This document shows, one piece after another, positions 1 through 64,000 of a stretch of 64,000 nt of DNA (positions within the stretch are counted from its first letter, which is position 1; each line of letters opens with the position of its first letter). Origin of the DNA: Candidatus Binatia bacterium (GTDB lineage Bacteria > Desulfobacterota > Binatia > HRBIN30); NCBI GenBank assembly GCA_044450645.1, contig JBIOJG010000015.1, positions 39,512 to 103,511 on the forward strand, written 5' to 3'. The notes below the pieces were generated by a model, which did not search any database, had not been told where the DNA came from, and saw only the letters and a program-made list of their open reading frames with translations. The position numbers and the translations under genes were made by a program.

Positions 1-590
1 CGTTCGCGGTGACCTTTGCCACCATGCCCACCACCATGTTCTGGCAGCCGCGCATGCAGGCGCTCACGGGCGAAGGCGCCTGGTTGATGGGGTGGATCTG
101 GGCGCTGCTGAACCTGGCCTCGATCGCCGGCAGTGCGCTGATCCTGCGATGGCTCAGAGGCTACGGGCGCGAACGGGTGCTCGGCCTCGTTGTCCTCTGG
201 CGTGGAAGCATGCTGGCCGTGGTGGGTCTGGCGACCGGCTTCGGCCCTGCACTGGCTGGCCTGTTGCTGATGGAAATGGGTTTCGGCGTCAGCGAACCGC
301 TGCTGCAAGCGTGGATGAACGAACACATTGCGGCGGCACAACGCGCCACCGTGTTGTCGGTACGCGCGATGTGCCTCACGCTGGGTGGCGGCCTCGGCCT
401 GGTGTGCCTCGGCCTGGTGGCGCGCGCCTTCGGCATTCCGGTCGCGTGGCTTGTTTCGGCGGTGATACTGGCGCTGACCGCCCCGGGTTTCCTGATCTTG
501 GAAGGACGAGCGCGGCGAGCTGCTGCCGGCGTCAGCCCCCACACCGCTACGCCTGCGAGTGCCAGCGTGATCCCGCCGGCAATTCGGTAA
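1..590 (+). CDS. C-terminal fragment of a multi-pass membrane transporter, MFS-like (5' end lies outside the window)
   Basis: The ORF runs from the window edge. The translation is hydrophobic and Gly/Ala/Leu-rich with several predicted TM helices, typical of an MFS C-terminal half. There is no start codon context. Confidence 0.45.
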   Translation, partial: FAVTFATMPTTMFWQPRMQALTGEGAWLMGWIWALLNLASIAGSALILRWLRGYGRERVLGLVVLWRGSMLAVVGLATGFGPALAGLLLMEMGFGVSEPLLQAWMNEHIAAAQRATVLSVRAMCLTLGGGLGLVCLGLVARAFGIPVAWLVSAVILALTAPGFLILEGRARRAAAGVSPHTATPASASVIPPAIR

Positions 591-876
591 CCGCTCCGGT
601 AACCAGCCCAGGGGGAATTGCCCACGAGCAGTGCAGGGCCTCCTAAGAACGGGAACGACCTCCTTCTTGACTCGTTCCCACGGGAAAAATCCTGCTGATT
701 TCATTCGTCTTCCTTATTCCGCCGAGCGCACTTGCCGGCCCAGTTTTTGCCTGCGCTCTTTGGGTGGGGGCGGTCTGACGGTAAGAGCATGGCTGATGTG
801 CATCCACTGGCCGTTAGAGCCGAACGCGTGGGGCACCGCTGTTTGCCGGGTCATATGTTTCCCTGAGGGCAGCCTG

Positions 877-3264
877 ATGACTCAACTCGCAGCGTCAATG
901 CCACCATCCACAGTGCTCAAGCCCATGCCCAGCCGCCGGCTCTACGTCGCAGCGTGGCTGGTGACGTTCGCACTCATTGCCGGCGCCGTGTGGTGGATCA
1001 TCATGTACGAGCGCCGCCACGTACTGGCCTACTGGGAGATGCGGGAGAACGCTGCTGCGGACGTGATGGACGCCCGCCTCTCCGATGGGCTCGCCGGTTG
1101 GTGCGCCGACGCCGAGGTGCTCGCTGCGGCGCCGTCCATCCGCGCGGCCTTGACCGGCTTGCCCGGCGGCGAGCCGGATCTTCGCACGTGGTTCCGGCAA
1201 CAGATCACCCCGTACCTCGCCCGAGCTGCCGTTGCCCAGGGGGTTCGCGGCTTTTACGTGCTGAATCCCACGGGGCAGGTCGTCGCGCAGTCGCCCGATG
1301 CACCCGCGCTCGATGCCGCTGCCTCGGCCATCGCACAAACCGTCATCCGCGAGCGGCGCCTTCAGATCGCTCTCCTTGGCGACGTCCCCGAGTCGAGCAT
1401 GATTAGCGTTACCGTCCCGATCTTCGCGGTCGACGATCCCGCCACGGTTCAGAGCGAGCCTAGCCCCGATGTGATCGGCACCGTAACGATGGTGGCGGCC
1501 GCGGCCGAGACGCTGTTCCCGCTTCTCGCGGGGGAGAGGGTGCCGAGCCGTACCGGCGAGGCGCTGCTCGTCCGGCGCGAGGGCGACGGCATAGTTTTTC
1601 TCAACCCACTTCGTCACCGTCCCGCGAACAGCCGACAGCTTCGCCTGCTGATTCACTCGGCGCCTTCGCCGGCTCGCCTGGCGCTGCAGGGAGAGAAGCG
1701 GTTCGGCGAGTTCACCGACTATCGCGGCGTCCTTGTGTTTGGGGCAACACGGCGTATCGCGCTCACGAACTGGGGACTGGTACATAAGATCGATGAAGCC
1801 GAGGCCCTCGCCGACTTTCACGCCGTCGCCCGGCTGGAAGCGGGCGTCGCTGGTTTGATCATTTTGACCCTGGCGGCGTTGCTGCGCAGTCAGTGGCAGC
1901 ACCAACGCACCCAGGTACTAGACGAGAAGATAGCGGCAAACGAAGCACGCCTCCGGCTGGCGGCGATCGTCGAGTCGTCGGACGACGCGATCATCGGCAA
2001 GACCTTGGATGGGATCATCACCAGCTGGAACGCCGGGGCGCAGAAGATGTACGGCTACGCGGCTGAGGAAATGATCGGCCGGCCGATCTCGATCCTGGTC
2101 CCGTCCGGGCACCTGGACGATCTGCCGGCGATTTTCGACCGGATCAGGCGCGGCGAACGCGTCGCGCACCTCGAGACCGTACGGGTCCGCAAGGACGGTC
2201 AACGAATCGACGTCTCGCTGACCATCTCGGCGATCGCGGACGCGCGGGGGACCGTTGTCGGCGCTTCAACGATCGCGCGCGACATCACGGAGCGCAAGCG
2301 GGCCGAGGAAACGCTACGGCGGACCGCCGCCGAGCTGGAGCGCTCCAACGCCGAGCTGCAGCAGTTCGCCTACGTGGCCTCGCACGACCTGCAAGAGCCC
2401 CTGCGCATGGTGGCGAGTTACGTCGATCTCCTGGCACAACGCTACAAGGGCAAACTCGATGCGGATGCGGACGAGTTCATCGCCTACGCCGTCGACGGCG
2501 CCACCCGGATGCGGCGCCTGGTGAACGATCTGTTGGACTATTCCCGCGTCGGCACGCGCGGGAAGGAGTTTGCGCCCACCGCCTGTGAGACGGTGCTCGA
2601 CGACGTGTTGGCCAACCTCCAGGAGACGATCGCGACAACCGGAGCCGTCGTGACCCATGACCCCCTGCCGACGGTCATCGCCGACGACCTGCAAATGATG
2701 CGGTTGCTGCAGAACCTGATCGGCAACGCCATCAAGTTCCGTGGCGCGGCACCGCCGCGCGTGCACGTCGCCGCCCGGCGACAGGACGCGGGCTGGCTGT
2801 TTTCCGTGCACGACAACGGTATCGGTATCGCCCCACAGCACTTCGAGCGCATCTTCGTGATTTTCCAACGCCTGCATGGCCGGGCGGACTATCCGGGAAC
2901 CGGAATCGGCCTGGCGATCTGCAAGCGCATCGTCGAACGTCATGGCGGGTGCATCTGGGTCGAGTCGGAACCGGGCAAAGGCTCGACCTTCTTTTTCACT
3001 ATCCCGGATGCACGAGGTCAATGGCAGGCCAGAGCTGATCGAGATCTTGATGGTCGAAGACAATCCCGGGGATGTGCGCCTGACGCGGGAAGCGCTCCGC
3101 GACGCCAAGGTGCGCAACACCATGCACGTCGTGGAGGATGGGGAAGCGGCGCTCGATTTCCTGCACCAGCGAGGCGCTTACGCCCATGCCGTCCGTCCCG
3201 ACCTGATCTTGCTCGACCTGAAGCTCCCGAGAAAGGATGGCTTAGAGGTGCTGGCCGAAATTAA
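877..3264 (+). CDS. Membrane sensor histidine kinase: N-terminal TM, large periplasmic sensor domain, second TM, PAS domain, HisKA and HATPase_c
   Basis: ATG at 877 (MTQLAAS…) is followed by a TM helix ([21 protein letters not shown]). A PAS domain follows ([31 protein letters not shown]). The H-box is [14 protein letters not shown] and the N/G boxes are LIGNAIKF … [18 protein letters not shown] … GKGSTFFF. I take the in-frame ATG at 877 rather than the ORF-track start at 631. The frame has no stop until 3264, so the 3' ~250 nt overlap the next gene; the true C-terminus is uncertain. Confidence 0.8.
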
Positions 3265-3466
3265 GACCCACGAGTCGCTGCGACGCATCCCGGTGGTGGT
3301 CCTCACCAGCTCGCAAGCCGAGCAGGACATCGCCCGCAGCTATGACCTCCACGCCAACGCCTACGTCGCCAAGCCGGTCGACCTGACGCAGTTCATCGCC
3401 GTGGTCAGGTCGATCGAGGACTTCTGGCTGGAGATCGTCAAGTTGCCACCGAACGGAGCGCGATGA
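3008..3466 (+). CDS. Single-domain CheY-like response regulator (receiver only)
   Basis: [22 protein letters not shown] … [13 protein letters not shown] … VVVLTSS … AYVAKPVDL are classic REC motifs: acidic pocket, phospho-Asp in LILLDL, T/S and K residues. ATG at 3008. Its stop overlaps the next ATG (ATGA at 3463–3466). Confidence 0.8.
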
Positions 3467-5025
3467 CGACTGCCCCGCGGCATATTTTGGTCGTCGAAGA
3501 CAGTCCTGGTGATGCCCGCCTGATCCAGGAACTGCTGCGCAAAGCCAAGCTGCAGGCCTTCGATACCGAGTGCATCGGCGATCTCGCCGGTGCGCTGCAG
3601 CGGCTGGTGGCGCGTAAGTTCGATGCGGTCTTGCTGGATCTTTTCCTTCCGGACAGTGAAGGAATGGAGACCTTTGCCCGGGTGCAGGCCGAAGTCCCCG
3701 ATGCGCCGGTGGTCATCCTCACTGGTCTCGATGACGAGGACACGGCCGTGCGGGCGGTGGGGTCGGGAGCACAAGACTATCTGGTGAAAGGACAGGTGAA
3801 CGGGCCGCGGCTGGTCCGGGCAATTCAGTATGCCATCGAGCGCAAGGAGGTTCAGCGAACAGCCGTCGAGCAGTTCAAGCTGGCTGAGACGTTCTTCAAT
3901 CATAGCGTCAGCTGCCTGGTTATCCTGGATCGAGACTACAACTTCGTTCGTGTCAATGAGGCCTACGCCCGAGCGTGCCGGAGAGACATCACCGAGTTCG
4001 CCGGTCGAAACCATTTCGACATGTATCCTTCCGACACCAAGCTCATCTTTGATGACGTCGTCCGAACCAAACGGCCGTTTGAAACCTTCACGAGAGCGTT
4101 CGTTTTCCCTGACCAGCCGGAGCGCGGACTGACGTATTGGGACTGGACGCTGGTGCCCATTCTCGACCAGCGAGGTGAAGTCGAATACCTCGTCTTCTCC
4201 CTCAACGAAGTCACCGAGCGCAAGCGCGCCGAGGAAGCGCTGCGCAAGTCGGAGGACGCGGCTCGCAGACTGAACGCTGAGCTGGAGCAGCGCGTGCGCG
4301 AGCGCACCGCCCAGCTGGAAGCCGTCAACAAGGAGCTGGAAGCCTTCAGCTACTCCGTATCGCACGACCTGCGCGCACCGCTACGGGCCATCGACGGCTT
4401 CAGCAAAATGCTCCTGGACCGCTACGCCAAGCGGTTGGAGGCGCAGGGCGAGCACTACCTGCAGCGGGTGCGCGAGGGTGCCCAACGCATGGATGAGCTG
4501 ATCAACGATTTGCTGACGCTCTCGCGCATCACTCGCGCCGAGATACATTGGGAGAGCGTGGATCTGACGGCACTGACGCGGGCGATTGTGGCCCAGTTGC
4601 AGACCGCGCAGCCTGAACGGCGAGTGGAGTGTGTCGTCACCGATGGCGTGGTCGCGCAGGGGGACCCTGGGTTGCTCCGCGTGGCGCTGGAGAACCTCCT
4701 GGGCAATGCGTGGAAGTACACCAGCAAGCACGCCACGGCGCGCATCGAGTTCGGTGTCACCCAGGAGAACGGGCAGCGGATCTACTTCGTACGCGACGAC
4801 GGGGCGGGATTCGATATGGCGTACGCTGATAAGCTTTTCGGCGCCTTCCAGCGCCTACACGGTGCTGAGGACTTCGAGGGCACCGGCATCGGTCTGGCCA
4901 CGGTGCAGCGCATCATCCGTCGTCACGGCGGCCGAGTCTGGGCGGAGGGCGCGGTGGAACGCGGGGCGACATTTTACTTCACGATTCCCGCGAACGCAGC
5001 TGTGCGACAAGCGTCGCGTCAGTAG
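3463..5025 (+). CDS. Hybrid response-regulator/histidine kinase (REC–PAS–HisKA–HATPase_c)
   Basis: N-terminal REC ([13 protein letters not shown] … [13 protein letters not shown] … VVILTGLDD). A PAS-like segment follows. H-box [18 protein letters not shown]. HATPase N/G boxes LLGNAWKYT … DDGAGFD … [18 protein letters not shown]. Translationally coupled (ATGA) to the upstream RR. Confidence 0.85.
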
Positions 5026-5043
5026 ACCTGACCGGCGAGGGAT

Positions 5044-7686
5044 ATGGGCGATATTCCCTGGCACACGCTCTCACCTGAAGACACCGCCAGTCGGCTGGAG
5101 AGTCATCTGCACACAGGACTCGACCCAGTTGAAGCTCAGCGCCGCCTCACCCTCCACGGCAGAAATGCCATAGAAGAAACGCATCGGCGCGCTCCGTGGC
5201 GGATGCTGCTGGATCAGTTCACCGATTTCATGATCCTCGTCCTGATTGCGGCGGCGGTCGTGTCGGGAATGATCGGCGATCCACCGGACGCGATCGCCAT
5301 TGTGGTGATTGTGCTCATCAACGGCGTCATAGGCTTCGTCCAGGAGTACCGTGCCGAACGCGCCGTCGCCGCACTGAAACTGCTGGCGGCGCCCTCGGCC
5401 ACGGTGCGGCGCGGGGGGCAGGTGCAAACGGTTGTCGCTTCCGACCTTGTGACCGGTGACGTCGTTCTGCTCGAGGCCGGCAGCATTGTGCCGGCAGATC
5501 TGCGGCTAGTGGAAACCGCACAGTTCAAGGTGGAGGAAGCGGCGCTGACCGGTGAGTCGGTCCCCGTCGACAAGCGCGTGACGGCGTTGAGCGAGGCGGA
5601 TCTGCCCTTGGGTGATCGCCTCAACATGGCCTACAAGGGCACGGTCGCGAGTTACGGCCGGGCAATCGGCGTGGTGGTGGCGACGGGCATGCAGACGGAG
5701 TTGGGCAAAATCGCCACGCTCCTCAGTCGAGCAGCGGAGCCGCAGACCCCTCTGCAGAAGCGCTTGACGGAGTTTGGCCGGCGGCTGGCGTTGGCCGCAA
5801 TTGCCGTGTGCGTGGTGGTCTTTGCCGTGGGCTTGCTCCGCGGCGAGCGCCTTGTGCTCATGTTCCTGACGGCGGTGAGCCTGGCCGTCGCGGCCATTCC
5901 GGAAGCGCTCCCCGCGGTGGTCACGGTCTCACTCGCTTTCGGCGCCCACCGCATGGTGAAGCAACATGCGTTGGTCCGGCGCCTGGCGGCGGTCGAGACG
6001 CTTGGGTCAGTTACCTACGTCTGCTCGGACAAGACCGGCACGCTGACGCAGAACAAGATGCGCGCCGAGCAATTGTATGGCGACGACCGCGTGATCCAAC
6101 TTCCCGGAGGCATCGATGACGTTGTCGCCGAACCCTGGCATACGTTGCTCACAGCGTTGGCGTTGAGCAACGACGCCAGCCGCAACGGCCGCGACGAGAT
6201 CCTCGGCGACCCCACGGAGGTGGCTCTGTACGTGGCGGCGGCGGAAGCGGGCTGTGACAAAGCGGCGCTGGCGTCCACGGCGCCGCGGATGGCCGAGATC
6301 CCATTCGACTCGGAGCGCAAGTGCATGACCACCTTCCACCGTCATCCCGACGGAGTCGTCGCCTTTACGAAGGGCGCTCCGGAGCGGGTGATTGAGCGGT
6401 GTGATCGCATGCTGCATGACCGCGGGCCTGCCGCGATCGAGACGCGACGGATACTTGCCTGTGCCGAACAGATGGCCGGCCGCGGCCTGCGTGTGCTTGC
6501 CGTGGCGTACCGGATGTGGCCCGAGATCCCGGCGGATCTGTCACCTGGCGGTGTCGAGCGGGGCCTGATATTCGCGGGGCTCGTCGGTCTCATGGATCCG
6601 CCACGTGAGGAAGCTGCCGGTGCCGTTGCCCTCTGTAAAACCGCCGGGATCACCCCGGTGATGATTACGGGGGACCATCCTGCCACTGCCCGCGCCATTG
6701 CCTCGCGTCTCGGTATCATCGACGATGACGGCGCCGTGATGAGTGGGCAGGAGTTGGCCCGGCTGCCGCTTGAAGAGTTCGAAGACCGGGTCCGGCACGT
6801 GCGTGTCTACGCCCGCGTCGCACCCGAACAGAAGATCAAGATCATCAAGGCACTGCAGGACAAAGGTGAGTTCGTCGCCATGACCGGCGATGGCGTCAAC
6901 GACGCGCCGGCGCTGAAACGCGCTGATATCGGGGTGGCGATGGGCGTGACCGGGACCGATGTGGCCCGTGAAGCCGCACACATGATCCTGCTCGACGACA
7001 ATTTCGCCACCATCGTCGCCGCGGTCCGCGCCGGGCGGCGCATTTTCGACAACATCCGCAAGTTCATCAAGTACGCGATGACGGGTAACTCCGGTGAGAT
7101 CTGGACCATCTTCCTGGCCCCGTTCCTCGGGCTGCCCATCCCGCTCCTGCCCATCCACATTCTCTGGATCAACCTCGTCACCGACGGCCTGCCTGGCCTG
7201 GCGCTGGCCGCCGAACCCGAGGAAAGAGGGATCATGCAGCGCCCGCCGCGGCCGCCGCGCGAGAGCCTCTTTGCCCACGGCATGTGGCAGCACATCGTCT
7301 GGGTCGGACTGCTGATGGGCGGCGTGTCCCTGCTCACGCAGGCCTGGGCCTACCGCACTGGCTCGCAGCATTGGCAGACGATGGTCTTCACCGTGCTGAC
7401 GTTGTCGCAGATGGGGCACGTACTCGCCATCCGCTCGGAACGCGAATCGTTGTTTCGTCAGGGCGTGTGGTCGAACCTGCCGCTACTGGGCGCGGTGGTC
7501 CTGACTTTCGTACTCCAGCTGGGCACCATCTATCTCCCGTTGGCGCGTCCCCTTTTCCAGACCGAACGGCTCAGCGCGGACGAACTAGCGCTTGCGCTGG
7601 CACTGTCTTCGGTCGTGTTCATTGCCGTAGAGATGGAGAAATGGATGATCCGCCGCGGGTGGCTCTATCGGCCACTACAAGCGTGA
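5044..7686 (+). CDS. Cation-transporting P-type ATPase (P2-type, Ca2+/Mg2+-ATPase-like)
   Basis: Phosphorylation motif CSDKTGTLTQN. Also TGES, MITGDHPATA and the hinge TGDGVNDAPALKRADIGVAMG. N-terminal cation-ATPase domain and about 10 TM helices. 880 aa. Confidence 0.9.
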   Translation: MGDIPWHTLSPEDTASRLESHLHTGLDPVEAQRRLTLHGRNAIEETHRRAPWRMLLDQFTDFMILVLIAAAVVSGMIGDPPDAIAIVVIVLINGVIGFVQEYRAERAVAALKLLAAPSATVRRGGQVQTVVASDLVTGDVVLLEAGSIVPADLRLVETAQFKVEEAALTGESVPVDKRVTALSEADLPLGDRLNMAYKGTVASYGRAIGVVVATGMQTELGKIATLLSRAAEPQTPLQKRLTEFGRRLALAAIAVCVVVFAVGLLRGERLVLMFLTAVSLAVAAIPEALPAVVTVSLAFGAHRMVKQHALVRRLAAVETLGSVTYVCSDKTGTLTQNKMRAEQLYGDDRVIQLPGGIDDVVAEPWHTLLTALALSNDASRNGRDEILGDPTEVALYVAAAEAGCDKAALASTAPRMAEIPFDSERKCMTTFHRHPDGVVAFTKGAPERVIERCDRMLHDRGPAAIETRRILACAEQMAGRGLRVLAVAYRMWPEIPADLSPGGVERGLIFAGLVGLMDPPREEAAGAVALCKTAGITPVMITGDHPATARAIASRLGIIDDDGAVMSGQELARLPLEEFEDRVRHVRVYARVAPEQKIKIIKALQDKGEFVAMTGDGVNDAPALKRADIGVAMGVTGTDVAREAAHMILLDDNFATIVAAVRAGRRIFDNIRKFIKYAMTGNSGEIWTIFLAPFLGLPIPLLPIHILWINLVTDGLPGLALAAEPEERGIMQRPPRPPRESLFAHGMWQHIVWVGLLMGGVSLLTQAWAYRTGSQHWQTMVFTVLTLSQMGHVLAIRSERESLFRQGVWSNLPLLGAVVLTFVLQLGTIYLPLARPLFQTERLSADELALALALSSVVFIAVEMEKWMIRRGWLYRPLQA

Positions 7687-8346
7687 CCGATCTGTCTTGT
7701 GACCCTCGACGAGCGCCAAGAGCTGCGCAGGTTCCTCGATGGTCCGTTCGGCCCCGGTGGCGCGAAGGCCGGCGAGCCCGAAGCCCCACGCGACGCCGCA
7801 GAAGTCGATGCCGCCGGCGCGCGCGGTGTCCAGGTCGATGCGGGAATCGCCGACCACCAAGAGCCTTTCGGGTGCTGTGCCGATCAACGTGCGCAGATAG
7901 GTCAGCCCTGCCGGATCGGGCTTGCGTGCAGGAAAGGAATCGCCCCCCAGCACCACCGCAAACAGGGAGAGAATCCCGAGACCGTCAAGGATCGTGCGGC
8001 TCATCGCTTCGGGCTTGTTCGACAGCACTGAGAGTCCCGCGCCGTGCTGCGCCAGCGCCGACAGCATCTTGGCGATGCCGGGATACAACTGCGTGTGCTC
8101 CAGCAGGTGCACGCCGTAGTACTGCATGAACAATGTCAGGCCCTCTTCGAGCCGATCCGCGTGGGCCGGTCCTAGCGACCGCTTCACCAGTATTCGGGCC
8201 CCCTCGCCGATGTAGCCGGTGACGACACCCAGAGACAGCTCCAACAACCCGAGCGCACGCCGCACGTGATTGATGGCCTGCGCCAGGTCGGCGCGGGAGT
8301 CGATCAACGTTCCGTCGAGATCGAAGACGATGTGTTCGTACCGCAT
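7675..8346 (-). CDS. HAD-superfamily hydrolase (phosphoglycolate phosphatase-like)
   Basis: N-terminal IVFDLDGTLIDS (DxDGT motif I). Later K…GDS..D motifs (VVGDSRIDLDTA). 223 aa. Confidence 0.8.
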   Translation of the reverse strand: MRYEHIVFDLDGTLIDSRADLAQAINHVRRALGLLELSLGVVTGYIGEGARILVKRSLGPAHADRLEEGLTLFMQYYGVHLLEHTQLYPGIAKMLSALAQHGAGLSVLSNKPEAMSRTILDGLGILSLFAVVLGGDSFPARKPDPAGLTYLRTLIGTAPERLLVVGDSRIDLDTARAGGIDFCGVAWGFGLAGLRATGAERTIEEPAQLLALVEGHKTDRSRL

Positions 8347-8368
8347 GCGCAGGTCGACCGTGCGTCAT

Positions 8369-9238
8369 TCACCCAGCCGTGCTGATGACGGGATTCTCCA
8401 ACGCGCCAATTCCGCTGATCTCGATGCGTACAACGTCGCCCGGTTTGAGAAAGCGCCGTGGCTCACGGCGATATCCGACTCCCGCCGGCGTGCCCGTGCT
8501 GATGACGTCGCCCGGCTCGAGGGTCACGCCCGCGGAGATGAACTCGATCAGCGCAGGGATGTCGAAGATCAGGTTGCCGGTGTTGGAATGCTGCAGCTCG
8601 TCGCCGCTGACGATGGTGCGCAGGTCGAGCCCGCTCGGGTCGTTGATCTCGTCGGTCGTGACGAGGGCGGGACCCATCGGCGCGAAGGTGTCGAATGATT
8701 TCCCCATGCAGTGGCCGCTGCGGGCCTGGTAATCACGCGCAGTGACGTCGTTCATGATGGTGTAGCCGGCGACATGCTGGAGCGCGTCGTGACGGATGAC
8801 CCGTTTAGCGAGCGTGCCGATGACAACGGCCAACTCCCCTTCGTAATCGATGAGCGCGCTGGCTGGTGGGAGTTCAATGGCGGCGCCTGGTCCGATCACG
8901 GCCGTGCACGCCTTGGAAAAGATCATCGGTACTTCGGGAACTGGATTGCCGGTCTCGGCGGCGTGTTCGCGGTAGTTGAGACCGATGGCGAAGATCTTCC
9001 CCGGCCGCGGGAGCGGTGCCAGGATGCGCACGCGACCGGTGGCGATCAGGCCAGTGCCGTCCGCGAGGGCACGTGCCACGGCTGCATGTGCCGCTTCGAA
9101 CGCCTTGGGTCCGGCGGCGAGGAAGGCTAGCATCGTCTCCGGCAGCGACGGTGCAGCCGCGCGGAAATCCACGATGCCGCGTGGGCATTCGGCGCCGATG
9201 CGCGGCTCGCCATCACACAGAAAGGTCACTAGACGCAT
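8369..9238 (-). CDS. Fumarylacetoacetate hydrolase (FAH) family protein (2-keto-4-pentenoate hydratase / HpcE-like)
   Basis: MRLVTFLCDGEPRIGA … KIFAIGLNYREHAAE … GEPVMFSK-like … ELAVVIG … TGTPAGVG are hallmark FAH-family segments. ATG at 9238 is preceded by GGGAGGAAA. The upstream extension in the ORF track (to 9346) was rejected. Confidence 0.8.
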   Translation of the reverse strand: MRLVTFLCDGEPRIGAECPRGIVDFRAAAPSLPETMLAFLAAGPKAFEAAHAAVARALADGTGLIATGRVRILAPLPRPGKIFAIGLNYREHAAETGNPVPEVPMIFSKACTAVIGPGAAIELPPASALIDYEGELAVVIGTLAKRVIRHDALQHVAGYTIMNDVTARDYQARSGHCMGKSFDTFAPMGPALVTTDEINDPSGLDLRTIVSGDELQHSNTGNLIFDIPALIEFISAGVTLEPGDVISTGTPAGVGYRREPRRFLKPGDVVRIEISGIGALENPVISTAG

Positions 9239-9378
9239 GATTTCCTCCCACACCGTTGGGTAGCATTGCCAGATCGTAAGCTTATACAGCCAAGCGCAGG
9301 TTGGAGCCACTGCCGGGTTCCGGCTCAGATTGCCGTTGCTAGACATGATGGCTAGGCTGGCGTGCAGAGGACGGACGA

Positions 9379-10512
9379 GTGGAAACAGCAGATGTTGTGA
9401 TCATCGGTGCGGGGTTCGCAGGCGCCGCTACCGCGTACCATCTGACCCAACGCGGAGTACGGAATGTCCTCGTGCTCGAACGCGAAGCGGTCGCCGGTGT
9501 CCATGCCTCCGGGCGCAACGCCGCCTTGGCATTTCAGGTGTTGTCGGAAGCGGCCGAAGCGCGCCTCGCTGTGGAAGGCGCGCGCTTCATCGCCAATCCG
9601 CCCGAAGGGTTTTCGGCCGTGCCGATGTTGCGGCGCACCGGCTCGCTGCTAGTTGCTGGAACGGCAGGCGTGGCGCAGTTGCGCCAGACGCAGCAGCACG
9701 CGAAGCAGCTGGGGCTCCAATGTGAGCTGATCGATGTTGATGACGCCGTGCGGCACGTGCCGGTGTTGGCAGGGGCCCCGTTTGCCGCGGCGTTCTGGAA
9801 TCCGCACGACGGCGTGGTCGACATCCACGAACTTCTGCAGGGCTACCTGGCCGGAGCCCGGCGGGCCGGGGCTCGTGTCGAATACCGCCGCGGCATCACA
9901 GCGGTGCGGGTGGCGCACGGCCGCGTGGAAGCGGTGGAGACCGAGCGCGGTGCCGTCGAAACGCGGTGTCTGGTCAACGCCGCGGGGGCCTGGGCCGGAG
10001 AGATTGGAGGACTCGCTGGCATCGGAGCGCGTACGATGGCGCCACGCCGGCGGCATTTGTTTCAGACGGTTGCCGAAGGTCCGGTGGCCCGCGACTGGCC
10101 GTTTGTCTGGCACAACGATCTCGACGTCTACTTCCGCCCCGAGGGCGACGGGTTGCTGATGAGCCCGTGCGACGCGACGCCGCATCCACCCCGTGAGCCG
10201 GTGGTGGACAGTGCCGCCGAGGAGCTGCTGGCCGAGAAGATCGCGCGCGCCTTTCCCGCCCTGGCTTCTGTGCGCATCGCCTCTGCCTGGGCCTGTTTGC
10301 GGACGTTCGTGCGTGACGAGCGCTTCGTCATCGGCCGTGACTCGGACATCGAGGGGCTGGTATGGGTTGCCGCCCTCGGTGGCCATGGCATGACGACCAG
10401 CGCCGCCGTGGGCCGGCTCGGCGCCGCGGCCGTGCTGGAGGAATCGGGCCAAGAACTGCTGCATTTCTCCCCGGCGCGACTGGCAGGAGGTCAGTCCTCA
10501 TCTCCGTCTTGA
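9379..10512 (+). CDS. FAD-dependent oxidoreductase (DAO family; glycine/D-amino-acid oxidase-like)
   Basis: N-terminal dinucleotide-binding motif [18 protein letters not shown] and C-terminal [11 protein letters not shown], typical of the DAO family. The ORF begins with GTG at 9379; the start codon is uncertain. Confidence 0.7.
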
Positions 10513-10553
10513 GTCGCTACCTCCCGTTCGCTACCTTCGAGTTGATCGACACG

Positions 10554-11705
10554 ATGGCGAATTCAATCATACGGCAACCCACTCGCTCGGTGCCTGTTGG
10601 GAAGGTGCAGATCGGCGGCAGCGCGCCTGTGGCCGTGCAAAGCATGTGCGCCACCAAGACGCGTGACGTCGAGGCGACGGTTGCCCAGACGCGGCAGCTG
10701 CAGCTGGCGGGCGCCGCCGTGGTGCGTATCGCCGTCGACAGCGACAAAGAGGTGGCGGCGCTGAAGGAAATCCGCGCCCAAACGGATGCCACGCTCGCCG
10801 TCGATTTGCAGGAGAATTATCGCCTGGCTGCGAAAGTGGGGTTGTACGTCGACAAGATCCGGTACAACCCGGGCCACTTGCACCACGTCGAACGCGACAA
10901 GCCGATCCGCGACAAGGTGGCCTGGCTGGTGTCTGTTGCCCGCGACACGGATTGTGCAGTTCGCATCGGCGTCAACTGCGGTTCGGTGGCACCGGAGTTT
11001 CTGGCGCGCTATCCGGGCGACCAGCTCGAAGCCATGGTGCAGTCGGCCGTGCATCACTGCACCCTCATGGAGGAGATGGGCTTCGAGCGCTTCGTGGTGT
11101 CGCTGAAGGACTCCGATCCGCGCAAGGTGGTCGAGGCCAACGCGCGCTTTGCGGCGGCGCGTCCGCACGTGCCTCTCCACCTCGGTGTCACCGAGGCGGG
11201 CATGCCGCCGGAGGGCGTCATCAAGACGCGGCTGGCGTTCGAAAAACTTCTGGCGCAGGGCATCGGCGACACCATTCGCGTCTCGCTCACGCTCCCGAAC
11301 GACCGCAAGCACGAAGAGGTCGAGGTCGCCCGCGCCATCCTCGACGACGTGGCGCACCGCCGGTTCATTTCGGTGCCCGACTTCGGCAAAGGACTGAACA
11401 TCATCTCGTGCCCGAGTTGCTCGCGCGTCGAGAACGAGCGCTTCGTTGAGCTGACCGCGCAGGTGCGGGAGCTCACCTGCTACGCGCAGCAGTATCGCAT
11501 CACCATTGCCGTGATGGGTTGTCGGGTGAACGGTCCCGGCGAAACCGATGACGCCGATCTCGGCCTGTGGTGTGGTCCGTCGGCCGTGAATCTGAAAAGG
11601 AAGGGCGTGAAAGTCGGCGTCTTCAGCTACGAGCAGGTGCTGCCGCGGCTACGTCAGGAGATCGATCGGCTCATCGCCGAGCGCACCGGCGTGCGCGTGG
11701 CTTGA
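10554..11705 (+). CDS. ispG: 4-hydroxy-3-methylbut-2-en-1-yl diphosphate synthase (flavodoxin) IspG/GcpE
   Basis: [31 protein letters not shown] … [19 protein letters not shown] … C-terminal [12 protein letters not shown] cysteine cluster for the [4Fe-4S] centre. ATG at 10554. The 5' extension in the ORF track was rejected. Confidence 0.9.
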
Positions 11706-11711
11706 CGCTCG

Positions 11712-12074
11712 GTGAGGTTTTGCGGCATGAAACCCGCGCCCATGACGTTCGGACCGACCGCGCTGCCGAAGATGATGATCGGCTTCGTTGTGCGCCGCTG
11801 CACCGTCGAGGTCGGCCACAAGCCGTCCCCGGAGGAGTTTGCGGCGTGGGCGAATAACTACAACGACGGTGACCGCACCTGCTGCCTCTTTGGCCGACCC
11901 ATCAGCGTGGACGAGGCGCGATTGATCTTGCGGCATCCGGCACGGCCGGTGAGCGCCCGGAGCGCGGCGCCGCACGAATGCGTGACGCCCGCCGACGCCG
12001 CGACGAGCACCGGATCCGCCACGGTCATATCGCTGCCGGCAGTTAAGGCGCGATTGAAAGCCCGTGCGAAGTAA
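11712..12074 (+). CDS. Hypothetical small protein (no recognisable domain)
   Basis: ORF between ispG and mutS2 on the same strand. No motif recognised. Could be a high-GC artefact. Confidence 0.25.
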   Translation: MRFCGMKPAPMTFGPTALPKMMIGFVVRRCTVEVGHKPSPEEFAAWANNYNDGDRTCCLFGRPISVDEARLILRHPARPVSARSAAPHECVTPADAATSTGSATVISLPAVKARLKARAK

Positions 12075-12081
12075 GCGGTCG

Positions 12082-12160
12082 GCTGTCAGCGTTCAGCTTT
12101 TGAAGCTATGTCTTGTATTGGCCATTGTTCCTCAAAGCTGACGGCTGAACGCTGATCGCT
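12082..12160. repeat. Imperfect inverted repeat / long hairpin in the intergenic region upstream of mutS2
   Basis: Left arm CTGTCAGCGTTCAGCTTTT and right arm AAAGCTGACGGCTGAACGCTGA. TCAGCGTTCAGC and GCTGAACGCTGA are perfect 12-bp reverse complements, separated by a ~35-nt AT-richer loop (ATGTCTTGTATTGGCCATTGTTCC). Confidence 0.6.
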
Positions 12161-12174
12161 GAAAGCTCTATCCC

Positions 12175-14499
12175 ATGCGCCCGCGCGATCTCGCTGCACT
12201 GGAATTCGATCACGTTCGCGAGCGGCTGGCGGACTTCGCGTGCTCGCCGGCGGGGAAGGATGCCTGTGGCGCGCTGGTACCGACCGGCGAACGCGGTCGA
12301 GCGGAGCAAGCCCTGGAAGCCGCCTGGCAATGCTTCCGGCTCCTAGAGCAGCAGGGCAGTATCCCGCTGTCGGAGTTCCCTGATATCCGTGCTTCCCTGC
12401 GTACGGCGGCGCGCGAGGGCGCCGTTCTCGACGGCAAATCTCTGCTCGAGATCCGCAGCGTTCTGGCCGTCCTGCACGACACCCGCACCTTTTTCAAGAA
12501 ACACGCGAAGCCGTTTCCGGCTTTGGCGGAGCTGCCCGATCAACTCGTGCCACTGCCTTCGTTGCACCAGACGCTGGCGCGGGCTCTGGATGAAAACGGG
12601 GATGTCAGCGACGACGCCAGTGACGAACTCGCAGAGGTGCGGCGCACGATTCGGCACCTTCGGCAAAAGCTGACGCGACGCCTGGAAGAGCTGTTGGCGC
12701 AGCCCCGGATGGCTGAGCTGCTCGGCGATCGCTACGTCACGCTGCGCAACAATCGCTTCGTCCTCCCGATCAAAACGGCCATGGCCAACCAGTTCGACGG
12801 CGTGGTGCAGGACCGTTCGGTGTCCGGCGAAACCGCATTCATCGAGCCGTTGTTCGCGGTGGAGCTCAACAACCACCTGTTGATGGCCAGCAAGGAAGAG
12901 GAATGGCTGGTGCGCCGGATTCTCGGCGACTTGACGGCGTTGGTGCGCGCCGAACACGAGACCCTCTTCGGCAGCTTTGCGGCCCTGGTGGAAATCGATG
13001 CGCTGGTCGCGCGTGCGAAGTTTGCGCAACGCTACCGCTGTACGCAGCCACGCTTTGATCAGGAGATCGTTCTCGAGCAGGCGCGCCACCCGTTGTTGCT
13101 GTTCGCCGGGCGCGAACTGATTCCGGTCGATCTGCGCATCCCGGTGGGGAAACGCGTGCTGGTGATTACCGGTCCCAATACGGGTGGCAAGACGGTGGCG
13201 CTGAAGACGCTGGGCCTGATGGCGCTCATGGCGCAGAGCGGCATGTTGATTCCGGTTGCCGAAGGCGGCCGCCTGCCGTGTTTTGAGGCGATCTACGCCG
13301 ACATCGGTGATGAGCAGAACGTCGAACGGAACCTCTCCACCTTCTCGGCGCACGTCGCGAATCTGACCGAGATCATCGAGCGACATCACGCGCCAGCACT
13401 CGTCTTGCTCGATGAGCCTGGAGTGGGTACCGATCCGGACGAAGGGGCGGCGCTGGGCATCGGTCTGATCCAGATTCTCGAAGCCAGCGGGGCGCATGTC
13501 GCTCTCAGTACGCACTACGCGCCCCTCAAAGTCTTTGCCTTGAGCCGGGAAACCTGCGTGACCGCCGCGGTCGATTTCGATGTGGCGGTCATGCTGCCGC
13601 GGTATCGACTGCAGTACCACTCCGTCGGCGAGAGCCTCGCCCTGCCGATCGCCCGCCGACTCGGGCTTCCGGTGGCCGTTCTCGACGCCGCAGAAGCCGC
13701 GCGTACGGAGCAGGCAAAGGCCTTGGCGACTGCGGTGGCGCGGTTGGAGGACAGCCGCCGCCGGTACGAGGAGCGTCTGGCGGAAGCCGACGAACGCGTT
13801 CGTGGCGCGGCACGGGCCGAGCAGGAAGCCAACCGCCTGCTGGATGACCTGCGCGAAAAGCAGCGGCGGCGGTGGGCGGATGAACTGAGCGCGGCACGCG
13901 ACTTCGTGCGCACGCTGCGCGAGCAAGGCCGGGAACTTTTGGCGGCCATCGAGCGGGGCGCGGCTGATCGCCGGGCGCTCTCCCGTTGGCTGCAGCAGCA
14001 AGAGGCGGCGATTGCCGAACACGAAAGCGAGATCGCCGAACAGCCGGTATCTTCCGGTCCTCCGCAGATCGGTGATCAGGTTGAAGTCGTCGACACCGGA
14101 ATTCGTGGCCAGTTGATGTCGGTGGAGGGAGAGCGCGCACGAATTCAGCGCGGCAGCCTCCGTTTTGAAGTGCCGGCTGGCCAGTTGCGGCGTCTCAGCG
14201 GCCAGCCGCCGGCTTCCGTCGAGATCCGCGTCGCGGCCGCGCCCGAAGACACGCCGCGGGAGATCACCTTACTGGGGCTGCGCGCGAGAGAGGCGGTGGC
14301 ACAGCTCGAGCGCTTTCTCGATCGAGCCGCCCAAGCCCACTTCCAGTCGGTACGCATCATCCACGGTGTCGGCAGCGGTGCCTTGAAACGGGCGGTCGAA
14401 GAGTATCTCTCCAGCTCACCGTACTGCGCCAGCTTCCGATCTGGAGAGGCGCGAGAAGGGGGCGCTGGCGTCACCATCGCGACGCTCGCCGTGGGCTGA
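12175..14499 (+). CDS. mutS2: Endonuclease MutS2 (MutS domain III/V ATPase plus C-terminal Smr domain)
   Basis: Walker A ITGPNTGGKTVALKTLGL. MutS signature STFSAH…DE (LLDEPGVGTDPDEG). C-terminal Smr domain (EIRVAAAPEDTPREITLLGLRAREAVAQLERFLD … RIIHGVGSGALKRAVEEYL). 774 aa. Confidence 0.9.
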   Translation: MRPRDLAALEFDHVRERLADFACSPAGKDACGALVPTGERGRAEQALEAAWQCFRLLEQQGSIPLSEFPDIRASLRTAAREGAVLDGKSLLEIRSVLAVLHDTRTFFKKHAKPFPALAELPDQLVPLPSLHQTLARALDENGDVSDDASDELAEVRRTIRHLRQKLTRRLEELLAQPRMAELLGDRYVTLRNNRFVLPIKTAMANQFDGVVQDRSVSGETAFIEPLFAVELNNHLLMASKEEEWLVRRILGDLTALVRAEHETLFGSFAALVEIDALVARAKFAQRYRCTQPRFDQEIVLEQARHPLLLFAGRELIPVDLRIPVGKRVLVITGPNTGGKTVALKTLGLMALMAQSGMLIPVAEGGRLPCFEAIYADIGDEQNVERNLSTFSAHVANLTEIIERHHAPALVLLDEPGVGTDPDEGAALGIGLIQILEASGAHVALSTHYAPLKVFALSRETCVTAAVDFDVAVMLPRYRLQYHSVGESLALPIARRLGLPVAVLDAAEAARTEQAKALATAVARLEDSRRRYEERLAEADERVRGAARAEQEANRLLDDLREKQRRRWADELSAARDFVRTLREQGRELLAAIERGAADRRALSRWLQQQEAAIAEHESEIAEQPVSSGPPQIGDQVEVVDTGIRGQLMSVEGERARIQRGSLRFEVPAGQLRRLSGQPPASVEIRVAAAPEDTPREITLLGLRAREAVAQLERFLDRAAQAHFQSVRIIHGVGSGALKRAVEEYLSSSPYCASFRSGEAREGGAGVTIATLAVG

Positions 14500-14534
14500 T
14501 TAGCGCATCTGAATGTTCGAGCCCTCAGCCGGCC

Positions 14535-15719
14535 TTAGGCGCCCCGCGGAAGACCGAGCACTTGCATGGCGATGATCCCGCGCATGATCTCTGATGTTCC
14601 GGAGGCGATGCTGGCGGCGGGTGCACTGAGAAACGCTCCCTGCAGCCATTGGGCGGGATTGAAGCGCTGGCTGTTCGGCCGGGGCGTGTCGTACAACAAG
14701 CCGGCCGCCCCGAGAATCGACATGCCAACCCGCGGCATCGTCTGCGTGAGCTCGGTCCAGTGGAGTTTGATGATCGATGCCTCAGGGCCGGGCATGCCCA
14801 TACGCAACAACTTGTCCAACGTGCGCTGGCAGGTGTGGCGGAAGGTTTCGACGCCGAGATAGATATCGGCGAGCGCCTGGCGGGTAACGGGATCGCGGGT
14901 GGCGCCACGCTCGCGAGCCCAGCGCATGAGTGCATCTCGCCCCTTGGTCAGGAGGATTTGCATCTCTACGACGTACAGGATGCCGCGTTCGTTCTGGAGT
15001 GCCGCGGTGGCGATCTGCCACCCATTGTTCAACTCGCCGAGGAGATTTTCACGGGGCACTCGCACATTTTCGAAGAAGACCTCGTTGAACTCCGCCTGTC
15101 CGCCCATCTGGCGCAGCGGCCGCACGGTGACGCCGGGGCTTTTCATGTCGACGAGCAAACAGGAGATGCCCTTGCGCCGGGCCGACTCCGGGTCAGTGCG
15201 GCAGAGCACCATGCACCAGTCGGCGTGGTGCGCCAGCGTGGTCCAGACTTTCTGGCCGTTGAGTATGAAGGAGTCGCCTTCCAGGATCGCTTTGGTTCGG
15301 AGTGAGGCCAAATCCGAGCCGGCACTCGGCTCAGAAAAGCCGAAGCACCAGAGATCTTCCGCCGTCAGAATGCGCCGGGCGAACCGGCGCTTTTGCTCTT
15401 CCGTACCGTACGCGATCAATGGCGGTCCGGCGATGCCGATGCCTAGGCTGCCAACTACATCCGGCGCCCCGGCACGGACCATTTCTTCCGTGTAAACGAT
15501 CTGCTCCGGAATGGAGGCGCCTCGCCCGCCGTACTCGACGGGCCAGGTGATGCCGACCCAGCGGGCTTCGGCCAGTTTCGCTTGCCAGGCGCGGAGGCGT
15601 GGCACCCGCTCGGTTTCGGGTAACTGGGCGGCATTTTCCGGCCGCAATTCGTCGGGGATATTGCTTGCGAGCCAGCCCCGTAGCTCGCGACGGAATTCCT
15701 CCAAGTCCTGGGTCGCCAT
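14535..15719 (-). CDS. Acyl-CoA dehydrogenase family protein
   Basis: ACAD N-, middle- and C-domain architecture. WCFGFSEPSAGSDLASL (catalytic region) and GGRGASIPEQ. 394 aa. Confidence 0.8.
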   Translation of the reverse strand: MATQDLEEFRRELRGWLASNIPDELRPENAAQLPETERVPRLRAWQAKLAEARWVGITWPVEYGGRGASIPEQIVYTEEMVRAGAPDVVGSLGIGIAGPPLIAYGTEEQKRRFARRILTAEDLWCFGFSEPSAGSDLASLRTKAILEGDSFILNGQKVWTTLAHHADWCMVLCRTDPESARRKGISCLLVDMKSPGVTVRPLRQMGGQAEFNEVFFENVRVPRENLLGELNNGWQIATAALQNERGILYVVEMQILLTKGRDALMRWARERGATRDPVTRQALADIYLGVETFRHTCQRTLDKLLRMGMPGPEASIIKLHWTELTQTMPRVGMSILGAAGLLYDTPRPNSQRFNPAQWLQGAFLSAPAASIASGTSEIMRGIIAMQVLGLPRGA

Positions 15720-15980
15720 AGCCGAAGGTTCTAAACGGATGCCGCCGCAAGGTCAATGTTTTGAGGCGCCGCTTCCGGTTGTGGCATGCCGCCTCTTCCA
15801 AAACGAGCATGAGGAAAGTAGTATGCGCCGCGCGTGCCGATCTCAATTCAGCCTGTCAATGAACGCGCCGGCGACACTGCTGGCGGTTTCGTGTGAAGGG
15901 ATTGCCGGTTGAAGCGCGTCTCCGGCGGTGGCATCACTCCGGAAATCGGTGTAAGTAACCTCGCCACTAAGGTGTTTGAG

Positions 15981-17732
15981 ATGTTGTGGAATCAAGGTCG
16001 GGTCCTCTTGTGTGCAGTCGTGGCGGTACTGGCATTTGGTGCGGCGGTCGCTTGGGGGCAGACACCCACGCCGCCAAAGGGCGACGTCAACTGCGATGGG
16101 CAGGTCAATGCTGCGGACATCGATGCGCTGATGAGCATCCTGTTTGGCGCCCCGGATACGTGCGGGACCGCCGACGTGAATTCGGACGGCCGGGTGACCG
16201 TTGCGGACGTGACGGCCGTCGAGTTGGCGATGCAGCCACCCGCCCCGACGCCAACACCGAGCCAGAGCCCGACGATCACGCCGACACCGCTTCCCAGTGC
16301 GACGCCGACGATCACCGGGACGCCAACCACCACGCCGACACCGACAGTGACGGGGACGTCGACGCAAACGCCGACGATAACGCGGACCTTCACGCTGACC
16401 CGCACGCCCACGATCACACCGACTGGCACGTGGACAATACGCCCAACCGCCACCGCGACGATGACGCCCACGCCCACCTCGAGCCGCACGCCGACCCTGA
16501 CCCGGACCGCGTCGCCGACCTTGACGGCAACCGTCACCCTGACGGCGACCTTGACACGGACGCCCAGCTTGACGCGGACGCCCACCTCGACGCCCACGGT
16601 GACAGGCACGCCGACGATCACAGCCACAGCCACGATTACGGCGACGCCGACCGCGACGCGCCCACCGTCACTGGGGCCTCAGATCACGTTCTTCGGTTTG
16701 GCGGACTCCCAAGGGTATCCGCTGCCCACGATGGGACCGGACGATCAAGGCAACACGCTCTACATGCCGAACTTCGGGTTCCATTTCTACATTGTGGTTG
16801 AGGCCATGAAGGGTTCGAGCCCCAGTAGCGCGGATCCCGGTAAGGTCACCTTCAACTTCAACCCGTCGGATCCGACGGTGCTGCCTGACCTGCAGATTGA
16901 GGCCGACCGTGACCTTGGAAATGGAAGTGCACTCGTGTGCGACAGTGCGCCGACAGGGCCGGGCGTGACGCCCACCGTGCCTCCGGGCGGCGTACCGGGA
17001 ATCAATTCTTCCACGACCGATCCACAAGTGATCGCCAACGCGCTGAATGATTTCGGCTGCCGCTTCGTCGCGCTCGACTCGCTCTACCCGTGCACGTATA
17101 ACGCCAAAGGAAACCTCGCTTTCGTGAACGCGAGCACCACAGTGCAGTATTGTACGGCTGCCCCAGGAGGCATCGGGCGGGAGTTGGAATTCCAGGCCGG
17201 TAACACGATCTTGACCATGAAACTGCGTGACACAGCCGGTCACCTCAGCGATCCCCAGTACATCGCGGTGCGCGTGCCGACGCTACCGCCGACCAATACC
17301 CCGGCACCACCCACGATGACGCCGATCCCCACTCTAAGTTTCACGCCGACCAGGACGCCCACGATCACGAGTACGCCCACGATCACCCTGAGCCCGACGC
17401 CCACCCCCACGCCGACCTTCACAGCCACACCGGTGAACACGCCGACGCCGACACTCACACCCACGGCGAGTCCAAGCCCTACGGCCGTCCCAACGCAGAC
17501 TGCCAGTGCGACGCCGACGATCACCGCGACGCCAACCACCACGCCGACACCGAGCCCGAGTTCCACTCCAACACTGAGTGCCACGGCTACGCCAAGCAAT
17601 ACGCCGGTTGCGACGGCCACACCGACACTCACGGCGAGCCCAACGCCCACCGCTAGCGACACACCGACGGCGACACTCAGTCCAACGCCGACTGCGAGCG
17701 CTACAGCGACCGCCACGGCGACGGCTACCTGA
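15981..17732 (+). CDS. Secreted protein: signal peptide, dockerin-like double Ca-binding module, long Thr/Pro-rich repeat linkers, central Cys-containing globular domain
   Basis: MLWNQGRVLLCAVVAVLAFGAAVAWGQ signal peptide. DVNCDGQVNAADIDALMSILFG and DVNSDGRVTVADVTAV are two dockerin/EF-hand-like D-x-N-x-D-G loops. Then ~140 aa of TPTxT repeats, a ~200-aa globular region with 4 Cys, and a second TP-rich tail. ATG at 15981. Confidence 0.75.
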   Translation: MLWNQGRVLLCAVVAVLAFGAAVAWGQTPTPPKGDVNCDGQVNAADIDALMSILFGAPDTCGTADVNSDGRVTVADVTAVELAMQPPAPTPTPSQSPTITPTPLPSATPTITGTPTTTPTPTVTGTSTQTPTITRTFTLTRTPTITPTGTWTIRPTATATMTPTPTSSRTPTLTRTASPTLTATVTLTATLTRTPSLTRTPTSTPTVTGTPTITATATITATPTATRPPSLGPQITFFGLADSQGYPLPTMGPDDQGNTLYMPNFGFHFYIVVEAMKGSSPSSADPGKVTFNFNPSDPTVLPDLQIEADRDLGNGSALVCDSAPTGPGVTPTVPPGGVPGINSSTTDPQVIANALNDFGCRFVALDSLYPCTYNAKGNLAFVNASTTVQYCTAAPGGIGRELEFQAGNTILTMKLRDTAGHLSDPQYIAVRVPTLPPTNTPAPPTMTPIPTLSFTPTRTPTITSTPTITLSPTPTPTPTFTATPVNTPTPTLTPTASPSPTAVPTQTASATPTITATPTTTPTPSPSSTPTLSATATPSNTPVATATPTLTASPTPTASDTPTATLSPTPTASATATATATAT

Positions 17733-17832
17733 GCCCTCGTTCCACCGCCAAGCATGTCGCCTGTCTCACGGGGAACGGGAAGAAGTTGATTTCACCAGTA
17801 ACGCGCACGCACATGAGCAAAGGAGGCTTACG

Positions 17833-18264
17833 ATGCAGTGGACAGGCTGGATCGGCCTAGCACTGGGAATGGTGGCGGTCAGCGCCGCCAAGGTTGGACC
17901 GCCGCCCGTCATTCTCGATCTCGGTCCAGTGGCGGCGACGCCGGCACCGACGCCCAAGTCGGCCGAGAAGAAGCGGCTGATCACCACGATTACGGTGCAA
18001 AACTCGCCGGAAGGCGAGAGCCGCATCTCCTTCGAAGCTACCGATATCGCAGATGAGGGCAAGAGCAAGGCCCGCACGCTCGCCCTGAAGACGTACTCGC
18101 TCGCTGAAGAGAAGCCGGAGCTGAATGCCTTGCGCAGCCGGATCGTGGATCAGATTCGTAGTCTGGAACGCGACATGCTCGACTACGCCGAGCGGGCCGG
18201 GCCACCAAAGGAACGTGCGCCTCTGAGTCCGGGCCAGTCGGGCGGGGCGCGGCCGTATCACTAG
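17833..18264 (+). CDS. Small secreted/membrane-anchored hypothetical protein
   Basis: AGGAGG RBS 6 nt upstream of ATG 17833. N-terminal hydrophobic signal/anchor (WIGLALGMVAVSAA), then a charged ~110-aa region with no recognisable motif. Sits between the two PT-repeat/dockerin proteins. Confidence 0.55.
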   Translation: MQWTGWIGLALGMVAVSAAKVGPPPVILDLGPVAATPAPTPKSAEKKRLITTITVQNSPEGESRISFEATDIADEGKSKARTLALKTYSLAEEKPELNALRSRIVDQIRSLERDMLDYAERAGPPKERAPLSPGQSGGARPYH

Positions 18265-18292
18265 AGACGCTTTGGTCTGAGACGTCGGAGAA

Positions 18293-20905
18293 CTACGGCG
18301 AGAGCTTGATCAGGGCGGGAACGTCCGCGGCGGTGACCGCGCCATCACCGTTGACGTCGGCACCGGACACGTCGATTTCCTCGAAAATCGTGCCGATCAC
18401 GTCGGCGAGGACGACCGAGGGCGTTGGCAAGGGCGTCAACGTCGGGGTTACTGACGGTGTCGAGGTCACCGACGGCGTCGGTGTTGGGGTCGGGGTGGCT
18501 TGTCGAAGTGTTGCTGTCGGCGTAACGCTCGGCTTGCGGGTACGGGTCGGAGTCGGCGAGCCGGTCGCAGTGACCGTCGGTGCCGGCGTCATGGCCGAGC
18601 CTGAGAAGAAGCGGCTGTACCCGAGCAGATTGCGCGCTGCCGCGAGTTGCGAGTTGGGCTTCTGGTCCCAGCAATACGTCAGCGTCGTGACGATCACCCG
18701 GCCGGATCCGTATTGGTACTCCGCCCAAGTCGGTAGGTTGCCATTGGCCAGCACCACGGTCGCGTCGCTCGGCAAGTTCGTCAGCGTACCCAGATCGGTT
18801 GGTCCCCAGTTGCTGAAGTCGTCCACGCCCAACATCTGACCGCCAAATTCGAGTCCGTGGATGTACGCATGGTCGGGGGCGAGGATGTCCTCACCCTCGT
18901 GTTGTGAAGCGCTGGAGAAGCCCACACCGCTCGGGCCTGGCGCGATGTTGGTCTGATCACCGAGTGTCCCGGCGACATTGATCACCGCCACCCCACCCAG
19001 GCTGACGAACTGCTCGATCAAGCCGCCCGGGGCCACCATCTGTTGCAGGTATGCGTAGTCAGCAGCGCTCAGCCCCGGCGCGATGTAAAGTACCTGGTAG
19101 AGGTTCCGTAAAGTCACCGGGTCGCCGCCTTTACCGCCGGCGAGATTCTGGAAGGTGTTGCTCCCATTGCTGAACCCGAGGCTAGTCGAGAGATTGAATG
19201 CGCACAGCCATTGGTTGTCCGTCGGATCGGTTTCACCGCGCGCGAGCAGGAACGAGATGTTGGGTGCCGGCGCTGCGGTGTTGGTCGGGGGCGGACTGGT
19301 AAAGGTTGGAGACGGAGTGGCGGTTGGCGTGTCCGTCGGCGTAGGAGTAAACGTGCCGGTCGGGCTCGGCGTGTCGCTTGAAGTGGGCGTGCCAGTGGCG
19401 GTCACCGTGGCCGTTGTGGTTGCTGTCGGCGTGGGTGTCGGCGATGCGGTAATCGTGAACGAGAGTGTGGCCGAGGGGCTTGCCGTGGCCGTCTCCGTCG
19501 GCGACGGCGTCTGCGTTGGTGTGGGTGTTGGTGAGGCCGTGCTTGTGAACGTGAGCGTGGCCGAGAAGGTCGCCGTGGCGGTTTCCGTCGGTGACGGCGT
19601 TGCCGTGTCGGTCGGCGAGGCTGAAGGAGTTGCCGTTGCCGTGGCGGTAGACGACGCGGTCGCGGTGAATGACGGCGTAGCCGATGGGGTGGAAGTGGCG
19701 CTGGGGGTGGCGGTTGGCGAAGCCGTTGGCGTGTTGCTGGCCGTCGGGGTCGGCGGACTCCAACACACGTTGACGAAGACCCTGGTGGTGCGCACCACTT
19801 CCAGCCCGGGCGTCGGGGCCAAGGCGGCCTGGTGCTCCACCCCTGCTTGCAGCGTGGCCATTTGCGACCATGCCCATGGCAGGTCGGTGCTCGGATCGGT
19901 GGTATAGGACGTCGAGTAGTAAGTGTATGTGGTCGTCAAGGCATTCGCGGCGCCACTGTAGATATCTCCCGCTACCTTGAGCTGCGTCCGGGCCGTGCTT
20001 CCCGTGAGCCCCAAGAAGGAGCGGCTCACGATGTTGACACTCACCGAAGAGATCGGTCCGGGCTGCGGTGTAGGGACCTGCAGCGTGTACAAGTCGGCGG
20101 CGGGACCGCTGTGACAGGTATTCTGGTCGCAAAAGACGTAGGAGAAGTCGCCATCGTCAGTCAGCTCGCACTGCCAGTTGGCGGAGAAGTTTATCGGCGT
20201 ATTGGCGGATAGGCCAGGGCCTGCCGGGGCGAGGGTCAGACAGTTCGGGGGCAACGTCGGCGTGGGCGCCGGGCTATTGGTCGGCGTGGTTGTCGCGGTG
20301 GGAGGCAGCGGCGTTGCGGTGCTGGTGGTCGTTGGTGAAAGAGTAAAAGTGGGCGTGGGAGAGGATGTCGGGCTCGGCGTGGGACTCGGAGTTGGGGTCG
20401 CGGTGGCCGTGTTCGTCGGCGTCAGAGTGGCGGTGCCTGTCGGCGTGCTCGTCGCCGTTGAAGTTTCGGTTGGCGTCAGCGTCGCCGTGCTCGTGGGCGT
20501 CACTGTCGGGGTGACGCTGGGCGTATTGGTTTGCGTCGCGGTAGGGGTATCCGTTGGCGTGGCCGTCGGCGTTGCCGTGTCCGTGGGCGTCACTGTCGGG
20601 GTGACGCTGGGCGTATTGGTTTGCGTGGCGGTAGGGGTATTCGTTGGCGTGGCCGTCGGCGTCGCCGTGTCCGTGGGCGTCACTGTTGGGGTGATGCTGG
20701 GCGTATTGGTTTGCGTGGCGGTAGGGGTATCCGTTGGCGTGGCCGTCGGCGTTGCCGTGTCCGTGGACGTCACTGTTGGGGTGACGCTGGGCGTATTGGT
20801 TTGCGTGGTGGTAGGGGTATCCGTCGGCGTGACCGGTGTCGTCGACTGTGCTCTTGCCGTGCCGGCTGCCTGCAGCGCCAGTAGCAACAGGGCCGCAGCG
20901 CGCAT
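18293..20905 (-). CDS. Large secreted Thr/Pro-repeat protein with C-terminal dockerin-like module
   Basis: ATG at 20905 gives signal peptide [21 protein letters not shown]-terminal 30-aa repeats ([30 protein letters not shown] ×4+), two Cys-containing globular regions, more PT/ST linkers. C-terminal [24 protein letters not shown] is dockerin-like. The 5' extension to 21121 in the ORF track was rejected. Confidence 0.75.
20493..20852. repeat. Four near-identical 90-bp direct tandem repeats inside the PT-repeat gene
   Basis: The unit GTGGGCGTCACTGTCGGGGTGACGCTGGGCGTATTGGTTTGCGT(C/G)GCGGTAGGGGTAT(C/T)CGTTGGCGTGGCCGTCGGCGT(T/C)GCCGTGTCC recurs at 20493, 20583, 20673 and 20763 with only a few substitutions. 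It encodes the 30-aa [11 protein letters not shown](V/I)[18 protein letters not shown] unit on the minus strand. Confidence 0.85.
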
Positions 20906-21110
20906 CGGGGCTAGACGTCGACGCGGCGAGATTGTTACGTCAAGCTCGCGGGGCGTACGTCGGGAACCGGATTGTCGCGGTGATCGGGGCGGTCTCCGGT
21001 CACTGCTGGACGATGCTTCCTGAATTTGCCCCACGTGCGTGGACTCGGTTCGTTGACTTGAAATAGCCCCTCTGATACCTAACTCGCCGCCTGCAGCGCA
21101 AGCTCCTCCC

Positions 21111-22406
21111 ATGAAAATCATGTCCGTGAAAGGGTTTCATGACGTCCTGCCAGACGAGAGTGCCCGCTGGCAGTGGATTGAGCAGCAAGCCCGAGAGGTG
21201 TTTGCGCGATACGCCTTCGCCGAGGTCCGGATACCGATCGTGGAGCGGACCGAGCTGTTCAGTCGTTCGATCGGCGAGACCACCGATATTGTCGAAAAGG
21301 AGATGTACACCTTTGCCGACCGCGACGGGTCATCGCTGACCTTGCGCCCCGAAGGCACGGCCTCGATCGTGCGCGCGTATGTCGAGCACGCCCTGAACCA
21401 GCGCGAGCCCGTGTCGAAGCTGTTCTACTTCGGACCGATGTTCCGGCGCGAGCGGCCACAGAAGGGACGGCTGCGACAATTCTCGCAAGTGGGGGCCGAG
21501 GTGATCGGGCGGGACGATGCGGCCATCGACGCGGAGGTGTTGCTGCTGCTGCACGACCTGCTCAACCGGCTGCAGGTCGGCGGCGCGCAGATCGAGCTGA
21601 ACTCGCTCGGGTGCGCCGATTGCCGTCCGGCGTATCGCGCCGCTCTGTTGGCGTACGGCGAAGCGCATCGCCAGGTGCTCTGCGAGAACTGCAGCCGGCG
21701 CTTGGAACGGAATCCGTTGCGGCTACTGGACTGCAAGGACCGGGCATGCCGGGAGTCCACGGCCGATGCGCCGGTTATGATCGACTATCTGTGCACGCCC
21801 TGCCGCACGCACTTCGACACGGTGTGCGCGCTGTTGGCGCGCGAGGGCGTTGAGCCGCGGCTCAATCGGCGGATGGTGCGCGGGCTCGATTACTATTGCC
21901 GCACGGCCTTCGAGATCGTGGCCGAAGGCTTGGGCGCACAAAACGCGGTTGGCGGCGGAGGCCGTTACGACGGGTTGGTCAAGGCACTGGGCGGCCCGGA
22001 CGCCCCCGGCGTCGGCTTCGCGCTCGGTGTGGAGCGGCTGGTGCTGGCCGTGGCTGACCACGAGGCCGCCCGGCCGTCGCGTCCTGAAGTGTTCATCGCG
22101 CCGATGGGCTCGGCTGCCGAGGCGGAAGCGATGCACTTGGCACACCGCTGGCGCTGCGACGGGATGCGTGTTGAAATGGCGAGCGGAGGCAAGAGCTTGA
22201 AGAGCCAAATGCGTCTGGCTGATAAGGTGGGAACTCCGTACGTTCTGATCCTCGGGGACGACGAGCTGGCGGCTCAGGTGCTGACGGTTCGGGACATGGT
22301 GGCGAAACGCGACTTTCCTCATGCGGTTGCGCTGTCGTCCTCCGCGACCGCGTTGCGTCAGACGCTGGCGCGACTCACTCACCTGTCGGCGGAGCGGCAC
22401 GCGTGA
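21111..22406 (+). CDS. hisS: Histidine--tRNA ligase
   Basis: Class II aaRS motifs: [30 protein letters not shown] (motif 2) and GGGRYDGLV (motif 3). C-terminal anticodon-binding domain. 431 aa. Confidence 0.9.
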
Positions 22407-24181
22407 ACGCCGAGGGCCTGGCAGACTGGAAGCGCAGCTCGTACTGCGGCGACCTGCGTCTGAGCGACGAAGGGCAGACCGTGACCGTGATGGGCTGGGT
22501 ACACACCCGGCGTGATCACGGCGGCCTGATTTTCGTCGACCTGCGCGACCGTTCAGGGATTGTGCAGATCGTGTTCAACCCGGAACAGAACCAGTCGGCG
22601 TTCGCCTTCGCGCAGGAGCTGCGCAACGAGTTCGTCGTGGCCGTACGCGGCCGCGTCGAACGTCGGCCGGAGGAAACGCAGAACCCGAACCTGGGCACCG
22701 GCGCGATCGAGGTCATGGCGTCCCAGACGAAGCTGCTGAGCCAGGCACGCAGCACCCCGTTTCCGATCGATGGTGGTCCGGCGATCACCGAGAGCACCCG
22801 GCTCAAGTATCGCTATCTCGACTTGCGCCGCCCGGAGATGCAGGAGCGGCTGATCTTCCGCCACCGACTGGCGAAGGCGGTGCGCGACTACCTCGATGGC
22901 CAGGGATTCATCGAGATCGAGACGCCGCTACTCACCCGCAGCACGCCGGAGGGGGCGCGCGATTATCTGGTGCCCAGCCGCGTCAATCCGGGCTGCTTCT
23001 ACGCGCTGCCGCAGTCGCCGCAGCTCTTCAAACAGCTGTTCATGGTGGCGGGACTCGATCGGTACTTCCAGGTCGCACGCTGCTTCCGCGACGAGGACCT
23101 GCGTGCCGACCGGCAGCCGGAATTCACGCAGATCGATGTCGAGATGTCCTTCATCCGGCCCGACGACATCATGGGCGTCACCGAAGGCATGCTGGCCGCG
23201 GCGTGCGCCTTGCGGGGCATTGCGGTGCCGAACCCGATCCCCCGGCTCACGTATGACGAGGCCATGCGTCGCTTCGGCTGCGATCGCCCGGACATGCGCT
23301 TCGAGCTCGAGCTGGCCGACGTGTCCGACGTGGCGCGGCGTGTCGACTTCCAGGTGTTTCGCGAGGTGGTGGAGCGCGGGGGCATCGTCAAAGTGTTGCG
23401 CTTGCCGGACGGCGAGCGCTTGTCGCGCAAGGATCTGGACGGGCTCCCCGATCTGGTCGCCCCGTACGGCGCCAAAGGTGTGGCGTGGGTCCGTCTGACC
23501 GATGCCGGTTGGCAGTCACCGATCGCCAAGTTCATCGCCCCCGGGGAGCGCGCGGCCATCGAGCAGGTGTGTAGCGCTGGTAGGGGTGACTTGCTGATGT
23601 TCGTGGCCGACATGCCCAAGATCGTCAACGATGCCCTTGCCAACCTGCGCCTGAAGCTGGCCGACCAGCTCGGCATGATCCCGAGTAACCAATACGCTTT
23701 CGTCTGGGTCACCGATTTCCCGCTGGTCGAGTATTCTGCCGAAGAGAAGCGTTTCGTCTCGATCAACCATCCGTTCACCGCGGCGCACGAGGAGGATTGG
23801 GACCGTCTCGAGTCGGACCCGCTGAGTGTGCGGGCGCTGGCGTACGACATCGTGCTCAACGGTACGGAGCTGGGTGGTGGCAGCATTCGTATCCACCGCC
23901 CCGACCTCCAGTCGCGCGCTTTTGCAGTGCTCGGACTCGACGAAAACGAAGCCCGCTCGAAGTTCGGCTTTCTGCTCGATGCGTTGTCGTTTGGAGCGCC
24001 GCCGCATGGAGGGATCGCTTTGGGCCTCGACCGCGTCGCCATGCTCCTGTGCGGCGCCACTTCAATCCGTGATGTGATCGCCTTCCCCAAGACCCAGCGC
24101 GCCGTGTGCCTCATGACCGAAGCTCCGAGTCCGGTGGGTCCGCGACAACTTCGTGAGCTGGGGTTGAAGTTGGATGTCTAG
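22403..24181 (+). CDS. aspS: Aspartate--tRNA ligase
   Basis: N-terminal OB fold (SYCGDLRLSDEGQTVTVMGWVHTRRDHGGLIFVDLRDRSG). Class II motifs FRDEDLRADRQPEFTQID, QSPQLFKQLFMV and GGGSIRIH … GLDR. A GAD insertion domain is present. GTG start overlaps the hisS stop (GTGA). Confidence 0.9.
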   Translation: MNAEGLADWKRSSYCGDLRLSDEGQTVTVMGWVHTRRDHGGLIFVDLRDRSGIVQIVFNPEQNQSAFAFAQELRNEFVVAVRGRVERRPEETQNPNLGTGAIEVMASQTKLLSQARSTPFPIDGGPAITESTRLKYRYLDLRRPEMQERLIFRHRLAKAVRDYLDGQGFIEIETPLLTRSTPEGARDYLVPSRVNPGCFYALPQSPQLFKQLFMVAGLDRYFQVARCFRDEDLRADRQPEFTQIDVEMSFIRPDDIMGVTEGMLAAACALRGIAVPNPIPRLTYDEAMRRFGCDRPDMRFELELADVSDVARRVDFQVFREVVERGGIVKVLRLPDGERLSRKDLDGLPDLVAPYGAKGVAWVRLTDAGWQSPIAKFIAPGERAAIEQVCSAGRGDLLMFVADMPKIVNDALANLRLKLADQLGMIPSNQYAFVWVTDFPLVEYSAEEKRFVSINHPFTAAHEEDWDRLESDPLSVRALAYDIVLNGTELGGGSIRIHRPDLQSRAFAVLGLDENEARSKFGFLLDALSFGAPPHGGIALGLDRVAMLLCGATSIRDVIAFPKTQRAVCLMTEAPSPVGPRQLRELGLKLDV

Positions 24182-24857
24182 CGAGCTGCTCATGCCCTTC
24201 TGTCGGTCAGATTACCGAGGACGGACGACAAGAAAGCCAGTGCTTCGGTGCCTGCTGGGCGCGCTCGTCCTGGTGGTGCTGACCGGATGCAATCCTTTCC
24301 ACCGGATTCCGAGGATTTCCGAACCGATCAGCCTCCTTGCCGTAATGCCGATGGAGTCCGTTGAGCGCGTGAGCGCCACCCCGGCCGAGGGGGTGGAATC
24401 ATTACCGCCAGATGCCGCGCGGAAGGTGACAGCAGAGGTGTACGGTGTACTGACCAGCTCATCGGATTGGCGTGTGGTGCCGGATCTGACGGCGATGCAG
24501 GCCCTCAGCCGCATCAAACCAGGAGGTGACCTCGCGTCCCGCGCGCGTGCCCTCGGTCAAGAGGTGGGTGCGGACGGAGCGCTGTTTGGCACGGTCTCGC
24601 GTTATGTCGAACGCGTGGGCACGGGATACGGCGCGCGCCAGCCCGCGGCCGTTGCCATCACCCTGCAACTAATATCGGTCAAGTCGGGCAAGATCCTGTG
24701 GAGCGGTTCATTCGATGAGACGCAGCGGCCGCTCTCGTCCAATCTCTTCAATTGGTGGCAATTCTGGCGTGGCGGCCCGCGCTGGTTCACGGCCCAGGAG
24801 TTTGCCCGCCTCGGCGTCGAGCATCTGTTGAGGGACCTGTCGAAGAGGACCGAATAA
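24174..24857 (+). CDS. Putative lipoprotein (lipobox LTGC; LpoB/GNA1162-like guess)
   Basis: N-terminal signal with lipobox (LVLVVLTGC). Soluble domain with no confidently recognisable motif. The start overlaps the aspS stop. Confidence 0.5.
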   Translation: MSSELLMPFCRSDYRGRTTRKPVLRCLLGALVLVVLTGCNPFHRIPRISEPISLLAVMPMESVERVSATPAEGVESLPPDAARKVTAEVYGVLTSSSDWRVVPDLTAMQALSRIKPGGDLASRARALGQEVGADGALFGTVSRYVERVGTGYGARQPAAVAITLQLISVKSGKILWSGSFDETQRPLSSNLFNWWQFWRGGPRWFTAQEFARLGVEHLLRDLSKRTE

Positions 24858-24900
24858 TCGGCCAGCCCAAGGGGCTTGTCGGCGCGGGCCTCGGTGCGGA

Positions 24901-25338
24901 TCACCGTTCCATTTTGTTGTAGTCCACGCTCAACCAGCGTTCGGGGGTGAGGCAGACGAGGATTGTACCGCGGGCGCGCTCCCCGGCTGTGGCCTCCAGG
25001 TACCAGTTGCCTAACTGCTCGCCGAGGTAACGGTATGCCATGGGACGCACGTCGCGCTCGAAGTCGGGTTCTTCGATGGTTACCGGACCTTCGACGCTGA
25101 CATACTGATAGGGCGGTGCTTCCACCTGTACGCACAGGCTCAGACGCCCAGCCTGCTGAATCAACTTTGCCTTCGTCGACGCTGCGCCGGTGAGGAAGCG
25201 CACGGCACTGCCCGGCTCGTAGGCGTACCAAATGGGAAGCGTCAGTGGCCCGCGCTTCGGATCGGCGACGCTGATAACTCCCACCCGCTGACCTGCCAGA
25301 AACGCCTCACGCTGTGCCTTGCTCATTGCCAGGGACAT
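24901..25338 (-). CDS. Pyridoxamine 5'-phosphate oxidase-like (PPOX class) FMN/F420-binding split-barrel protein
   Basis: MSLAMSKAQREAFLAGQRVGVISVADPKRGPLTLPIWYAY … VRFLTGAASTKAKLIQ has the typical PNPOx-like fold signature. AAGGAG RBS 7 nt upstream of ATG 25338. The extension in the ORF track was rejected. Confidence 0.7.
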   Translation of the reverse strand: MSLAMSKAQREAFLAGQRVGVISVADPKRGPLTLPIWYAYEPGSAVRFLTGAASTKAKLIQQAGRLSLCVQVEAPPYQYVSVEGPVTIEEPDFERDVRPMAYRYLGEQLGNWYLEATAGERARGTILVCLTPERWLSVDYNKMER

Positions 25339-25369
25339 CCCGAGCTCCTTACTCTTTGGTGGGGTTCGT

Positions 25370-26035
25370 CTAGCCGCCGAACCACGCCGTGTGGAAGTAT
25401 CGGACGACGATGGTAAGCACGATGCTGGCGGCAATGACCGCTGGGTTCAGCTCGCGGAGTCCCTGCAACGTCGCGTTTCCGGTGAACGGCAAGAATGGAG
25501 TCGCGGCATGGAACGCACGGAAGCGAGAATCTCCGCTCGCCAGCTTACGCTGATCCTGGTGCCAGCCCCCGATGAGTGCGAACAGGACAAAGCCTCCGAA
25601 GAAGACAACATCGGCCGTGCTGCCATTCGGTAGCAGATGGAGCAGCCCAAAGAGCGCGAACGCCATGAACGTTGGGTGACGCGTGATACGGTACACATCT
25701 GTGGGCGTGGGGTCGCCCGGGACGGGACCCGCCGGACTGGGCCGTACTAGGCTTGCCAACAGCAGAGTGAAGGCGACCAGCATACCCACGTACATCACCC
25801 AGTGCAAAGGCGTCCCCCTGGGCAACGTCCACAGCCATGGGCCGGCATGCTTGTGTGTGAAGTAGGTCCACACCAGCGGCACGAAGAAGGCGAGGGCCAA
25901 CAGGGAATACAGAGCACGAAAACGAGCGTCACCAACGCTCGCTACGAGGGGACCACGGATCGGCGCGCTCGACAGCGCAATGTGGCCCCCGGCAAATCCA
26001 GCCCAGAGAAGAAGAATCACGATGGTTGCAGACAT
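25370..26035 (-). CDS. NnrU / isoprenylcysteine carboxyl-methyltransferase-like integral membrane protein
   Basis: Five to six TM helices. The conserved VYRITRHP and HLLPNG motifs are typical of the NnrU/ICMT-like family. ATG at 26035. Confidence 0.6.
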   Translation of the reverse strand: MSATIVILLLWAGFAGGHIALSSAPIRGPLVASVGDARFRALYSLLALAFFVPLVWTYFTHKHAGPWLWTLPRGTPLHWVMYVGMLVAFTLLLASLVRPSPAGPVPGDPTPTDVYRITRHPTFMAFALFGLLHLLPNGSTADVVFFGGFVLFALIGGWHQDQRKLASGDSRFRAFHAATPFLPFTGNATLQGLRELNPAVIAASIVLTIVVRYFHTAWFGG

Positions 26036-26281
26036 AATGCCCCTCCCGTGTCGCGGGGGCAAAGACTACCGCTTTGAATGCTCGGACGCCAGCGGAACGC
26101 AGCCGGCGCGCGAGCGGACAGGTGACGGAATTGTGCAGCCAGAGAGTGGCCGCTGACCTGAGCGCTTGAAATTGATGCCGCTGTCGTTTCATATGAAAGC
26201 CGGGCTGGATTCCGAGGATCTGGTGCGCAGCCTTCAGGCCTGGATGGCCGATCGGGAAAGCGTATACGCCGTGAGGGCGAG

Positions 26282-27724
26282 ATGAAGCGTAAGCTTGTGG
26301 TCCTATGGTTCGTGCTGGCGGTCAGCTTGTGCGCCGTGACCTTAGCGGAGAAGAGCGGCCACCCCTACGATTGGAACCATCCACGTCCCGAGGAGTACAG
26401 ACCCCCCGGCAAGCCGTACAAGCCCCTCCGCCAGCCTCCGGGGGCTCTTCTTCCACGGCAACACCACACGGGAAACTCCAAATCGCTGGACGCGCAGGTT
26501 GTCGCCAGTCTGGCCGGCATCTTCATTCTGGCGATCGGGACCCAATGGCTGGCATCGCTTGCCCGCATCCCGACGGCGTTGCTGTTAGTTGCCGGTGGTG
26601 TTGTGGCTGGTCCGGTCACCGGTCTCCTCGATCCCGACGTCCTCTTCGGGAACCTGCTGCTTCCCGTCGTATCCCTATCACTAGCCTTGGTTTTGTTTCT
26701 GGAAGCCCTGAGTGCGGGGAGGTCCGTATGGGACGTCCGCAGTCCGGTCATCGAACTGGCCGGCGTCGGCATGCTGATCTGCTGGCTGATCAGTGCCGCC
26801 GCCGCCTATCTGGTCCTCGACTGTGGCTTTCCTTTGGCGGTGCTGCTCGGGGCAATTCTTGCGATGACCGGACCTCCTGCGGCCGTCGGGCTCTGCCGCC
26901 GCCGGCGGGCCGGTCAGCTGAACGCTGTCCTGACCGGAGAAGGGATTGCTCTCGACCTGATCGGAAGCGTGCTGGTCATTCTGATACTCAAAGCACTTGT
27001 GGTTGGTGGCTTTCGCCAGTTCAGTGTCGTATCGGTGTTGGCGGCGCGCGACACCCTCGCTGTCGGCATCCTGTGCGGGATGCTCGGCGGAGGAGCCTTG
27101 TACGTCCTCCTAAAGCGCCAGTGGATTCCGCAGTCTTTAGCGCGCTCGCTTTGCTTCATGCTGGTCATCGGCGTGTTTGCCGTTTCAAACACGTTCCAAA
27201 CGGACTCAGGTTTTCTGGCGGTGATCGCCATGGGAGTGTTGCTGTCCAGTCAAGAGATCGTTCCAGCGAAACGTATCGTCCAGTTGTACGGCAACCTGTA
27301 CGAATCGCTCATCGCCGCCGTGATCATCGTGCTGTTTGCGCGGGTGTCGATGGCAGATTTCATTCACCTCGGCGTCGCCGGTGGTGTCTTCGTTGGGATC
27401 GCTATTGTGGCCGCTCGCCCGCTGGCTGTGGGACTGTCGACCGTCAGATTGCGATTCGACTGGCGAGAACGGATAGGCTTGTCGGTGATGGGGCCCCGCG
27501 GACTGTTGCCGGCCGGGCTCTCCGCTATCTGCACCTTCCGCCTGATTGAGATCGGCGATTGGGAGGCGACGATTCTTGTACCCCTGTCACTGTTGGTCGT
27601 CGCCGGTACGGTGATTGCGTGCGCTGCCGCCTCCCCGTTTGTTGCGCGTTGGGAGCAGGAGGCTGTCGAGCTGGACGCTCCAGGAACGCCGCAGGCTTCC
27701 GTGAACGCCGGTACGCTCGCGTAG
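26282..27724 (+). CDS. Cation:proton antiporter (CPA1/Na+/H+ exchanger family)
   Basis: ~12 TM helices. LAGIFILAIGTQWLASLARIPTALLLVAGGVVAGP … LFLEALS is typical of Na_H_Exchanger. 480 aa. Confidence 0.75.
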   Translation: MKRKLVVLWFVLAVSLCAVTLAEKSGHPYDWNHPRPEEYRPPGKPYKPLRQPPGALLPRQHHTGNSKSLDAQVVASLAGIFILAIGTQWLASLARIPTALLLVAGGVVAGPVTGLLDPDVLFGNLLLPVVSLSLALVLFLEALSAGRSVWDVRSPVIELAGVGMLICWLISAAAAYLVLDCGFPLAVLLGAILAMTGPPAAVGLCRRRRAGQLNAVLTGEGIALDLIGSVLVILILKALVVGGFRQFSVVSVLAARDTLAVGILCGMLGGGALYVLLKRQWIPQSLARSLCFMLVIGVFAVSNTFQTDSGFLAVIAMGVLLSSQEIVPAKRIVQLYGNLYESLIAAVIIVLFARVSMADFIHLGVAGGVFVGIAIVAARPLAVGLSTVRLRFDWRERIGLSVMGPRGLLPAGLSAICTFRLIEIGDWEATILVPLSLLVVAGTVIACAAASPFVARWEQEAVELDAPGTPQASVNAGTLA

Positions 27725-28028
27725 AAGGCCCGCGTTTTGCCGGTGTCCAGGGGTTGAGGGACCACAACGGGCAACCAGCCGTGTTTGTCGGCCCGGAGGC
27801 GCGCTAGCCAATCCCATGACCAGCTAGCTGCCTTACGACGTGCAGTGTCAGCAGGCTGAGGGGCCGAGCAGCTCCGATTCTACGGCCGGTTCGGGCTAAG
27901 CATGTCCTCAGCGCATCTGGGGAAAACGGCACGGAAGTGCCAGCGCCGCCGGCCTGAAATCCAACTCCGGCGTGGGTACCAATAGGCTTTCCGGCTGATG
28001 GCACGGACATTGTTGTAGAGTGCAAGCA

Positions 28029-29339
28029 ATGAACGCGACGCCTCCAAACAAGAGGAACACGGTCGTCCTGCTCCGGTGGGTTCTCATCATCGCGTTCTCC
28101 TATTTGCTGGTGCTGGACGGATCCCAGCCGTACCCTCAGGCCTGTGTGGTGGTGTTGATCGCCGCGGCCCTGGCTTCGAATCTCGTGGTTGCGCGGATAC
28201 CAGAGGCCTGGGCGCTCCACCCGGTGTTTGATTTCGGCGTGGTCCTCTTCGATTCTGCCTGGGTCACCTTGGGATTGATCTGGGCACCGAATGTGTCCGA
28301 GGACTTGTTCTTGCTCTATTTCCTCGTGATCTTTGTCGCCGCCATGGGCGAGTCCTTGTTGACCACAGTGGGCAGCGCCGTCCTCGTCGGGATCGTCTAC
28401 GGGGCGACGTTGTCATTTCAGCCTAGTGGTGATTTCCGGCTCACATCCACAGCGCTGCTGCGCGTGCCATTCCTCTTCGTCGTGTCACTGTTTTATGGCT
28501 ACTTCGTGACGGAAATCCGTACTGGCCGCAGTGAAGCGAATGATGCCAAACTCCGCGAACAAGCCAAGAGTGAGTTGCTGGCCGCGGTGAGTCATGACTT
28601 GCGCGGTCCCCTCGGAAACGTGGAGAACCTGATCGCGTTGGTTCTCGAAGATGAAGCGCAGAAGCCGGCGGACGCCCGGGTGCTCCTCTTGCGCGCCCAG
28701 GCGAACGTGCGCCGCGTCAGCCTGCTGGTCACCAATCTCTTGCAGGCGGCCTGCATCGAGGCCGGTCAGCTGCAACTGCAAACGGCCCCCGTCCAGCTCA
28801 ACGACATCGTCGAGGACATGTTCAATATCGAGTCCGGGGCGGCTTCGCTGAAGCAGGTGACGCTCCGCAAAGAAGTCGAACCTGAGCTTCCAATCATCGA
28901 TGCGGACTTCATGCACATGGGGCGAATCGTTCAGAATCTCGTCGACAACGCCATCAAGTACACCAACGCAGGCGGAACGGCAGTCATCCGCACGGCGCAC
29001 GATGCAGAGACGGTGAGTGTGAGTGTGGAGGACAGCGGGTCCGGGATGGACGAGGCGCAGTGCAAAGAGCTGTTCGCCCCGTACCGGCGCGTGCATCTTG
29101 GTGGCTACACCCCGGGGATGGGGCTTGGCTTGCACATCGTGAAGAAACTGGCGGAAGCCCAGGGAGGCACGGTAATCGTGCATAGCACGCCAGGCGTGGG
29201 ATCGACCTTCGTCGTCTCGCTTCCGCGCACCCTTGCGCCGAGAGCTTCCACTCCGGTGAAGAGACGCAAAGCCGCGGTACAGTCCCCTTCGTCGGTGCGC
29301 CCGCTGGACCACCCGCTGCCCAGCCCTCGGGCGGCCTGA
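28029..29339 (+). CDS. Membrane sensor histidine kinase (multi-TM sensor, HisKA, HATPase_c)
   Basis: Five to six N-terminal TM helices. H-box LAAVSHDLRGPL. N/G boxes LVDNAIKYT … DSGSGMD … GMGLGLHIVKKLAEAQGG. ATG at 28029 (MNATPPNK). Confidence 0.8.
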   Translation: MNATPPNKRNTVVLLRWVLIIAFSYLLVLDGSQPYPQACVVVLIAAALASNLVVARIPEAWALHPVFDFGVVLFDSAWVTLGLIWAPNVSEDLFLLYFLVIFVAAMGESLLTTVGSAVLVGIVYGATLSFQPSGDFRLTSTALLRVPFLFVVSLFYGYFVTEIRTGRSEANDAKLREQAKSELLAAVSHDLRGPLGNVENLIALVLEDEAQKPADARVLLLRAQANVRRVSLLVTNLLQAACIEAGQLQLQTAPVQLNDIVEDMFNIESGAASLKQVTLRKEVEPELPIIDADFMHMGRIVQNLVDNAIKYTNAGGTAVIRTAHDAETVSVSVEDSGSGMDEAQCKELFAPYRRVHLGGYTPGMGLGLHIVKKLAEAQGGTVIVHSTPGVGSTFVVSLPRTLAPRASTPVKRRKAAVQSPSSVRPLDHPLPSPRAA

Positions 29340-29368
29340 CGGCGCGTGGCCGGCGTTCTCGCTTCTGG

Positions 29369-30538
29369 TCAGAGTTTGTAGCGCTGCAGCAACTGGCGTG
29401 CGATCACCAGACGCTGGATTTCGTTGGTGCCTTCGCCGATGATCATCAGCGGCGCGTCGCGGTAGTAGCGCTCGACCGGGAACTCGTTGGTGTAGCCGTA
29501 GCCGCCGAGGATACGCATGGCTTCGGTGGACACCTCGAGACAGGTTTCCGAGGCGAACAGCTTGGCCATGCCGGCTTCCAGGTCGCACCGCTCCCCGCGG
29601 TCCTTTTTCTCCGCGGCCTGATAGGTGAGTAGCCGTGCCGCCTCGATTTTGGTTGCCATGTCCGCCAGCTTGAGCTGGATCGCCTGGTGTTCGGCGATCG
29701 GCTTTCCAAAGGTCTGGCGTTGCTGGGCGTACTTGATGGCTTCAGCGAAAGCCGCCTTGGCAACGCCCACGGCACGGGCGGCGATATTGATCCGGCCCAC
29801 TTCGAGGCCGCCCATCACGTGGGAAAACCCTTGGCCTTCCTTCCCGCCGATCAGGTTGGCTGCGGGCACCGCGTAATCCTCGAAGTTGACCTCGCAGGTC
29901 TCGACGCCTTTGTAACCCAGCTTCTCCATGTCGCGGCTCACGGTTACGCCCGGCCCCTTCTCGCCGACGAACATGCTGATGCCGCGGTACGGCGGATCCG
30001 CATCTTTGTCGGTTTTGGCGGCAATGGCGTACAGCGTCCCATAGCGCGCGTTGGTGATGAACATCTTGCTGCCGTTCAGGATATAGACGTCGCCCTGGCG
30101 CACTGCGGTGGTACGGATGCGCTGGACATCACTGCCGGCATGCGGTTCGGTGAGACACAGCGCGCCGCGGTGCTCGCCCCGTGCCATGGCCGGGAGGTAG
30201 CGCTGCTTCTGGTCCACCGTGCCGTGCATGCGCAACATATACGCGAGCATGAGGTGGGTGTTGAGAACACCGCTCAGGCTCATCCAGCCGCGGCACAGTT
30301 CTTCGACCACCATGGCGTAGGTGGTGACGTCGAGTCCCAGCCCACCGTACTCCGGTGGGATGGTGGCGCCAAACAGGCCCAACTCCTTCATCCGTTCGAC
30401 GAGCGCGTGCGGGTACTCATTGCGATGTTCCAACTCACTGGCCACCGGCATCACCTCGCGCTCGACAAAGCGTCTCACGGTGGCAACAACCTCTTCACGC
30501 ACGTCACTGGGGGTGGTCACGGCATCCTCCGTAGGCAA
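29369..30538 (-). CDS. Acyl-CoA dehydrogenase family protein
   Basis: LCLTEPHAGSDVQ, YILNGSKMFITN and GGYGYTNEFPVERYYRDA are ACAD hallmarks. 389 aa. Confidence 0.85.
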   Translation of the reverse strand: MPTEDAVTTPSDVREEVVATVRRFVEREVMPVASELEHRNEYPHALVERMKELGLFGATIPPEYGGLGLDVTTYAMVVEELCRGWMSLSGVLNTHLMLAYMLRMHGTVDQKQRYLPAMARGEHRGALCLTEPHAGSDVQRIRTTAVRQGDVYILNGSKMFITNARYGTLYAIAAKTDKDADPPYRGISMFVGEKGPGVTVSRDMEKLGYKGVETCEVNFEDYAVPAANLIGGKEGQGFSHVMGGLEVGRINIAARAVGVAKAAFAEAIKYAQQRQTFGKPIAEHQAIQLKLADMATKIEAARLLTYQAAEKKDRGERCDLEAGMAKLFASETCLEVSTEAMRILGGYGYTNEFPVERYYRDAPLMIIGEGTNEIQRLVIARQLLQRYKL

Positions 30539-30689
30539 TTTGGTAAACCATGTTCATGGGTGCCGATCAATGGTGAGTGCTGATGCGTAATTCGTGACTC
30601 GGATTTCGACAGTCACGGATCACGCATCACGCGTCATGAGTTACGCCGTTCCTTGATCCGCCTGGTTCCCGCTGTTAGAGGGAAGCCCG

Positions 30690-32906
30690 ATGCGCATCGT
30701 CCGCGTACTCGCGTTGCTGTTGCCGGTTTGGGTTGCGGCGGCGCAGGGGGTGCCTGAGCCGACGCGCAGTACCGAGGTGTTTACTGGTGGCGCCGAGGTA
30801 CTGTCGCCGCGCGAGAAGCCCGACAAACCGGTGACGACGTACTGGCGGGTACGACTGTCTCTCAAAATGACAGATGCGCGGCCGGGAGCTCACCTCCAAG
30901 TCTTGCTCCCACTGTCGGACGACCACCAGCAGATTCTCGGGCGTTCGGTGGAGATGGACGGGTTCAGCTACCGCGAGCAACCGGAACAGCCCAATTTGTT
31001 GGGATATTGGGCGCGCACTGCACCGTCGGCTGACCCGACGCAGATCGAGTACGACGTGAACGTGGCTCTGACCGATACGGCGCGTGCCATCCCGCCCACG
31101 CCATTGGCGGAGTACAGCGCGCCGGATGCCGAAAGCGGATACCTGCAGCCATCGCGGATGGTGCAAAGCAGCGATCCGGAATTCCGCCGTCGGGCACGTG
31201 ACTTGATCAAAGAAGCACGCACGGTCGAAGATGCCGCTTGGGCGCTCTTTCAATACACTGCGGCCTTCGTTCGGATCGGCCCTGGGGAGGCCCAAGAGGA
31301 TGCTTTGACGGTGCTGCGGCAGGAACGGGGGAACAGCGCTGGCAAGGCCCGGTTGCTCACAGCGCTGCTGCGCAGCATCGGCGTCCCCGCCCGCGTGGTT
31401 GGGGGACTGAAACTGGAGGACGCGACCAAGAAGCGTGCGACGATCTCGTGGGTGGAAGCCTATTTCGACGGGAACTGGGTGCCGCTCGACCCCAGCGGTG
31501 GATACTTCGGCTGGCTGCCGAATCACTATCTGGCGTTGTACCGCGACGACTTGCCGTTGATCGTGCACTCGGCAGGTTTGCCTCTCGAATACGATTTCTT
31601 CATCCATCGCACCAGCCGGGAGGCGATCGCGAGACATCCGGATCCTGCCCTGAAAGGAACCGGAAGCGCCGAAACGCAGGTGGGTATGGAACGGGTGCGC
31701 ACGGCGGCGAGTTACGTGGAACGGCCGGTTGCTTCGGTCGTCGTGATCGCCGACCAGAGCGTGCCCGACGCGGTGAGCGACCGCATGCTGCGAGAAGCGC
31801 AGGCGGAGCAGATCAACCTGGTGGTTTTGCACGCCCACTTCGAGTCACGTTACTTCCGCGAGCAGTACCTGCAGCGTCTGGTGGACAACAACCTCGGCCT
31901 CATTCGCAATGCGCACGTCCTGTTGATTGCTACGCATGACGATGCAGGGCTGTATGCGTTGATGACCCTGGGAGAGAAGAACCTGGCCCTCGGCGACATG
32001 CGGATCGTGATCTCGGGCAAGTTTCCGCAAGCGGTAGGCAAAGTCCTGGGAGCGGTGTTGTATCGCTTGGTGTCGGCTGGCGAGGTGGTCCTGGTGAACC
32101 AGCCGTCCGAGCTTCTGGGATTGTGGGAGATGGTTCGCGCCAACGTCATCGACGGGGTGCCGATGGTGGAGGAGGCGCGCAAGTGGGAGCTGGAGCCGCT
32201 GGTGCTGAATCAGAGCGTGTTGGATGATTTGGGTTTCTGGCGCAACCGAGTGGTCGGCGCCTGGGCTCGAGGGGTACGGGCACAGGTGCCGTTGCAGGCC
32301 CTGAACCTGATCCTCGTGCTCCCGGTGATTGCCGCGATCATCGTCGTGGCCCGTACCGTGATCGGCGTGGAGACCTTCGGCACGTTTTCCCCGGTCATCG
32401 TGTCACTAGCATTCCTCACCACCGGATTGCGCTGGGGGACCGCCATCTTTGCGGTGATCGTCGGAGTGGGCGCGTTGGTCCGCGCGCTGCTGCAACGGGT
32501 TCGACTGCAGTTGGTTGCCCGCCTGGCGATTTTGATCGCCGTGGTGGCGGGCGTGATGGCGGCGCTGACGGTGGTCGGAGCATCGTTTGGAATCGGTGCC
32601 TTGATGAACGTCAGCATCTTTCCCATGGTGATCATGTCGAACGTGATCGAGAACTTCTCGACGTCACAGGCTGAGTTCGGTACCCGCGAGGCCGTACGTT
32701 TGACTATCAACACTCTCGGCCTGGCAGCGATCTGCTACCTGGCGATCGACACGACGGGTCTGCAGTCGGTGCTGCTGGCTTTTCCGGAATTGCTGATCTG
32801 TTCCATTGCCATCGACATTGCCTTGGGGAAGTGGCGCGGTTTGCGGCTGCTGGAGTATTTGCGTTTCTTTGATTTGACGCGGCGCTCTGACCGATGGACT
32901 CCCTGA
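30690..32906 (+). CDS. Inactive transglutaminase-like domain fused to a C-terminal 7-TM domain (7TM_transglut-type)
   Basis: Signal peptide, then a periplasmic transglutaminase-like core (GNSAGKARLLTALLRSIGVPARVVGG) in which the catalytic Cys is Ser and the His position is lost (ISWVEAYFDGNWVPLDPSGG). Seven predicted C-terminal TM helices. Confidence 0.7.
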   Translation: MRIVRVLALLLPVWVAAAQGVPEPTRSTEVFTGGAEVLSPREKPDKPVTTYWRVRLSLKMTDARPGAHLQVLLPLSDDHQQILGRSVEMDGFSYREQPEQPNLLGYWARTAPSADPTQIEYDVNVALTDTARAIPPTPLAEYSAPDAESGYLQPSRMVQSSDPEFRRRARDLIKEARTVEDAAWALFQYTAAFVRIGPGEAQEDALTVLRQERGNSAGKARLLTALLRSIGVPARVVGGLKLEDATKKRATISWVEAYFDGNWVPLDPSGGYFGWLPNHYLALYRDDLPLIVHSAGLPLEYDFFIHRTSREAIARHPDPALKGTGSAETQVGMERVRTAASYVERPVASVVVIADQSVPDAVSDRMLREAQAEQINLVVLHAHFESRYFREQYLQRLVDNNLGLIRNAHVLLIATHDDAGLYALMTLGEKNLALGDMRIVISGKFPQAVGKVLGAVLYRLVSAGEVVLVNQPSELLGLWEMVRANVIDGVPMVEEARKWELEPLVLNQSVLDDLGFWRNRVVGAWARGVRAQVPLQALNLILVLPVIAAIIVVARTVIGVETFGTFSPVIVSLAFLTTGLRWGTAIFAVIVGVGALVRALLQRVRLQLVARLAILIAVVAGVMAALTVVGASFGIGALMNVSIFPMVIMSNVIENFSTSQAEFGTREAVRLTINTLGLAAICYLAIDTTGLQSVLLAFPELLICSIAIDIALGKWRGLRLLEYLRFFDLTRRSDRWTP

Positions 32907-33841
32907 TCGAACGCCTGCGGCGAGTGCGGCGGGAGGCGCTCGGTTTGAACCGTCGCAACCAGGAATTCCTGGCGCCGCTCAACCCTCCGCGTTTGATCGG
33001 GCTGGTTGACCACAAGGTACACACCAAGGAGATCCTGCGCAGACACGGCCTCCCGGTGCCGGATACCTTTGGGTGCTACACACGCCAGCGCGAGCTCGGA
33101 CTGTTGGCACGTGAGGTCGAGCGTCGCGCGGAATTCGTTCTGAAGCCGGCGCGCGGCGCCGGTGGTGACGGCGTGGTCGTGATTGCTGGTCGCGCCAACG
33201 GCCGCCTGGTGAAGGCCAGCGGGCCGAGTCTGCGATTGATGGACCTGGTGGCGCACGCTGCCGACATCATTGCGGGCGCCTTCTCGCTGAGTCAGGCGCG
33301 CGACGAGGCGGTCCTCGAATACCGCTTGGCACCGGAGCCGGCGTTGGGAGCGTTTAGCCCCGGAGGCATTCCGGACATTCGCATCCTGGTGGTGCGCGGG
33401 GTGCCGGTGATGGCGATGCTGCGCCTACCCACACGGAGCTCCGACGGGCGGGCCAACCTACATGTCGGTGGCGTCGGGGTGGGGCTTGATTTGCACAGTG
33501 GCAGGGCGGTACACGCCATCTGGCGGGACCGCCCAATTGTGGTCCATCCCGATACCCAACAGCCGTTCTCCGGATTGCGCGTGCCCGAGTGGAACGAGAT
33601 CCTCATGGCTGCGGCACAGAGCTACGAGGCAATTCCGCTCGGCTACTTCGGTATCGATATCGTCATCGATGCCAAGCTCGGTCCCTCGATCCTCGAACTG
33701 AACGCTCGTCCGGGCCTGAGCATACAGCTCGCCAACCGTCGGGGACTGCGCCGGATGCTTGACGAGTTGAATGCGCGGCATACGGAGAAGCTCGCTGCGA
33801 AGGATCGTGTCGAGGTTGGGCTGGAGATCTCCGCGACTTGA
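32894..33841 (+). CDS. ATP-grasp fold amidoligase (RimK-like alpha-L-glutamate ligase-related)
   Basis: FVLKPARGAGGDGVVV … IRILVVRGVPVMAMLRLP … GVGVGLDL … FGIDIVID … LELNARPGLSI are ATP-grasp features: K-loop, large-loop and the D/E-x-N Mg site. Its start overlaps the upstream stop. Confidence 0.75.
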   Translation: MDSLIERLRRVRREALGLNRRNQEFLAPLNPPRLIGLVDHKVHTKEILRRHGLPVPDTFGCYTRQRELGLLAREVERRAEFVLKPARGAGGDGVVVIAGRANGRLVKASGPSLRLMDLVAHAADIIAGAFSLSQARDEAVLEYRLAPEPALGAFSPGGIPDIRILVVRGVPVMAMLRLPTRSSDGRANLHVGGVGVGLDLHSGRAVHAIWRDRPIVVHPDTQQPFSGLRVPEWNEILMAAAQSYEAIPLGYFGIDIVIDAKLGPSILELNARPGLSIQLANRRGLRRMLDELNARHTEKLAAKDRVEVGLEISAT

Positions 33842-34658
33842 CCCGGCCTTGCAATCCCTGTTTGGTTACGCGGTGTCGCAGTTACAACTGTCCCTCCTGC
33901 TCTCGCTGCTGTGTGTGGCGACACTGGCGATTGCCGGGTGGCGTCCGTATGCCGAGGAGTTTCGGGAACGGTTGCCGCAGATCGTCGCGGCATTCTTGCT
34001 CGTCGGCATTCTCGCCGTGGCTGTCTTTTACCCCGTGACGTCCTTTGGGGAAGCCGAGGAGATTGATCCGGAGACCATCTGGTTCCCCTCCCTGCTGTTC
34101 GGGCACTGTATCCTGTCCGCATTCCTGTTCCTCTGGTGGCGGCTGCGCCGGGACATTGCGTTTGCCGCGTTTCTTCATCTGTCCTGGAGTGGCTGGTGGG
34201 ACAAGATCCGCCACGGCGTAGCCACCGGCTGCGGTGGTTGGGTTGTGACGGTGATGGCTACGGGTGCCGCTGCCGGACTGTTTGGCCTGACCGGCCGCCT
34301 CTCGGCGCCCACCGAGGCGCCGCCGCTGATCCTCTGGCTGGCCGAGCTGCCGATCCTCTACCGATTGATTATCGTTGGTGTGGCGATGACGGTCGAAGAA
34401 GCCTTCTTCCGTGGGTTTCTTCAGCCGCGCTTCGGGTTGCTGGTGTCGAGTATTCTGTTTGCTTTGAGCCATTTCAGCTATGGCCTGCCGTTCATGATTG
34501 TCGGCGTGTTCACCATCTCGCTGATCATCGGTCGTACGTTCGAGCGCGAAAGAGATCTGCTGCCGTGCATCATTGCTCACGGTATCTTCGATGGGGTGCA
34601 ACTACTGATCGTCTTGCCTTGGGTCGTACACACATGGTCGCCCGCGGGGCCGCTCTAA
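33771..34658 (+). CDS. CPBP-family (CAAX/Abi) intramembrane metalloprotease
   Basis: Multi-TM protein with motif 1 EEAFFRGFLQ, motif 2 FALSHF and motif 3 IIAHGIFDG. ATG 33771 lies inside the ATP-grasp gene. An alternative TTG/GTG start just after the 33841 stop (e.g. 33849) is equally plausible. Confidence 0.7.
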   Translation: MRGIRRSSLRRIVSRLGWRSPRLDPALQSLFGYAVSQLQLSLLLSLLCVATLAIAGWRPYAEEFRERLPQIVAAFLLVGILAVAVFYPVTSFGEAEEIDPETIWFPSLLFGHCILSAFLFLWWRLRRDIAFAAFLHLSWSGWWDKIRHGVATGCGGWVVTVMATGAAAGLFGLTGRLSAPTEAPPLILWLAELPILYRLIIVGVAMTVEEAFFRGFLQPRFGLLVSSILFALSHFSYGLPFMIVGVFTISLIIGRTFERERDLLPCIIAHGIFDGVQLLIVLPWVVHTWSPAGPL

Positions 34659-34790
34659 ACATGTCGCGTGCTGCAGCGCCGGCGCACAACCAGCGCGGCC
34701 AGGCGCTGATCGATGCGGTCTATGAGAGTCTCGCGTGACTATGCGAGCCGTCCACGTGGAAGGCCACACTCATTCTGCTGCTCATCCTCA

Positions 34791-36053
34791 TTACGGTCGT
34801 GTTGAACTCAGCGACCGCAAGTACTCCACCAGATCCCGCATGTCAGCGTCGTGAAAGCGGGGCCAGGGAATGCCGCGCTCACGAATCTTTATCTCCATCG
34901 CCGGCGCATGGTTCCACAGGGCCGAGGAAAGGGCCAACGGAGAAGACAGGGCAGGGGAGCGGGAGAGATCGGGGGCGAGCCGTTTCTCAGTGCCACGCGG
35001 GGTGTAGTGGCAGAGGATGCATCCCTTTTCGATAAAGACGTCGTGCCCCTTCACGGCATCACCGGGCGGGTCAAAGTACTGCAGGAAGAACAGGTAGGCC
35101 ATTAGGTCCGAGATCTCCTGGTCAGAGAACTGTGGCAACGAAATGCCGAGCGCCTGCATCGTGGCCCACATGTTTGGCTCGTGATTCCACAGCCGGCCGG
35201 CGACTTCTGTCACGCTGCGGTGGAGATCTGCCGTGGCGAGGTCTGGTCCAACGTGGCCGCCGGTTCCACCGACACTGTGGCACTTGATGCAGCCTTTCGC
35301 TTCGAAGACCTTCCTGCCCCTCGCCGGACTACCGGGAGCCATGTCTTTCTTTTCTGTACTCGTATCGCTCGAGGCGCTCCGAATGTAGGCAAAGATGTGC
35401 GCCAGGTCCCCGTCGGAAAACTCCGGGCGCGCGATGCCGCTCTCGCCCATTTTGAGAGCCATCGCCGGGCTGTGACTCCACATGGCAGCGGCCAAGAACA
35501 AGGGCGAGGAGTAGTGTTTGTACTTATCAAGCGACGGCCCCACCTGTTTGCCGGCACCACCGATGGCGTGGCACTTGGCACACCCCATTCCGGAAAACAG
35601 CAGCTCGCCCTTGCTTGGGTCACCCGGTCGGTCGAAGTAGTTCAAGAAGTAGAGAAAGGCCGCGAGATCCGCCATCTCCTCGGTACTGATCGTCAAGTGG
35701 GGGATGCGCCGCTCGCGCATCTTCTCGATCATCTCGGGCGAATGATTCCACAAAACTCCCGCCAGTTGCATGACACTCTGCCACACCCCGACTTTCCCCA
35801 AGTCGGGACCCAAGGTGCCGCCCTCGCCCCAAATCGAATGACACATCGGACAGCCCTTCTGCAGGAAGACTTGCCGACCCGCCAGGGGATCGGTGGGCAA
35901 CGCGTCGGTTTCCGTGTCGGCGCACCACGATCTCACGGGCGCTAGAAGCATCCCGCTCAGCAGCACTGCGAAGGCCCATCCCAACCATCGCCGTCTCGCC
36001 GTTGAACTATGGAGTGCCACGCTCACGCTGCCTCGCTCAAACCGGGAAAACAT
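34791..36053 (-). CDS. Tetra-domain c-type cytochrome (four tandem class-I monoheme cytochrome c domains)
   Basis: Four CxxCH sites (CPMCH, CAKCH, CIKCH, CILCH). Each follows a G…KGC and precedes G.GG..GPDL, so four repeated class-I domains. N-terminal signal-like region (RRRWLGWAFAVLLSGMLLAPV). ATG at 36053 chosen; 36122 is possible. Confidence 0.75.
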   Translation of the reverse strand: MFSRFERGSVSVALHSSTARRRWLGWAFAVLLSGMLLAPVRSWCADTETDALPTDPLAGRQVFLQKGCPMCHSIWGEGGTLGPDLGKVGVWQSVMQLAGVLWNHSPEMIEKMRERRIPHLTISTEEMADLAAFLYFLNYFDRPGDPSKGELLFSGMGCAKCHAIGGAGKQVGPSLDKYKHYSSPLFLAAAMWSHSPAMALKMGESGIARPEFSDGDLAHIFAYIRSASSDTSTEKKDMAPGSPARGRKVFEAKGCIKCHSVGGTGGHVGPDLATADLHRSVTEVAGRLWNHEPNMWATMQALGISLPQFSDQEISDLMAYLFFLQYFDPPGDAVKGHDVFIEKGCILCHYTPRGTEKRLAPDLSRSPALSSPLALSSALWNHAPAMEIKIRERGIPWPRFHDADMRDLVEYLRSLSSTRP

Positions 36054-36209
36054 CCTGATGCGCTCCACCGCCGCAGCGAATTCTTTCTCCCACCGCTCGC
36101 GGATGTCCCACACAGGCGCCATCGGAGAGAGTTTTCAACAATAGCACAGGCAGCAGGCTCTACGCAGGTCGGGTGGTCAAAGCCGCGGGAGAACGGGACC
36201 AGGGTGCGG

Positions 36210-37562
36210 TCAGGCGGCGTCCCGTGGATCGAGCACTATGCCGAGACGGAACGCTTTGTCGTACAAAGCACGGCGACTGATGCCGAGTCGCTTGGCGACT
36301 GCGGTTTTATTCCAGTTCATATCGACCAGTGTGCGCTGAATGAGTTCACGCTCCAAGTCTTCGAGCGTGGTCAGCTCCTGCGGCAAGCTACGATTCTCGG
36401 CCGGCTCGAGTGAGGGGAAATCCCGTCGCCGCAGCACCGGCCCCTCCAACATGATCATGGCCCGTTCGACGACGTTCTCGAGTTCCCTCACGTTTCCCGG
36501 CCACGAGTAGCTGCGCAGGAGTTCGAGCGCGTCAGGGGCGATGCTGGGAACGGGTTTCTTGACGTTGATGGCTTGGATCCGAACGAAATGGTCCAGCAGC
36601 AACGGAATATCCTCGCGGCGCTCGCGCAGCGGCGGCATGTGGATGTTCACCACACTGAGGCGGTAGTACAAGTCCTCGCGGAACGTACCGGCGGTAATCA
36701 TGCGGCTGAGGTCGCGGTTCGTTGAGGCGATGATCCGCACGTCAGCCTTGATGATGCGTTCGCCGCCGACGCGTTTGTATTCTTTCTCCTGGATCACGCG
36801 CAGCAGTTTCGCCTGAAAGGCGGAGCTGGTCTCAGCGACTTCGTCGAGAAACAGCGTGCCGCCGGCGGCCGTCTCGAATAGCCCTTTCTTGGTGATGATC
36901 GCACCGGTGAACGCGCCTTTCTCGTGTCCGAAGAACTCGCTCTCGATCAACGTCTCGGTGAGAGCGCTGCAATTGACGGCGAAAAAGCTGCGTTCCGCGC
37001 GTGGCCCGTGATAATGCAAGTAGCGCGCGACGAGTTCTTTACCCGTACCGCTCTCCCCGGTGATCAGCACGCGGCAATCTGAATCATGCAGCTTTTCTAG
37101 CGTTTCGATGATGGCGCGGATTGGCGGCGACTGGCCGACGATCGGCCGCAGCGGAAGGGCGCCGAGTTGACGCCGCAGGGACGCATTCTCCGCAACCAAA
37201 CGGCGGTAGTCGAGCGCCTTGCTCACCTTGAACGCGAGTTCGTCGGGAGGGAAGGGCTTGGCGAGAAAATCGGCGGCGCCTTTCTTCACCGCCTCCACCG
37301 CGGCTTCGATGCTGGCGAAGCCGGTCACCATGATCACCACCGAGCCCGGCCGTTCCACGTTGATGCGCTCGAGCAGGGTCATGCCCGAGACATCGGGAAG
37401 TTTGAGGTCCAGGAGGATCACGTCGGCGGGTTCCTTCGCGAGCGCGGCGAGCGCTTCGGCACCGGTGGAGCAGGTGCGCACCGCATAGCCCGCCTGCGAG
37501 AGAACTTGCTCCATGTTGAGCGCCATGGAGAGTTCGTCGTCGACGACCAAGACGGTGTTCAT
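36210..37562 (-). CDS. Sigma-54-dependent response regulator (NtrC family: REC, AAA+, Fis-type HTH)
   Basis: REC (VLVVDDE … [10 protein letters not shown]). AAA+ Walker A ([10 protein letters not shown]). GAFTGA motif ([11 protein letters not shown]). Walker B LFLDEV. C-terminal HTH ([15 protein letters not shown]). Confidence 0.9.
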
Positions 37563-38881
37563 GCAGCCTCCTCACGTGCCAGGGGGCTGGCGTCGACCGG
37601 AAGACCGACCGTGAAAGTCGAGCCGCTTCCAGCTGCGCTGTCAACGCGCATCGTGCCGCCGAGCCGGCGGACGATGGTCAGCGAGAGCGAAAGACCGAGG
37701 CCGACGCCATCGGCGCCGTTCTTGGTGGTGAAAAAGGGGCTGAAGACGTCATCCAAGTGCTCACGCGGAATGCCGTGTCCATTGTCGCGTACCCGCACCT
37801 CCACCGTCTCCGGCTCCGCCCCGAGGCCGGTTTCGACGACCACCTCTCCGCCGTCTTCCACGGCGTCGAGGGCGTTGCACAACAGGTTGACGACTACCTG
37901 CCGCAACGCGCCCTCCTGCCCGTGTACCCGTAAGCCCGGCGTCAGGCGTTGCTCAATGTGGACGTGCCGCTGAGTTGCTCGGTTCTCGAACAGCAGGATG
38001 ACGCCGTGGGTCACCTTTGCAATGTCGACACTTTGTGGCGTCCCGTCCTGCTGGGGCGAAAGCGCCAGCAAGCTGCGGATAACTCCGCCGATGCGAAATG
38101 CAGACTCCGCGATGGTGGCGAGATCCTGCAGATAGCGTTGTGACAGGCCGTCGTGCTCCGCCTGCCGCCGCATCACCTCTGCCTTGCCGACGATGATCGC
38201 GGCGGGATTGTTGATGTGATGGGCCACGTCGGCAGCGAGACGGCCGACGGACAGGTGCCGGTACGTCTGCTCGAGGATCTGATTGCGGTGCTGCAGTTGG
38301 AGATTGACCTCGAACAGGCGGTGGCGATTGGTGCGCAACTGGCGGGAAACCAGGGCCAGCGAGTGCGCAATAAAGAACGCAAATCCCAACCGCAGCATCA
38401 GTTCCTCCGGTGCGCATCGCTGCGCCGAGGGAAGCCAGAGATACAGGGTCGTGTACAACCCGGCAAAGCCAGTGGCGGCGGCGATGCCCACCGTCGCGCC
38501 GAAGTAGAACGCGTGCAGTGCGACGAGCACGTAGAACGCGAGATACACGCCGGACATCGGCTCCGCTGACCACAGACAGATGAGGAAGAGGAACACGAGA
38601 TCCGCAGGGAGTACCGCCAAATAGGCGCGGGCACGGACCTGCGGGCGACGCCACACCTGGAGATACAGCGTCAGTGAGTACGCGACGAACGCTGCGGTGA
38701 GAACAAAGCCCTTGAGCGTTACGCCTGGTGCGGCGAATCTCCATAACCACACGGCTGCTGCCCCAGCGGATCCCACGCGCAACGCGAGAAAATACCGGTC
38801 CGCCTGATCAAACGCGGACGCCGATACCTGGCTGTCCGCGCTAGGCGAGAGTTGGGAGAACCACACGGAAAACCGATCCAT
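37559..38881 (-). CDS. Membrane sensor histidine kinase (partner of the NtrC-like regulator)
   Basis: About six TM helices. H-box AADVAHHINNPAA. HATPase N/G boxes (LLCNALDAV … DNGHGIP … GVGLGLSLSLTIVRRLGG). Stop overlaps the NtrC-like ATG (ATGA). ATG at 38881 chosen. Confidence 0.8.
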   Translation of the reverse strand: MDRFSVWFSQLSPSADSQVSASAFDQADRYFLALRVGSAGAAAVWLWRFAAPGVTLKGFVLTAAFVAYSLTLYLQVWRRPQVRARAYLAVLPADLVFLFLICLWSAEPMSGVYLAFYVLVALHAFYFGATVGIAAATGFAGLYTTLYLWLPSAQRCAPEELMLRLGFAFFIAHSLALVSRQLRTNRHRLFEVNLQLQHRNQILEQTYRHLSVGRLAADVAHHINNPAAIIVGKAEVMRRQAEHDGLSQRYLQDLATIAESAFRIGGVIRSLLALSPQQDGTPQSVDIAKVTHGVILLFENRATQRHVHIEQRLTPGLRVHGQEGALRQVVVNLLCNALDAVEDGGEVVVETGLGAEPETVEVRVRDNGHGIPREHLDDVFSPFFTTKNGADGVGLGLSLSLTIVRRLGGTMRVDSAAGSGSTFTVGLPVDASPLAREEAA

Positions 38882-40232
38882 GGCCAACTTTACTGCTGAC
38901 CTCAATGCTGCCCCCGTGAGCCTTGATGATCCCGTAGCTGACCGAGAGGCCCAGCCCCGAGCCGTCGCCGCTCTTTTTCGTGGAGAAGAACGGGTCAAAG
39001 ACGCGCCCGATGGTCTCCGGACGGATCCCGGTGCCCGAGTCAATCACCTCCACGTGGATGCAACCGTTGTTCGGCCAGGTACGCAACCGAATTGTCCCAC
39101 CCTCCGGCATCGCATCTTTCGCATTCTGCAACAGGTTGAGGAACACTTGCTTCAGTTGGTTGGCGTCAGCACGTACGAGCGGGAGCGCGTCGTAATGCTC
39201 GGGGACGATCGTGACATTCACGCGTGCGAACGACGGCCCGACAAAGCGCACGGTTTCGCGAAGAACCTGGTTCACATCGGTTGCCGCCAATGTCGTCTCG
39301 GACTTCCGCGCAAAAAGCAGCAGGCCACGCACAACCTCGGCGATGCGGCCGATCTCACGGCCCATGACGTCGAAGTCCTGGCGGCAGAGTTGCGGGCAGC
39401 TACGCTCGTCCGCCATCGCCTGCAACTCCTGGGCCTTTCCCATCATGATGCCGAGGGGATTGTTGATCTCGTGCGCGATTGCGGCAGCCATCTCACCAAC
39501 GACGCTGAGTTTCTCCGCTTGGATAAGCTGTGCTTCAACCTCACGATTGCGTGTATGCAGTCCCATCTCGGTACGGCGTGCACGGAGAAAGATGTGTGCC
39601 AAGAGAACGAAGAGCACGGCGCCTACTCCGAAGGATATGAGCCACAGCATCCGCCGGGCAGTGTCGAGGTTGCGGAAGAAGGTTACGGGGTTCTTGTGGA
39701 TCTCGAAAACCGCGTACACCTTGCCGTCGGATGACGCTGTCGGGACGTAAACCTGCAGCATGCGGCGACCGTCAGAGCCCTCACCACCGCCGGCGCGCAA
39801 CGCCTTGGGTGTTGCCACCTCTACCCCCGGCTGTCCCTTGAGCGCGGCGGCCAGCTGAGGGTTGCTGTGTTCGTCCTCTCGCATCCATTGTGCATCGTCG
39901 GACCAGACCGCCGTTCCGTGCTCATCGTAAACCTTGACGTGGAGAATTTCGGGAATGCTGGTGAGATGCTGCGTGAGGTGGACGAAGGCCCAGACCTTGT
40001 TATTGCTGGCAGCGAAGCGGAACTGTTCTGGAGTCAAATCCAGGTTCGTCATTGCCCGCACCGCCTCCGTCGTAACCTGGGCTTCACGGTCGAAGAGGTT
40101 GCGCGTCAGCAGGCGGTCTACCGCACCACCGAGGACGGCGATCGCGAGCCCACTGCACAGCAGCATGGCCGCGAGAAATCGCTGGAAAGGGTCCAGCCGG
40201 ATCTTGGTTCGCACTGTCCTGTCCGATCGCAT
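38841..40232 (-). CDS. Sensor histidine kinase with periplasmic sensor domain (second kinase in the block)
   Basis: TM, ~170-aa periplasmic region, TM. H-box AAAIAHEINNPLG. N/G boxes (LLQNAKDAM … DSGTGIR … GSGLGLSVSYGIIKAHGG). ATG at 40232 (MRSDRTV…). Confidence 0.8.
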   Translation of the reverse strand: MRSDRTVRTKIRLDPFQRFLAAMLLCSGLAIAVLGGAVDRLLTRNLFDREAQVTTEAVRAMTNLDLTPEQFRFAASNNKVWAFVHLTQHLTSIPEILHVKVYDEHGTAVWSDDAQWMREDEHSNPQLAAALKGQPGVEVATPKALRAGGGEGSDGRRMLQVYVPTASSDGKVYAVFEIHKNPVTFFRNLDTARRMLWLISFGVGAVLFVLLAHIFLRARRTEMGLHTRNREVEAQLIQAEKLSVVGEMAAAIAHEINNPLGIMMGKAQELQAMADERSCPQLCRQDFDVMGREIGRIAEVVRGLLLFARKSETTLAATDVNQVLRETVRFVGPSFARVNVTIVPEHYDALPLVRADANQLKQVFLNLLQNAKDAMPEGGTIRLRTWPNNGCIHVEVIDSGTGIRPETIGRVFDPFFSTKKSGDGSGLGLSVSYGIIKAHGGSIEVSSKVGHGSVFRVVLPTLA

Positions 40233-40429
40233 GCCTGGTGGCGAAAGGCAAGCGCCGTACTCCGTCCAGGAAATAGGCTGCGCGGGAAGAACGGCCCCAG
40301 ACCGCTTGCAGATCCCCGCTGTGCATTTATTGCGCGGTGTGCAGAAGCTGCGCATTGCGATTTCGGTTGACCTGTGTCGGCGTGGGCTGTCAGCCAATCA
40401 GAAACTGCGGTGGCCGTATGACGACAAGC

Positions 40430-40443
40430 GGCACATCTCTTGC
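40430..40443 (+). promoter_or_regulatory. Candidate sigma-54 (-24/-12) promoter upstream of the NHL/cytochrome cluster
   Basis: cGGCACatctcTTGCg has GG at 40430–40431 and GC at 40442–40443, exactly GG-N10-GC. It matches the TGGCAC-N5-TTGC consensus except at the first T. It lies ~100 nt upstream of the 40546 start, immediately downstream of the NtrC-type activator genes. Confidence 0.5.
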
Positions 40444-40545
40444 GCAGTCACGTGGCCGGAATGGAATCCGTAGGTCCGGACAGCGGCCGACGCATCATGC
40501 GCCGCAGGGACCCATGGGGGGGCGAGAACAAGAGGAGATCGCGTC

Positions 40546-41757
40546 ATGCGAGAAGAATGCATCGTGACCAGGTACACGTCTCATGATCTCTGGCGTGGCG
40601 CCCGAGCGGCCCTGCTCGGCATCGTAGCCCTCGGCCTGTGCGGCTGCTTCCCGGGCGTCAAGCCCAATGCGTCAGACAAACTCATAGAGCTGATGTGGCC
40701 TGAGCCTCCACTCAAGACGCGCATCAAGTTCGTCGGCAATCTGACTGGAGAGCATGAGCTGGCCACCGGCTTCAACTGGAAGAAGGACCTCACCGAATTT
40801 CTCGCCGGCACCCCGACCACGGAGACGGAGCTGGCGAACCCGATGGGCATTGTCGTCTCCGCGGATGCACAGCGGGTGTACGTGACCGATCTTCCCCAGC
40901 AGCGCGTGTTCGTCTTCGACCTGGCCAACAAGAGCGTGAAAGCCTGGCCCGCAGAGCAGACCAAGGTGGCTGGTCCACTGGGGATCGCGCTCGATGCGGA
41001 CGAGAACGTGTACGTCGTCGACTCGACCGAGAAGAAGGTCGTCGTGCTCAACCGAGACGGCAAGCCCGTACGTACGTTTACGCACCCAAGCTTCATCCGC
41101 ATTACCGGCATTGCGGTCGATTCGAAGCGGGGACGCATCTACGTGTCCGACACCTCGCATCAGAAGTCGCCCGAGCACAAAGTCCGGGTCTTCGACCTGC
41201 AGGGGCAGTACGTCAAAGAGTTGGGCAAGGGGAAGGGTTTCGAAGAGGGGTATCTGCTCTTCCCGACCTATTTGACTGTGGATGACGCAGGGCTCGTCTA
41301 CGTTGCGGACTCGATGAATGCTCGCGTGCAGGCGTTCGATCCCGATTCGGGAGCGGTGGTGAGAACCTATGGGCAGCGTGGCACCGCCTACGGCGAGTTC
41401 GAACGGCCCAAAGGGCTCGCTCTCGATACCTTTGGCAATCTGTACGTCGCCGACTCAGGCTGGGCCAACGTCCAGATCTTCAACAGGAAAGGGCAGGTCC
41501 TGCTCTACTTCGCCGGTCGTGGCCGCTATCCCGGGCTACTCAACAACCCGGCCGGCATGGCCATCGACAAGAACAACCGTATCTACGTCGCCGACACCCA
41601 GAACTTCCGGTTGAGTGTTTATCAACTCGTGAACACGACCGCTGATGACAGTTTTGAGACCGCTGATCAGACGCCGCAGGGCAGCGCGCCCGGGCCGGTG
41701 AAGGCGTCGCGGGACAAGCAAGAAGCAATGGTACCAGGGACGGTTCGCAGCAACTAG
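40546..41757 (+). CDS. NHL-repeat beta-propeller lipoprotein (paralog 1)
   Basis: Lipobox LGLCGC. Six NHL repeats (YVTDLPQQRVFVFD, YVVDSTEKKVVVLN, YVSDTSHQ…VRVFD, YVADSMNARVQAFD, YVADSGWANVQIFN, YVADTQNFRLSVYQ). Confidence 0.85.
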   Translation: MREECIVTRYTSHDLWRGARAALLGIVALGLCGCFPGVKPNASDKLIELMWPEPPLKTRIKFVGNLTGEHELATGFNWKKDLTEFLAGTPTTETELANPMGIVVSADAQRVYVTDLPQQRVFVFDLANKSVKAWPAEQTKVAGPLGIALDADENVYVVDSTEKKVVVLNRDGKPVRTFTHPSFIRITGIAVDSKRGRIYVSDTSHQKSPEHKVRVFDLQGQYVKELGKGKGFEEGYLLFPTYLTVDDAGLVYVADSMNARVQAFDPDSGAVVRTYGQRGTAYGEFERPKGLALDTFGNLYVADSGWANVQIFNRKGQVLLYFAGRGRYPGLLNNPAGMAIDKNNRIYVADTQNFRLSVYQLVNTTADDSFETADQTPQGSAPGPVKASRDKQEAMVPGTVRSN

Positions 41758-41889
41758 GGCGCACACCGACTACCAGGGAGGCGTTCGGCCGAGGGAGGGT
41801 ACCGTATGACCTAAAGCACTGGAGGGGATGGCAATTGGACGTATCTAAGTCACAAAGTCACTAAACGAAAATTATGGGGGTTAACTTCT

Positions 41890-42693
41890 ATGAAGATGAA
41901 GATGTTGTTGTGGATGGCAGCTGCAGTATTACTGCTTAGCCCGCCCGTCCTCTGGGCCGCGCCAGGTGATCCCGGCACGGGTCTGGCGACAACCAATCAT
42001 GACTTCACCGACGCGGCGAATTACACGACCAGCACGCCTGTGGGTCTCTGTACGTTCTGCCACACGCCCCACAAGGCGCAGCACACTGCGCTGTTGTGGA
42101 ACCATAGCGATACGTCGAACACCTTTTCGTGGACCGACAACACGAAGACCGCAGCTGGCACGAGTCTACCGACGTTCACCAAGACCTGGAACGGCCCGAC
42201 GCCGAAGTGCCTCTCCTGCCATGACGGTAGCGTAGCGGTCGGCGATGTTGCCTGGTTCGATGAAAAAGCCCAGCTCATCACTACCACTAGCGTCACGCCT
42301 GGTATCCTCGATGCCAGCGGCAAAATCATCGATACATCGCATCAGGTGGGCGTCGGTGGCAGCATGAACGGCAACCACCCCGTGGTGGTTCCATATCCGG
42401 GCGTTGGCTCGAAGCACTATGCCGGCGGGAACAGCGGCACCAGCATCGTCACCGCGGAGTGGCAGGGTGACCCGACCGCCCTCGGTGTCGTGCTCTATAA
42501 GGCCAGTGACAACACCCTGGCGGCCAGCATCAACCGTGTGACCAACTCGCCTGTTGGCGCAGACAACCTCGGCGTCGAGTGCGCCTCGTGTCATGATCCG
42601 CACAACAAGCTCACCGTCGACGCGAAATTCCTACGCGGCATGATGACGGGGAACGACACCAATTACCTCTGCCTGAAGTGTCACATCAAGTAG
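41890..42693 (+). CDS. Secreted tetraheme c-type cytochrome
   Basis: Signal peptide MKMKMLLWMAAAVLLLSPPVLWA. Four CxxCH sites (CTFCHTPH, CLSCHDG, CASCHDPH, CLKCH). The N-terminal module is homologous to the start of the 12-heme protein at 47211. Confidence 0.85.
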   Translation: MKMKMLLWMAAAVLLLSPPVLWAAPGDPGTGLATTNHDFTDAANYTTSTPVGLCTFCHTPHKAQHTALLWNHSDTSNTFSWTDNTKTAAGTSLPTFTKTWNGPTPKCLSCHDGSVAVGDVAWFDEKAQLITTTSVTPGILDASGKIIDTSHQVGVGGSMNGNHPVVVPYPGVGSKHYAGGNSGTSIVTAEWQGDPTALGVVLYKASDNTLAASINRVTNSPVGADNLGVECASCHDPHNKLTVDAKFLRGMMTGNDTNYLCLKCHIK

Positions 42694-43081
42694 CCAGAGA
42701 GAGGATCTCGGACGGCATCGCAACCGATTGCGGCGATGATTGGACGGCCTGAGTAGCAAAGCACGCGGCGCGTACGCCGAGTGTAGCGCAGTCTAGGCCG
42801 TCCTTCGTCGCTCCCGGTTGTCCAGAGAAGGATGTTACTGTTCGATCGACATGCCTGCCGTACGGCGCCGCGCGCTCCGCCCGGAGTGATTCCCTTGCTT
42901 TTCTGTTGCCCGCGTGGTTGTTCTTTCCATCTACTTCAGAGCCGGCCCGTTGGAGCAGAGGGACCGACAAAATGGCGGGAGACAACCGCTTCGCGTTCTC
43001 GCGTGTGTATGTGCACGCACGGAACGCGCCTGCCGCGCCGTAACCCGTCCGGGTCGTGACAACCCTTTTCCTTGAGCAGTC

Positions 43082-43735
43082 ATGGTGTCCGCCGCGAGGC
43101 ACATGGGTACTGCCGTATTTTCCGCAACGATCCTGTTTTCCATTGCGGCCGGCGGTTGCGACCCTGCGATCCGCTACGAAGTGCTCAGCCGTGTGTTCGA
43201 CAACGTCCCGCCTCCCGGGGCGACACCGCCGCCGCGCCGCGCTAAACGGGTACGTCGCCAGCTGCCGGAGAAGGTTGCCAAGGCAGAAGGCACACCGGTC
43301 TCCACGCCGACGCCCGGCCCCCAAGGGCCGCCAATTGAGGCGGTAACCGAGTGGGACAAGGCGGTAGAGATGTTGCCGAAGGACGCGGCCGACGCACCCG
43401 ACTGGATGACGGCACTGTCGCAGGGAGTGATCGCGCCACGTTCGTCGCTGGATCCGAAGGAAGACACGCCCCCAGAACCGCTGCCGCTCGATGTCGAACT
43501 GGAGCCGTCCGGGAACCCCGATATGAAGGTCATCTTTCCGCACGCGGCCCACACGCAATGGTTGCAGTGCCCCAACTGCCATCCCGACATCTTCCAGATG
43601 CAGAAGGGGGCTGACCGAATCGCGATGGGGGACATTTTCGCCGGGCAGTTCTGCGGCAAGTGCCACGGGAAAATGGCGTTCGATGTAGCAACATCATGCC
43701 CGCGCTGCCACGTGCAGATGGGAGGAGGCGGATGA
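43082..43735 (+). CDS. Triheme cytochrome c7/c3-type lipoprotein
   Basis: Lipobox-like AAGGC. Pro-rich linker, then a ~75-aa c7-type domain with three CxxCH (CPNCH, CGKCH, CPRCH) and distal His residues (FPHAAH). Confidence 0.8.
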   Translation: MVSAARHMGTAVFSATILFSIAAGGCDPAIRYEVLSRVFDNVPPPGATPPPRRAKRVRRQLPEKVAKAEGTPVSTPTPGPQGPPIEAVTEWDKAVEMLPKDAADAPDWMTALSQGVIAPRSSLDPKEDTPPEPLPLDVELEPSGNPDMKVIFPHAAHTQWLQCPNCHPDIFQMQKGADRIAMGDIFAGQFCGKCHGKMAFDVATSCPRCHVQMGGGG

Positions 43736-44121
43736 GAGGCGAAACAGCGCGTTGGCATACGTCCCTTTCCCACGGGGAAAGTGGACCCTCGATCGGACTC
43801 ACTGCGGGTATCATCGCCGCGCTCTGCGTCCTCTCTCTCACCGCCGCCTACGCGGTGCCCGGCGACATCGTCTTTCCGCGCCAGGATACGCAAATCACAG
43901 AGGGCATTCCCAGCGCCGTTTTCCCGCACTGGTTCCATCGCATCCGCTATCGCTGTTTCGTGTGCCACCCCGATGTCTTTCCGATGGAAGTGACGAACGA
44001 GGGAATCACGATGGATGCCATCAACGCGGGAAAGGCCTGCGGAGCCTGCCACAATGGTCAGACCGCGTGGGCACCCTCGTTCGAAACCTGTACCCGGTGC
44101 CATGTGCCCCCGCCGGAATGA
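43732..44121 (+). CDS. Triheme cytochrome c7/c3-type protein (paralog)
   Basis: Signal peptide then a c7-type domain with CFVCH, CGACH, CTRCH and FPHWFH. ATG 43732 overlaps the upstream stop (ATGA). Confidence 0.75.
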   Translation: MRGETARWHTSLSHGESGPSIGLTAGIIAALCVLSLTAAYAVPGDIVFPRQDTQITEGIPSAVFPHWFHRIRYRCFVCHPDVFPMEVTNEGITMDAINAGKACGACHNGQTAWAPSFETCTRCHVPPPE

Positions 44122-46183
44122 ATCCGCCACCCTCTTTCCGCGATGCATCGCCGCGCTCATTGCCTCAATCTTCGTGCTGTGCTGGGCCGCGCCAGCGGTC
44201 CGAGCAGAGGATCAGCCCGGCAATCCGCTCAGCTCTCCCGTCAGGTTCGTCCGCATGCCGAGCCTCCGCTCGACCTTCAGTTTGCTTCCGCATTTCCGAA
44301 AGTGGGAAGCCGATCTGCTGTTCGGCTACGAGTGGGACCGGCAGGATGCCTCCGTGGCGAACGAACCAAGCAGTCACTTCGAGCGCATGACGTACACCGA
44401 AGAACTGCGGCTTGGGAGTAAGGGCTACTTTTACGACCCGCGCTTGCTCAGCATAGGACTGAGCGGCACTTTCGGGCTCTTCCAGGAGCAGGCCTCCGTG
44501 TCGGGAGAGCCGAGCAACAGCAACGGTACGCTGCTGGGCTATGATGCGAGCGCCGTGCTGTTTCCAGAAAAACCGTATTCCCTCACCGCCTTTGGCAATC
44601 GCACCGAGGATATCGTGACGCGGGAATTTGCCGGCACGACGAAAGTGTTGTTGGAGAACTACGATTCGTCTCTGCTGCTCCGCGACATGCCGCTGGATTC
44701 GGTCTTCGGCCTCCGGCACGAACGGGTGCGCGAAAATCTCGACTCCGGCCCCAACTCTGCGCGCCGGGAGGAGGTGCGGGATGTCGCCTCCTATCACGGC
44801 ACGCGGGTGGGAGAGGTGAGCGATCTGGACCTGAATTACGAGTTCGACGATGTGGCGGACAAGGTCCTCCCGACGTTGGACTTCCAGACCCATGACGGTG
44901 GGGTCACCTACCACTATTTCTTCGGCCCGTATCTCGAAAAGAACTTCTACTTGCGCGCCCGCATCTTCGACCGAGAAGGGCGGTTTTCAACGCTCGTGGG
45001 CCAGACGAGCGAGTCCCTGCGCATCGATCACACGGAGACCTTTTCCAGCAACTACGATTACAGTTTGCTGTACAGCAGCGTGAGCGGTGCAGGCAAAAGC
45101 CTCACTCACGCCGGATCGGCCGGCATCCAGCACCAGCTCTTCGGCAGTCTGAGGACGGACCTGCAGGCGCTCGGGAATTACTCCGACTTCGAGAACGGGC
45201 AGGCGTTCGGCTACGGCGGAACGCTGGGCGTCACCTACACCAAGCGCCTCCCCTTCGAAGGTCGGTTCACAGCGGGCGGCCGCGGCGCTTATCGCATCGA
45301 CGATCAGACGCTGCCGAGCGGCACGCTGCCGGTTTTCCAGGAGCGGCATGCGGTTCAGGATTTCCAACCGATCTTTCTCACCAATCCACGCGTCCAGCTG
45401 GATACGATCGTGGTCACCGACGAGGCGGGTAAAGAAGTGTTCAAAGAGGGCTTCGATTACACGGTGACGCTAGTCGGCGATCTCGCTGAATTGTTGATCC
45501 AGCCCGGGGGCGACCTGCACACGCGAGGTGTGACCGGCATTCTCATCGATTACCGCTTTGCGACCGCCCGCAAGCTCGAATTCGCCACGTCATCGAGAGG
45601 CTTCAACCTGGGGATCGACTATGACTCGTTCTCGGTCTATTTCCAGCGCCAGCAGACGGATGAATCGCTCCTGAGTGGTGACAATATCAATGCCCAGTTC
45701 CTTGACGACATCACCGATCAGACCGCGGGCGCGCAGGTGCGCTGGTCCGGCCCGCAAATCCAGGCCTCGGGCCTCGGCGAGTACCGCACGTACGATTCGA
45801 GACGCGTGGCGTTCACGACACCGCATGCGCTGCAGTCACTTTCGTGGCTCTCTTCGCGCACCTTGACATGCAACGTGACGATGAGCGAGAGTTTCTTTCA
45901 TTTTTCCAGACCGCAGAGCCGTGACACGCAAACCCTCCTGGCTCGCCTGACGACCACCTGGCGGCCAGCGCGGCGGCTCTTCATCGATGCGTTCGCGAGC
46001 TACCTGCGGCAGGACGACACCGTCGCCCCGGACGAGCGTCTTTATGACACGGGGTTGCGTGCGCAATTCGAATACGGCAGGTTGCGGCTGATCCCGACGA
46101 TTGCGTTCGCGCGCCGCGAAGTCGGTACGGCCAAGACCGACGAGGTGCGCGCCACCCTCACCCTCATCAGGAAGCTCTTCTGA
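44102..46183 (+). CDS. Large outer-membrane beta-barrel protein (porin-like component of a porin–cytochrome conduit)
   Basis: Signal peptide (…VLCWAAPAVRA|ED). ~690 aa of alternating amphipathic beta-strand pattern rich in Y/F/G/T. C-terminal aromatic residue (…LIRKLF). No cofactor motifs. Confidence 0.65.
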   Translation: MCPRRNESATLFPRCIAALIASIFVLCWAAPAVRAEDQPGNPLSSPVRFVRMPSLRSTFSLLPHFRKWEADLLFGYEWDRQDASVANEPSSHFERMTYTEELRLGSKGYFYDPRLLSIGLSGTFGLFQEQASVSGEPSNSNGTLLGYDASAVLFPEKPYSLTAFGNRTEDIVTREFAGTTKVLLENYDSSLLLRDMPLDSVFGLRHERVRENLDSGPNSARREEVRDVASYHGTRVGEVSDLDLNYEFDDVADKVLPTLDFQTHDGGVTYHYFFGPYLEKNFYLRARIFDREGRFSTLVGQTSESLRIDHTETFSSNYDYSLLYSSVSGAGKSLTHAGSAGIQHQLFGSLRTDLQALGNYSDFENGQAFGYGGTLGVTYTKRLPFEGRFTAGGRGAYRIDDQTLPSGTLPVFQERHAVQDFQPIFLTNPRVQLDTIVVTDEAGKEVFKEGFDYTVTLVGDLAELLIQPGGDLHTRGVTGILIDYRFATARKLEFATSSRGFNLGIDYDSFSVYFQRQQTDESLLSGDNINAQFLDDITDQTAGAQVRWSGPQIQASGLGEYRTYDSRRVAFTTPHALQSLSWLSSRTLTCNVTMSESFFHFSRPQSRDTQTLLARLTTTWRPARRLFIDAFASYLRQDDTVAPDERLYDTGLRAQFEYGRLRLIPTIAFARREVGTAKTDEVRATLTLIRKLF

Positions 46184-47214
46184 TGCGAGGCGCTCTGCTG
46201 AGTCTGTTCATGGCTGCGCTTCTCGTCGCCGGGTGCGCGCAACCGAATCCGCGTGAAGCCGCCGAAGCCCCGCCGACCCCTGCCGCCAAGCTGGTCTGGC
46301 CACCACCGCCGGACACCGCCAAGATCGAGTACGTCACGAGCATCACCGGAACCGGTGATCTGCATGTTGCCAAATCGTTCTTTCGCCGGCTGGGCGAGCT
46401 GATCCTCGGCCCCACGGAAGAATGGCTGGTGCGGCCAACCGGCGTGGCTGCGCGGGACGATTTTCTCGCCATTGCCGACGCCGGGACTCCTGCCCTGTTT
46501 CTGATCGATCGGGCCGCACGGGCCTTCCACAAAATCACGCAAGCGGGCGAAGAGGACCTGGTATCTCCGGTGGGAGTAGCAATCGCAGGAGAGAACGTGG
46601 TCTATTTAAGCGATTCGTACCTCCGTCGCCTCTACCGCCTCGACCGCGAAGGCCGGCTACTGCATGCATGGGGAGGCGATGACCTCGCGCGGCCAACCAG
46701 CTTGGCATACGACACCCAGCGGCGGCGCCTCTATGTCGCTGATGCCGGAGCCCACCGCGTCCTGGCATACGATCCGGATGGAACACTCCTCTTCGCCTTC
46801 GGCGAGCGCGGCCTGGCCGACGCTGAATTCAACTGGCCGAGCCACCTGTGCGTCGACCGTGACGGGCTGATCTACGTGGTCGACTTTTTCAACTTTCGCG
46901 TGCAGATCTTCGACCCCGACGGTCACTTCCTCTTCACGTTCGGTCACCAAGGGGACGGCTCCGGCGACTTCTCGCGGCCGAAGGGCATCGGTGTGGACAC
47001 TCGCGGGCACATCTACGTTGTCGACGCGCTCTTCGACGCCGTCCAGATCTTCGATTACCGTGGCCGGTTTCTGCTTGGCTTTGGCAAGCAAGGCCGCGAC
47101 GCGGGCGAGTTCTGGCTGCCGAACGGCCTGGCAACGGACCGGGATCGGATCTACGTGGCGGACGCCTACAATCAACGGGTCCAGGTGTTTCGGTTCATCG
47201 GCGCAGAGGAATGA
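46183..47214 (+). CDS. NHL-repeat beta-propeller lipoprotein (paralog 2)
   Basis: Lipobox LLVAGC. NHL repeats (YVADAGAHRVLAYD, YVVDFFNFRVQIFD, YVVDALFDAVQIFD, YVADAYNQRVQVFR). N-terminal segment KLVWPPPPDTAKIEYV parallels LIELMWPEPPLKTRIKFV of the 40546 protein. ATG overlaps the upstream stop (ATGA). Confidence 0.85.
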   Translation: MRGALLSLFMAALLVAGCAQPNPREAAEAPPTPAAKLVWPPPPDTAKIEYVTSITGTGDLHVAKSFFRRLGELILGPTEEWLVRPTGVAARDDFLAIADAGTPALFLIDRAARAFHKITQAGEEDLVSPVGVAIAGENVVYLSDSYLRRLYRLDREGRLLHAWGGDDLARPTSLAYDTQRRRLYVADAGAHRVLAYDPDGTLLFAFGERGLADAEFNWPSHLCVDRDGLIYVVDFFNFRVQIFDPDGHFLFTFGHQGDGSGDFSRPKGIGVDTRGHIYVVDALFDAVQIFDYRGRFLLGFGKQGRDAGEFWLPNGLATDRDRIYVADAYNQRVQVFRFIGAEE

Positions 47215-49064
47215 CCCGTTTCACGCGCATCGCCGTTTCCGTTTGCCTGCCCGCACTGTCGTGCCTGGTTCTGGCGCGGCCCGCCTGGGGTGGCATCGAA
47301 CACACGATCCACAACTTCAGCGTCAGCGGACCCCAGGCACGGGGCGCACCGCCGCGCGCGCCGGCGGTGAGCGGCACGGCTCCGACCGTGGGGATCTGCG
47401 TGTTCTGTCACACGCCGCACAACGCCAATCCGACCGCCGGACTGTGGAACCACCGTCTTCCGGCCGTCAGCTACAAGTTGTACGAAAGCTCCACGCTGCA
47501 AGCACAGATCAATCAGCCGACCGGATCGTCGCGACTGTGCCTGTCCTGCCATGACGGCACCCTCGCTCTCGGTGACCTACGCGTGCATCCACGCGGCGCA
47601 CATCTGTCGGTGGCCACGTTATCCGGTCGTGCCTCGCTGGGCACCGATTTGTCGGACGACCACCCGGTGTCGTTCCTCTACGATATCGCCCTGGCAAGCC
47701 GCCAAGGCGCGCTCGCCAATCCCGGCGCCTTGCCACCCGAGGTCCGGCTCGACAAAGCGGGCCAGATGCAGTGCACTTCTTGCCACGATCCGCACCAGGA
47801 CAAGTTCGATCATTTCTTGGTGATGGACAACCGCGGCGCGCGTCTGTGCACCGCATGCCACCATATCAAGGGCTGGTCGGACTCTTCGCATGCGACCTCG
47901 CCAGCAACGCAGACGCGGACGGGAGCCAATCCGTGGCCGCACACACCTTACGTCAGCGTCGCCGACAACGGCTGCGAGAACTGCCACCGGCAGCATGCCG
48001 CGGGACATCCCGAATGGCTTCTCCTCAACCGCACGGTGAGCGAAGACTGCTTCACCTGCCACGATGGCAGCGTGGCTGCTCGGGACGTCCGCCGATCGTT
48101 CAACTCGCTGAGCTCGCATCCGGTCGAGGTCACCGAGGCACTCCATCAGCCCAATGAAGATCCGCTGTTCATGAAGCGGCACGTGGCCTGTGGGGACTGT
48201 CACGACCCGCACTCGGTGCGCGCGGGTACGCGTCCCAGTGCCGGCGCACCACCGCGCGGTGCGCTCGGTACCATGGAGGTCACTGGTGCGGTGGCAGGCG
48301 TCGACGCCGCCGGCGGGCGCGTACGCCAGGCCCGGACCGAGTACGAAGTGTGTTACAAGTGCCATGGCCTGCAAGAGGAAGCGACCTTCCTGGTTGCGCC
48401 CCGCTTCATGCTCGTCCGTAACGACAACGTGACCAATGTACGCCTGCAATTCAGCACGAACAACGTGTCGTTCCACCCCGTCGAGGCCGTCGGCCGGAAT
48501 CCCACCATCAGCGGGTTCGAGGCGGGTTATACCCCCTCGACCATTTTGTCATGCACCGATTGCCACAACAGCGACGAGAGCGACGCCGCGGATACTCGGG
48601 CCGTACGCGGGCCGCACGGGTCGGCATACGAGCCCATCCTCGTCCGCGAGTACCAGGTCGGTGATCCGAGCCAGGAATCGTATCAGAGCTACGCCCTCTG
48701 CTATCGCTGCCACAACCGTACCGCACTGCTCTCCGACACCGGGGGCTTTCCGCACCGGTTGCACGTGGTCGACCAGCAGGCCTCGTGCGCGGTGTGCCAC
48801 GACGCCCATGGCTCACGGCAGAATCTTTTTCTGGTGAATTTCCTCGCGCGTGGGAAAACCGGCAATGCCGTCGTCACGCCGTCAGCAAGTACGAAGCAAC
48901 TCGAATTCCAGTCGTTCGGGCGCGGCCGGGGCCAATGCTCCCTGACCTGTCATGGGAGTGAGCACAACGCCAGACAGTACCCCGCGCCGACGACGCCGTC
49001 ACAGAAGGCCGTCCCTTTGCCGGCGCGACAACGCAATCCGATGAGTTTTGGTGTCGAACGGTGA
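47211..49064 (+). CDS. Secreted dodecaheme c-type cytochrome (11 CxxCH plus 1 CxxxCH)
   Basis: Signal peptide. CVFCHTPH, CLSCH, CTSCH, CTACH, CENCH, CFTCH, CGDCH, CYKCH, CTDCH, CYRCH, CAVCH, plus CSLTCH (CX3CH). ATG overlaps the stop of the NHL gene (ATGA). Confidence 0.85.
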   Translation: MTRFTRIAVSVCLPALSCLVLARPAWGGIEHTIHNFSVSGPQARGAPPRAPAVSGTAPTVGICVFCHTPHNANPTAGLWNHRLPAVSYKLYESSTLQAQINQPTGSSRLCLSCHDGTLALGDLRVHPRGAHLSVATLSGRASLGTDLSDDHPVSFLYDIALASRQGALANPGALPPEVRLDKAGQMQCTSCHDPHQDKFDHFLVMDNRGARLCTACHHIKGWSDSSHATSPATQTRTGANPWPHTPYVSVADNGCENCHRQHAAGHPEWLLLNRTVSEDCFTCHDGSVAARDVRRSFNSLSSHPVEVTEALHQPNEDPLFMKRHVACGDCHDPHSVRAGTRPSAGAPPRGALGTMEVTGAVAGVDAAGGRVRQARTEYEVCYKCHGLQEEATFLVAPRFMLVRNDNVTNVRLQFSTNNVSFHPVEAVGRNPTISGFEAGYTPSTILSCTDCHNSDESDAADTRAVRGPHGSAYEPILVREYQVGDPSQESYQSYALCYRCHNRTALLSDTGGFPHRLHVVDQQASCAVCHDAHGSRQNLFLVNFLARGKTGNAVVTPSASTKQLEFQSFGRGRGQCSLTCHGSEHNARQYPAPTTPSQKAVPLPARQRNPMSFGVER

Positions 49065-49134
49065 GGCCGAGCGGGAGGCGGCGGACATGCTCTGATGTCC
49101 GCCGCCCTTTGCTGCTCACATGATTTGACGAATA

Positions 49135-49437
49135 CTACTTCTTCAAACCCACCAAATACGACACCACGGCGCCCAGATCTTCGTCACTGAGGGTCGCCTT
49201 CGGCATTTTGGAGTCCGCCTTCTTCGACTTCGGATCCTTGATGTACTCCTTCAAGTACGCCTCGCCCTTTGCCCCAGCGGCATCAAGTGCCCCACCGTTC
49301 TTTGCCATCGGTCCGCCTACCCCGCCGATGCTGTGGCACGTCTTGCACTTCTTCTCGTACACTCCGGCGCCGTCTGCTGCCCAGGCTACCTGAGAAAGAA
49401 TCGCGAGAGCGGCGATCCCGAACACAATCCGCTTCAT
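49135..49437 (-). CDS. Small secreted monoheme class-I cytochrome c
   Basis: Signal peptide MKRIVFGIAALAILSQVAWA. Single CKTCHSIGG. C-terminal Met (SKMPKA) as likely sixth ligand. 100 aa. Confidence 0.8.
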   Translation of the reverse strand: MKRIVFGIAALAILSQVAWAADGAGVYEKKCKTCHSIGGVGGPMAKNGGALDAAGAKGEAYLKEYIKDPKSKKADSKMPKATLSDEDLGAVVSYLVGLKK

Positions 49438-49576
49438 AATGACCTCCTCCTAGGGGTTAGTGTTGTGTGCCCGCTTCCCATACCCGACACGGGCAAATAG
49501 CAAACCGGGCTGACGTGATCAAGAATGGCGATCAAAATGCAGAGGTGCGCTGGATGAAGCCGCGTGCGAGATCTTG

Positions 49577-50737
49577 TTACAAGTGGCTGGTGAGATCAGT
49601 CAACACTTTCCCCGCCTCGAAGTGCTGTTCCGCAATCTCACGCGCCGCTTGAGCGTTGGCCTCGTAGTCGGACGCGATGGAGGTGACAGCACGGATCGCG
49701 TCGTCGAGTGTTCGTACCGCGAACAGACCTTTGCCGGTTGGCAAGACACGTCCGAAGCCTGTGTCCTGGGTCACCACGGGGCGTCCCGCCGCGAGATAGC
49801 ATGCGCTGCGGTCGCTGAACCAACCGCTCGCCAGGCGTACGTTGAGATCCTTGGCGACGGTGAATTCGCCCTTGGAGCTTCGGATGAAGTCCCGATACGT
49901 CAACACATCGTGTGACACCGCAACCGGATCGGTGATCTCCCACCCATGCTCTCGCAATAACTCGGCGTCGTCGGGGGTCTTGTCGACGTCCATTGCCATC
50001 GCAAATGATTCGCCGCTGTGTTCCGGAAGTTCGAGGAACGTCATCCATTCCGTTCGCTTGCTCCACGAGTATGCCTGACCCTGGAAACGGACGTCGCGGC
50101 GGCGTTCGTCCCAGCGTCCGATGGTGGTGAATGGCGCCCGCACATCGGCCGGCAAAGGCGGCCAGAATGCCAGGGCGATCGGCTGGCGTGTCGGCTGCCA
50201 GGCGAAGCGGTCGGTGGGGATGGCACAGCCCGGCGAGCCGATGTTCTCGCCAATGGTGAAGTGCAGATCGTGCTCCGCCAGCAACTCGCACAAGCTCGGA
50301 TCACCTTCCGCCACCTGGATCTGCGTGAAGGCCGGATCGATATCGATGAAGATCTTTACCTGCTTCGGGCGGCGCGGCAGGCGGTTGACCGGCGCGAGCG
50401 TGATCACCGCGCCGGCATCGTTCAGGAGCGCATCGGTCTCGGCACGGCTGAGGCCGGAATGCCGATCCTGGTGTGCATCCCAGAACACCCACCGATCCCC
50501 GAATCCGAAGCGCTGGAACAAATCCGCTGCAAACGCGATGCCCGCATCCGGAGGGACGTGCATGTTGCCGGTGAGCGGATCGAAGCAGTCGCCGTAGTAG
50601 GCGGTGTCCTCATAGAAGTACGGATCAAATCCGATGGCGCGCAACCCGAGCAGATAGTGCAAGACCTGCCAGGCGTAGCCGCCGAGCGGACACCGCACCA
50701 GATAGCCGGCGAGAACGATCTTGTCTGCGTGTCTCAC
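49577..50737 (-). CDS. Uncharacterised GT-B-like (glycosyltransferase-like) protein, tandem paralog A
   Basis: Homologous over its full length to the two upstream genes. N-terminal Rossmann-like KIVLAGY…PLGG. C-terminal GWFSDRSACYLAAGRPVVTQDTG resembles the GT1/CgeB-type nucleotide-sugar-binding motif. Inferred GTG start at 50737 overlapping the upstream stop (GTGA). The 200-aa N-terminal extension in the ORF track was rejected. Confidence 0.6.
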   Translation of the reverse strand: MRHADKIVLAGYLVRCPLGGYAWQVLHYLLGLRAIGFDPYFYEDTAYYGDCFDPLTGNMHVPPDAGIAFAADLFQRFGFGDRWVFWDAHQDRHSGLSRAETDALLNDAGAVITLAPVNRLPRRPKQVKIFIDIDPAFTQIQVAEGDPSLCELLAEHDLHFTIGENIGSPGCAIPTDRFAWQPTRQPIALAFWPPLPADVRAPFTTIGRWDERRRDVRFQGQAYSWSKRTEWMTFLELPEHSGESFAMAMDVDKTPDDAELLREHGWEITDPVAVSHDVLTYRDFIRSSKGEFTVAKDLNVRLASGWFSDRSACYLAAGRPVVTQDTGFGRVLPTGKGLFAVRTLDDAIRAVTSIASDYEANAQAAREIAEQHFEAGKVLTDLTSHL

Positions 50738-51888
50738 AGCCCCGCCAGTTGCGCCAAGCGGCTGAGTACGCGGCGGGCATCCAGGTGCTCGCGGGCGAAG
50801 ACGCGTGCGGCAGTCGCCTGTCGCGCGTAATCGTGCTCGACCCGCTCCAGCGCCTCGGCTGCGCTTTCGAGGTCGGTGAAGGTCAGCAAGCCCGTGCCCG
50901 TCGGCACATACGAACCGATGCCGGTGTCCTGCATGATCACCGGGCGCCCGGCGGCGAGATAACAGGCGCTGCGGTCGCTGAACCACCCGGTGCGGCCGGC
51001 GGCATAGCCGTGCTTGACTACGGTGAACTCGCCGCGCGAGCCGCGGAGGTATGCGCGGTACGTGTCCGGCGTTGCGCAGTGCTGCCGCGGTGTGACCAGA
51101 CGCCAGCCGTTTCCCTCCAGCTTGCCGTAGTCGGGCTCGTTGGGGTGAATCGCGAGGCATAGTTCCAAGGGAACCGACACCCGGCGCGGGAGCTCGATGA
51201 TACGCATGAACTCCTCCGCCTTCTGACCGTACCACTCGCCCTTCCACTCCACGGGACTGTATCCGCGCCAGTCGGCCACGGTGGTGTACGCTGGGCCTGC
51301 GGGTGCCGTCGTGGCCCACTCGTCGAGTACGACAGGAGGTAAAGTTGTCTGCCAGCGGATGCCACAGGTTGGCAGCGGACAGTCCGGTGCGCCCAGATTC
51401 AACCCGACGGTGACGTGCACGTCGTGACCCGCCAGGTTCATGTCCACACCGTACTGCTCCTGCCAGATCTGAACGAAACCAGGGTCGAGATCCAAATACA
51501 TCCGGCGGCGCACCGCGCTCAGGACGGAGGTGAGGTGGAAGCGCCCAGAGCCGTTGATCAGTAGATCAGTGTCGCGCGCCAGGGTCTCGACCTCCGAACG
51601 TGTCAAGCCGACAGAGCCGGCGCCCTCCCATTCCAGTAGGGCGGCGTGATCGCTGAGGTTGAAACGCTCCATTACGTGGCGGAAAAAGCGGGCGTTCGCC
51701 GAAGTGGCGAAGGGTGCCGGCTTCCAGTCGTCGTCGATGCAGTGTTGCGCATCGATATGCTCGACGTAGTACGTGTCAAAGCCCAGCTGCCGGAATCCGA
51801 GGACATACTGCAGAAACGCCCACGCGTTGCCGGCACCCCCCAGCGGATGGGATGCGACGGCGCCGGCGATCATGATGCGCTTGGCCAT
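50734..51888 (-). CDS. Uncharacterised GT-B-like protein, tandem paralog B
   Basis: MAKRIMIAGAVASHPLGGAG … GWFSDRSACYLAAGRPVIMQDTG. ATG at 51888. 384 aa. Confidence 0.65.
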   Translation of the reverse strand: MAKRIMIAGAVASHPLGGAGNAWAFLQYVLGFRQLGFDTYYVEHIDAQHCIDDDWKPAPFATSANARFFRHVMERFNLSDHAALLEWEGAGSVGLTRSEVETLARDTDLLINGSGRFHLTSVLSAVRRRMYLDLDPGFVQIWQEQYGVDMNLAGHDVHVTVGLNLGAPDCPLPTCGIRWQTTLPPVVLDEWATTAPAGPAYTTVADWRGYSPVEWKGEWYGQKAEEFMRIIELPRRVSVPLELCLAIHPNEPDYGKLEGNGWRLVTPRQHCATPDTYRAYLRGSRGEFTVVKHGYAAGRTGWFSDRSACYLAAGRPVIMQDTGIGSYVPTGTGLLTFTDLESAAEALERVEHDYARQATAARVFAREHLDARRVLSRLAQLAGL

Positions 51889-51939
51889 TATGCCCTTGTT
51901 TTTGTGCTCTTTTCTCTCGTCCTCTGCGAGAGGACGCGA

Positions 51940-53109
51940 TTAGACGCCGGCATCATTCAAGAGTCGTTGTAGCACTACTTCGGCAGTAAATTCCCGCTCG
52001 GCGACGGCACGCGCCGCTTCGCAATGGTGCCGGTAATTGGTTTCAATGTTCTCGATCGCGGCAACGGCTTCGTCGATTGTGCTGAAGGCGCACAAGCCCT
52101 CACCCGTCGGATAGTAGCGGCGGAACCCGGTATCTTGCACCACCACCGGTTTGCCGAGCGCGAGGTAGGCGGCGCTGCGCGTACTGAACCAACCGCTGCG
52201 CGAGGCGACGTAGGCGTTCTTGGCGATGCTCCACTCGCCCCGTGAGCCACGGAGGAAATTGCGGTATGCGTCGAGGGTCGAGGAGTGCTCGTAGGCATCG
52301 AGTATCTGCCAGCCGTGCCGCTGCAGTTGGGCGCGAGGGGCGACACCGGAGAGCGCGATCTGCAGCGGCACGCATACGCGCGAGGGGAGGTCGATGAACT
52401 TCATGAACTCGATGTCCTTGCCGCCATACCTGATGCCGGAAAGGTTCGGCAACGTCACGTCGGTTTTCCACGACATCACCGTGGTGTAGCTGCGCGCATC
52501 CGCATCGAACGTGAACGGCCAATCCTCCAGCACGATCGGCTGCCGGGTCGGCTTCCAGTCGAGGCCGCAGCCGGGGATGGCACAACTCGAATCGTTGATG
52601 TTTTCGGCGAAGGTGAAGAAGCAGTTGTGGGCGCGGATCAGCCCCACGGAATATGCCTGATCCTCGGTTGCCGTGCCTTGCTCGACCGCGAGGAGCTTTG
52701 CCTGGCTGTAGCAGGGATCGCTGTCTAGGTACGCGATCCGCCGCGCGCCCCGATAGGCTTCGCGTAACCAACATGCGCCCGACAGGTTCAGGAAGAGATC
52801 CGCGCCAGAGCAAAAGTGCTCAACCTGGGCCAGTGTGGCGCCGTGGTACGCACCGTCCGGGGCGCGCAGCGACCAGCGGTCACGCATGTCTTCTCCAGCG
52901 CGCGCCAGAGTTGCCGCCACATGCGCGACGTTGAAGCTCACATCAGCGGTGAAGGTGTTGGCGCGCGGGTCGTATAGCCACTGCCCGGTATCCTCGAGGT
53001 AGAACACCTCGTGTCCGAGCCGACGGAAGCCACTGACGTAGGCGAGATAATCCCAGCCGACGCCTCCAAGAGGATAGCTCGCGATCAGGCCGGTCACGAC
53101 GATCTTCAT
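51940..53109 (-). CDS. Uncharacterised GT-B-like protein, tandem paralog C
   Basis: MKIVVTGLIASYPLGGVG … GWFSTRSAAYLALGKPVVVQDTG. AAGGAGG RBS immediately upstream of ATG 53109. The extension in the ORF track was rejected. Confidence 0.65.
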   Translation of the reverse strand: MKIVVTGLIASYPLGGVGWDYLAYVSGFRRLGHEVFYLEDTGQWLYDPRANTFTADVSFNVAHVAATLARAGEDMRDRWSLRAPDGAYHGATLAQVEHFCSGADLFLNLSGACWLREAYRGARRIAYLDSDPCYSQAKLLAVEQGTATEDQAYSVGLIRAHNCFFTFAENINDSSCAIPGCGLDWKPTRQPIVLEDWPFTFDADARSYTTVMSWKTDVTLPNLSGIRYGGKDIEFMKFIDLPSRVCVPLQIALSGVAPRAQLQRHGWQILDAYEHSSTLDAYRNFLRGSRGEWSIAKNAYVASRSGWFSTRSAAYLALGKPVVVQDTGFRRYYPTGEGLCAFSTIDEAVAAIENIETNYRHHCEAARAVAEREFTAEVVLQRLLNDAGV

Positions 53110-53171
53110 GACGCCTCCTTTGTGGACAGACGTCGCTCTGGTGTCAAACGCGTGGGGGGAAAATGGCTGGC

Positions 53172-54833
53172 CTACATGTTGACTTCGTCGCTGGGTGCAT
53201 AGATACGAACCACAACGCCGAGTTGCGCGAAGCTCCTCTCGCGTAGCACGGCCAGCGACGGCTCCGCTGCTATGCGGGTCACCGTCCACTGGTTGCGCTC
53301 GTTGAACATCCGATAATCGCGCGTGTAGTAGCGCGAGGTGGGCAGGACCTGCAGGGTTACGACATACGATGAGTACGGCGCGGGCTGAATTTCGCCGTGT
53401 TCGCGGTGCAACGCGAACACCAGATTGAAATAATCAGGTGGCAGCTCATTGGCGTATCCAGCGATATACACGGGCTTCGACAGGTCGATGGAGTTCGCCA
53501 CGTAATCCACCACCGTGCGTGGCGCCTCGGCATCCGGCGGCGGAAGCTGTCGGGGCCAGGTTTCGACGTCGTAATTGAACCACGTGTCGCGGAAATCTAC
53601 CTGGTTGAACATTGGACTCTTCATGCTGTAGGCTCCGACCGCATACACATAATCGGGCAGGCGGAGCATATCGACCAACAGCTTCGTCCCGAGTACCAGG
53701 GCGAGCGCCACCAGCACGGCGCGCCGCATGTGGGTCGTACTCCAACTCCGGAGCACCCGGACCCATCTCATCAGCACGTAAGCGGCGAGCGCAAAGAGCA
53801 ACGGGACGACCGTGAAGATGAACCGTTCCTGCATGTTTCCCGAGTGAATGAGGCCGAGGAGCAGATTGAGTGCGACGCACAACCACAGGAAACGGACTCT
53901 GAAATCAGCGAAATACTTCGGTGCCGCTATGAGGGAGGACAGTAAAAGGATTCCGGTGATGATGGACGGGCTGTACATCAACGCAATCGCTCGCGGGTAG
54001 AAAAGCAGCCGCTGGCTCCAATCGGTCATGCCACTGGTAACCGTCCACGGATTCGAAAGAACGGCTAGAAACGCCGGCAGTCTGTCGGTTGGCAGAAAGA
54101 TCCAAGATTCGAGGGCAAGGACGAAGGGAATGTACAAGTACGCATAGGCCAACAGAATCCGTTTGCGTTCTCGGCCGCCGACGAGATGCACGATCGCTTC
54201 GACAGCGATGGCGCCAGCGACCAACACTCCATAATTGTACTTGACCATCGTCAGCGCAAACAGCGCGAGCGAGGTCAAGAGGTAACCTGCCACCCTTCCG
54301 TTGATTCTGGCACGACAGTAGAGGCTGACTGCCAAGAGCGTGAACGCCGCGCCAATCGCTTCTCGCATGGCGACGGCGCCGTACAGCAGCATGAATGGAG
54401 AGGACAGATACAACAAGGAGCTCAGCACCCCGGCGGCAGTTCCCCCGAGGACTGTTGCCAGCGCCGCCAGCATCACGTTGCCGAGAATGAACCAGAAAAG
54501 ATTCAGGACTCGTGCCCCCTCGATCGAGAAACCTACCGGGACGAAGGGGATGCCGAACAGCCACGAGGGGAGGGGCGGATAGCCGAACTGCTCCTCCGTG
54601 GCACGCCATAGAGTGGAGATGGAGCCAGACCGCGCTGCGCCGTATATGGAATAAGCCGACATGAGATACTGCGATTCGTCCCACGCGACGTTGGCGCGGG
54701 GGACGTACAGCCGTGCGATGGCAACCGCAACCAGGGTTGAAGCGAGTATCGAGATCAGGAGCGACGCTGCGCGTCGGCGACCGCTGGGTGTTGCTGGCGT
54801 CTCCGCCTGTTCCTGCTCGTTCCGTCGTTCCAT
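53172..54833 (-). CDS. GT-C fold integral-membrane glycosyltransferase (ArnT/PMT-like)
   Basis: ~11 TM helices. First-loop acidic motif (NVAWDESQY). Large C-terminal extracytoplasmic domain. This architecture is typical of the GT39/GT83 families. Confidence 0.6.
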   Translation of the reverse strand: MERRNEQEQAETPATPSGRRRAASLLISILASTLVAVAIARLYVPRANVAWDESQYLMSAYSIYGAARSGSISTLWRATEEQFGYPPLPSWLFGIPFVPVGFSIEGARVLNLFWFILGNVMLAALATVLGGTAAGVLSSLLYLSSPFMLLYGAVAMREAIGAAFTLLAVSLYCRARINGRVAGYLLTSLALFALTMVKYNYGVLVAGAIAVEAIVHLVGGRERKRILLAYAYLYIPFVLALESWIFLPTDRLPAFLAVLSNPWTVTSGMTDWSQRLLFYPRAIALMYSPSIITGILLLSSLIAAPKYFADFRVRFLWLCVALNLLLGLIHSGNMQERFIFTVVPLLFALAAYVLMRWVRVLRSWSTTHMRRAVLVALALVLGTKLLVDMLRLPDYVYAVGAYSMKSPMFNQVDFRDTWFNYDVETWPRQLPPPDAEAPRTVVDYVANSIDLSKPVYIAGYANELPPDYFNLVFALHREHGEIQPAPYSSYVVTLQVLPTSRYYTRDYRMFNERNQWTVTRIAAEPSLAVLRERSFAQLGVVVRIYAPSDEVNM

Positions 54834-55042
54834 TCAATGGCGCGCGGCGGCGCCGGCGACCGAACTGCGAGGCATGCGCAATGTTCCATCCGCGCTTCCT
54901 GATGACGGCTGTGACGTTACAACCTTACCAAAGATGTCGCGCTCGCTGAGCGCCCTCTTGTTGACGGTTTCCACAGACGTCCTGTTGACAGTGGGGTCCT
55001 ACCGGACGGAGCCATCAACTGTCAACGTCCAGGAGCCTACAA

Positions 55043-55380
55043 ATGAACGTGCTATCGACCGAAAAGCAGGTCCGCATCATCGCCGCCCTGAGCGAAGGTA
55101 CCAGGATCCGCGCCACCAAAACGCCTGATCGACACTTACTGCGACGCGATCATGCGGCTCGGCGTCCGTATGAGAGAAGGTTGCGCCCGACTACATGATC
55201 AGCTATTCCATAATTTACAAATCGGTCTGTTAGAGCCTAACGAGGTATGGTCGTTCATCAAGAAGAAGCAAAAGCGCGTTGGCGAGAATAACCCAGCCTA
55301 TTGTGGCGACCGCTACACCACGCGCCCGGGCCCGCGAGGGTTCCAGCTTAGAGTTATTCGCGGCGGGAAGTGATCGGGCG
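55043..55380 (+). pseudogene. IS1-family transposase remnant (frameshifted, truncated)
   Basis: MNVLSTEKQVRIIAALSEGTRIRAT… matches the conserved N-terminus of single-ORF IS1-family transposases. A downstream frame (55152–55373) carries a degraded LQ..E.WSFIKKKQK motif (cf. DEMWSFVGKK). Frames are broken and the length is about half of an intact gene. The surrounding DNA is lower in GC. Confidence 0.55.
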
Positions 55381-56139
55381 ATGAAGGTCAAGGACGTTGA
55401 CACCGGTTGGCTATTCGAGGCAAAAGGAGTGCGGAAGGGGTGTGCGATGGGCGGTAGGACTGCGATTCGACAGGCATGGCCGGTGCCGTCCATCACCAAG
55501 CCACGGCGCGGGTACCAGCCACTATCTTCAGTCTGGTATGGCGAGGATGACGCCCAACTGCTTGAACAAATGCTCTCCTTTTATCCTCACAAGCGGCCGC
55601 GCCGGATTCTCGACGCGACCGTAAATGGCGGTCGTTTCTGGCGTGCCAGCAGCCGGCGCGTTATCGGCCTCGACATCGAGCGCAAACACCGACCGACCAT
55701 TGTCGCCGATAACTCCGCGATGCCGTTGCGCGGGAAGGCATTTGACGTGGTGGTGTACGACCCGCCGCACATTCCGAACCAGGGGCGCGACAACCAGAAG
55801 GACTTCAATACGCGGTTCGGGCTTGGTGCGCGCTCGCCAAAGGAGCATGGCTACAGCTTCGCGCATACCTACCCGGCCTTCCTGCATGAGGCGTGGCGCG
55901 TGCTGAAAGTTGATGGCCTGCTGCTCTGCAAGATCGCCGACTATGTCCACAATCACCGGTACCAGTGGGCGCATGTCGACCTGATTCAGGCGGCCCGCGA
56001 GGTCGGCTTTTTGCCCTGTGACTGTATCGTGAAGGCTCGCAAGGGGCCGATCGTCGACCCGAAGTGGAAGCACGCGCACCACAGCCGCCGGCAACATTGC
56101 TACTGGTTGGTCTTCAGGAAGTCTGACCGGTGTGAATAG
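55381..56139 (+). CDS. Putative nucleic-acid (DNA?) methyltransferase with DPPH motif
   Basis: RILDATVNGGRFW (motif I-like) followed by FDVVVYDPPH (motif IV-like D/N-PP-Y/F/H). ATG at 55381 chosen; the upstream part of the ORF-track ORF overlaps the IS remnant. Confidence 0.45.
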   Translation: MKVKDVDTGWLFEAKGVRKGCAMGGRTAIRQAWPVPSITKPRRGYQPLSSVWYGEDDAQLLEQMLSFYPHKRPRRILDATVNGGRFWRASSRRVIGLDIERKHRPTIVADNSAMPLRGKAFDVVVYDPPHIPNQGRDNQKDFNTRFGLGARSPKEHGYSFAHTYPAFLHEAWRVLKVDGLLLCKIADYVHNHRYQWAHVDLIQAAREVGFLPCDCIVKARKGPIVDPKWKHAHHSRRQHCYWLVFRKSDRCE

Positions 56140-56800
56140 GGAGGTCTGTGCGCCGCTCCCGTTCCCATTCAAGCAGAAGCCGGCAATCGGCAATGCGTAG
56201 GCCGCGAACTGAGCATTTGCCGTCCGACCCATCAAAGTGAACGCGGAAGACGGGCTGCCCATTGCGGAGAACCGTAGCGCCGAGGCTCTGACGACCCTCG
56301 CGTTTTCCCACGGGCTCGGGGGTGCAATCGGAAATGAGCTTGAGCAACGCGACGGGAATCTCAACCAATTGGTAGACGAGAACACGCGGCTGCCAGATCG
56401 TCCGAAACATCAGGATCACATCGTAGCGGCCCAAATGCCCGAGAACGCGTTCTTTCAAGGTTTCTGCGTCCCAGGGCTCTCGCTCGGTCGTACAGAGCTT
56501 CGTAATGGTGATCGAGTCGCGCCGTGTTCCGATCCCCGTCTCAGTCTTCAGTGAGATACGGGTCTTTCCGACCAGGAGATCATGCCGCGGCGCGTTGCGG
56601 CCACCGGCCTCGACAAGCGAGAATGGTTTCTTAATCTCGTTGAAGGTCTTTTCAACCAGCGCCTCGAAGTAGATGCCTTGCGGTGGCACCGTCGGATAGA
56701 TCGAATGGTGCACGTCAACGGAGTGCTGCAAGACATACAAAAACCCGCGATCAAAAATGCCGCGCGTCCTACCTTGCGCTGGCGTCGCTCTTCTTGCCAC
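56114..56800 (-). CDS. Hypothetical protein convergent with the methyltransferase (possible restriction endonuclease partner; unverified)
   Basis: 228-codon ORF with only a GTG start at 56800 (first ATG far downstream). No recognisable nuclease motif. The call rests only on position next to the MTase and IS remnant. Confidence 0.25.
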   Translation of the reverse strand: MARRATPAQGRTRGIFDRGFLYVLQHSVDVHHSIYPTVPPQGIYFEALVEKTFNEIKKPFSLVEAGGRNAPRHDLLVGKTRISLKTETGIGTRRDSITITKLCTTEREPWDAETLKERVLGHLGRYDVILMFRTIWQPRVLVYQLVEIPVALLKLISDCTPEPVGKREGRQSLGATVLRNGQPVFRVHFDGSDGKCSVRGLRIADCRLLLEWERERRTDLPIHTGQTS

Positions 56801-56964
56801 AGCGGGCGCATGCTAAACCACAGGACGGGCGGAAGGTCAAAGGGCCAGGCTCGAATACCAGTATCTAATTCGTAATTCGGACAAGTACCCGCGTCCGGGC
56901 GGAGTGTGGACCGGAGCTGCTGCCAGATGCGCGGCGTTGAATCTCACCGCTCACTGCACGCCGT

Positions 56965-57708
56965 TCAGTTCCGTCGGCGACGTCCGCCAAACACGGCCAG
57001 CTCGAACACCTTGAAGTAGCAGTCGACATCTTCGAAGCCGCAGTCGCGCAGCCACTCACACTGCGACTCGACGGGCGCCAGGATGTTGGCGGCCTTGTCC
57101 GGCCGGCGAACGAATTCCTCGGCGACTTGTGCACGCGTCCTCTCCGAGCCCTGCTGCGCCTGGAAAGCGTGCAGTGAATCGATAAGGAGCTCTTCGTTGA
57201 TCGTTCCAATCCACGCCGTGCGGGAGGCCACGTGCTCCACGTTGATGAACATGCCACCCGGTGCCAGCGCGGCGAGGATCTCCCGGTACAGTTCGCGCTT
57301 GCGTTGATCCGGTAGGTGATGGATCGCGTACCCGGAGACCACGACGTCAAAGGGTGCGCGGCTGACGACGGCACGAACCCACTCGGGTGTGCCGAGGTCG
57401 GCGACGATGAAGTCCGGAGAGGGATCGTGGTTGCCCAACTGCTTGCGTGCTTCGTCGAGCATGGGTTGGGAGAAGTCTACCAAGGTGCAGCGCGCCTGCG
57501 GATGGCGCGCAAGGATGGCTCGGGCGAGCACGCCGCTGCCGCACCCCAGGTCGGCGACGCGGGTGACCGGGAGCCCCCGCGCTTCGATCACACGCAGCAT
57601 CGCCTCGATCTGTTCCGCGGCGAGCGGGATCCCGCCGCGCACCCCGTCCAGGAAGGTCCGGACCAACGCGGCATTCTTCCAAATCTCTTCTGCTCGTGTC
57701 GTTGTCAT
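56965..57708 (-). CDS. Class I SAM-dependent methyltransferase
   Basis: Motif [13 protein letters not shown]. Motif post-I LVDFS. Motif II/III region ([13 protein letters not shown] … LAPGGMF). Confidence 0.8.
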
Positions 57709-57917
57709 TCTCTTTGGGGCTCGCCTGCGAGCACAATCCGGCGTTTCGGCAGCGGGGTCAAGCGGGTTTGCGTCTCAGGGGCAGTGGGATCGTTCCTGAC
57801 GTGCTCCCAGGGCCAGACCGCAGTCGTACACCCGACGCTCAGCGTGCCTGCTTGCCGATCGTCGTGAGACTGGCGCCGCTGTTGTCGCAACGGCGGCATT
57901 ATGGCTACATTAGACCC

Positions 57918-59789
57918 ATGAACTCCTACCGTAGCCGCATTACGACGCATGGCCGCAACATGGCCGGTGCGCGCGCGCTGTGGCGCGCCACCGGCATGAC
58001 GGACGCGGATTTCAACAAACCCATCATTGCCATCGCCAACAGCTTCACCCAGTTCGTTCCGGGGCACGTGCACCTGCACGACGTTGGGCAGCGGGTCAAG
58101 AAGGTGATCGATGCCGCGGGAGGATATGGCGTCGAGTTCAACACCATTGCGGTGGATGACGGCATCGCCATGGGGCACGGCGGCATGTTGTACTCGCTGC
58201 CGAGCCGCGACCTGATCGCCGACAGCGTCGAGTACATGGTACAAGCGCATGTGGCCGACGCCCTGGTGTGCATCTCGAACTGCGACAAGATTACGCCGGG
58301 TATGCTCATGGCCGCCATGCGGCTCAATATCCCGGCAATCTTCGTCTCCGGCGGTCCGATGGAAGCGGGAACCTCCACGGGCACGCATGATGCGCACGGG
58401 CAGCCGCTCAAGCTGGACCTGATCGATGCCATGGTGGCGGCAGGCGACGCTACGGTCACCGATCAACGGCTGCTCGAACTGGAACGCTCCGCCTGTCCGA
58501 CCTGCGGGTCGTGCTCGGGCATGTTCACCGCCAACAGCATGAATTGCCTCAACGAGGCCATCGGGCTCGCGCTGCCCGGGAACGGCACGGTGCTCGCCAC
58601 CCACAAGGATCGCTGGCAGTTGTTCGAAGAGGCCGGGCGGCAGATCGTGGCGCTGGCCCGGCGCTACTACGTCGATGGCGACAGCAGCGTGCTGCCGCGC
58701 AGCGTCGCCACCCTCGAGGCGTTCGAGAATGCCATGACGCTCGACATCGCCATGGGCGGCTCGACCAACACCGTCCTGCATCTGCTCGCCATCGCGCACG
58801 AGGCCGGCGTGCCGTTCACCATGCAGGACATCGATCGGCTGTCGCGCCGCGTCCCCAACATCTGCAAGGTGGCGCCGTCCTCCAGCTATCACGTCGAGGA
58901 CGTCAACCGCGCCGGCGGCATTTTCACCATCCTGGGCGCGCTCGATCGCGCCGGGCTGATCCACCGCGAGGTGCGCACCGTGCACGCCGCCACTGTGGGA
59001 GAGGCCATCGATACGAACGACATCCGCCGGCCCACCGCCAGCGCGACGGCGCAGCGTCGAGCGTTGGCGGCGCCCGGCGGGGTGCAGACGACGGTGGCGT
59101 TCTCGCAGGACAAGTACTACGCCGAGCCCGATACCGATGCCGCCGCCGGTTGCATCCGTGACGTCGAGCGCGCGTACAGCGCCGACGGAGGATTGGCGGT
59201 TCTGTACGGCAATCTCGCCGAGGACGGCTGCATCGTGAAGACCGCGGGAGTGGACAAATCGATCTGGCATTTCGAAGGCCCAGCGCGCATCTTCCACTCA
59301 CAGGAAGAGGCGTGCGAAGCGATTCTGGGCGACCGCATCAAAGCCGGCGACATTGTGGTGATTCGCTACGAAGGTCCCAAAGGTGGCCCGGGAATGCAGG
59401 AGATGCTGTACCCGACTTCGTACATCAAGTCGAAGAATCTCGGGAAGGTGTGCGCCTTGATTACCGATGGCCGCTTCAGCGGCGGCACCTCGGGGCTGAG
59501 CCTCGGCCACGTCTCCCCCGAAGCGGCCGAAGGTGGAGCCATCGGGCTGATCGAGGAAGGCGATCGCATCCGCATCGACATCCCCAACCGCCGCGTCGAT
59601 CTGCTGGTGGAACCGCGGACACTCAAAGCCCGACGGGTGGAGATGCTTGGACGCGGCGCCCAGGCGTGGAAGCCGACGGGTCGCACCCGCAAGGTATCGG
59701 GCGCGCTGCAGGCGTACGCGCTGTTGACCACCAGCGCGGCGCGCGGCGCCGTCCGCGACCTGGAGCAGGTTGCCGACCGGCGGAAATAG
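57918..59789 (+). CDS. ilvD: Dihydroxy-acid dehydratase
   Basis: [27 protein letters not shown] … [12 protein letters not shown] … [2Fe-2S]/[4Fe-4S] Cys ligands ([16 protein letters not shown]) … C-terminal [26 protein letters not shown] at 57918; the upstream extension was rejected. Confidence 0.9.
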
Positions 59790-59828
59790 TGTGCCGCCGG
59801 TGTCGCCGTGCCGGTTGCTCACTCCGTG

Positions 59829-61607
59829 TTATGAAGCGGCGGATCGTTGCGCCGCAGACGGCTTGAACTGCATCTGGTAGAGCGAGGCGAACGCGCCTTG
59901 CCGTTCGAGCAGCTCGTCGAAGGTGCCACGCTCGGTGATGGCGCCGTTCTGCAGCACCACGATCTGGGCGGCGCGCCGCACGGTGCTCAAGCGGTGCGCG
60001 ATGACGAAGGTGGTGCGGCCGCGCACGACCTGTTCCATGGCCTCCATGATCGCGGCCTCCGTGGCCGTGTCGACCGACGAGGTCGGTTCGTCGAGGATCA
60101 GGATGGGCGCGTTGCGGAGCAACGCTCGCGCGATGGTGAGCCGCTGGCGCTCGCCTTCGGACAGGGTCACTCCCTGCTCGCCGATGACGGTGTCGTAACC
60201 CGCCGGCAAACGCGAGATGAAATCATCGGCCTGCGCCATCTGTGCCGCACGCCGAATCTCTTCGAAGCTGGCCGAGGGGCGGCCGTAGGCGATGTTGTCA
60301 CGTAGGCTGAGGGGAAACACCATCGGCGGCTGCAGCACCATGCTGACGTGCTGCCGCAGGGAGGCCAGCGTGAATTCGCGCACATCGGTTCCATCAATCA
60401 ACACCTGTCCCGCAGACGGATCGTAAAAGCGTGGAATCAAGCTGACCAGCGTGCTCTTGCCCGCCCCCGTCGGGCCGACGATGGCGATGATCTGTCCCGG
60501 CTGCGCTTCCAGGTTGATGTGGTGCAGTGTCTCACGATCCTTCGAATACCCGAAGGAGACATCGATGAACTTGACGTGCCCGCGCGGAGGCGCGCGGAAC
60601 TCCCTCGTGCCTTCGGCCACCGTCGGTTCGCGGTCGAGCACTTCGACGACACGCGCCATCCCGGCCTTGGCGCCTTGGACAGTGCCGTAGGTCTGGATGA
60701 TGGAATTGATCGGCGCGTAGAGCGAGGCGAGATAGCTTACGAAGACGACCATGTCTCCTATGGTGAGGTCATGTTGCCATACGTGTTGCGCTCCGACCCA
60801 GAGAACGGCGGCGGTGCCAAAGGCGAGGACCAGGTTGGTTCCCGCCCCGTACGCCGTCTGCAGGGTGTAAAGGCTCAGGCTCATGCGCAGGCTGGCGGTG
60901 CTCTGGGTGACAAAGGCACGGTGTTCCTCCTCTTCCTTCGAGAAGGCTTGCACCACCTTGATGGCCGACATGCCACGTTGGACCAGTTGGTAGACGGCGC
61001 TTTCGCTCTCACGCGCGCGCTGCGCCACCTCCGTGATCCGCCGGTTGAGCAGGAGAATGGCCACAAAGAGGAACGGGCACACGGCGAGAGCCACCACTGT
61101 GAGCAGCCAATCGAGCCGCACCATGACGACGAACATTCCGATCAGCAATATGGCGGCGGAGAGGACGGGGAACAGCCCGTTCATTGCCAGAGTCTGAATG
61201 GCGTAGGTGTCACCGGTGACGCGATAGATGAGATCGCCGACCGAAGCGCGCGAATGGAAGGACAGCGAGAGGCGTTGCAGGTGCTGATATAGGCGGCTGC
61301 GCAAGTCGTTGACCATGCCCTGACCGATGGAAATGGTGGTGAAGTTGTTGAGGACGCTGATGCCGCCCAAGGCGCCGTAGATGACGACCAATCCGGCGGT
61401 GGCGAGTAGCAGCAGGGCGGGGGGGCTCATGCCCGCAACCACAGGCCACGGCGGTGGCCTGCGCGGCAAGACGTAGTCGATGACGATTTTGAGCGGCCAG
61501 GGTTTCAGAATCTCCAGGACACTCAGCGCGATCACCTGGATCACCGCGAAGAGGAAGGCGCCGCGGTATGGGCGCAGGTAGCGTGCAACCTGGAAGGCGA
61601 GGTTCAT
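59829..61607 (-). CDS. ABC transporter, fused permease/ATP-binding exporter (MsbA-like)
   Basis: Six-TM domain. Walker A GPTGAGKST. ABC signature LSEGERQRLTIARAL. Walker B ILILDEPTSSVD. H-loop. Confidence 0.9.
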   Translation of the reverse strand: MNLAFQVARYLRPYRGAFLFAVIQVIALSVLEILKPWPLKIVIDYVLPRRPPPWPVVAGMSPPALLLLATAGLVVIYGALGGISVLNNFTTISIGQGMVNDLRSRLYQHLQRLSLSFHSRASVGDLIYRVTGDTYAIQTLAMNGLFPVLSAAILLIGMFVVMVRLDWLLTVVALAVCPFLFVAILLLNRRITEVAQRARESESAVYQLVQRGMSAIKVVQAFSKEEEEHRAFVTQSTASLRMSLSLYTLQTAYGAGTNLVLAFGTAAVLWVGAQHVWQHDLTIGDMVVFVSYLASLYAPINSIIQTYGTVQGAKAGMARVVEVLDREPTVAEGTREFRAPPRGHVKFIDVSFGYSKDRETLHHINLEAQPGQIIAIVGPTGAGKSTLVSLIPRFYDPSAGQVLIDGTDVREFTLASLRQHVSMVLQPPMVFPLSLRDNIAYGRPSASFEEIRRAAQMAQADDFISRLPAGYDTVIGEQGVTLSEGERQRLTIARALLRNAPILILDEPTSSVDTATEAAIMEAMEQVVRGRTTFVIAHRLSTVRRAAQIVVLQNGAITERGTFDELLERQGAFASLYQMQFKPSAAQRSAAS

Positions 61608-61620
61608 TGTGCGCGTGCGT

Positions 61621-63990
61621 TCACTCAGCGGCGCCGTCCACGGGCGTGAGCTGGATCTGCTTCGCGACGATTTCGATCACGTGGTACATGACCCGCCCGA
61701 GCCGGTAGTTGTCGTAGGCGACCACGATGAGATTGAGGGATCCCAGCAGCAGTGCGACCTCCTCGATCTCCGCCAGGCCGACGGACCAGCCGATGATCGC
61801 CAATGCGGCGAAGCCGAGGAGCGAAATGCGTGACAACAGCGACTCGCGCACCCGACAGCGGGTGCGAAAGAAGCGCTTGCTGCCGCCATGGTTCTCCACG
61901 GCCACCTTCAGATCGGCCTTCGACCAGATCCCCTGGTAAATCGTCACGTCGCGATCATTCCAGCCCTGATCGACGGCAATGAGGTACTTCCGGGGCAGGA
62001 GAAACTGCATGACCGCGTGCAGCAGGTTCTCTTTTTCCCACGCATTCTCCGACCAGTAACACAGAAAGAACTGGCGCTTGAGCCATTGCACCCGGGCGGG
62101 TTGGGAAGGCTCTTCGAAGTGAATCCGGGCCACGTTCGTCATGCCCTGTATGCGATAGAGGTACCGCTGCAGACTCCGCACCAAGGGGCCGAGATAGATG
62201 AGCACCGTGATCAGCAGGCGACTGCCGACGCCGTCGTAGCGTGGGTCGATTTTTGCCCGCCAGGCACGGCCCCCGGCCCAGACGAATGCGGTGAGCAACG
62301 GCAAGCCGGCGAGGAACTCGTACCGGCCGGCGACCGCCGCTCCAATGAGCAACACCAGCGCGACCAGGTTCCACTCCAAAGTAAATGGCAGGTATGACAG
62401 CAACGACGATGACGGCTCGTAGAGGGTTTGGAACAAGCCGCGCCCGAAGACGCCGTGGTAAATCACCGGACGACGAGAGAACAGCGACATGCCCAGATCG
62501 CCGTAGATCCGGCCGATCCACTGCGATTGCCCGAGCATGTTGAAGCGGAACGGGTGCTTGAAATACAGCTGTGCCTCCGCCTTGCCGTAGCCCATCTGCT
62601 GCTTGAGGTAGGCCTTGATGGTGTTGCGCCGGAAGTGCCACACCATGGCGGCCGGGCTGAAGGCGATCGGGTAGCCGTGGTTTTGAAAACGCCAGCACAG
62701 ATCCACGTCATCACCCGCGGCGCGGTAGATCGGATCGAAGCCGCCGATCTCGTCGAACGCCTTCTTGAGGAAAGCCATGTTGCAACCCGGAATGTGCTCG
62801 GCCACTTCGTCGTCGATCAGGACGTGCGTCGGCCCGCCGGGAGACGCGGCGACGCAGGCCGGGATACGCGCATCCTCGGGCGGAGGCAGGTTGGGTCCAC
62901 CCACGGCGATGAACCCTCCATGCACGAACTTATAGGCCAGAAAGGTGAGCCAGTCCGGATCGACGACGCAGTCGGAATCGGTGAAGGCCACGATCTCCCC
63001 CGAGGCGTTTTCGATGCCCAGGTTGCGCGCGACGCTCAGCCCCTTGTTTTCCTGCGAGAAGAGGCGCACCTCGGGATAGCGCTGGCTGATCTCGAGGGTG
63101 CGATCGGTCGAGCCGTCGTTGACGACGATGACTTCGTAGTTCGGGTAGCGCAGCGTGCGCAATGACGCCAGACACGCGTCCATGGTGCGCTCGGCGTTGT
63201 AGGCGCAGATGACCACGGAGATGCGCGGCGGGTGATCAAGCGGCGGCGGCAGCTGGCCCGCGTACAGCTTCTGCACGGCATGATAGGCGGGTTTCTTGTG
63301 GCGCTCGCGGTCCACCAGCCCGAACGCCCAGTCCTCCACTTGAAAACCGCCCGTGAACCAGTCGTCCGTCCAAGCGAAGACCATCGTACCGGCGACGCCG
63401 GATTCGAACGCGGCGCGCACCTGCCAGGAGAGGATCTGCGCCTGCTCTGCGGCGCCTTCACGCATGGAATCGATGCCGAACTCGGTCAGCACCAGAGGCT
63501 TGTCCTTGGCGAGGTTCTGCAGGCGCGAAAGGTAACGGCGAAAATCTCTCTCGCGGTGCAGGTACACGTTGAAGGAGATGAAATCGAGGAAGTCGAGGTC
63601 GAGGTATTCGGTTGGCGGAAAGTTGGCGTAGCTGACCAGCGTCTCGGGTTCGATGCCCTTCACCAAATCGTAGAGTTCTCGCAGGAAGGCTTTTACCCGC
63701 TCCGGTTGGTGCCAGCGCACCACGTCCGGCGGAATCTCATTGCCGATGAGGAACGCAAAGACGGCAGGATGCCGGTTGCAGGCCTCGACGCCGGTGGTGA
63801 TCTGCGCGCGGATGTCCTGCATCACGCCGGGCTCGTCGAGGAAACAGACGTGCTCGGTCCAGGGCAGGCCGACCAGCACCCCGAGGTCGTGCTCCTCGGC
63901 GAGATCGAGCAGCCACTCCGGCGGTGGGGTGAAGGTCCGGAAGCAATTGGCGCCGAGATCACGCATCAAGGCGAAGTCGCGCCGCACCAT
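61621..63990 (-). CDS. Multidomain protein: N-terminal TIM-barrel glycoside-hydrolase-like domain, GT2 glycosyltransferase domain, C-terminal polytopic membrane domain (5' end may lie beyond the window)
   Basis: DFALMRDLGANCFRT … LVLTEFG (GH-like barrel with NE…E). GT2 core ISVVICAYNAERTMDACLASL … VVNDGSTDRT … FTDSDCVVDPDWL (DxD). Then ~6 TM helices. The ORF reaches within 10 nt of the window edge. Confidence 0.65.
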   Translation of the reverse strand: MVRRDFALMRDLGANCFRTFTPPPEWLLDLAEEHDLGVLVGLPWTEHVCFLDEPGVMQDIRAQITTGVEACNRHPAVFAFLIGNEIPPDVVRWHQPERVKAFLRELYDLVKGIEPETLVSYANFPPTEYLDLDFLDFISFNVYLHRERDFRRYLSRLQNLAKDKPLVLTEFGIDSMREGAAEQAQILSWQVRAAFESGVAGTMVFAWTDDWFTGGFQVEDWAFGLVDRERHKKPAYHAVQKLYAGQLPPPLDHPPRISVVICAYNAERTMDACLASLRTLRYPNYEVIVVNDGSTDRTLEISQRYPEVRLFSQENKGLSVARNLGIENASGEIVAFTDSDCVVDPDWLTFLAYKFVHGGFIAVGGPNLPPPEDARIPACVAASPGGPTHVLIDDEVAEHIPGCNMAFLKKAFDEIGGFDPIYRAAGDDVDLCWRFQNHGYPIAFSPAAMVWHFRRNTIKAYLKQQMGYGKAEAQLYFKHPFRFNMLGQSQWIGRIYGDLGMSLFSRRPVIYHGVFGRGLFQTLYEPSSSLLSYLPFTLEWNLVALVLLIGAAVAGRYEFLAGLPLLTAFVWAGGRAWRAKIDPRYDGVGSRLLITVLIYLGPLVRSLQRYLYRIQGMTNVARIHFEEPSQPARVQWLKRQFFLCYWSENAWEKENLLHAVMQFLLPRKYLIAVDQGWNDRDVTIYQGIWSKADLKVAVENHGGSKRFFRTRCRVRESLLSRISLLGFAALAIIGWSVGLAEIEEVALLLGSLNLIVVAYDNYRLGRVMYHVIEIVAKQIQLTPVDGAAE

Positions 63991-64000
63991 GTCGCGCTCG

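Follow-up and report, generated by a model that had tools for sequence, protein, structure and literature searches.

The window analysed here, a 64-kb stretch of DNA from a Candidatus Binatia bacterium, contains a three-gene locus of Candidatus Binatia (genes A, B and C) whose order is kept beside hisS-aspS in three genomes of uncultured Binatia. Each of the three encoded proteins has a signal-peptide-like N-terminus. Genes A (+ strand) and C (- strand) are convergent, and the stop codons of B and C are 28 nt apart. A and C are built as beads on a string, in which globular modules with no known catalytic signature are separated by Thr/Pro spacers of variable length. We give roughly even chances to the reading that this is a lineage-specific exported locus in which A and C are tethered surface or binding proteins, resembling non-cellulosomal dockerin-bearing surface proteins and unlike a cellulosome. 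An earlier sequence-only reading had described two convergent secreted proteins with a small ORF between them, and all of the features that it named were found in place, except that the dockerin of C appears to be only half a module. The features are as follows.

15981-17732, + strand: gene A (583 aa), encoding a signal peptide, then a dockerin-like module, a Thr/Pro linker and a globular domain, and ending in a Thr/Pro tail (ORF and translation; orthologues in L002 and L008)
15981-16058, + strand: A signal peptide, residues 1-26, cleavage between AVAWG and Q (read from sequence)
16077-16220, + strand: A dockerin-like module, two calcium loops (DVNCDGQVNAAD and DVNSDGRVTVAD) and two conserved Cys
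16233-16664, + strand: A Thr/Pro linker 1, about 145 aa (composition)
16665-17282, + strand: A-glob, beta-rich, one helix, four conserved Cys
17283-17729, + strand: A C-terminal Thr/Pro tail, about 150 aa, without sorting signal
17821-17826, + strand: ribosome-binding site of B, AGGAGG, 6 nt 5' of the ATG (from sequence)
17833-18264, + strand: gene B, 143 aa, small exported protein (orthologues in L002 and L008 likewise placed between A and C)
18293-20905, - strand: gene C (870 aa), encoding a signal peptide, three Thr/Pro linkers that alternate with a beta domain and an amidotransferase-like domain, and a putative half dockerin (orthologous long ORFs in L002 and L008)
20846-20905, - strand: C signal peptide, cleavage before Q (read from sequence)
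20261-20845, - strand: C N-terminal Thr/Pro linker, about 195 aa, with a tandem repeat (90 bp x 4) inside it
19748-20260, - strand: C-glob1, beta-rich; motifs NC, NWQC, D.D..YV, I.SV, SR, NP.T..W.W...LQAGV and VRTT.VFV.VCW
19277-19747, - strand: C Thr/Pro linker 2, about 157 aa (composition)
18587-19276, - strand: C-glob2, alpha/beta, class I glutamine-amidotransferase-like (ThuA/STM3548-like) fold
18410-18586, - strand: C Thr/Pro linker 3, about 60 aa (composition)
18296-18409, - strand: C putative half dockerin, a helix 1 remnant plus one calcium loop and helix

The order A-B-C beside hisS-aspS was also found on two other Candidatus Binatia contigs, L002 and L008. In L002 the genes run MutS2, acyl-CoA dehydrogenase, A, B, C, HisS, AspS. 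In L008 the A-B-C block adjoins HisS-AspS, and three extra genes lie between the block and acyl-CoA dehydrogenase. Contig L006 has a partial C-like ORF with C-glob1 at its cut end. All five genome loci come from Binatia or 'delta proteobacterium' metagenome-assembled genomes. The locus domains diverge much faster than their housekeeping neighbours: flanking genes are 79-86% identical between genomes, compared with 75% for B, which lies between A and C in both L002 and L008, 63-65% for C-glob2, 43-50% for C-glob1 and 43-45% for A-glob.

The reading frames of A and C are real genes, because conserved domains are linked within a single frame in each long ORF, the domains have homologues (209 for A-glob and 86 for C-glob2), and full orthologues in the same order are present in L002 and L008. 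It is extremely improbable that the long Thr/Pro ORFs are an artefact and that the true coding sequences are either Gly/Val-rich ORFs on the other strand or short fragments. Such an explanation would fit a crude third-position GC test, on which the opposite-strand ORFs outscore A and C, and it would fit existing annotation: for a 99%-identical genome NCBI annotates no more than a 274-aa fragment, and the JGI gene caller broke the L008 orthologue up into four, with two of the pieces placed on the opposite strand. However, the ORFs are unbroken over 583 and 870 codons, the layout is repeated in L002 and L008, with C-glob1 also in the partial L006 ORF, despite highly diverged linkers, and the opposite-strand products are Gly/Val low-complexity sequences, in our view a mirror image of the Thr/Pro codons. 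We infer the exact start of C, since a convincing ribosome-binding site is absent upstream.

The A protein begins with MLWNQGRVLLCAVVAVLAFGAAVAWG followed by Q, and its orthologues have comparable hydrophobic N-termini. A regular-expression scan located D-x-N-x-D-G loops at nt 16083-16121 and 16173-16211. Residues 33-80 matched Pfam Dockerin_1 with 32 bits against a cut-off of 22.9, and all 18 of 18 matches to the sequences of solved structures were cellulosomal dockerins (best E 5e-5). The assignment of the N-terminal module as a probable type I dockerin is supported. As in the type I dockerins of cellulosomal enzymes (PF00404; Acetivibrio thermocellus Cel9, CelS and Xyn10B), the two calcium loops are F-hands in tandem, D/N occupies positions 1, 3, 5, 9 and 12, a helix follows each loop, and the module is terminal in the chain with a Thr/Pro linker adjoining it. 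It differs in being N-terminal and in having two conserved Cys, which probably form a disulfide. In addition, the cargo of A and C is not a carbohydrate-active enzyme, a cohesin partner is known only for the cellulosomal modules, and the host is a member of the Binatia and not of the Clostridia. Paralogues of A mostly have a Cys-bracketed variant of the calcium module, which Pfam assigns to EF-hand_1 in 8 of 121 members and to Dockerin_1 in 3 of 121; this greater frequency of EF-hand calls goes against tethering.

A-glob is a Cys-stapled beta-rich domain. None of its 209 homologues has a Pfam domain. In alignment A1 two cysteines (C95 and C135) are invariant and two more (C146 and C166) near-invariant. 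The AlphaFold2 model has a pLDDT of 94.7, but a search of solved structures found no relative at E<=1e-3, with TM-scores of 0.25-0.30. The family is multi-copy and modular, with a recurrent layout of signal peptide, calcium-loop pair, Thr/Pro linker and domain, and tandem copies were found.

C-glob1 had no match in the protein database, where it is missing because gene callers mis-split these genes. Searches by tblastn or HMM detected it in L002, L008 and L006, and C-glob1-like domains were present in at least 79 metagenome loci and 28 viral contigs. No Pfam family corresponds to it, and its structure model is unreliable (pLDDT < 50). Elsewhere C-glob1-like domains occur in extracellular multidomain proteins together with Cohesin, Dockerin_1, PKD, CARDB, I-set and the prepilin N-methylation motif. 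Phage proteins of PHROG families 2448 and 6368 contain them as well, among them the C-terminal domains of YSD1_32 and YSD1_33, which share the motif set D.Y, I.SV, R, Y..Y...NP.T..W.W...LQ.GV; by comparison, the Binatia C-glob1 adds conserved Cys and sits within Thr/Pro linkers. Iterating the profile over a small sequence set led from C-glob1 to YSD1_33 (E about 1e-17) and YSD1_32 (E about 1e-16), whereas direct profile comparison of C-glob1 with YSD1_33 was weak (3.9% probability). In a Chi-like phage, the YSD1_32 and YSD1_33 genes belong to the tail module, with the tail-fibre genes on one side and the lysis genes on the other.

The model of C-glob2 has a pLDDT above 93. The Foldseek search of solved structures matched 2gk3 (STM3548) with E 3.8e-7, probability 1.0 and a target TM-score of 0.56, and further matches were to 3soz, a GH42 middle domain, Pdx2 and the ThuA-like 4e5v. 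No Pfam family matched at E<=1. C-glob2 seems to lack the nucleophile Cys, its elbow motif having none at that position as read from the sequence and not from a structural superposition. It shares its alpha/beta fold with amidotransferase-like proteins devoid of a catalytic Cys (ThuA-like 4e5v, STM3548 2gk3 and the GH42 middle domain) but differs from them in being exported, flanked by Thr/Pro segments, fused to a dockerin and outside Pfam. Many of its near-invariant positions are polar (E, H, D, R and Y among them). The motifs GG-x-x-V-I-N and YG-x-GRV-I-V-T-T-L resemble ThuA-type motifs. The globular domains of A and C had been described as novel and Cys-containing, in agreement with the finding that they belong to no Pfam or NCBIfam family and do have Cys residues. 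Neither protein matched a glycoside hydrolase, carbohydrate-binding or other enzyme family in Pfam or NCBIfam. The absent family matches and the absent nucleophile Cys suggest that these domains are non-catalytic, although ThuA-like domains may be enzymes.

At the other end of C, the regular-expression scan found a single calcium loop at 18320-18358. The Dockerin_1 match there scored 18.4 bits, below the cut-off of 22.9, and covered only profile positions 29-54, the second half. Tails in the C-glob2 family have two loops in 40 of 86 members and one loop in another 40 of 86, and the C-tail family profile ranks dockerins above EF-hand proteins. As judged from its sequence, C carries half a dockerin and not a whole one. 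Of the dockerin-type modules in the sequence-only reading, the double module of A was upheld, and that of C was reduced to one loop below the cut-off; set against EF-hands, the A module and the C-tail family came out as dockerins, and the A paralogues more often as EF-hands. Single-loop dockerins can be functional and bind cohesin (PMC12270676). The C tail resembles the single-loop 'group 2' dockerins of Ruminococcus flavefaciens described there, in that, of a two-loop ancestor, the C-terminal calcium loop with its helix is all that remains. However, the lineages are unrelated, and it is for the group 2 dockerins that cohesin binding was demonstrated by experiment.

These similarities could be taken to mean that a cohesin-bearing scaffold, its gene lying elsewhere in the genome, docks A and C into a cohesin-dockerin complex of the cellulosome or adaptor-scaffoldin kind. 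The A module is a dockerin at the sequence level, half of the C-glob2 family have complete two-loop dockerins that pass Pfam, and C-glob1-like domains co-occur in single proteins of other organisms with Cohesin, or with Cohesin and Dockerin_1 (L034 and L061). Nevertheless, we regard such a complex as distinctly unlikely. No cohesin was found among the 46 window proteins scanned, as had been said of a scaffold at the outset, and none appears in the Pfam annotation precomputed for neighbouring genes at six related loci (L006-L011). A and C have no carbohydrate-active catalytic module, and therefore the cellulosome analogy is without cargo. Among 305,693 RefSeq genomes surveyed, cellulosome producers were found in 33 species, mainly of Acetivibrio, Ruminococcus, Ruminiclostridium and Clostridium (PMC11557425). 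This is weak evidence, because RefSeq barely covers metagenome-assembled genomes.

A closer parallel is provided by the non-cellulosomal dockerin- and cohesin-like modules of diverse bacteria and archaea. Dockerin-like modules are reportedly common in genomes without cohesins (Peer et al. 2009). Like the modules of A and C, they are found in secreted proteins without cellulolytic domains, often with no recognisable cohesin in the genome. A and C differ in that their modules lie in a conserved three-gene locus and are joined to domain families outside Pfam.

B had been proposed as a 143-aa secreted ORF with a strong ribosome-binding site, and its sequence conservation points to a real, exported protein. 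An exhaustive search recovered relatives in 19 cluster representatives. In alignment A3 the signal peptide is accompanied by a stretch of the form PPPV..DLGPV.PTP.PTP, by the conserved block RLI(S/T)(S/T)ITVQN..G....FEATD and, at the C-terminus, by a helix-like segment. The family has no Pfam, NCBIfam or solved-structure relative, and no cohesin match. Binding of B to the dockerin modules, which the sequence-only reading had raised, is no more than a guess.

If A and C are tethered surface or binding proteins, they would be exported by Sec, and their Thr/Pro segments would then be extended spacers that may carry glycans. The chains would be attached by their terminal dockerin-like modules, in a calcium-dependent manner, to a component of the cell envelope or matrix, either protein or glycan. 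In this way the globular heads (A-glob, C-glob1 and the ThuA-like domain) could be displayed at a distance as binding or adhesion modules, and B, always encoded between A and C, may be an exported accessory protein. The conserved Cys patterns of the domains fit folding outside the cytoplasm. The Binatia host is presumed to be two-membraned; no outer-membrane secretion or anchoring signal was found, and no lipobox or C-terminal sorting motif was visible in the sequences.

Alternatively, the calcium-loop modules may have no docking role and be calcium-stabilised, EF-hand-like structural elements, with A and C free in the periplasm or secreted and their globular domains, such as the ThuA-like one, acting as enzymes or in ligand binding. 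We consider this rather unlikely, though less so than a cohesin-based complex. The Cys-bracketed paralogue modules, which Pfam assigns to EF-hands more often than to dockerins, and the loss of one loop in C are consistent with it, as are the near-invariant polar residues of C-glob2 and its fold, which is common to the enzymes Pdx2, PuuD and GMP synthase as well as to ThuA-like proteins. However, the modules are always chain-terminal behind long spacers, as docking modules are, and this is so in two unrelated domain families; moreover, no catalytic family signature was found and the amidotransferase nucleophile position has no Cys.

The Thr/Pro linkers are as long as the sequence-only reading had stated. 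They span 60-195 residues, with Thr at 24% and Pro at 13-15% in both A and C, and no Thr/Pro-rich stretch was found outside A and C in the six frames of the 64-kb window. Linker 1 of A is 145, 237 and 316 aa long in three genomes, and the A tail is 134 aa in L002 and absent from L008. C orthologues have CCQC-type Cys-rich modules at the position of the N-terminal linker. Long (P/T)n spacers between folded modules are also found in the PT-box proteins CenA and Cex of Cellulomonas fimi and in actinobacterial O-mannosylated proteins, where they are O-glycosylation substrates. The linkers of A and C are much longer, at up to 195 aa and, in an orthologue, 316 aa, and, whereas the PT-box systems are glycosylated, the only candidate enzyme for A and C is a generic PMT_2 GT-C glycosyltransferase about 33 kb from the locus. 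Its gene, predicted beforehand as PMT-like, is indeed present at 53172-54833 (- strand) and scored 29.8 bits against a Pfam cut-off of 26.1. Tandem Repeats Finder located the repeat in C at 20474-20835 (period 90, 4.0 copies, 94% matches); this 90-bp x 4 repeat is recent. GC skew swings from -0.125 over A to between +0.14 and +0.18 over C because of codon bias.

A, B and C are neighboring genes for exported proteins. A and C are convergent, and B is encoded between the two.

Genes of the locus
15981-17732, + strand: A, 583 aa
17833-18264, + strand: B, 143 aa
18293-20905, - strand: C, 870 aa

A and C each have a signal-peptide-like segment at the N terminus and a composition of 24% Thr and 13-15% Pro. 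The ATG of B has an AGGAGG 6 nt upstream. The sequence-only reading had described two convergent secreted PT-repeat proteins with a small secreted ORF behind an AGGAGG between them, and this description was confirmed; its interpretation, of dockerin modules, a cohesin scaffold and glycosylated linkers, was supported only in part. Across all six frames of the 64-kb window, Thr/Pro-rich stretches were confined to A and C, and the only three D-x-N-x-D-G...D loops were also found there (two in A and one in C). The GC-skew swing over A and C reflects their codon bias, and the N-terminal linker of C is partly made of four copies of a 90-bp unit with 94% identity. A promoter and terminator scan at the locus gave nothing informative.

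Scanning species-representative genomes with the A domain revealed five loci, all from Candidatus Binatia or "uncultured delta proteobacterium" metagenome-assembled genomes. Binatia are an abundant, uncultured class of soil and peat bacteria. In Binatia SPRUCE 133 (related locus L002) the complete order is MutS2, acyl-CoA dehydrogenase, A, B, C, HisS, AspS. At a second related locus (L008) the A-B-C block adjoins HisS-AspS, separated from the dehydrogenase by three extra genes, and a C-like gene adjoins hisS at two others (L006 and L011). Relative to L002 and L008, the identity of the window's proteins was 79-86% for the flanking housekeeping proteins, 75% for B, 63-65% for the second globular domain of C (C-glob2), 43-50% for the first (C-glob1), 47-49% for the dockerin module of A and 43-45% for the globular domain of A (A-glob). 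In three genomes the first linker of A was 145, 237 or 316 aa long and its C-terminal tail 150, 134 or 0 aa. A Cys-rich module of ~40 aa is also present, once to three times, in the Thr/Pro linkers of C orthologues and of one A orthologue; its consensus is (N/S)DCCQC.P.CG.P..G.C..GC.PVF.A.C.G..G.C.TFTPT (L002 7611-10757, -; L008 7565-10909, +, and 11524-13374, -; L006 19024-20916, +; L011 20033-21013, +). This CCQC module had no Pfam match and is absent from the window's own A and C.

The criterion for a type I dockerin was two tandem ~22-residue repeats, each a 12-residue calcium loop followed by a helix, with D/N at loop positions 1, 3, 5, 9 and 12. A contains two such loops, DVNCDGQVNAAD and DVNSDGRVTVAD, at a spacing of 30 residues. 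Residues 33-80 of A matched Dockerin_1 (PF00404) over profile positions 1-52 of 57 at 32 bits, above the Pfam gathering threshold of 22.9 bits. When the module was compared with all solved-structure sequences, 18 chains were matched and all 18 were cellulosomal dockerins. The best was 4fl4_A (E 5e-5), with both loops in register, and 1daq and 2mte also aligned in register. The dockerin-type loops proposed earlier thus form a full module in A, whereas the tail of C has one calcium loop rather than two and scored 18.4 bits against Dockerin_1, under the threshold and confined to the profile's second half. Within the C-glob2 family, 40 of 86 tails have two loops and another 40 have one; loop 1 has been lost in the window's clade, which keeps LxDVIGxIFxE....ADxNGDGxVTAADVxALI. 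Dockerins ranked top with the family tail profile (2ccl_B, E 3.7e-5), and EF-hand proteins followed at weaker E-values. Functional dockerins with a single loop exist in Ruminococcus flavefaciens (PMC12270676).

Most paralogues of A carry a Cys-bracketed variant of the calcium-loop pair, C.GDCNGDG.VTVDEL...C....D.NGDG.VTVDE......GC (24 of the 29 with a sufficiently long N terminus). A generic EF-hand class, named beforehand, together with a genome lacking any cohesin, as telling against dockerins, did not emerge for A, for which only dockerins were matched; among the modules of 121 paralogues, however, Pfam assigned EF-hand_1 to 8 and Dockerin_1 to 3. On the Pfam scores, the solved-structure matches and the paralogue labels, "dockerin-like" is at the sequence level a sound description for A, a partial one for C and borderline in the wider family. 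These labels and the single loop of C would fit a rival reading in which the calcium modules serve structure alone and A and C are free enzymes or ligand binders; we consider this alternative somewhat unlikely.

Dockerin-like modules are common beyond cellulosomes, and few of their partners are known. No Cohesin (PF00963) was detected by Pfam among 46 scanned window proteins, A, B and C included, nor in the precomputed Pfam lists of neighbor genes at L006-L011. The A-glob model had no cohesin among its top 50 Foldseek matches, none of which reached E<=1e-3. Cellulosomal dockerins are fused to carbohydrate-active modules, whereas A and C had no match at E<=1 to a glycoside hydrolase, esterase, lyase or carbohydrate-binding family in Pfam and NCBIfam, nor to any other enzyme family in these collections. 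No literature mentioning Binatia together with dockerin was found in the collection of papers searched. A genuine cohesin-dockerin assembly with its scaffold encoded elsewhere in the genome would fit the full dockerin module of A; the lack of a cohesin among the scanned window proteins and listed neighbors and the missing carbohydrate-active modules count against it, and we judge it unlikely.

The locus is a new version of a known class, that of non-cellulosomal dockerin-bearing secreted proteins, with several domain families that have no Pfam model. The reading we prefer, and hold with about even confidence, is that the three genes encode an exported set specific to this lineage, in which the dockerin-like modules tether surface or matrix proteins and do not build a cellulosome. 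Extended Thr/Pro spacers of variable length would display binding-type modules, and the terminal dockerin-like calcium modules would tether the A and C chains to a putative partner, so that the products would be surface or matrix proteins. The conserved three-gene locus provides a small, defined set of candidate dockerin partners. One distinctly improbable scheme is an extracellular or surface network of dockerin-like modules without canonical cohesins, whose receptor would be the A-type domain, B or C-glob1. The A-type β domain is multi-copy and Cys-stapled, B is small and exported, and C-glob1 may be shared with phage tail-module proteins. If true, this would be a second, independently evolved class of dockerin partner, from an uncultured lineage that is widespread in soil and peat.

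The locus brings out four uncharacterized modules, namely A-glob, C-glob1, a dockerin-fused ThuA-like C-glob2 and the ~40-aa CCQC module of the orthologues. The globular regions had been called novel, and this was upheld, as no Pfam or NCBIfam family covers them and NCBIfam leaves A, B and C unnamed. Among solved-structure sequences, neither single-sequence nor profile searches with A-glob, C-glob1, C-glob2 and B turned up a significant match. A-glob (residues ~229-434 of A) has 209 homologues; all are unnamed, and no Pfam domain is assigned to any of them. Motifs of A-glob include PDLQI, LGNGS..VCD, GGVPG, ALNDFGCRF and VQFC, and four Cys residues are conserved. Proteins of the family usually run from a signal peptide through a calcium-loop pair and a Thr/Pro linker to the domain, some ORFs having two domains. 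An AlphaFold2 model from 121 sequences (pLDDT 94.7) has eight strands and one helix; a Foldseek search against solved structures gave nothing at E<=1e-3, the top TM-scores being 0.25-0.30 for p53 core-like sandwiches. A relationship of A-glob to C-glob1 was rejected (hhalign probability 0.4%). Paralogues of A-glob are arranged in tandem, or paired within one long ORF, at L001 6001-8350, L003 3493-6591, L004 5647-8358 and L010 8429-11077. No consistent functional partner was found near them; Peptidase_M10 genes lie a few kb from the A-glob-type locus at L010 and L011 and not elsewhere. B is a real exported protein with a conserved core and a narrow distribution (19 cluster representatives), and no relatives of established function were detected in Pfam, NCBIfam or solved structures.

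C-glob2 (residues 544-773 of C) has 86 homologues of ~300 aa, typically arranged as domain, Thr/Pro linker and dockerin. Its model (pLDDT >93) matched STM3548 best in Foldseek (2gk3_E, E 3.8e-7, probability 1.0, target TM-score 0.56), and also STM1381, a GH42 middle domain, Pdx2, PuuD and the ThuA-like 4e5v; the matched structures include 3soz, 1q7r, 2nv2 and 6vtv. The domain is therefore predicted to have the flavodoxin-like α/β fold of class I glutamine amidotransferases. Catalysis by amidotransferases takes a Cys-His-Glu triad with the Cys at the nucleophile elbow. As read from sequence, the expected elbow strand-turn motif of C-glob2 has no Cys, which makes a glutaminase role unlikely; the sole near-invariant Cys is in TYCWD, close to the C terminus.

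C-glob1 (residues 216-386 of C) was found at L002, L008 and L006, yet a word-indexed protein database search gave no match. We attribute this blank to mis-called genes, broken by gene callers at the Thr/Pro linkers, and not to absence of the domain. The L008 orthologue of C (1115 codons) is called as four pieces, two of them on the wrong strand (73 aa, +; 210 aa, -; 252 aa, -; 303 aa, +; L008 8224-10912). In an NCBI Binatia genome the 99%-identical C is annotated only as a 274-aa fragment from an internal GTG start (P0121, window 18293-19117), and many database homologues begin within Thr/Pro linkers. Such calls raise the question of whether A and C are themselves annotation artefacts; with the A-B-C order recurring at L002 and L008, this is exceedingly improbable. 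Thr/Pro-linker genes of high-GC metagenome-assembled genomes were mis-annotated in the cases seen here, and their domains are consequently under-represented in protein databases.

Scanning at the DNA level located C-glob1 at no fewer than 79 metagenome loci and on 28 viral contigs. Beyond Binatia the domain is often tandem, and its partners include Cohesin (L034), Cohesin with Dockerin_1 (L061), PKD with CARDB, I-set and a prepilin N-methylation motif; C-glob1 itself has no Pfam model. In L034 2816-5434 (+) and L061 2679-6239 (+), from other organisms, four or five tandem C-glob1-like domains accompany Cohesin, and the presence of Dockerin_1 in the same L061 protein could allow self-assembly. 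The viral copies belong to PHROG families 2448 and 6368, which have no annotated function. Iterated profiles reached the C-terminal 120-130 aa of YSD1_33 (E ~1e-17) and YSD1_32 (E ~1e-16) of Salmonella phage YSD1, with E-values scaled to a nominal one million database sequences, and YSD1_34 more weakly (phage positions 6001-9252). YSD1_32-34 are hypothetical proteins encoded in the tail module of this Chi-like phage, between tail-fiber and lysis genes, and papers on the phage say nothing on YSD1_31 to YSD1_35. Only the iterated profiles link the two, the direct comparison with YSD1_33 being weak (probability 3.9%), and we therefore treat the phage similarity as only a hint that C-glob1 may act in surface recognition. 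The C-glob1 profile also matched a LysM receptor kinase (E 0.009, bias 5.9), but this was rejected since the alignment looked compositional.

Thr/Pro linkers are O-glycosylation substrates in other bacteria. The PMT-like GT-C reported ~33 kb away is present at 53172-54833 as a generic PMT_2 enzyme (29.8 bits, cut-off 26.1) with no NCBIfam name. Its gene belongs to a separate cluster (50734-54833) beside two Glyco_trans_1_2-like genes, one of them below the Pfam cut-off, and nothing in the present data ties the enzyme to A or C. Elsewhere in the window, 61621-63990 encodes a 789-aa protein in which a glycoside-hydrolase-family-2 TIM-barrel region is joined to a family-2 glycosyltransferase, and three consecutive genes at 30690-34658 encode a transglutaminase-core and 7TM_transglut fusion, a sugar-transfer-associated ATP-grasp protein and an Rce1-like CAAX protease. 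A cluster of NHL-repeat β-propellers and multihaem c-type cytochromes at 40546-49437 resembles an extracytoplasmic electron-transfer module.

Genes of the 40546-49437 cluster
40546-41757 and 46183-47214: NHL-repeat β-propeller proteins
41890-42693, 43082-43735 and 47211-49064: multihaem c-type cytochromes
44015-46183: 722-aa protein, no Pfam match
49135-49437: small cytochrome c

Follow-up and report, generated by a model that had tools for sequence, protein, structure and literature searches.

The closest described relative of the locus analysed here is the rloABC operon of P. aeruginosa (Lormand et al. 2025, mBio, PMC12239564), whose role in osmotic-stress tolerance, cell shape and antibiotic tolerance is known for that organism only. 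In vitro, RloA is a polyglutamate-cleaving protease; in its absence RloBC activity does harm, and the defects of mutants that lack the RloA proteases are suppressed when rloB or rloC is lost as well (PMC12239564). As far as the literature shows, no biochemical activity of RloC has been reported (PMC12239564). In this operon, the gene of a 7TM_transglut membrane protein whose transglutaminase-type ectodomain is non-catalytic is directly followed by that of an ATPgrasp_ST/TIGR02291 ligase, which overlaps it; we found a further example on a Legionella adelaidensis plasmid (L071). Another system that follows a logic of ligase and antagonist hydrolase is RimK/RimB, in which polyglutamylation of ribosomal protein S6 is accompanied by a retropepsin-like trimming protease and in which a relative of the ATP-grasp alpha-L-glutamate ligases is, in some lineages, paired with a protease gene.

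Our window is a 64,000-nt stretch of Candidatus Binatia bacterium (GCA_044450645.1, contig JBIOJG010000015.1), and all coordinates are positions within it. Three same-strand open reading frames, g1, g2 and g3 (30690-32906, 32894-33841 and 33771/33873-34658, +), were compared over 59 loci (the window, L008 and 57 Binatia species loci), with domains called from Pfam and NCBIfam profile scores against curated cut-offs. The reading frames and profile matches agree with an earlier note on this DNA, which had named the domains of all three genes, and both the 7TM_transglut and the ATP-grasp assignments were confirmed at the profile level (PF14402, 160.5 bits; ATPgrasp_ST, 245 bits). With a confidence somewhat above even, we read the locus as a two-gene RloB/RloC-type envelope module followed by an autonomous CPBP protease gene.

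Table 1. Features of the g1-g2-g3 region, in window coordinates.
Feature	Position	Strand	Basis or remark
Divergent acyl-CoA dehydrogenase gene	29369..30538	-	Pfam; syntenic neighbour, not considered a functional part
g1, 738-aa membrane protein, RloB-like variant	30690..32906	+	ORF, Pfam, AF2 model
g1, predicted N-terminal signal peptide, MRIVRVLALLLPVWVAAAQG	30690..30749	+	Read from sequence; inferred
g1, beta-sandwich domain, residues 49-128	30834..31073	+	Strands in AF2 model
g1, transglutaminase-like core, residues 146-308	31125..31613	+	Pfam Transglut_core; profile alignment to 3isr, 6g49
g1 core, S216	31335-31337		Position of Cys
g1 core, I252	31443-31445		Position of His
g1 core, D267	31488-31490		Asp kept
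g1, alpha/beta domain, five beta-alpha units, residues 350-506	31737..32207	+	AF2 models
g1, 7TM_transglut domain, seven helices, residues 535-731	32292..32882	+	PF14402; helices in AF2 model
g2, 315-aa cytoplasmic ATP-grasp ligase, RloC-like	32894..33841	+	ORF, Pfam, NCBIfam
Conserved non-coding 27-nt motif, TTGACCCGGCCTTGCAATCCCTGTTTG	33838..33864	+	8 nt upstream of g3 start codon
g3, 261-aa CPBP (Rce1-like) predicted glutamic-type intramembrane protease	33873..34658	+	PF02517; start by relatives
g3 motif EExxxR	34395	+	Intact
g3 motif FxxxH	34458	+	Intact
g3 motif HxxxD	34578	+	Intact

In every one of the 57 Binatia species loci (57/57), g1 and g2 stand next to each other, mostly with overlaps of 4-13 nt, and in the window the g2 ATG overlaps the g1 stop codon by 13 nt, which suggests translational coupling. 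The g2 product far exceeds the Pfam ATPgrasp_ST cut-off of 31.4 bits and narrowly passes that of NCBIfam TIGR02291, 'alpha-L-glutamate ligase-like' (318.2 bits versus 314.2). Its ATP-grasp nucleotide- and metal-binding motifs are intact (KPARGAGGDG, GRANLHVGG and LELNARPG), and the motif residues of KPxxGxGGxG, GRANLHxGG and LELNxRPG are kept in at least 95 % of the 59 loci. It is 42 % identical to the RloC of the Legionella rloABC operon, and the 7TM region of g1 is 38 % identical to Legionella RloB over 198 aa. Judged by sequence likeness, g1 and g2 are the counterpart of rloB/rloC of P. aeruginosa rloABC, and the pair is a variant of the known rloB/rloC type. The "known but poorly characterised pairing" of the earlier note thus holds as a pairing, although it is no longer wholly uncharacterised (PMC12239564). 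The RimK family model, on the other hand, gives g2 only 62 bits against a cut-off of 143; since the partner of g2 is a membrane protein, its target is likely to be in the envelope rather than on the ribosome.

The first gene has over 200 homologues with lengths of about 740 aa, named Candidatus Binatia. In its product (AF2 model, pLDDT 77), a predicted signal peptide is followed by the beta-sandwich, the transglutaminase-like core, the alpha/beta domain and the 7TM_transglut domain, in that order; a hydrophobic N-terminal helix spans residues 2-17 in the model, and Pfam places Transglut_core (PF01841, 62.4 bits) at residues 168-268 and 7TM_transglut (PF14402) at residues 538-729. The beta-sandwich and papain-like core have the fold of 3isr, a transglutaminase-like cysteine protease of Cytophaga hutchinsonii (Foldseek E 5e-16, TMt 0.74). 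S216, I252 and D267 align with the catalytic Cys, His and Asp of the solved transglutaminase-like structures 3isr and 6g49, so that g1, unlike 3isr-type enzymes, does not have the Cys-His-Asp triad of an active PF01841 cysteine protease. The replacement of Cys by Ser and of His by Ile, which had been noticed before in the sequence, is borne out by this alignment. Neither position is conserved in the g1 family: the 'Cys' position is occupied by S, T, P, M or V and the 'His' position by I, V or T, while D267 is invariant. Because both positions vary, the domain is, on this alignment evidence, catalytically dead as a thiol enzyme.

Several features set g1 apart from RloB. Its ectodomain is composed of Transglut_core and an N-terminal beta-sandwich, whereas that of RloB is Transglut_i_TM (PF14400), a Pfam model that has no match in g1 and scores 152.6 bits on Legionella RloB. 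The RloB-specific NCBIfam model NF052267 (inact_TG_RloB) reaches 132 bits on g1 against a cut-off of 900, with only the 7TM part of the model (positions 312-504) aligned. In addition, g1 has 738 aa versus 508 aa in RloB and has, between ectodomain and 7TM, an additional alpha/beta domain, some 160 aa long, that RloB does not have. Modelled alone, this domain folds with a pLDDT of 85; it has no match in Pfam even at E 10 and no significant match in a PDB fold search (best E 6e-3). Among 1.84 billion representatives, it found only 21 matches. The full-length ones (7, of 738-760 aa) carry it at residues ~340-555 in 7/7 cases; the shorter ones resemble fragments. The domain is extra and lineage-specific. 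The hosts also differ, g1-g2 being found in Binatota and rloABC in Gammaproteobacteria.

By analogy with rloBC, g2 would make an acidic peptide that stays free or is attached as a tail to an acceptor in the envelope, and g1 would move the peptide across the membrane or present it via a non-catalytic peptide-binding ectodomain. Deeper in the Binatia, g1-g2 and glycosyltransferase-like genes form a single gene string, which points to an envelope glycopolymer as the acceptor of the g2 product. In 19 deep-clade loci, two or three such paralogues (family C0, weak Glyco_trans_1_2 matches) abut the start of g1 in the same orientation and frequently overlap with it. In front of these paralogues, L001 has glycosyltransferases (GT2 genes) and an ABC exporter. 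The same gene strings could be taken further, into a sugar-transfer pathway in which g2 amidates a sugar acid or puts an amino acid on a polysaccharide of the envelope, the 7TM/pseudo-transglutaminase protein belongs to the machinery for export or attachment, and CPBP is unrelated. The Pfam name of the ligase family, 'Sugar-transfer associated ATP-grasp', would fit this, as would three paralogues of the glycosyltransferase-like family beside a PMT_2 glycosyltransferase at 49577-54833 of the window. However, in the clade of the window the glycosyltransferase-like genes lie at a distance of about 15 kb and on the opposite strand, canonical rloABC operons have no glycosyltransferases, and the in vitro substrate of RloA is polyglutamate (PMC12239564). 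We consider such a pathway rather improbable.

The RloB/RloC-type module differs from rloABC in one more respect: the locus has no nearby RloA (PF05618) retropepsin, and its gene order does not begin with a protease gene. A tblastn search of the window and 70 related loci (1.15 Mb) with Legionella RloA found no match (best E 0.25), while RloB-7TM and RloC as queries matched 70/70 loci, and PF05618 is absent from all Pfam-annotated neighbourhoods. Since RloBC activity without RloA is harmful in P. aeruginosa (PMC12239564), an antagonist is expected, and the gene that follows g2 could be proposed for this place. The three genes would then be a true three-component system in which CPBP, a functional replacement of the periplasmic retropepsin, removes or trims the ligase-made peptide at the membrane and keeps it at a non-toxic level, i.e., a non-orthologous displacement of the antagonist protease. 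We regard this as unlikely, although it is the alternative to which we give most weight.

On Pfam PF02517 (Rce1-like/CPBP), g3 scores 53.6 bits against a cut-off of 22.4, and its EEAFFR, FALSH and HGIFD motifs show no variation in sets of 14 and of 19 orthologues. With all catalytic motifs present in its sequence, it is an active-looking intramembrane protease of glutamic/metallo type, in contrast to the aspartic retropepsin RimB. It has the Rce1-like domain of a family that includes CAAX proteases, bacterial Abi proteins and the myxosortase-type Mrt enzymes. Within this family, g3 falls below the cut-off of every named Mrt subfamily (MrtJ, MrtS, MrtP, MrtC and Mrt_core; best scores, MrtJ 39.2 bits versus 75 and Mrt_core 34 versus 100), and neither a cognate protein with a C-terminal sorting signal nor a prenylation system was seen near it. 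In the searchable literature we found no case of CPBP linked to an ATP-grasp ligase. Cleavage of polyglutamate is not known for CPBP enzymes, a point that speaks against the three-component system.

The earlier note had let CPBP overlap the 3′ end of the ligase gene, with TTG 33849 or ATG 33771 as the start, neither of which is the conserved start codon. In L009-L011, L013 and L014 the reading frame is closed by a stop codon shortly before the homologous GTG, in L008 this GTG is the sole candidate start codon, and the NCBI protein P0121, 100 % identical to g3, has 261 aa. For these reasons we place the start at GTG 33873, 31 nt past the g2 stop codon (TGA 33839-33841). The g2-g3 overlap was an artefact of taking the longest reading frame.

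The gap between the two genes, together with the last letters of g2, holds a conserved 27-nt motif with promoter-like geometry (TTGACC, 17 nt, and TTTGGT at -12..-7 of the GTG). A strict pattern finds it in 10 loci, always equally far from the CPBP start, and the alignment adds L022. There is one match in the window versus 0.05 expected and none elsewhere in the loci (2.2 Mb, both strands), and Rfam has no match for it. The motif stays with the CPBP start codon also where g2 is not upstream; its conservation independently of g2 argues against the three-component system. On these alignments, the CPBP gene has a conserved promoter-like element of its own.

Genomic linkage points both ways. A CPBP gene directly follows g2 in 11/59 loci as well as in L069/L070, all within one clade of the g1+g2 tree that spans 62-94 % g1 identity; CPBP is absent from every locus with g1 identity of 61 % or less. 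Within the clade, CPBP identity declines in step with g1 identity, and g1-g2-CPBP stays together while the gene after CPBP changes in nearly every locus. Such persistence speaks for a three-component system, as do the invariant catalytic motifs. So does the arrangement in L069/L070, where the CPBP ATG overlaps the g2 stop codon by 4 nt and the 27-nt motif is absent; judging from these sequences, co-expression of g2 and CPBP is likely there. In L068, a CPBP orthologue adjoins a gene whose product is homologous to the large secreted protein encoded after g1-g2 in 16 deep-clade loci, which also speaks for a link between g2 and CPBP. A sister subclade has, in place of CPBP, a YkuD L,D-transpeptidase, with a 4-nt overlap between its gene and the g2 stop, and a peptide-processing enzyme in the same slot could likewise be taken in favour of the three-component system. 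YkuD is another envelope peptide-processing enzyme in the post-g2 position.

On the other side, most Binatia that have g1-g2 have no CPBP nearby. Among CPBP orthologues of at least 60 % identity, 12 adjoin g2 and 6 do not (6/18, about one third), and below 50 % identity none does (0/31). In L075, L080, L090 and L097 the divergent acyl-CoA dehydrogenase and CPBP genes are kept side by side (- and + strand, respectively) with g1-g2 missing in between. Across clades, 21 loci have the dehydrogenase upstream of g1, and its family has 22 members in all; since this apparently unrelated gene is syntenic with g1 more widely than CPBP is, synteny is weak evidence of function here.

CPBP is often a neighbour of g1-g2 but can be separated from them and has an upstream motif of its own; for this reason a three-gene g1-g2-g3 system is only weakly supported. 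A partnership of CPBP with g1-g2 is possible. The "ligase/protease pair" of the earlier note is retained as an adjacency in one Binatia clade; the exchange for YkuD, the unlinked orthologues, the dehydrogenase-CPBP loci without g1-g2 and the motif speak against a functional pair. We return, therefore, to the two-gene module with an autonomous protease gene. The CPBP gene would have arrived downstream of g2 at the base of this clade, and most likely it needs g1-g2 neither for its expression nor for its function. Trimming of the g2 product by CPBP may occur in this clade, although the data do not require such a role.

In Firmicutes, CPBP/Abi proteins act in bacteriocin self-immunity, and one might on that ground imagine a locus for Abi-type defence or bacteriocin immunity with the CPBP protein at its centre. 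We find this very improbable: no PADLOC model matches g1, g2 or g3, there are no bacteriocin, toxin or mobile-element genes nearby, and GC content is flat along the region.

The segment 30690-34658 holds three open reading frames on one strand, in a window of even GC content (60-66%), and its closest relatives are named Candidatus Binatia or "Deltaproteobacteria bacterium" MAG. The domains that the earlier note had assigned by reading the sequence, 7TM_transglut, ATP-grasp and CPBP, are all matched by Pfam (see table). We call the genes g1 (membrane protein), g2 (ligase) and g3 (CPBP intramembrane protease). Among NCBIfam models, g2 is just over the cut-off of TIGR02291, "alpha-L-glutamate ligase-like protein" (318.2 vs 314.2 bits), the match of g1 to "osmotic stress tolerance membrane protein RloB" is confined to the 7TM part (132 bits vs a cut-off of 900), and g3 stays under the cut-offs of every named CPBP subfamily.

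The pairing of an inactive transglutaminase/7TM protein with an ATP-grasp ligase, which the note had recognized as a known one, corresponds to rloB/rloC of the rloABC operon, and genetics now stand behind it (PMC12239564). RloA, a retropepsin-like protease that is secreted, cuts polyglutamate in vitro. Cells of a triple rloA mutant do not cope with low osmolarity, have an abnormal shape and show impaired biofilm formation and antibiotic tolerance, and deletion of rloB or rloC suppresses these defects (PMC12239564). In P. aeruginosa the RloB/RloC system acts on cell shape and biofilm formation as well as on osmotic and antibiotic tolerance. A canonical rloABC was recovered from a Legionella adelaidensis plasmid, comprising a Zn_protease/PF05618 protein (152 aa), RloB (508 aa, PF14400 and PF14402) and RloC (314 aa). 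Legionella RloC is 42% identical to g2, whereas the alignment of RloB with g1 is limited to the last 198 residues of the 7TM domain (38%). g1 is therefore a homologue that differs from RloB in the family of its ectodomain and in carrying an inserted domain, and it falls outside RloB as the curated model defines it.

A scan limited to a single genome for each species yielded 57 loci, virtually all from Binatia-like MAGs; gene order was taken from a caller that used the tblastn matches of g1 and g2 as anchors. The two genes adjoin in 57/57, mostly with a 4-13 nt overlap, and the ATP-grasp motifs of g2 are kept in at least 95% of loci. No RloA-like gene was found by tblastn in the window and 70 loci (1.15 Mb; best E 0.25), for which control queries with the RloB 7TM domain and RloC matched 70/70 loci, nor was one present in the Pfam-annotated neighbourhoods. 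The novelty lies in the architecture of the g1 ectodomain, in the lack of a nearby RloA and in neighbours (CPBP or YkuD) that are specific to a clade; the pairing itself was already known. We lean modestly towards g1-g2 being a self-sufficient module of the RloBC type and g3, encoding an active CPBP protease, being a neighbour that is separable and particular to the lineage. This joint reading builds on observed domain identity, intact motifs, gene order and distribution, to which the chemistry, and any interplay between protease and ligase, would be added as predictions: g2 would be a cytoplasmic amino-acid ligase, the 7TM protein g1 would handle its product, either at the membrane or across it, through a non-catalytic, peptide-binding ectodomain, and g3, a predicted active protease, would be separable from both.

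The transglutaminase Cys and His of g1 are indeed replaced by S and I, as had been read directly from the sequence. A PDB search with a single transglutaminase-region sequence gave no matches and a family profile was required; 78 members aligned to the solved transglutaminase-like proteins 3isr and 6g49 place the catalytic Cys at S216, the His at I252 and the Asp at D267. Family members have S, T, P, M or V at the "Cys" position and I, V or T at the "His" position, while D267 is invariant. The loss of the transglutaminase catalytic residues is ancient. In the AF2 model of g1 (mean pLDDT 77), a compact alpha/beta domain precedes the seven helices; Pfam gives no match for it at a threshold as loose as E 10, and modelled alone it has no significant PDB fold match. 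Only 21 matches to it exist among 1.84 billion representative proteins: the full-length ones (738-760 aa) carry it at residues ~340-555 in 7/7 cases, and the shorter ones are fragment-like. The idea that g2 extends the g1 C-terminus was rejected, this terminus being neither conserved nor acidic.

Features of the locus, its surroundings and related loci (window coordinates unless a locus or residues are given)
Feature	Location	Strand	Details
g1	30690-32906	+	738 aa; Pfam Transglut_core 62.4 bits (residues 168-268), 7TM_transglut 160.5 bits (residues 538-729)
N-terminal hydrophobic helix	g1 N-terminus	+	AF2 model; read as signal peptide
Beta-sandwich	g1 residues 49-128	+	AF2 model
Papain-like core	g1 residues 146-308	+	AF2 model; core and sandwich match 3isr, E 5e-16
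Disordered linker	g1 residues 316-348	+	AF2 model
Compact alpha/beta domain	g1 residues 350-506 (31737-32207)	+	AF2 model; modelled alone pLDDT 85
Seven helices	g1 residues 535-731	+	AF2 model
g2	32894-33841	+	315 aa; Pfam ATPgrasp_ST 245 bits
Conserved 27-nt motif	33838-33864	+	TTGAC includes g2 stop codon
g3	33873-34658	+	261 aa; Pfam Rce1-like/CPBP 53.6 bits
Sigma-54-dependent response regulator	36210-37562	-	
Two histidine kinase ORFs	37559-39043, 38841-40397	-	~200 nt overlap as longest ORFs
NHL-repeat beta-propeller proteins	40546-41757, 46183-47214	+	
Multihaem cytochromes	41890-42693, 47211-49064	+	Paired CXXCH motifs
722-aa protein	44015-46183	+	No Pfam match
Three tandem glycosyltransferase-like paralogues	49577-53289	-	~385-450 aa; weak Glyco_trans_1_2; 34-54% identical to L028_U2
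PMT_2 glycosyltransferase	53172-54833	-	Adjoins the three paralogues
YkuD after g2	L020 ~6118-6700; L021 13122-13703; L023; L007 9272-9853		193 aa; Pfam 77.8 bits; 4-nt overlap with g2 stop
Post-g2 block of deep clades	L028, L034, L036, L037, L039, L041, L042, L063, L064, L066 and others		

The CPBP gene follows the pair in only part of the loci. A forward test on 59 loci (the window, L008 and the 57 species loci; L numbers denote related loci and contigs) found a CPBP orthologue directly 3′ of g2 in 11: the window, L008, L011, L013-L017, L022, L025 and L067. It also directly follows g2 in L069/L070, its ATG overlapping the g2 stop by 4 nt. In a neighbour-joining tree of g1+g2 the CPBP-after-g2 loci form one clade, and no locus with g1 identity of 61% or less has the arrangement. 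Within that clade, a YkuD L,D-transpeptidase replaces CPBP after g2 in a sister subclade (L020, L021, L023), other genes take the position in L012 and L043, and the CPBP gene of L018 lies 5.6 kb off. The gene 3′ of CPBP is different in almost every locus and CPBP identity drops in step with g1 identity, which together favour a retained block.

For the reverse test, metagenome contigs were scanned with a CPBP alignment and the upstream DNA was then checked for g2. CPBP genes at least 60% identical to g3 adjoin g2 in 12 cases and do not in 6; the counts are 3 and 4 at 50-60% identity, and 0 and 31 below 50%. The protease partner proposed in the earlier note is linked to the pair in one clade, and 6 of the 18 close orthologues are unlinked. 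On four unlinked contigs (L075, L080, L090, L097), the divergent gene 5′ of CPBP is an orthologue, 82-92% identical, of the window acyl-CoA dehydrogenase (ACAD) gene at 29369-30538. The same neighbourhood thus exists without g1-g2 in between: either the pair was deleted or moved in these four lineages, or it was inserted in that of the window. The window ACAD keeps its synteny with g1 in 21 loci that span a wider phylogenetic range than the CPBP gene does, so conserved adjacency in this group is weak evidence of function.

It is against this background that another explanation has to be weighed, namely that CPBP, or YkuD in the sister subclade, is a processing enzyme replacing RloA. The lack of an RloA in the loci searched and the clade-specific neighbours are in line with it, the unlinked close orthologues are not, and we find it doubtful. 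In its fuller form, CPBP in one Binatia clade and YkuD in its sister subclade would have taken over the job of RloA, envelope-side processing of the peptide of an RloC-type ligase, and the new RloB architecture with its lineage-unique periplasmic alpha/beta domain would handle that peptide; this we hold to be unlikely. If true, the antagonist of an envelope ligase/hydrolase system would have been displaced by a non-orthologous enzyme, and there would be a first indication that RloBC makes a peptide whose C-terminus is exposed at the membrane surface. Should the CPBP link amount to no more than synteny, the locus is a known two-gene module in an ordinary form specific to its lineage. CPBP proteases are not connected with ATP-grasp or 7TM_transglut genes in the searchable literature. 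Three features of the Binatia loci could help to narrow the RloBC product and its processing site: no RloA nearby, a transglutaminase ectodomain that is of another kind and clearly dead, together with a domain specific to the lineage, and alternative neighbours (CPBP, YkuD, glycosyltransferase-like).

The g2/g3 junction fits the separable neighbour that we favour. The starts put forward for g3, TTG 33849 and ATG 33771, find no support, and its supposed overlap with the 3′ end of the ligase gene does not exist. An in-frame stop lies just 5′ of the homologous GTG in L009-L011, L013 and L014, that GTG is the sole start codon in L008, and the NCBI protein 100% identical to g3 has 261 aa; the start is thus the conserved GTG 33873, 31 nt past the g2 stop codon. 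A 27-nt motif, cTTGAC-N10-(A/T)ATCCC-NN-TTTG, precedes the CPBP start by a constant 8 nt in the 10 loci that match a strict pattern (the window, L008, L011, L013-L017, L025, L067), in L022 by alignment, and in further contigs among L074-L094. The window has 1 match against 0.05 expected, and none occurs elsewhere in 2.2 Mb (both strands) of loci. From the g2 stop to the CPBP start the distance varies between 31 and 164 nt among loci and the motif stays fixed to the start; it is kept in contigs without g2 (L075, L077, L080, L090) and absent from L069, where CPBP is translationally coupled to g2. The motif indicates that g3 carries a putative control region of its own.

Judged by sequence, the geometry of the motif (TTGACC, 17 nt, TTTGGT at -12 to -7 of the GTG) would fit a promoter-like element for a leaderless mRNA, with an atypical -10-like hexamer. 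A sigma-70-like reading is weakened by the missing A at -11, a sigma-70 scan gave nothing over shuffle expectation, and sigma-32-like or sigma-54-like readings were rejected by eye for their spacing. No terminator was found by a scan between g2 and g3, and no Rfam family matched the motif; across 30000-35500, junction included, a chance-level RT-15 match (E 0.45) was the only one.

Other neighbours appear in the deeper Binatia clades. Directly 5′ of g1, 19 of these loci carry two to three paralogues (~388 aa, weak Glyco_trans_1_2 similarity) on the same strand, often overlapping; in L001 they come after GT2 genes and an ABC exporter. The three tandem paralogues beside PMT_2 in the window belong to this same glycosyltransferase-like family. 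After g2 come a NUDIX gene (opposite strand), a secreted ~1270-aa protein, a HEAT_2 protein of ~420 aa and HupE/UreJ (HupE_UreJ_2). An unlinked CPBP orthologue in L068 sits immediately 5′ of a homologue of the ~1270-aa family (6100-9261; 30-33% identity over ~1000 aa). The glycosyltransferase-like and ~1270-aa links hint at a common envelope theme and prove nothing; that g1-g2 is part of a glycan-modification pathway seems to us quite improbable. A role in defence or immunity is disfavoured, PADLOC models having given no matches. The ~1270-aa protein itself has a weak CarboxypepD_reg match and, by eye, a PHP-like HHVH...SPDS stretch.

Since the two histidine kinase ORFs downstream of g3 overlap, the start of the first (37559-39043) is probably further downstream. 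On the other side of the pair, an 82%-identical relative (L004, 991-5508) has HisRS, AspRS, a small ORF and NnrU (-) directly 5′ of g1 (compare window 21111-26062). NnrU and g1 are separated in the window by a stretch (26282-30538) that holds genes for a Na+/H+ exchanger, a histidine kinase and ACAD, which shows local rearrangement around the pair.

Follow-up and report, generated by a model that had tools for sequence, protein, structure and literature searches.

The motif at positions 40429-40444 on the plus strand of the window, by which we mean the whole 64-kb stretch of DNA analysed here, is very probably a functional, activator-dependent sigma-54 (RpoN) -24/-12 promoter, to judge from its sequence and its conservation, and the transcript that would start from it most likely covers all six genes of a multiheme cytochrome cluster (40546-49064). 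We find the site convincing because it is the sole exact core in the window, is well placed, has been kept in related loci and is accompanied by tandem palindromes. A first-pass annotation of this DNA had proposed a sigma-54 promoter ahead of the cytochrome cluster, and this proposal is now supported by conserved cores in six of six close relatives and by an enrichment of such sites across 80 distant loci.

The probable promoter motif and its conservation in close relatives

The GG-N10-GC motif that had been announced about 100 nt upstream of the first NHL gene was found at 40429-40444, where its end is separated by 101 nt from the ATG (40546) of that gene. It corresponds to the sigma-54 core cGGCACatctcTTGCg on the plus strand (here CGGCACATCTCTTGCG), with the GG at 40430-40431 and the GC at 40442-40443, exactly 10 nt apart, and it lies in the non-coding 313-nt gap 40233-40545, directed at the cytochrome cluster. 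Read as GGCAC-N5-TTGC, CGGCACATCTCTTGCG matches the GGCAC and TTGC parts of the sigma-54 consensus perfectly. Relative to the extended consensus YTGGCACG-N4-TTGCW (Barrios 1999, quoted in PMC2725144), it carries a C for T at -26, an A for G at -20 and a G for W at -11. Reckoned from the -12 C at 40443, the predicted transcription start would lie near 40455.

Taken by itself, the motif is no better than chance, given that the exact core GGCAC-N5-TTGC occurs once in the 64-kb window against 0.97 occurrences expected (both strands) and that its weight-matrix score of 11.6 bits ranks only fifth in the window. The matrix is an approximation of published frequencies, and the exact-pattern statistics are independent of it. 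That the site, carrying C at -26 and G at -11, reaches only a middling 11.6 bits relative to the general consensus likewise counts against a promoter. Unlike the motif alone, its placement is beyond chance expectation, with ~0.002 such cores expected in the 313-nt gap in the given orientation.

A matrix and pattern scan, as the first-pass annotation had suggested, revealed no second exact core anywhere in the window and, leaving one match near the window edge unclassed, no other match of at least 11.5 bits established as intergenic. Three higher-scoring matches, at 18164(+), 48895(-) and 50528(-), were rejected as promoters because they fall inside coding sequence. The unclassed match at 253-268(+) (TGGCTGGCCTGTTGCT, 12.1 bits) is too near the edge to be called intergenic or coding. 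A PAS histidine kinase gene (631-3264) begins ~360 nt farther downstream, with a hybrid receiver-kinase gene (3463-5025) behind it. Another candidate, TGGCACGGACATTGTT at 27999-28014(+), has a near-consensus -24 element but GT for GC at -12 and is probably no promoter; it is located just ahead of a histidine kinase ORF (28020-29339), too near the ORF start. In the 313-nt gap itself, no minus-strand sigma-54 site that could serve the kinase operon was seen, even at a threshold of 2 bits. As for a sigma-70 promoter, the alternative named in the first-pass annotation, our scans returned no sigma-70-like match in 40000-42000 or in 41700-49600, with the proviso that such scans may overlook promoters of this host, as Binatia promoters are uncharacterised.

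An argument for the motif comes from its close relatives, six independent loci (L081, L082, L126, L127, L128, to which L129 is identical, and L130) whose NHL proteins are 56-83% identical to that of the window; a metagenome scan with the single protein contributed only one further close relative, namely L082. All six loci carry a plus-strand GGCAC-N5-TTGC that precedes the first cluster gene by 31-94 nt (L081, CGGCACATGTATTGCC; L082, CGGCACACCTCTTGCG; L126, GGGCACACCTCTTGCG; L127, CGGCACGTCTCTTGCG; L128, CGGCACGGGAATTGCC; L130, TGGCACGGCTGTTGCT). At a background rate of 2.0e-5 cores per strand-nt, derived from 2 Mb of comparison sequence, the chance of meeting the core within 150 nt in six out of six relatives is ~8e-16. 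In the five-sequence alignment A3, with a mean column identity of 58%, GGCAC..T.TTGC forms the only contiguous invariant block. The divergent kinase-kinase(-activator) layout is also the same in these relatives wherever the contig is long enough.

Genes on either side of the gap

By architecture only, the plus-strand genes behind the motif resemble two described clusters, Uet (undecaheme electron transfer) in Candidatus Tenderia electrophaga and Occ in Candidatus Dechloromonas occultata (bioRxiv 10.1101/2022.05.06.490989; bioRxiv 10.1101/695007; PMC10734462). Undecaheme, tetraheme and triheme c7 cytochromes and two NHL proteins are common to them, and a large protein of the window cluster may correspond to their outer-membrane protein. 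The leading gene (40546-41757) encodes a 403-aa NHL-repeat beta-propeller (Pfam NHL/SGL; UetH/I-like by architecture) that is probably a lipoprotein; its Cys34 is nearly invariant in protein alignment A1, and at 100% identity the protein matches P0001, which comes from the annotation of a Candidatus Binatia MAG. It is followed by genes for a tetraheme c-type cytochrome (41890-42693; 267 aa, four CxxCH; UetA-like by architecture) and a triheme c7-type cytochrome (43082-43735; 217 aa, three CxxCH; Pfam Cytochrome_C7, NCBIfam nanowire_3heme; UetD/E/G-like by architecture). The fourth gene (44015-46183, start codon uncertain) specifies a putative outer-membrane protein of 722 aa with a signal-peptide-like helix, for which Pfam and NCBIfam gave no family match; it sits where the UetC outer-membrane barrel stands, and other loci keep it at the same place. 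A second NHL-repeat beta-propeller lipoprotein (46183-47214; 343 aa) and an undecaheme c-type cytochrome (47211-49064; 617 aa, 11 CxxCH; UetJ/OccP-like by architecture) complete the cluster. The last three genes overlap or abut (at 46183 and 47211), and the internal gaps of the cluster measure 132, 388 and 279 nt. At a threshold of 9 bits, these gaps, including the one ahead of the tetraheme gene, are free of sigma-54-type sites, and neither they nor the 313-nt gap contain a terminator-like hairpin.

From the predicted start to the ATG, the leader of the first gene would span ~91 nt (40455-40545), with a ribosome-binding site AGGAG at 40533-40537 ahead of the ATG at 40546. We considered a leader RNA element and rejected it, as there was no Rfam match and the folding was no better than that of shuffled sequences (z = 0.61). 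The heptamer GGAATGG at 40459-40465 is shared with L081 (7921-7927), 15 nt past the TTGC and hence at about +5 to +11, and is not kept in the remaining close relatives.

On the other side of the 313-bp gap, and divergent from the cytochrome cluster, lies an operon of two histidine kinases and an NtrC-type activator. These three genes had been described in the first-pass annotation as an activator and two kinases directly upstream of the cluster; Pfam bears out their identities, while their divergent orientation means that they are not upstream in the transcriptional sense. Kinase 1 (38841-40232, minus strand; HisKA and HATPase_c in Pfam) has two transmembrane helices flanking a periplasmic domain of ~160 aa. 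Kinase 2 (37559-38881, minus strand, within an ORF extending to 39043; likewise HisKA and HATPase_c), whose start codon is uncertain and for which the ATG at 38881 is one candidate, has several helices at its membrane N-terminus and lacks a large periplasmic domain. Both retain the H-box AH(E/H)INNP and the ATP-binding boxes; their transmitters are 34% identical and their sensor parts unrelated. Since one sensor is periplasmic and the other membrane-embedded, a single activator could receive two distinct signals; both kinases may feed the activator encoded next to them.

This activator (36210-37562, minus strand) shows the full architecture of the NtrC family of enhancer-binding proteins, with a receiver (Response_reg, 1.6e-28), an AAA+ sigma-54 interaction domain (Sigma54_activat, 1.2e-67) and a C-terminal Fis-type HTH (HTH_8, 7.8e-12), and its translation carries the Walker A sequence GESGTGKE and an intact GAFTGA. 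It scored below every named NCBIfam equivalog cut-off (AtoC, 449 bits as the best score against 714; NtrC, 413 against 559; PrsR of the PEP-CTERM type, 397 against 503; ZraR, 386 against 760), such that none of the equivalogs considered, GlrR and others included, could be assigned. A further tetraheme c-type cytochrome gene (34791-36122, minus strand) follows 87 nt downstream of the activator gene and is probably part of the same regulatory operon; L081 shows the same arrangement of an activator gene and a downstream cytochrome gene. In L081, the closest relative, a sigma-54-type site (TGGCATTGTTGTTGCG, 2553-2568, minus strand) separates the activator gene from the c-type cytochrome genes downstream of it; its counterpart in the window is just the 87-nt gap 36123-36209, which lacks such a site.

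Neither the window nor ~1.4 Mb of fetched loci, searched in all six frames by regular expression, yielded an RpoN box, which counts against a sigma-54 promoter, and our literature search on Binatia and sigma-54 returned nothing relevant. We nevertheless infer that rpoN is present in this genome. That this lineage uses sigma-54 is suggested only indirectly, by its intact GAFTGA activator and by promoters conserved in the Binatia MAGs L052, L062 and L064.

Candidate activator sites and distant loci

The first-pass annotation had recommended a search for NtrC-type palindromes 80-200 bp upstream, and this range indeed holds a pair of tandem 17-bp imperfect palindromes of the type TGTGCA-N5-TGCRCA. 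The distal candidate site, UAS1 (TGTGCATTTATTGCGCG, 40320-40336), has two mismatches to TGTGCA-N5-TGCACA and the proximal one, UAS2 (TGTGCAGAAGCTGCGCA, 40338-40354), a single mismatch. They begin 109 and 91 nt before the motif, and their centres precede the predicted start by ~127 and ~109 nt. Allowing up to two mismatches, TGTGCA-N5-TGCACA has only six matches in 64 kb, of which two are the adjacent ones in this gap. On the other hand, the centre-to-centre spacing of 18 bp is unusual for pairs of NtrC-type sites and counts against their being activator sites. The window palindrome also differs from the site bound by NtrC, TGCACC-N5-GGTGCA.

Equivalent palindromes occur in three of the close relatives. 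L126 has a pair at the identical offsets of 109 and 91 nt (proximal site TGTGTAGAATCTGCACA, 91 nt), L127 a pair at 101 and 83 nt from the motif (proximal site TGTGTAGACTCTGCACG, 83 nt), and L081 a single copy upstream of the motif (TGTGCACGATCAGCACG, 81 nt); the activator HTH is nearly identical between the window and L081, which has the same palindrome type. Four close relatives additionally display minus-strand sigma-54-type sites that face the kinase operon (L127, 1798-1813; L081, 7626-7641; L128, 3346-3361; L130, 2935-2950). The site in L127 is faced by a second palindrome pair, and that in L081 has one palindrome match (7740) nearby. Such second palindromes are what an autoregulating adjacent activator would give, which suggests that the activator in these relatives may positively autoregulate its own operon. 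Between the palindromes and the promoter of the window, the sequence CAATCAGAAACTG is a weak match to the IHF consensus, and we do not claim it as an IHF site.

Beyond the close relatives, 80 distant loci (41-53% identity) were collected with an NHL protein profile; they belong to Burkholderiales, Gammaproteobacteria, Binatia, Myxococcota, Acidobacteriota, Nitrospinota, Methylomirabilis, Rokubacteria and others. According to a tblastn map, the cluster is also present in most of them, with a gene order conserved across phyla, and it is split or rearranged in many loci from other phyla; the Uet/Occ-type cluster is distributed widely and patchily. Within 250 nt upstream of the NHL and tetraheme homologs in the 80 loci, we counted 25 sites that reach 13 bits where 0.77 were expected, a 32-fold enrichment (P ~4e-29 to 1e-28), and the enrichment amounted to 21-64x over thresholds of 12-15 bits. 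An activator gene lies within the fetched region in 22 of the 80 loci, directly upstream of and co-oriented with the NHL gene in 14. L055 (Polyangiaceae) and L059 (Thermoanaerobaculia) show the order kinase-kinase-activator-promoter-NHL, and the L055 site (TGGCACATCTCTTGCG) is identical to that of the window at 15 of 16 positions. Counting against the promoter reading, no site precedes the NHL gene in many proteobacterial loci.

In many proteobacterial and other loci, the tetraheme (UetA-like) gene, and not the NHL gene, is the one preceded by the strongest sites (TGGCAC-N5-TTGC, 17-19 bits), at a distance of 50-200 nt (e.g. L001, 11272; L005, 5803; L015, 10123; L016, 6834; L026, 3399; L050, 7997; L061, 644; L075, 9228), and this is so even where the tetraheme gene stands apart from the remaining cluster or points the other way.

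The palindromes of the distant loci are of other types. GTTAC-N6-GTAAC palindromes precede the sites in Burkholderiales-type loci (L001, L005, L036, L050 and L075) and TGAGA-N5-TCTCA palindromes those in L055 and L059, and a single universal palindrome was rejected, as a de novo count of inverted repeats revealed clade-specific types. HTH sequence and palindrome type differ together between clades. The activators therefore do not form one orthologous group, and this pattern suggests that the activator may have been repeatedly recruited or have diverged among clades.

Alternative readings and relation to known systems

If the motif is an activator-dependent promoter, sigma-54 holoenzyme would bind it to form a closed complex that is unable to open unaided. 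The activator (36210-37562), once one or both membrane kinases have phosphorylated it, would bind as dimers to the tandem palindromes at 40320-40354, assemble an ATPase ring and touch sigma-54 via its GAFTGA loop. The promoter would then open and transcription begin near 40455, proceeding into the NHL gene and most likely into the five same-strand genes behind it. How far the transcript extends is the part of this reading with the most serious competitor, since the internal gaps of 132, 388 and 279 nt, together with the separate tetraheme sites elsewhere, mean that one promoter need not serve six genes. The promoter could thus be real and activator-dependent and yet serve only the NHL gene, or the NHL and tetraheme genes, with the rest transcribed from internal promoters; in many loci of other phyla, a strong sigma-54-type site directly serves the tetraheme homolog by position, and the cluster layout is broken up or altered. 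We consider this rather unlikely for the window, where the gaps are devoid of sigma-54-type sites of at least 9 bits, of sigma-70-like promoters and of terminator-like hairpins, where all six genes share one strand and the last three overlap or abut, and where the gene order is one that is conserved across phyla.

Bacteria that use sigma-54 often encode many activators, and the one acting here might be encoded elsewhere in the genome, the adjacent kinase-kinase-activator operon having other targets. No sigma-54 site precedes the regulator operon of the window, and the palindromes are only candidate activator sites, both of which would fit such an arrangement. A distant activator is nonetheless improbable, considering that the adjacency of activator and kinases recurs in 22 of the 80 distant loci as well as in the close relatives and that clades differing in HTH differ in palindrome type as well; moreover, the own site of the regulator operon in L127 is faced by the same palindrome type, with one match in L081. 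Still more improbable is that the motif arose by chance and that the cluster is driven by a sigma-70-family or other promoter. About one exact core is expected per 64 kb, the site holds only the fifth matrix rank, and a sigma-70 scan may miss the uncharacterised promoters of Binatia. Against this, the motif recurs at the same place in six of six close relatives whose flanks have diverged, the palindrome offsets are conserved, an intact activator gene is adjacent and no sigma-70-like match was obtained; the conservation in relatives, along with the enrichment across the 80 loci (P ~4e-29 to 1e-28), excludes a chance match for practical purposes.

As an activator-dependent sigma-54 promoter, the motif would belong to a well-known type of control, in which NtrC-type two-component systems act on sigma-54 promoters (NtrB/NtrC at glnAp2, AtoS/AtoC, ZraS/ZraR). 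Like these systems, the window combines a -24 GG/-12 GC promoter with paired palindromes ~100-130 nt upstream and with a regulator composed of receiver, GAFTGA-bearing AAA+ domain and Fis-type HTH, next to a membrane kinase gene. Unlike them, it has two kinases with unrelated sensors instead of one, and its target is a multiheme cytochrome cluster. In Geobacter sulfurreducens, sigma-54 (consensus TTGGCACGGTTTTTGCT) influences cytochromes of extracellular electron transfer through the RpoN regulon (PMC2725144). There the link to cytochromes is embedded in a global regulon, whereas the window has a dedicated adjacent activator and kinases with their own candidate sites. Term searches of the main texts of the three Uet/Occ papers (bioRxiv 10.1101/2022.05.06.490989; bioRxiv 10.1101/695007; PMC10734462) gave no mention of sigma-54, RpoN, a two-component system or a regulator tied to the cluster, and the promoter points to previously undescribed regulators of outer-surface cytochrome clusters. 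Tentatively, and with slightly more doubt than confidence, we extend this to the suggestion that Uet/Occ-type clusters may carry a dedicated sigma-54 module wherever they are found (Binatia, Myxococcota, Acidobacteriota, Burkholderiales, Gammaproteobacteria and others), that activators with differing helices and palindromes may have been recruited repeatedly, and that in one lineage two unrelated kinases may act on one activator.

The mechanism as such is textbook, and the value of the finding therefore lies in annotation and experimental access rather than in a new principle. What the Uet/Occ systems do, and in which direction (mineral or electrode oxidation versus metal reduction), is still debated on the basis of genomic and expression data. 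If the wider suggestion above is true, the two kinases would be the sensors that decide when the cell builds its electron conduit, and the promoter with its palindrome pair would offer a direct reporter for finding the kinase signals. Two handles would be gained, namely sensor domains that can be tested with ligands or redox cues and a promoter-palindrome region that can serve as a reporter in a tractable host. Besides, sigma-54 sites may help to delimit the genes of this system in uncultured lineages.

With regard to gene content, the window cluster has one triheme gene versus three in Uet/Occ, and Pfam detected no peptidyl-prolyl isomerase (UetB) or cupredoxin (UetF) domain among the genes of 40546-49064. 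The gaps 42694-43081 (388 nt) and 43736-44014 (279 nt) contain no obvious ORF, promoter or terminator; at the corresponding positions, homologous loci often have extra genes or further triheme modules. At the far end, the undecaheme gene is followed by a convergent gene for a monoheme cytochrome c of 100 aa (49135-49437, minus strand), and in L062 and L072, both Binatia-type loci, homologs of the latter adjoin the cluster.

What the first reader, a model, noticed from the sequence alone, without database searches (positions are those of the whole stretch)
40546..49437. Porin–cytochrome-like extracellular electron-transfer cluster built from duplicated NHL-lipoprotein + multiheme-cytochrome modules
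A unidirectional gene string encodes, in order: an NHL-propeller lipoprotein, a tetraheme cytochrome, two overlapping triheme c7-type cytochromes, a 722-aa outer-membrane beta-barrel, a second paralogous NHL lipoprotein and a dodecaheme cytochrome. A convergent monoheme cytochrome c closes the cluster. Most junctions are ATGA overlaps (43732, 46183, 47211), consistent with one operon. The combination of periplasmic small cytochromes, a barrel and a large multiheme cytochrome is the logic of Mtr/Pcc-type conduits. The NHL lipoprotein partner that is itself duplicated with the cytochrome module is not part of the described Mtr or Pcc architectures.
Basis: partly seen in the sequence, partly recalled or inferred. 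Interest (0 to 1): 0.85.

Follow-up and report, generated by a model that had tools for sequence, protein, structure and literature searches.

The report
OmcE/Uet-type outer-membrane cytochrome gene cluster
This uncultured Binatia bacterium carries a gene set for moving electrons across its outer membrane, built from multi-haem cytochromes, a large membrane barrel and beta-propeller lipoproteins; the kind of cluster is already described (Geobacter omcE nanowire cluster, "Uet" cluster of iron- and cathode-oxidisers), so it is a new host lineage, not a new system.

The parts
34791..36122 (-). Cytochrome with four class I (monohaem) c-type domains; probable periplasmic link to the respiratory chain
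   Evidence: It has 4 CxxCH motifs and hits PF00034 at E 1e-33. A homologue lies next to the cluster in the Rokubacteria locus L006 (42% identity). Class I cytochrome c genes or domains lie inside the cluster in L004 and L009 and are fused to c7a in L001.
36210..37562 (-). Sigma-54-dependent response regulator (receiver + AAA+ + Fis HTH), divergent from the cluster
   Evidence: Pfam hits. The same regulator type is adjacent to the cluster in L004 (46% identity), L006 and L012.
37559..40397 (-). Two histidine kinases (maximal ORFs 37559-39043 and 38841-40397)
   Evidence: Both carry HisKA and HATPase_c.
40429..40444 (+). Candidate -24/-12 sigma-54 promoter (cGGCACatctcTTGCg), about 100 bp upstream of NHL1
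   Evidence: This is weak evidence. The number of pattern matches in the window is no higher than in shuffled sequence, and the motif is not clearly conserved in relatives.
40546..41757 (+). NHL1, a six-bladed NHL beta-propeller lipoprotein and partner of the tetrahaem cytochrome
   Evidence: PF01436 at E 1e-32. It is 31% identical (E 3e-45) to the NHL lipoprotein of the G. sulfurreducens omcE locus, including the N-terminal WPxxPxxxRI segment.
41890..42693 (+). OmcE-family tetrahaem cytochrome (candidate extracellular or filament subunit; UetA-like)
   Evidence: It matches PDB 7TFS (OmcE filament) at E 5e-11 and 9YUQ at E 4e-10. The 4 CxxCH motifs and 4 distal His (H37, H61, H163, H238) are invariant across the alignment that includes OmcE.
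43082..43735 (+). c7a, a trihaem c7-type cytochrome with a lipobox (AGGC-D) and a Pro/Ala-rich linker of about 110 residues
   Evidence: TIGR04257 at 69 bits against a cut-off of 40. N-terminal sequence.
43732..44121 (+). c7b, a soluble periplasmic trihaem c7-type cytochrome
   Evidence: TIGR04257 at 69.6 bits. It matches PDB 3OV0 (GSU1996) at E 7e-39, and the best stretch falls at chain residues 171-239.
44102..46183 (+). Outer-membrane beta-barrel of about 30 strands with a conserved ~60-residue insert (residues 418-478); no Pfam or NCBIfam family
46183..47214 (+). NHL2, an NHL beta-propeller lipoprotein translationally coupled to the 12-haem cytochrome
   Evidence: PF01436 at E 3e-28. It is 34% identical (E 1e-46) to the Geobacter omcE-locus NHL protein. 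It overlaps the next gene by ATGA.
47211..49064 (+). 12-haem cytochrome (11 CxxCH + 1 Cx3CH; UetJ-like) whose first ~217 residues form an OmcE-like tetrahaem module
   Evidence: Residues 6-217 are 36% identical to OmcE (E 2e-26), and the match to 7TFS is E 5e-23. All 120 best homologues carry exactly 11 CxxCH + 1 Cx3CH. 28 His are invariant or nearly invariant.
49077..49106 (.). Hairpin with a 12-bp GC-rich stem between the convergent genes; candidate bidirectional terminator
   Evidence: -36 kcal/mol, z -5.0.
49135..49437 (-). Monohaem class I cytochrome c with a signal peptide
   Evidence: PF13442 and PF00034. A monohaem cytochrome c also flanks the cluster in L004.

Best explanation
This is an OmcE/Uet-type module for moving electrons across the cell envelope.

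**Shown**
- Two OmcE-family cytochromes are present: a stand-alone tetrahaem, and a 12-haem protein whose N-terminus is an OmcE module.
- Each is encoded directly after its own NHL beta-propeller lipoprotein.
- Two c7-type trihaems and a ~30-strand outer-membrane barrel lie between the two pairs.
- The barrel–NHL–12-haem triad is conserved across phyla.

**Inferred**
- The c7 trihaems relay electrons through the periplasm. One is lipid-anchored on a long flexible linker and one is soluble.
- They connect the class I c cytochromes encoded on both flanks with the 12-haem cytochrome.
- The 12-haem cytochrome occupies or threads the barrel, as MtrA does in MtrB.
- The OmcE-like tetrahaem lies outside the cell, either as a surface cytochrome or polymerised into an OmcE-type filament.
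- The NHL lipoproteins bind, hold or dock the OmcE-type modules during export and assembly.
- Expression is controlled by the adjacent sigma-54 two-component system.

The direction of electron flow cannot be read from the sequence. Three things fit coupling to a high-potential (aerobic or denitrifying) chain, and hence electron uptake, at least as well as metal reduction: the link to class I c cytochromes, the largely aerobic lifestyle reported for Binatia, and the presence of Uet clusters in iron- and cathode-oxidisers.
For: **OmcE homology**
- Searches give the sequence matches.
- The alignment shows 4 CxxCH and 4 distal His invariant. These are the hallmarks named for OmcE homologues in bioRxiv 10.1101/2025.10.22.684050.

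**Match to published parts lists**
- The omcE cluster parts list is met: two beta-propeller lipoproteins, an OmcE protein, a large barrel and further multihaem cytochromes.
- The NHL proteins are homologous to the NHL protein of the G. sulfurreducens omcE locus.
- The Uet parts list matches: a tetrahaem, c7 trihaems that best match GSU1996 domain C, a barrel, two NHL proteins, and an 11-CXXCH doubled-CXXCH 'cytochrome c3 family' protein counted as 11 or 12 motifs.

**Barrel**

**Synteny**
- NHL–tetrahaem–c7–c7–barrel–NHL–12-haem occurs in L004, L005, L006 and L009.
- The triad occurs in L001, L002, L010, L011 and L012.
- These loci come from Binatia, Rokubacteria, Gammaproteobacteria, Planctomycetota, Acidobacteriota and Albitalea.

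**Other support**
- NHL and OmcE-type genes overlap by 4-8 nt here and in L004 and L009.
- A c7 domain is fused to class I cytochrome c domains in L001.
- Sigma-54 regulators are adjacent in the window, L004, L006 and L012.
Against: - There is no experimental data for this organism or for any member of this exact architecture.
- The barrel shows no significant sequence similarity to the barrel of the Geobacter omcE locus (hhalign probability 11%; HMM scores 4-9 bits).
- The Geobacter cluster's other multihaem cytochromes resemble the 12-haem protein only at the level of repeated CxxCH spacing.
- The Uet accessories are absent from the window: peptidyl-prolyl isomerase, cupredoxin, CcsAB, NrfG and BatABD.
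- Orthology to the Tenderia proteins could not be tested because no sequences were available.
- The physiological role of OmcE filaments is itself disputed. [quoted passage not shown]
- The AlphaFold model of the 12-haem protein failed (pLDDT 48), so its shape and its fit in the barrel are unknown.
Confidence: 0.65

Rival explanations
1. This is a static porin–cytochrome conduit of the Mtr/Pcc type with no filament. The 12-haem cytochrome and/or the c7 proteins sit in the barrel. The tetrahaem is a monomeric surface cytochrome, and the NHL proteins are structural scaffolds.
For: - The barrel's best structural match is MtrB.
- The parts follow the periplasmic-cytochrome, barrel and large-cytochrome logic.
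- Uet authors proposed the same 'cytochrome inserted in a barrel' model.
- Tetrahaem OmcE-like proteins are very common, and not all are expected to polymerise.
Against: - The defining Mtr/Pcc families are not matched.
- Both large surface candidates belong to the OmcE family, whose two solved members are filaments (7TFS and 9YUQ).
- The co-occurrence of a barrel and a beta-propeller lipoprotein is exactly the criterion used in the literature to pick nanowire-competent OmcE homologues.
Confidence: 0.25
2. The barrel and the NHL lipoproteins are only a secretion and assembly machine for the OmcE-like cytochromes, analogous to an usher and chaperone. Electrons cross the outer membrane by another route.
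For: - The omcE and omcS literature proposes that the barrel is a secretion pore or anchor and that beta-propeller proteins maintain filament morphology.
- Foldseek also retrieves ushers and LptD among the barrel's matches.
- Each NHL gene is translationally coupled to an OmcE-type gene.
Against: - The c7 trihaems are encoded immediately upstream of the barrel and overlap it. The 12-haem protein is conserved immediately after barrel–NHL in every informative locus. Both facts suggest that the electron path and the pore are one unit.
- No ATPase or other energy source for secretion is encoded in the cluster.
Confidence: 0.08
3. This is an accessory cytochrome set of a periplasmic respiratory enzyme, such as a nitrite, hydroxylamine or other soluble-substrate oxidoreductase.
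For: There are weak sub-threshold hits to NrfB/NrfH-like models. NnrU, a protein linked to denitrification, is encoded elsewhere in the window at 25370-26062.
Against: - No catalytic multihaem family reaches threshold (NrfA, HAO, octahaem families), and no CxxCK motif is present.
- The haem ligands look all bis-His, judged from the conserved His residues.
- A dedicated outer-membrane barrel and lipoproteins make no sense for a soluble periplasmic enzyme.
- No catalytic subunit appears in any of the related loci.
Confidence: 0.02

Closest known systems
omcE cytochrome-nanowire gene cluster of Desulfuromonadia (G. sulfurreducens GSU0618 region; Desulfuromonas soudanensis). Structures 7TFS and 9YUQ; cluster described in bioRxiv 10.1101/2025.10.22.684050.
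   Same: - It has an OmcE-family tetrahaem with 4 CxxCH and 4 conserved distal His.
- It has NHL beta-propeller lipoprotein(s) that are sequence-homologous to those here (31-34% identity).
- It has a ~700-aa outer-membrane barrel with no Pfam family, plus additional multihaem cytochromes.
- Glycosyltransferase, methyltransferase and exporter genes lie downstream in many Geobacter loci and also downstream here.
   Different: - The barrels are not detectably similar in sequence.
- The Geobacter partner cytochromes (8 and 9 CxxCH) lack an OmcE module. Here a 12-haem protein begins with one.
- The c7 trihaems here lie inside the cluster, directly before the barrel.
- Class I c cytochromes and a sigma-54 two-component system flank the cluster here, instead of resB/ccsB and the pur genes.
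- The host is an uncultured Binatia, a phylum not among the five listed for OmcE homologues.
- The downstream sugar genes are not conserved in the related loci examined.
Uet (undecahaem electron transfer) cluster uetABCDEFGHIJ of Ca. Tenderia electrophaga, also reported in Gallionella and Leptothrix (bioRxiv 10.1101/2022.05.06.490989; PMC10734462; PMC13386937).
   Same: The parts list matches:
- a tetrahaem (UetA);
- c7-type trihaems that best match GSU1996 domain C (UetD/E/G);
- a large barrel (UetC, predicted 28 strands);
- two NHL proteins (UetH/I);
- an 11-CXXCH doubled-CXXCH 'cytochrome c3 family' protein counted as 11 or 12 motifs (UetJ).

It is also linked to aerobic, high-potential electron chains.
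   Different: - The gene order differs.
- There is no peptidyl-prolyl isomerase (UetB), no cupredoxin (UetF) and no ccsAB/nrfG/batABD block here.
- There are two c7 genes here, not three; relatives L004, L005, L006 and L009 have three c7 domains.
- Sequence orthology was not tested, because no Uet sequences could be obtained with these tools.
MtrCAB / PioAB / Pcc (OmaB-OmbB-OmcB) porin–cytochrome conduits.
   Different: - There is no family-level sequence match to MtrB/PioB, MtrA/DmsE or MtrC/OmcA.
- The model has about 30 strands, against 26 in MtrB.
- NHL lipoproteins and OmcE-type modules are absent from Mtr and Pcc.
Desulfovibrio ferrophilus IS5 clusters DFE_0448-0451 and DFE_0461-0465 (PMC9769857).
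   Same: Multihaem cytochromes are co-encoded with NHL beta-propeller proteins and have been linked to outer-membrane electron exchange.
   Different: This comparison rests on the published description only. No sequences were compared, and no barrel is reported in the passage read.

Membership tests
omcE nanowire gene cluster | OmcE-family tetrahaem: four CxxCH motifs plus four conserved distal histidines, with sequence similarity to OmcE | tested here: met
   phmmer against PDB 7TFS gives E 5e-11 for the tetrahaem and 5e-23 for the 12-haem N-terminus. BLASTP against G. sulfurreducens OmcE gives 27% and 36% identity. C54/C57/H58, C107/C110/H111, C231/C234/H235, C261/C264/H265 and H37, H61, H163, H238 are invariant.
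omcE nanowire gene cluster | Beta-propeller lipoprotein(s) encoded with OmcE | tested here: met
   There are two NHL lipoproteins. Both are homologous to the NHL protein of the G. sulfurreducens omcE locus (E 3e-45 and 1e-46).
omcE nanowire gene cluster | Large outer-membrane beta-barrel encoded nearby | tested here: met
omcE nanowire gene cluster | Two further multihaem cytochromes homologous to those of Desulfuromonadia clusters | tested here: inconclusive
   Further multihaem cytochromes exist (the 12-haem protein and two c7 proteins). Their similarity to the Geobacter 370-aa and 330-aa proteins is only weak and repeat-like (E 7e-10 and 3e-5).
omcE nanowire gene cluster | The tetrahaem polymerises into an extracellular filament | not testable with these tools
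   This needs cryo-EM or biochemistry. No multimer modelling with haems was available.
Uet cluster (uetA-J) | Cytochrome with eleven CXXCH motifs (UetJ), doubled-CXXCH type | tested here: met
   11 CxxCH + 1 Cx3CH, PF09699 at E 7e-27. The same count is found in all 120 best homologues.
Uet cluster (uetA-J) | Tetrahaem (UetA), c7-type trihaems (UetD/E/G) and two NHL proteins (UetH/I) | tested here: met
   The c7b best match is GSU1996 residues 171-239. There are two c7 genes here and three c7 domains in relatives.
Uet cluster (uetA-J) | Barrel UetC, predicted to have 28 strands | tested here: inconclusive
   DSSP on the model gives about 30 barrel strands plus an insert. Model confidence is moderate, and there is no UetC sequence to compare.
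Uet cluster (uetA-J) | Peptidyl-prolyl isomerase UetB, cupredoxin UetF, and downstream ccsAB, nrfG and batABD | tested here: not met
   None of these families was found anywhere in the 64-kb window.
Uet cluster (uetA-J) | Orthology to Ca. Tenderia electrophaga ALP54622-ALP54629/ALP54908 and UetJ | not testable with these tools
   The Tenderia, Gallionella and Leptothrix sequences were not retrievable. The genome scan returned only 3 loci.
MtrCAB / PioAB / Pcc | MtrB/PioB-family barrel (TIGR03509) and MtrA/DmsE-family decahaem (TIGR03508) | tested here: not met
   The barrel has no NCBIfam or Pfam hit. TIGR03508 reaches 51 bits against a cut-off of 192 for the 12-haem protein.
MtrCAB / PioAB / Pcc | MtrC/OmcA-type surface decahaem (PF22113 domains) | tested here: not met
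   PF22113 reaches 22 bits against a cut-off of 30 on the tetrahaem, and gives no hit at E<=0.01 on the 12-haem protein.

The most novel reading that the evidence does not exclude
The 12-haem 'UetJ-like' family is widespread: more than 7,500 relatives at E<=1e-3, all of the best 120 with 11 CxxCH + 1 Cx3CH. It may be the missing base or nucleator of OmcE-type filaments.

- Its N-terminal ~217 residues form a complete OmcE module, closer to Geobacter OmcE (36% identity) than the stand-alone tetrahaem is (27%).
- That module is fused to an eight-haem extension, which could thread the co-conserved barrel.
- The stand-alone tetrahaem would then polymerise onto this module, wiring the filament to the periplasmic c7 relay.
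- Each NHL lipoprotein would act as a dedicated chaperone or docking partner for one OmcE-type module.

This reading would also make the 'Uet' clusters of iron- and cathode-oxidisers and the Geobacter omcE nanowire cluster one ancient system. The two literatures do not currently cite each other.
Probability: 0.2. Interest if true: 0.7.

Novelty: new member of a known kind. Interest (0 to 1): 0.4.

Why it matters
- It places an OmcE/Uet-type extracellular electron-transfer module in Binatia. This is an uncultured soil and sediment lineage so far described as aerobic methylotrophs and alkane oxidisers, and no electron exchange with minerals has been reported for it in the papers read.
- The same architecture recurs in Rokubacteria, Acidobacteriota, Planctomycetota, Gammaproteobacteria and Burkholderiales. 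The module is therefore far more widespread than the five phyla listed for OmcE homologues.
- It gives a sequence-based bridge between two separately named systems, omcE and Uet.
- It offers a concrete, testable candidate for how OmcE-type filaments are anchored and fed with electrons. The nanowire literature states this as an open question.

Tried and rejected
- **AlphaFold2 of the 12-haem protein** with a 71-sequence alignment failed (pLDDT 48). No fold search was run on it.
- **afdb50 fold library** was unavailable.
- **Genome scan.** A 46-sequence barrel alignment was too diverse to use. The scan with the 10-sequence alignment returned only 3 loci and no Tenderia, Gallionella or Leptothrix.
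- **Word-indexed search** found only 10 barrel homologues. The full HMM search found 2493 representative clusters, so the barrel family is not rare.
- **Cluster look-ups** yielded almost no organism names. One useful lead came out, Albitalea, fetched as L012.
- **Barrel comparison.** hhalign and hmmsearch of the barrel family against the Geobacter omcE-locus barrel showed no significant similarity.
- **Sigma-54 promoter search.** One well-placed candidate was found, but matches in the window are no more frequent than in shuffled sequence, and the motif is not conserved in relatives. No sigma-70-like promoter was found.
- **Downstream glycosyltransferase genes** were considered as an omcE-type glycosylation island. 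Related loci L004, L006 and L009 do not have them, so the link was left open.
- **Rfam and tRNA scans** of the window found nothing.
- **Literature.** The OmcE structure paper PMC9357133 is not held. One search for osc genes was swamped by rice gene names.
- **A nitrite or hydroxylamine enzyme accessory set** was rejected, because no catalytic family or motif is present.
Full report
**1. Observation**

The window comes from an uncultured Candidatus Binatia MAG. The barrel and the 12-haem protein are 100% identical to NCBI proteins of that name.

On the + strand between 40546 and 49064 lie seven genes:
- NHL1, an NHL-repeat lipoprotein (403 aa);
- a tetrahaem cytochrome (267 aa, 4 CxxCH, doubled-CXXCH domain);
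- two c7-type trihaems, c7a (217 aa) and c7b (129 aa, from the ATG at 43732). Both score above the TIGR04257 cut-off;
- a protein with no Pfam or NCBIfam family. It is 722 aa from the first ATG, but more likely 693 aa from 44102, which gives a proper signal peptide. PGAP's 642-aa call has none;
- NHL2, a second NHL lipoprotein (343 aa);
- a 617-aa cytochrome with 11 CxxCH and one CSLTCH.

A monohaem class I cytochrome c converges on the cluster at 49135-49437. A strong hairpin separates it from the 12-haem gene.

The two NHL proteins are paralogues (33% identity, E 6e-58). The tetrahaem aligns with the first four haems of the 12-haem protein (E 5e-19). c7a through the 12-haem gene overlap one another: ATGA, 20 nt, TGATG, ATGA. 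The first two genes are separated by gaps of 132 and 388 bp.

**2. What the parts are**

*The barrel.*
- AlphaFold2 on a 10-sequence alignment gives an all-beta model with mean pLDDT 76. It has about 30 long antiparallel strands and a ~60-residue insert at residues 418-478.
- Foldseek against the PDB returns only large outer-membrane barrels: LptD, TonB-dependent receptors and ushers.
- The family is not rare. A profile search finds 2493 representative clusters.
- The most conserved columns of a 46-member alignment fall in and around the insert (E414, D452, Y484).
- If the strand count is right, the insert lies on the periplasmic side. This is an inference.

*The cytochromes.* This was the key result.
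- The tetrahaem and residues 11-217 of the 12-haem protein match PDB 7TFS at E 5e-11 and 5e-23. 7TFS is the OmcE cytochrome filament of Geobacter sulfurreducens.
- Both also match 9YUQ, the Desulfuromonas soudanensis OmcE bundle.
- I retrieved G. sulfurreducens OmcE and its locus. OmcE is 36% identical to the 12-haem N-terminus and 27% identical to the tetrahaem.
- An alignment of OmcE proteins, tetrahaems and 12-haem N-termini keeps all four CxxCH motifs and four further histidines invariant. These are the features the literature names as conserved among OmcE homologues.
- c7b matches the Geobacter dodecahaem GSU1996 best over residues 171-239.

**3. Conservation**

Contexts of barrel and 12-haem homologues were fetched as L001-L006 and L009-L012.
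- The order NHL–tetrahaem–(class I cytochrome c)–c7–c7–barrel–NHL–12-haem recurs in another Binatia MAG, a Rokubacteria MAG, a Gammaproteobacteria MAG and an unnamed metagenome contig.
- The triad barrel–NHL–12-haem is present in every informative locus. This includes Planctomycetota, Acidobacteriota and Albitalea (Burkholderiales).
- All 120 best homologues of the 12-haem protein have exactly 11 CxxCH + 1 Cx3CH.
- A sigma-54-dependent response regulator with histidine kinase(s) is adjacent here and in L004, L006 and L012.
- Class I c cytochromes travel with the cluster. In L001 they are fused to the c7a homologue.
- NHL genes overlap the following OmcE-type gene in several loci. This points to 1:1 partnership, which is an inference.

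**4. Comparison with what is known**

*omcE cluster.* A 2025 preprint describes the omcE cluster of Desulfuromonadia. [quoted passage not shown] They are often followed by glycosylation genes. The authors use the barrel and the propeller lipoprotein to pick nanowire-competent OmcE homologues.
- The G. sulfurreducens locus (L008) indeed has two multihaem cytochromes, an NHL protein, OmcE, a 752-aa protein without Pfam family and glycosyltransferases.
- Its NHL protein is clearly homologous to NHL1 and NHL2.
- Its barrel is not detectably similar in sequence.
- Its other cytochromes are only loosely similar.

*Uet cluster.* The Uet cluster of Ca. Tenderia electrophaga lists a tetrahaem, a PPIase, a 28-strand barrel, three c7 trihaems, a cupredoxin, two NHL proteins and an 11-CXXCH cytochrome. 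It has also been found in Gallionella and Leptothrix.
- Apart from the PPIase, the cupredoxin and the downstream maturation genes, this is the parts list seen here.
- I could not obtain Uet sequences, so orthology is untested.

*Mtr/Pcc.* Family models are not matched.

*NHL partners.* NHL proteins next to multihaem cytochromes are also described in Desulfovibrio ferrophilus and Geoalkalibacter.

**5. Mechanism**

The best-supported reading is an OmcE/Uet-type envelope-spanning electron path.
- Class I c cytochromes and c7 trihaems act in the periplasm.
- The 12-haem protein sits at or in the barrel.
- The OmcE-like tetrahaem is outside the cell, perhaps as a filament.
- NHL lipoproteins partner the OmcE-type modules.
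- The sigma-54 two-component system controls expression.

Only homology, architecture and conservation are shown. Localisation, insertion in the barrel, polymerisation and direction of flow are inferred. Binatia are described as mostly aerobic, and Uet hosts are electron-uptake organisms, so inward flow is at least as plausible as metal reduction. The role of OmcE filaments is itself debated.

**6. Novelty and score**

The kind of system is known. This is a new member in a lineage not listed for it.

One point may be new. The widespread 12-haem family begins with a complete OmcE module, which the Geobacter cluster cytochromes lack. The omcE preprint states that no tip or base candidate is encoded in omcE operons. 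The Uet and omcE papers do not mention each other.

Interest is 0.4: useful and testable, but not a new category.

Noticed in passing
window 15909-17732 (+) and 18293-21121 (-): Two large secreted proteins (607 and 942 aa) are made mostly of Thr-Pro linker repeats and carry dockerin-like EF-hand motifs ([33 protein letters not shown]). A 90-bp x 4 tandem repeat lies at 20474-20835. These genes account for the GC- and AT-skew spikes at 16-22 kb.
   Followed up: partly
window 49577-53289 (-): Three tandem paralogous genes (~380-450 aa) share a C-terminal '...GWFSDRSACYLAAGRPV..QDTGF' region. Only one has a weak Glyco_trans_1_2 hit; the others match no Pfam family.
   Followed up: no
window 53172-63990: A sugar-modification block lies downstream of the cluster: a PMT_2 (GT39-like) membrane protein, a methyltransferase, an ABC exporter and a GT2-family protein. 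It resembles the glycosylation island reported after Geobacter omcE clusters. It is absent from related loci L004, L006 and L009, so the link is uncertain.
   Followed up: partly
window 56114-56800 (-): An ORF has a SmaI-type restriction endonuclease domain (PF17411, E 2e-8). It lies next to a methyltransferase at 56965-57708.
   Followed up: no
window 44102-44255: The public annotation of the barrel (642 aa) starts at an internal Met and lacks a signal peptide. The start at 44102 gives a Sec signal peptide (…AAPAVRA|ED) and is covered by homologues P0003 and P0004.
   Followed up: yes
window 42694-43081; L001 4212-7349; L004 4353-7493: Relatives carry a ~1045-aa MFS/spermine-synthase-like + TPR protein between the tetrahaem and the c7 genes. 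The window has only a 388-bp non-coding gap there.
   Followed up: no
L001 7412-9589: In a related contig the c7a homologue is fused to four class I cytochrome c domains in one 725-aa protein. This gene fusion links the c7 relay to class I cytochromes.
   Followed up: partly
L007 1-5300: A betaproteobacterial MAG has the tetrahaem–c7–c7–c7–barrel part of the cluster, but the reading frames are broken and the barrel match stops at residue 468. This is either assembly frameshifts or a decaying cluster.
   Followed up: partly
L002 12037-15786: In the most divergent relative, a 1249-aa protein is inserted between the barrel and NHL–12-haem. It has BrxC/PglY-N-like, cytochrome b (Ni_hydr_CYTB) and c7-like hits. 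ResB/CcsA genes flank that cluster.
   Followed up: no
window barrel residues 414-484 (about 45341-45553): The most conserved columns of the barrel family cluster in a ~60-residue insert between strands 18 and 19 (motif …G.DY.V…G.L..I.P…..I..GD…V.Y.F). By strand count it probably lies on the periplasmic side.
   Followed up: partly
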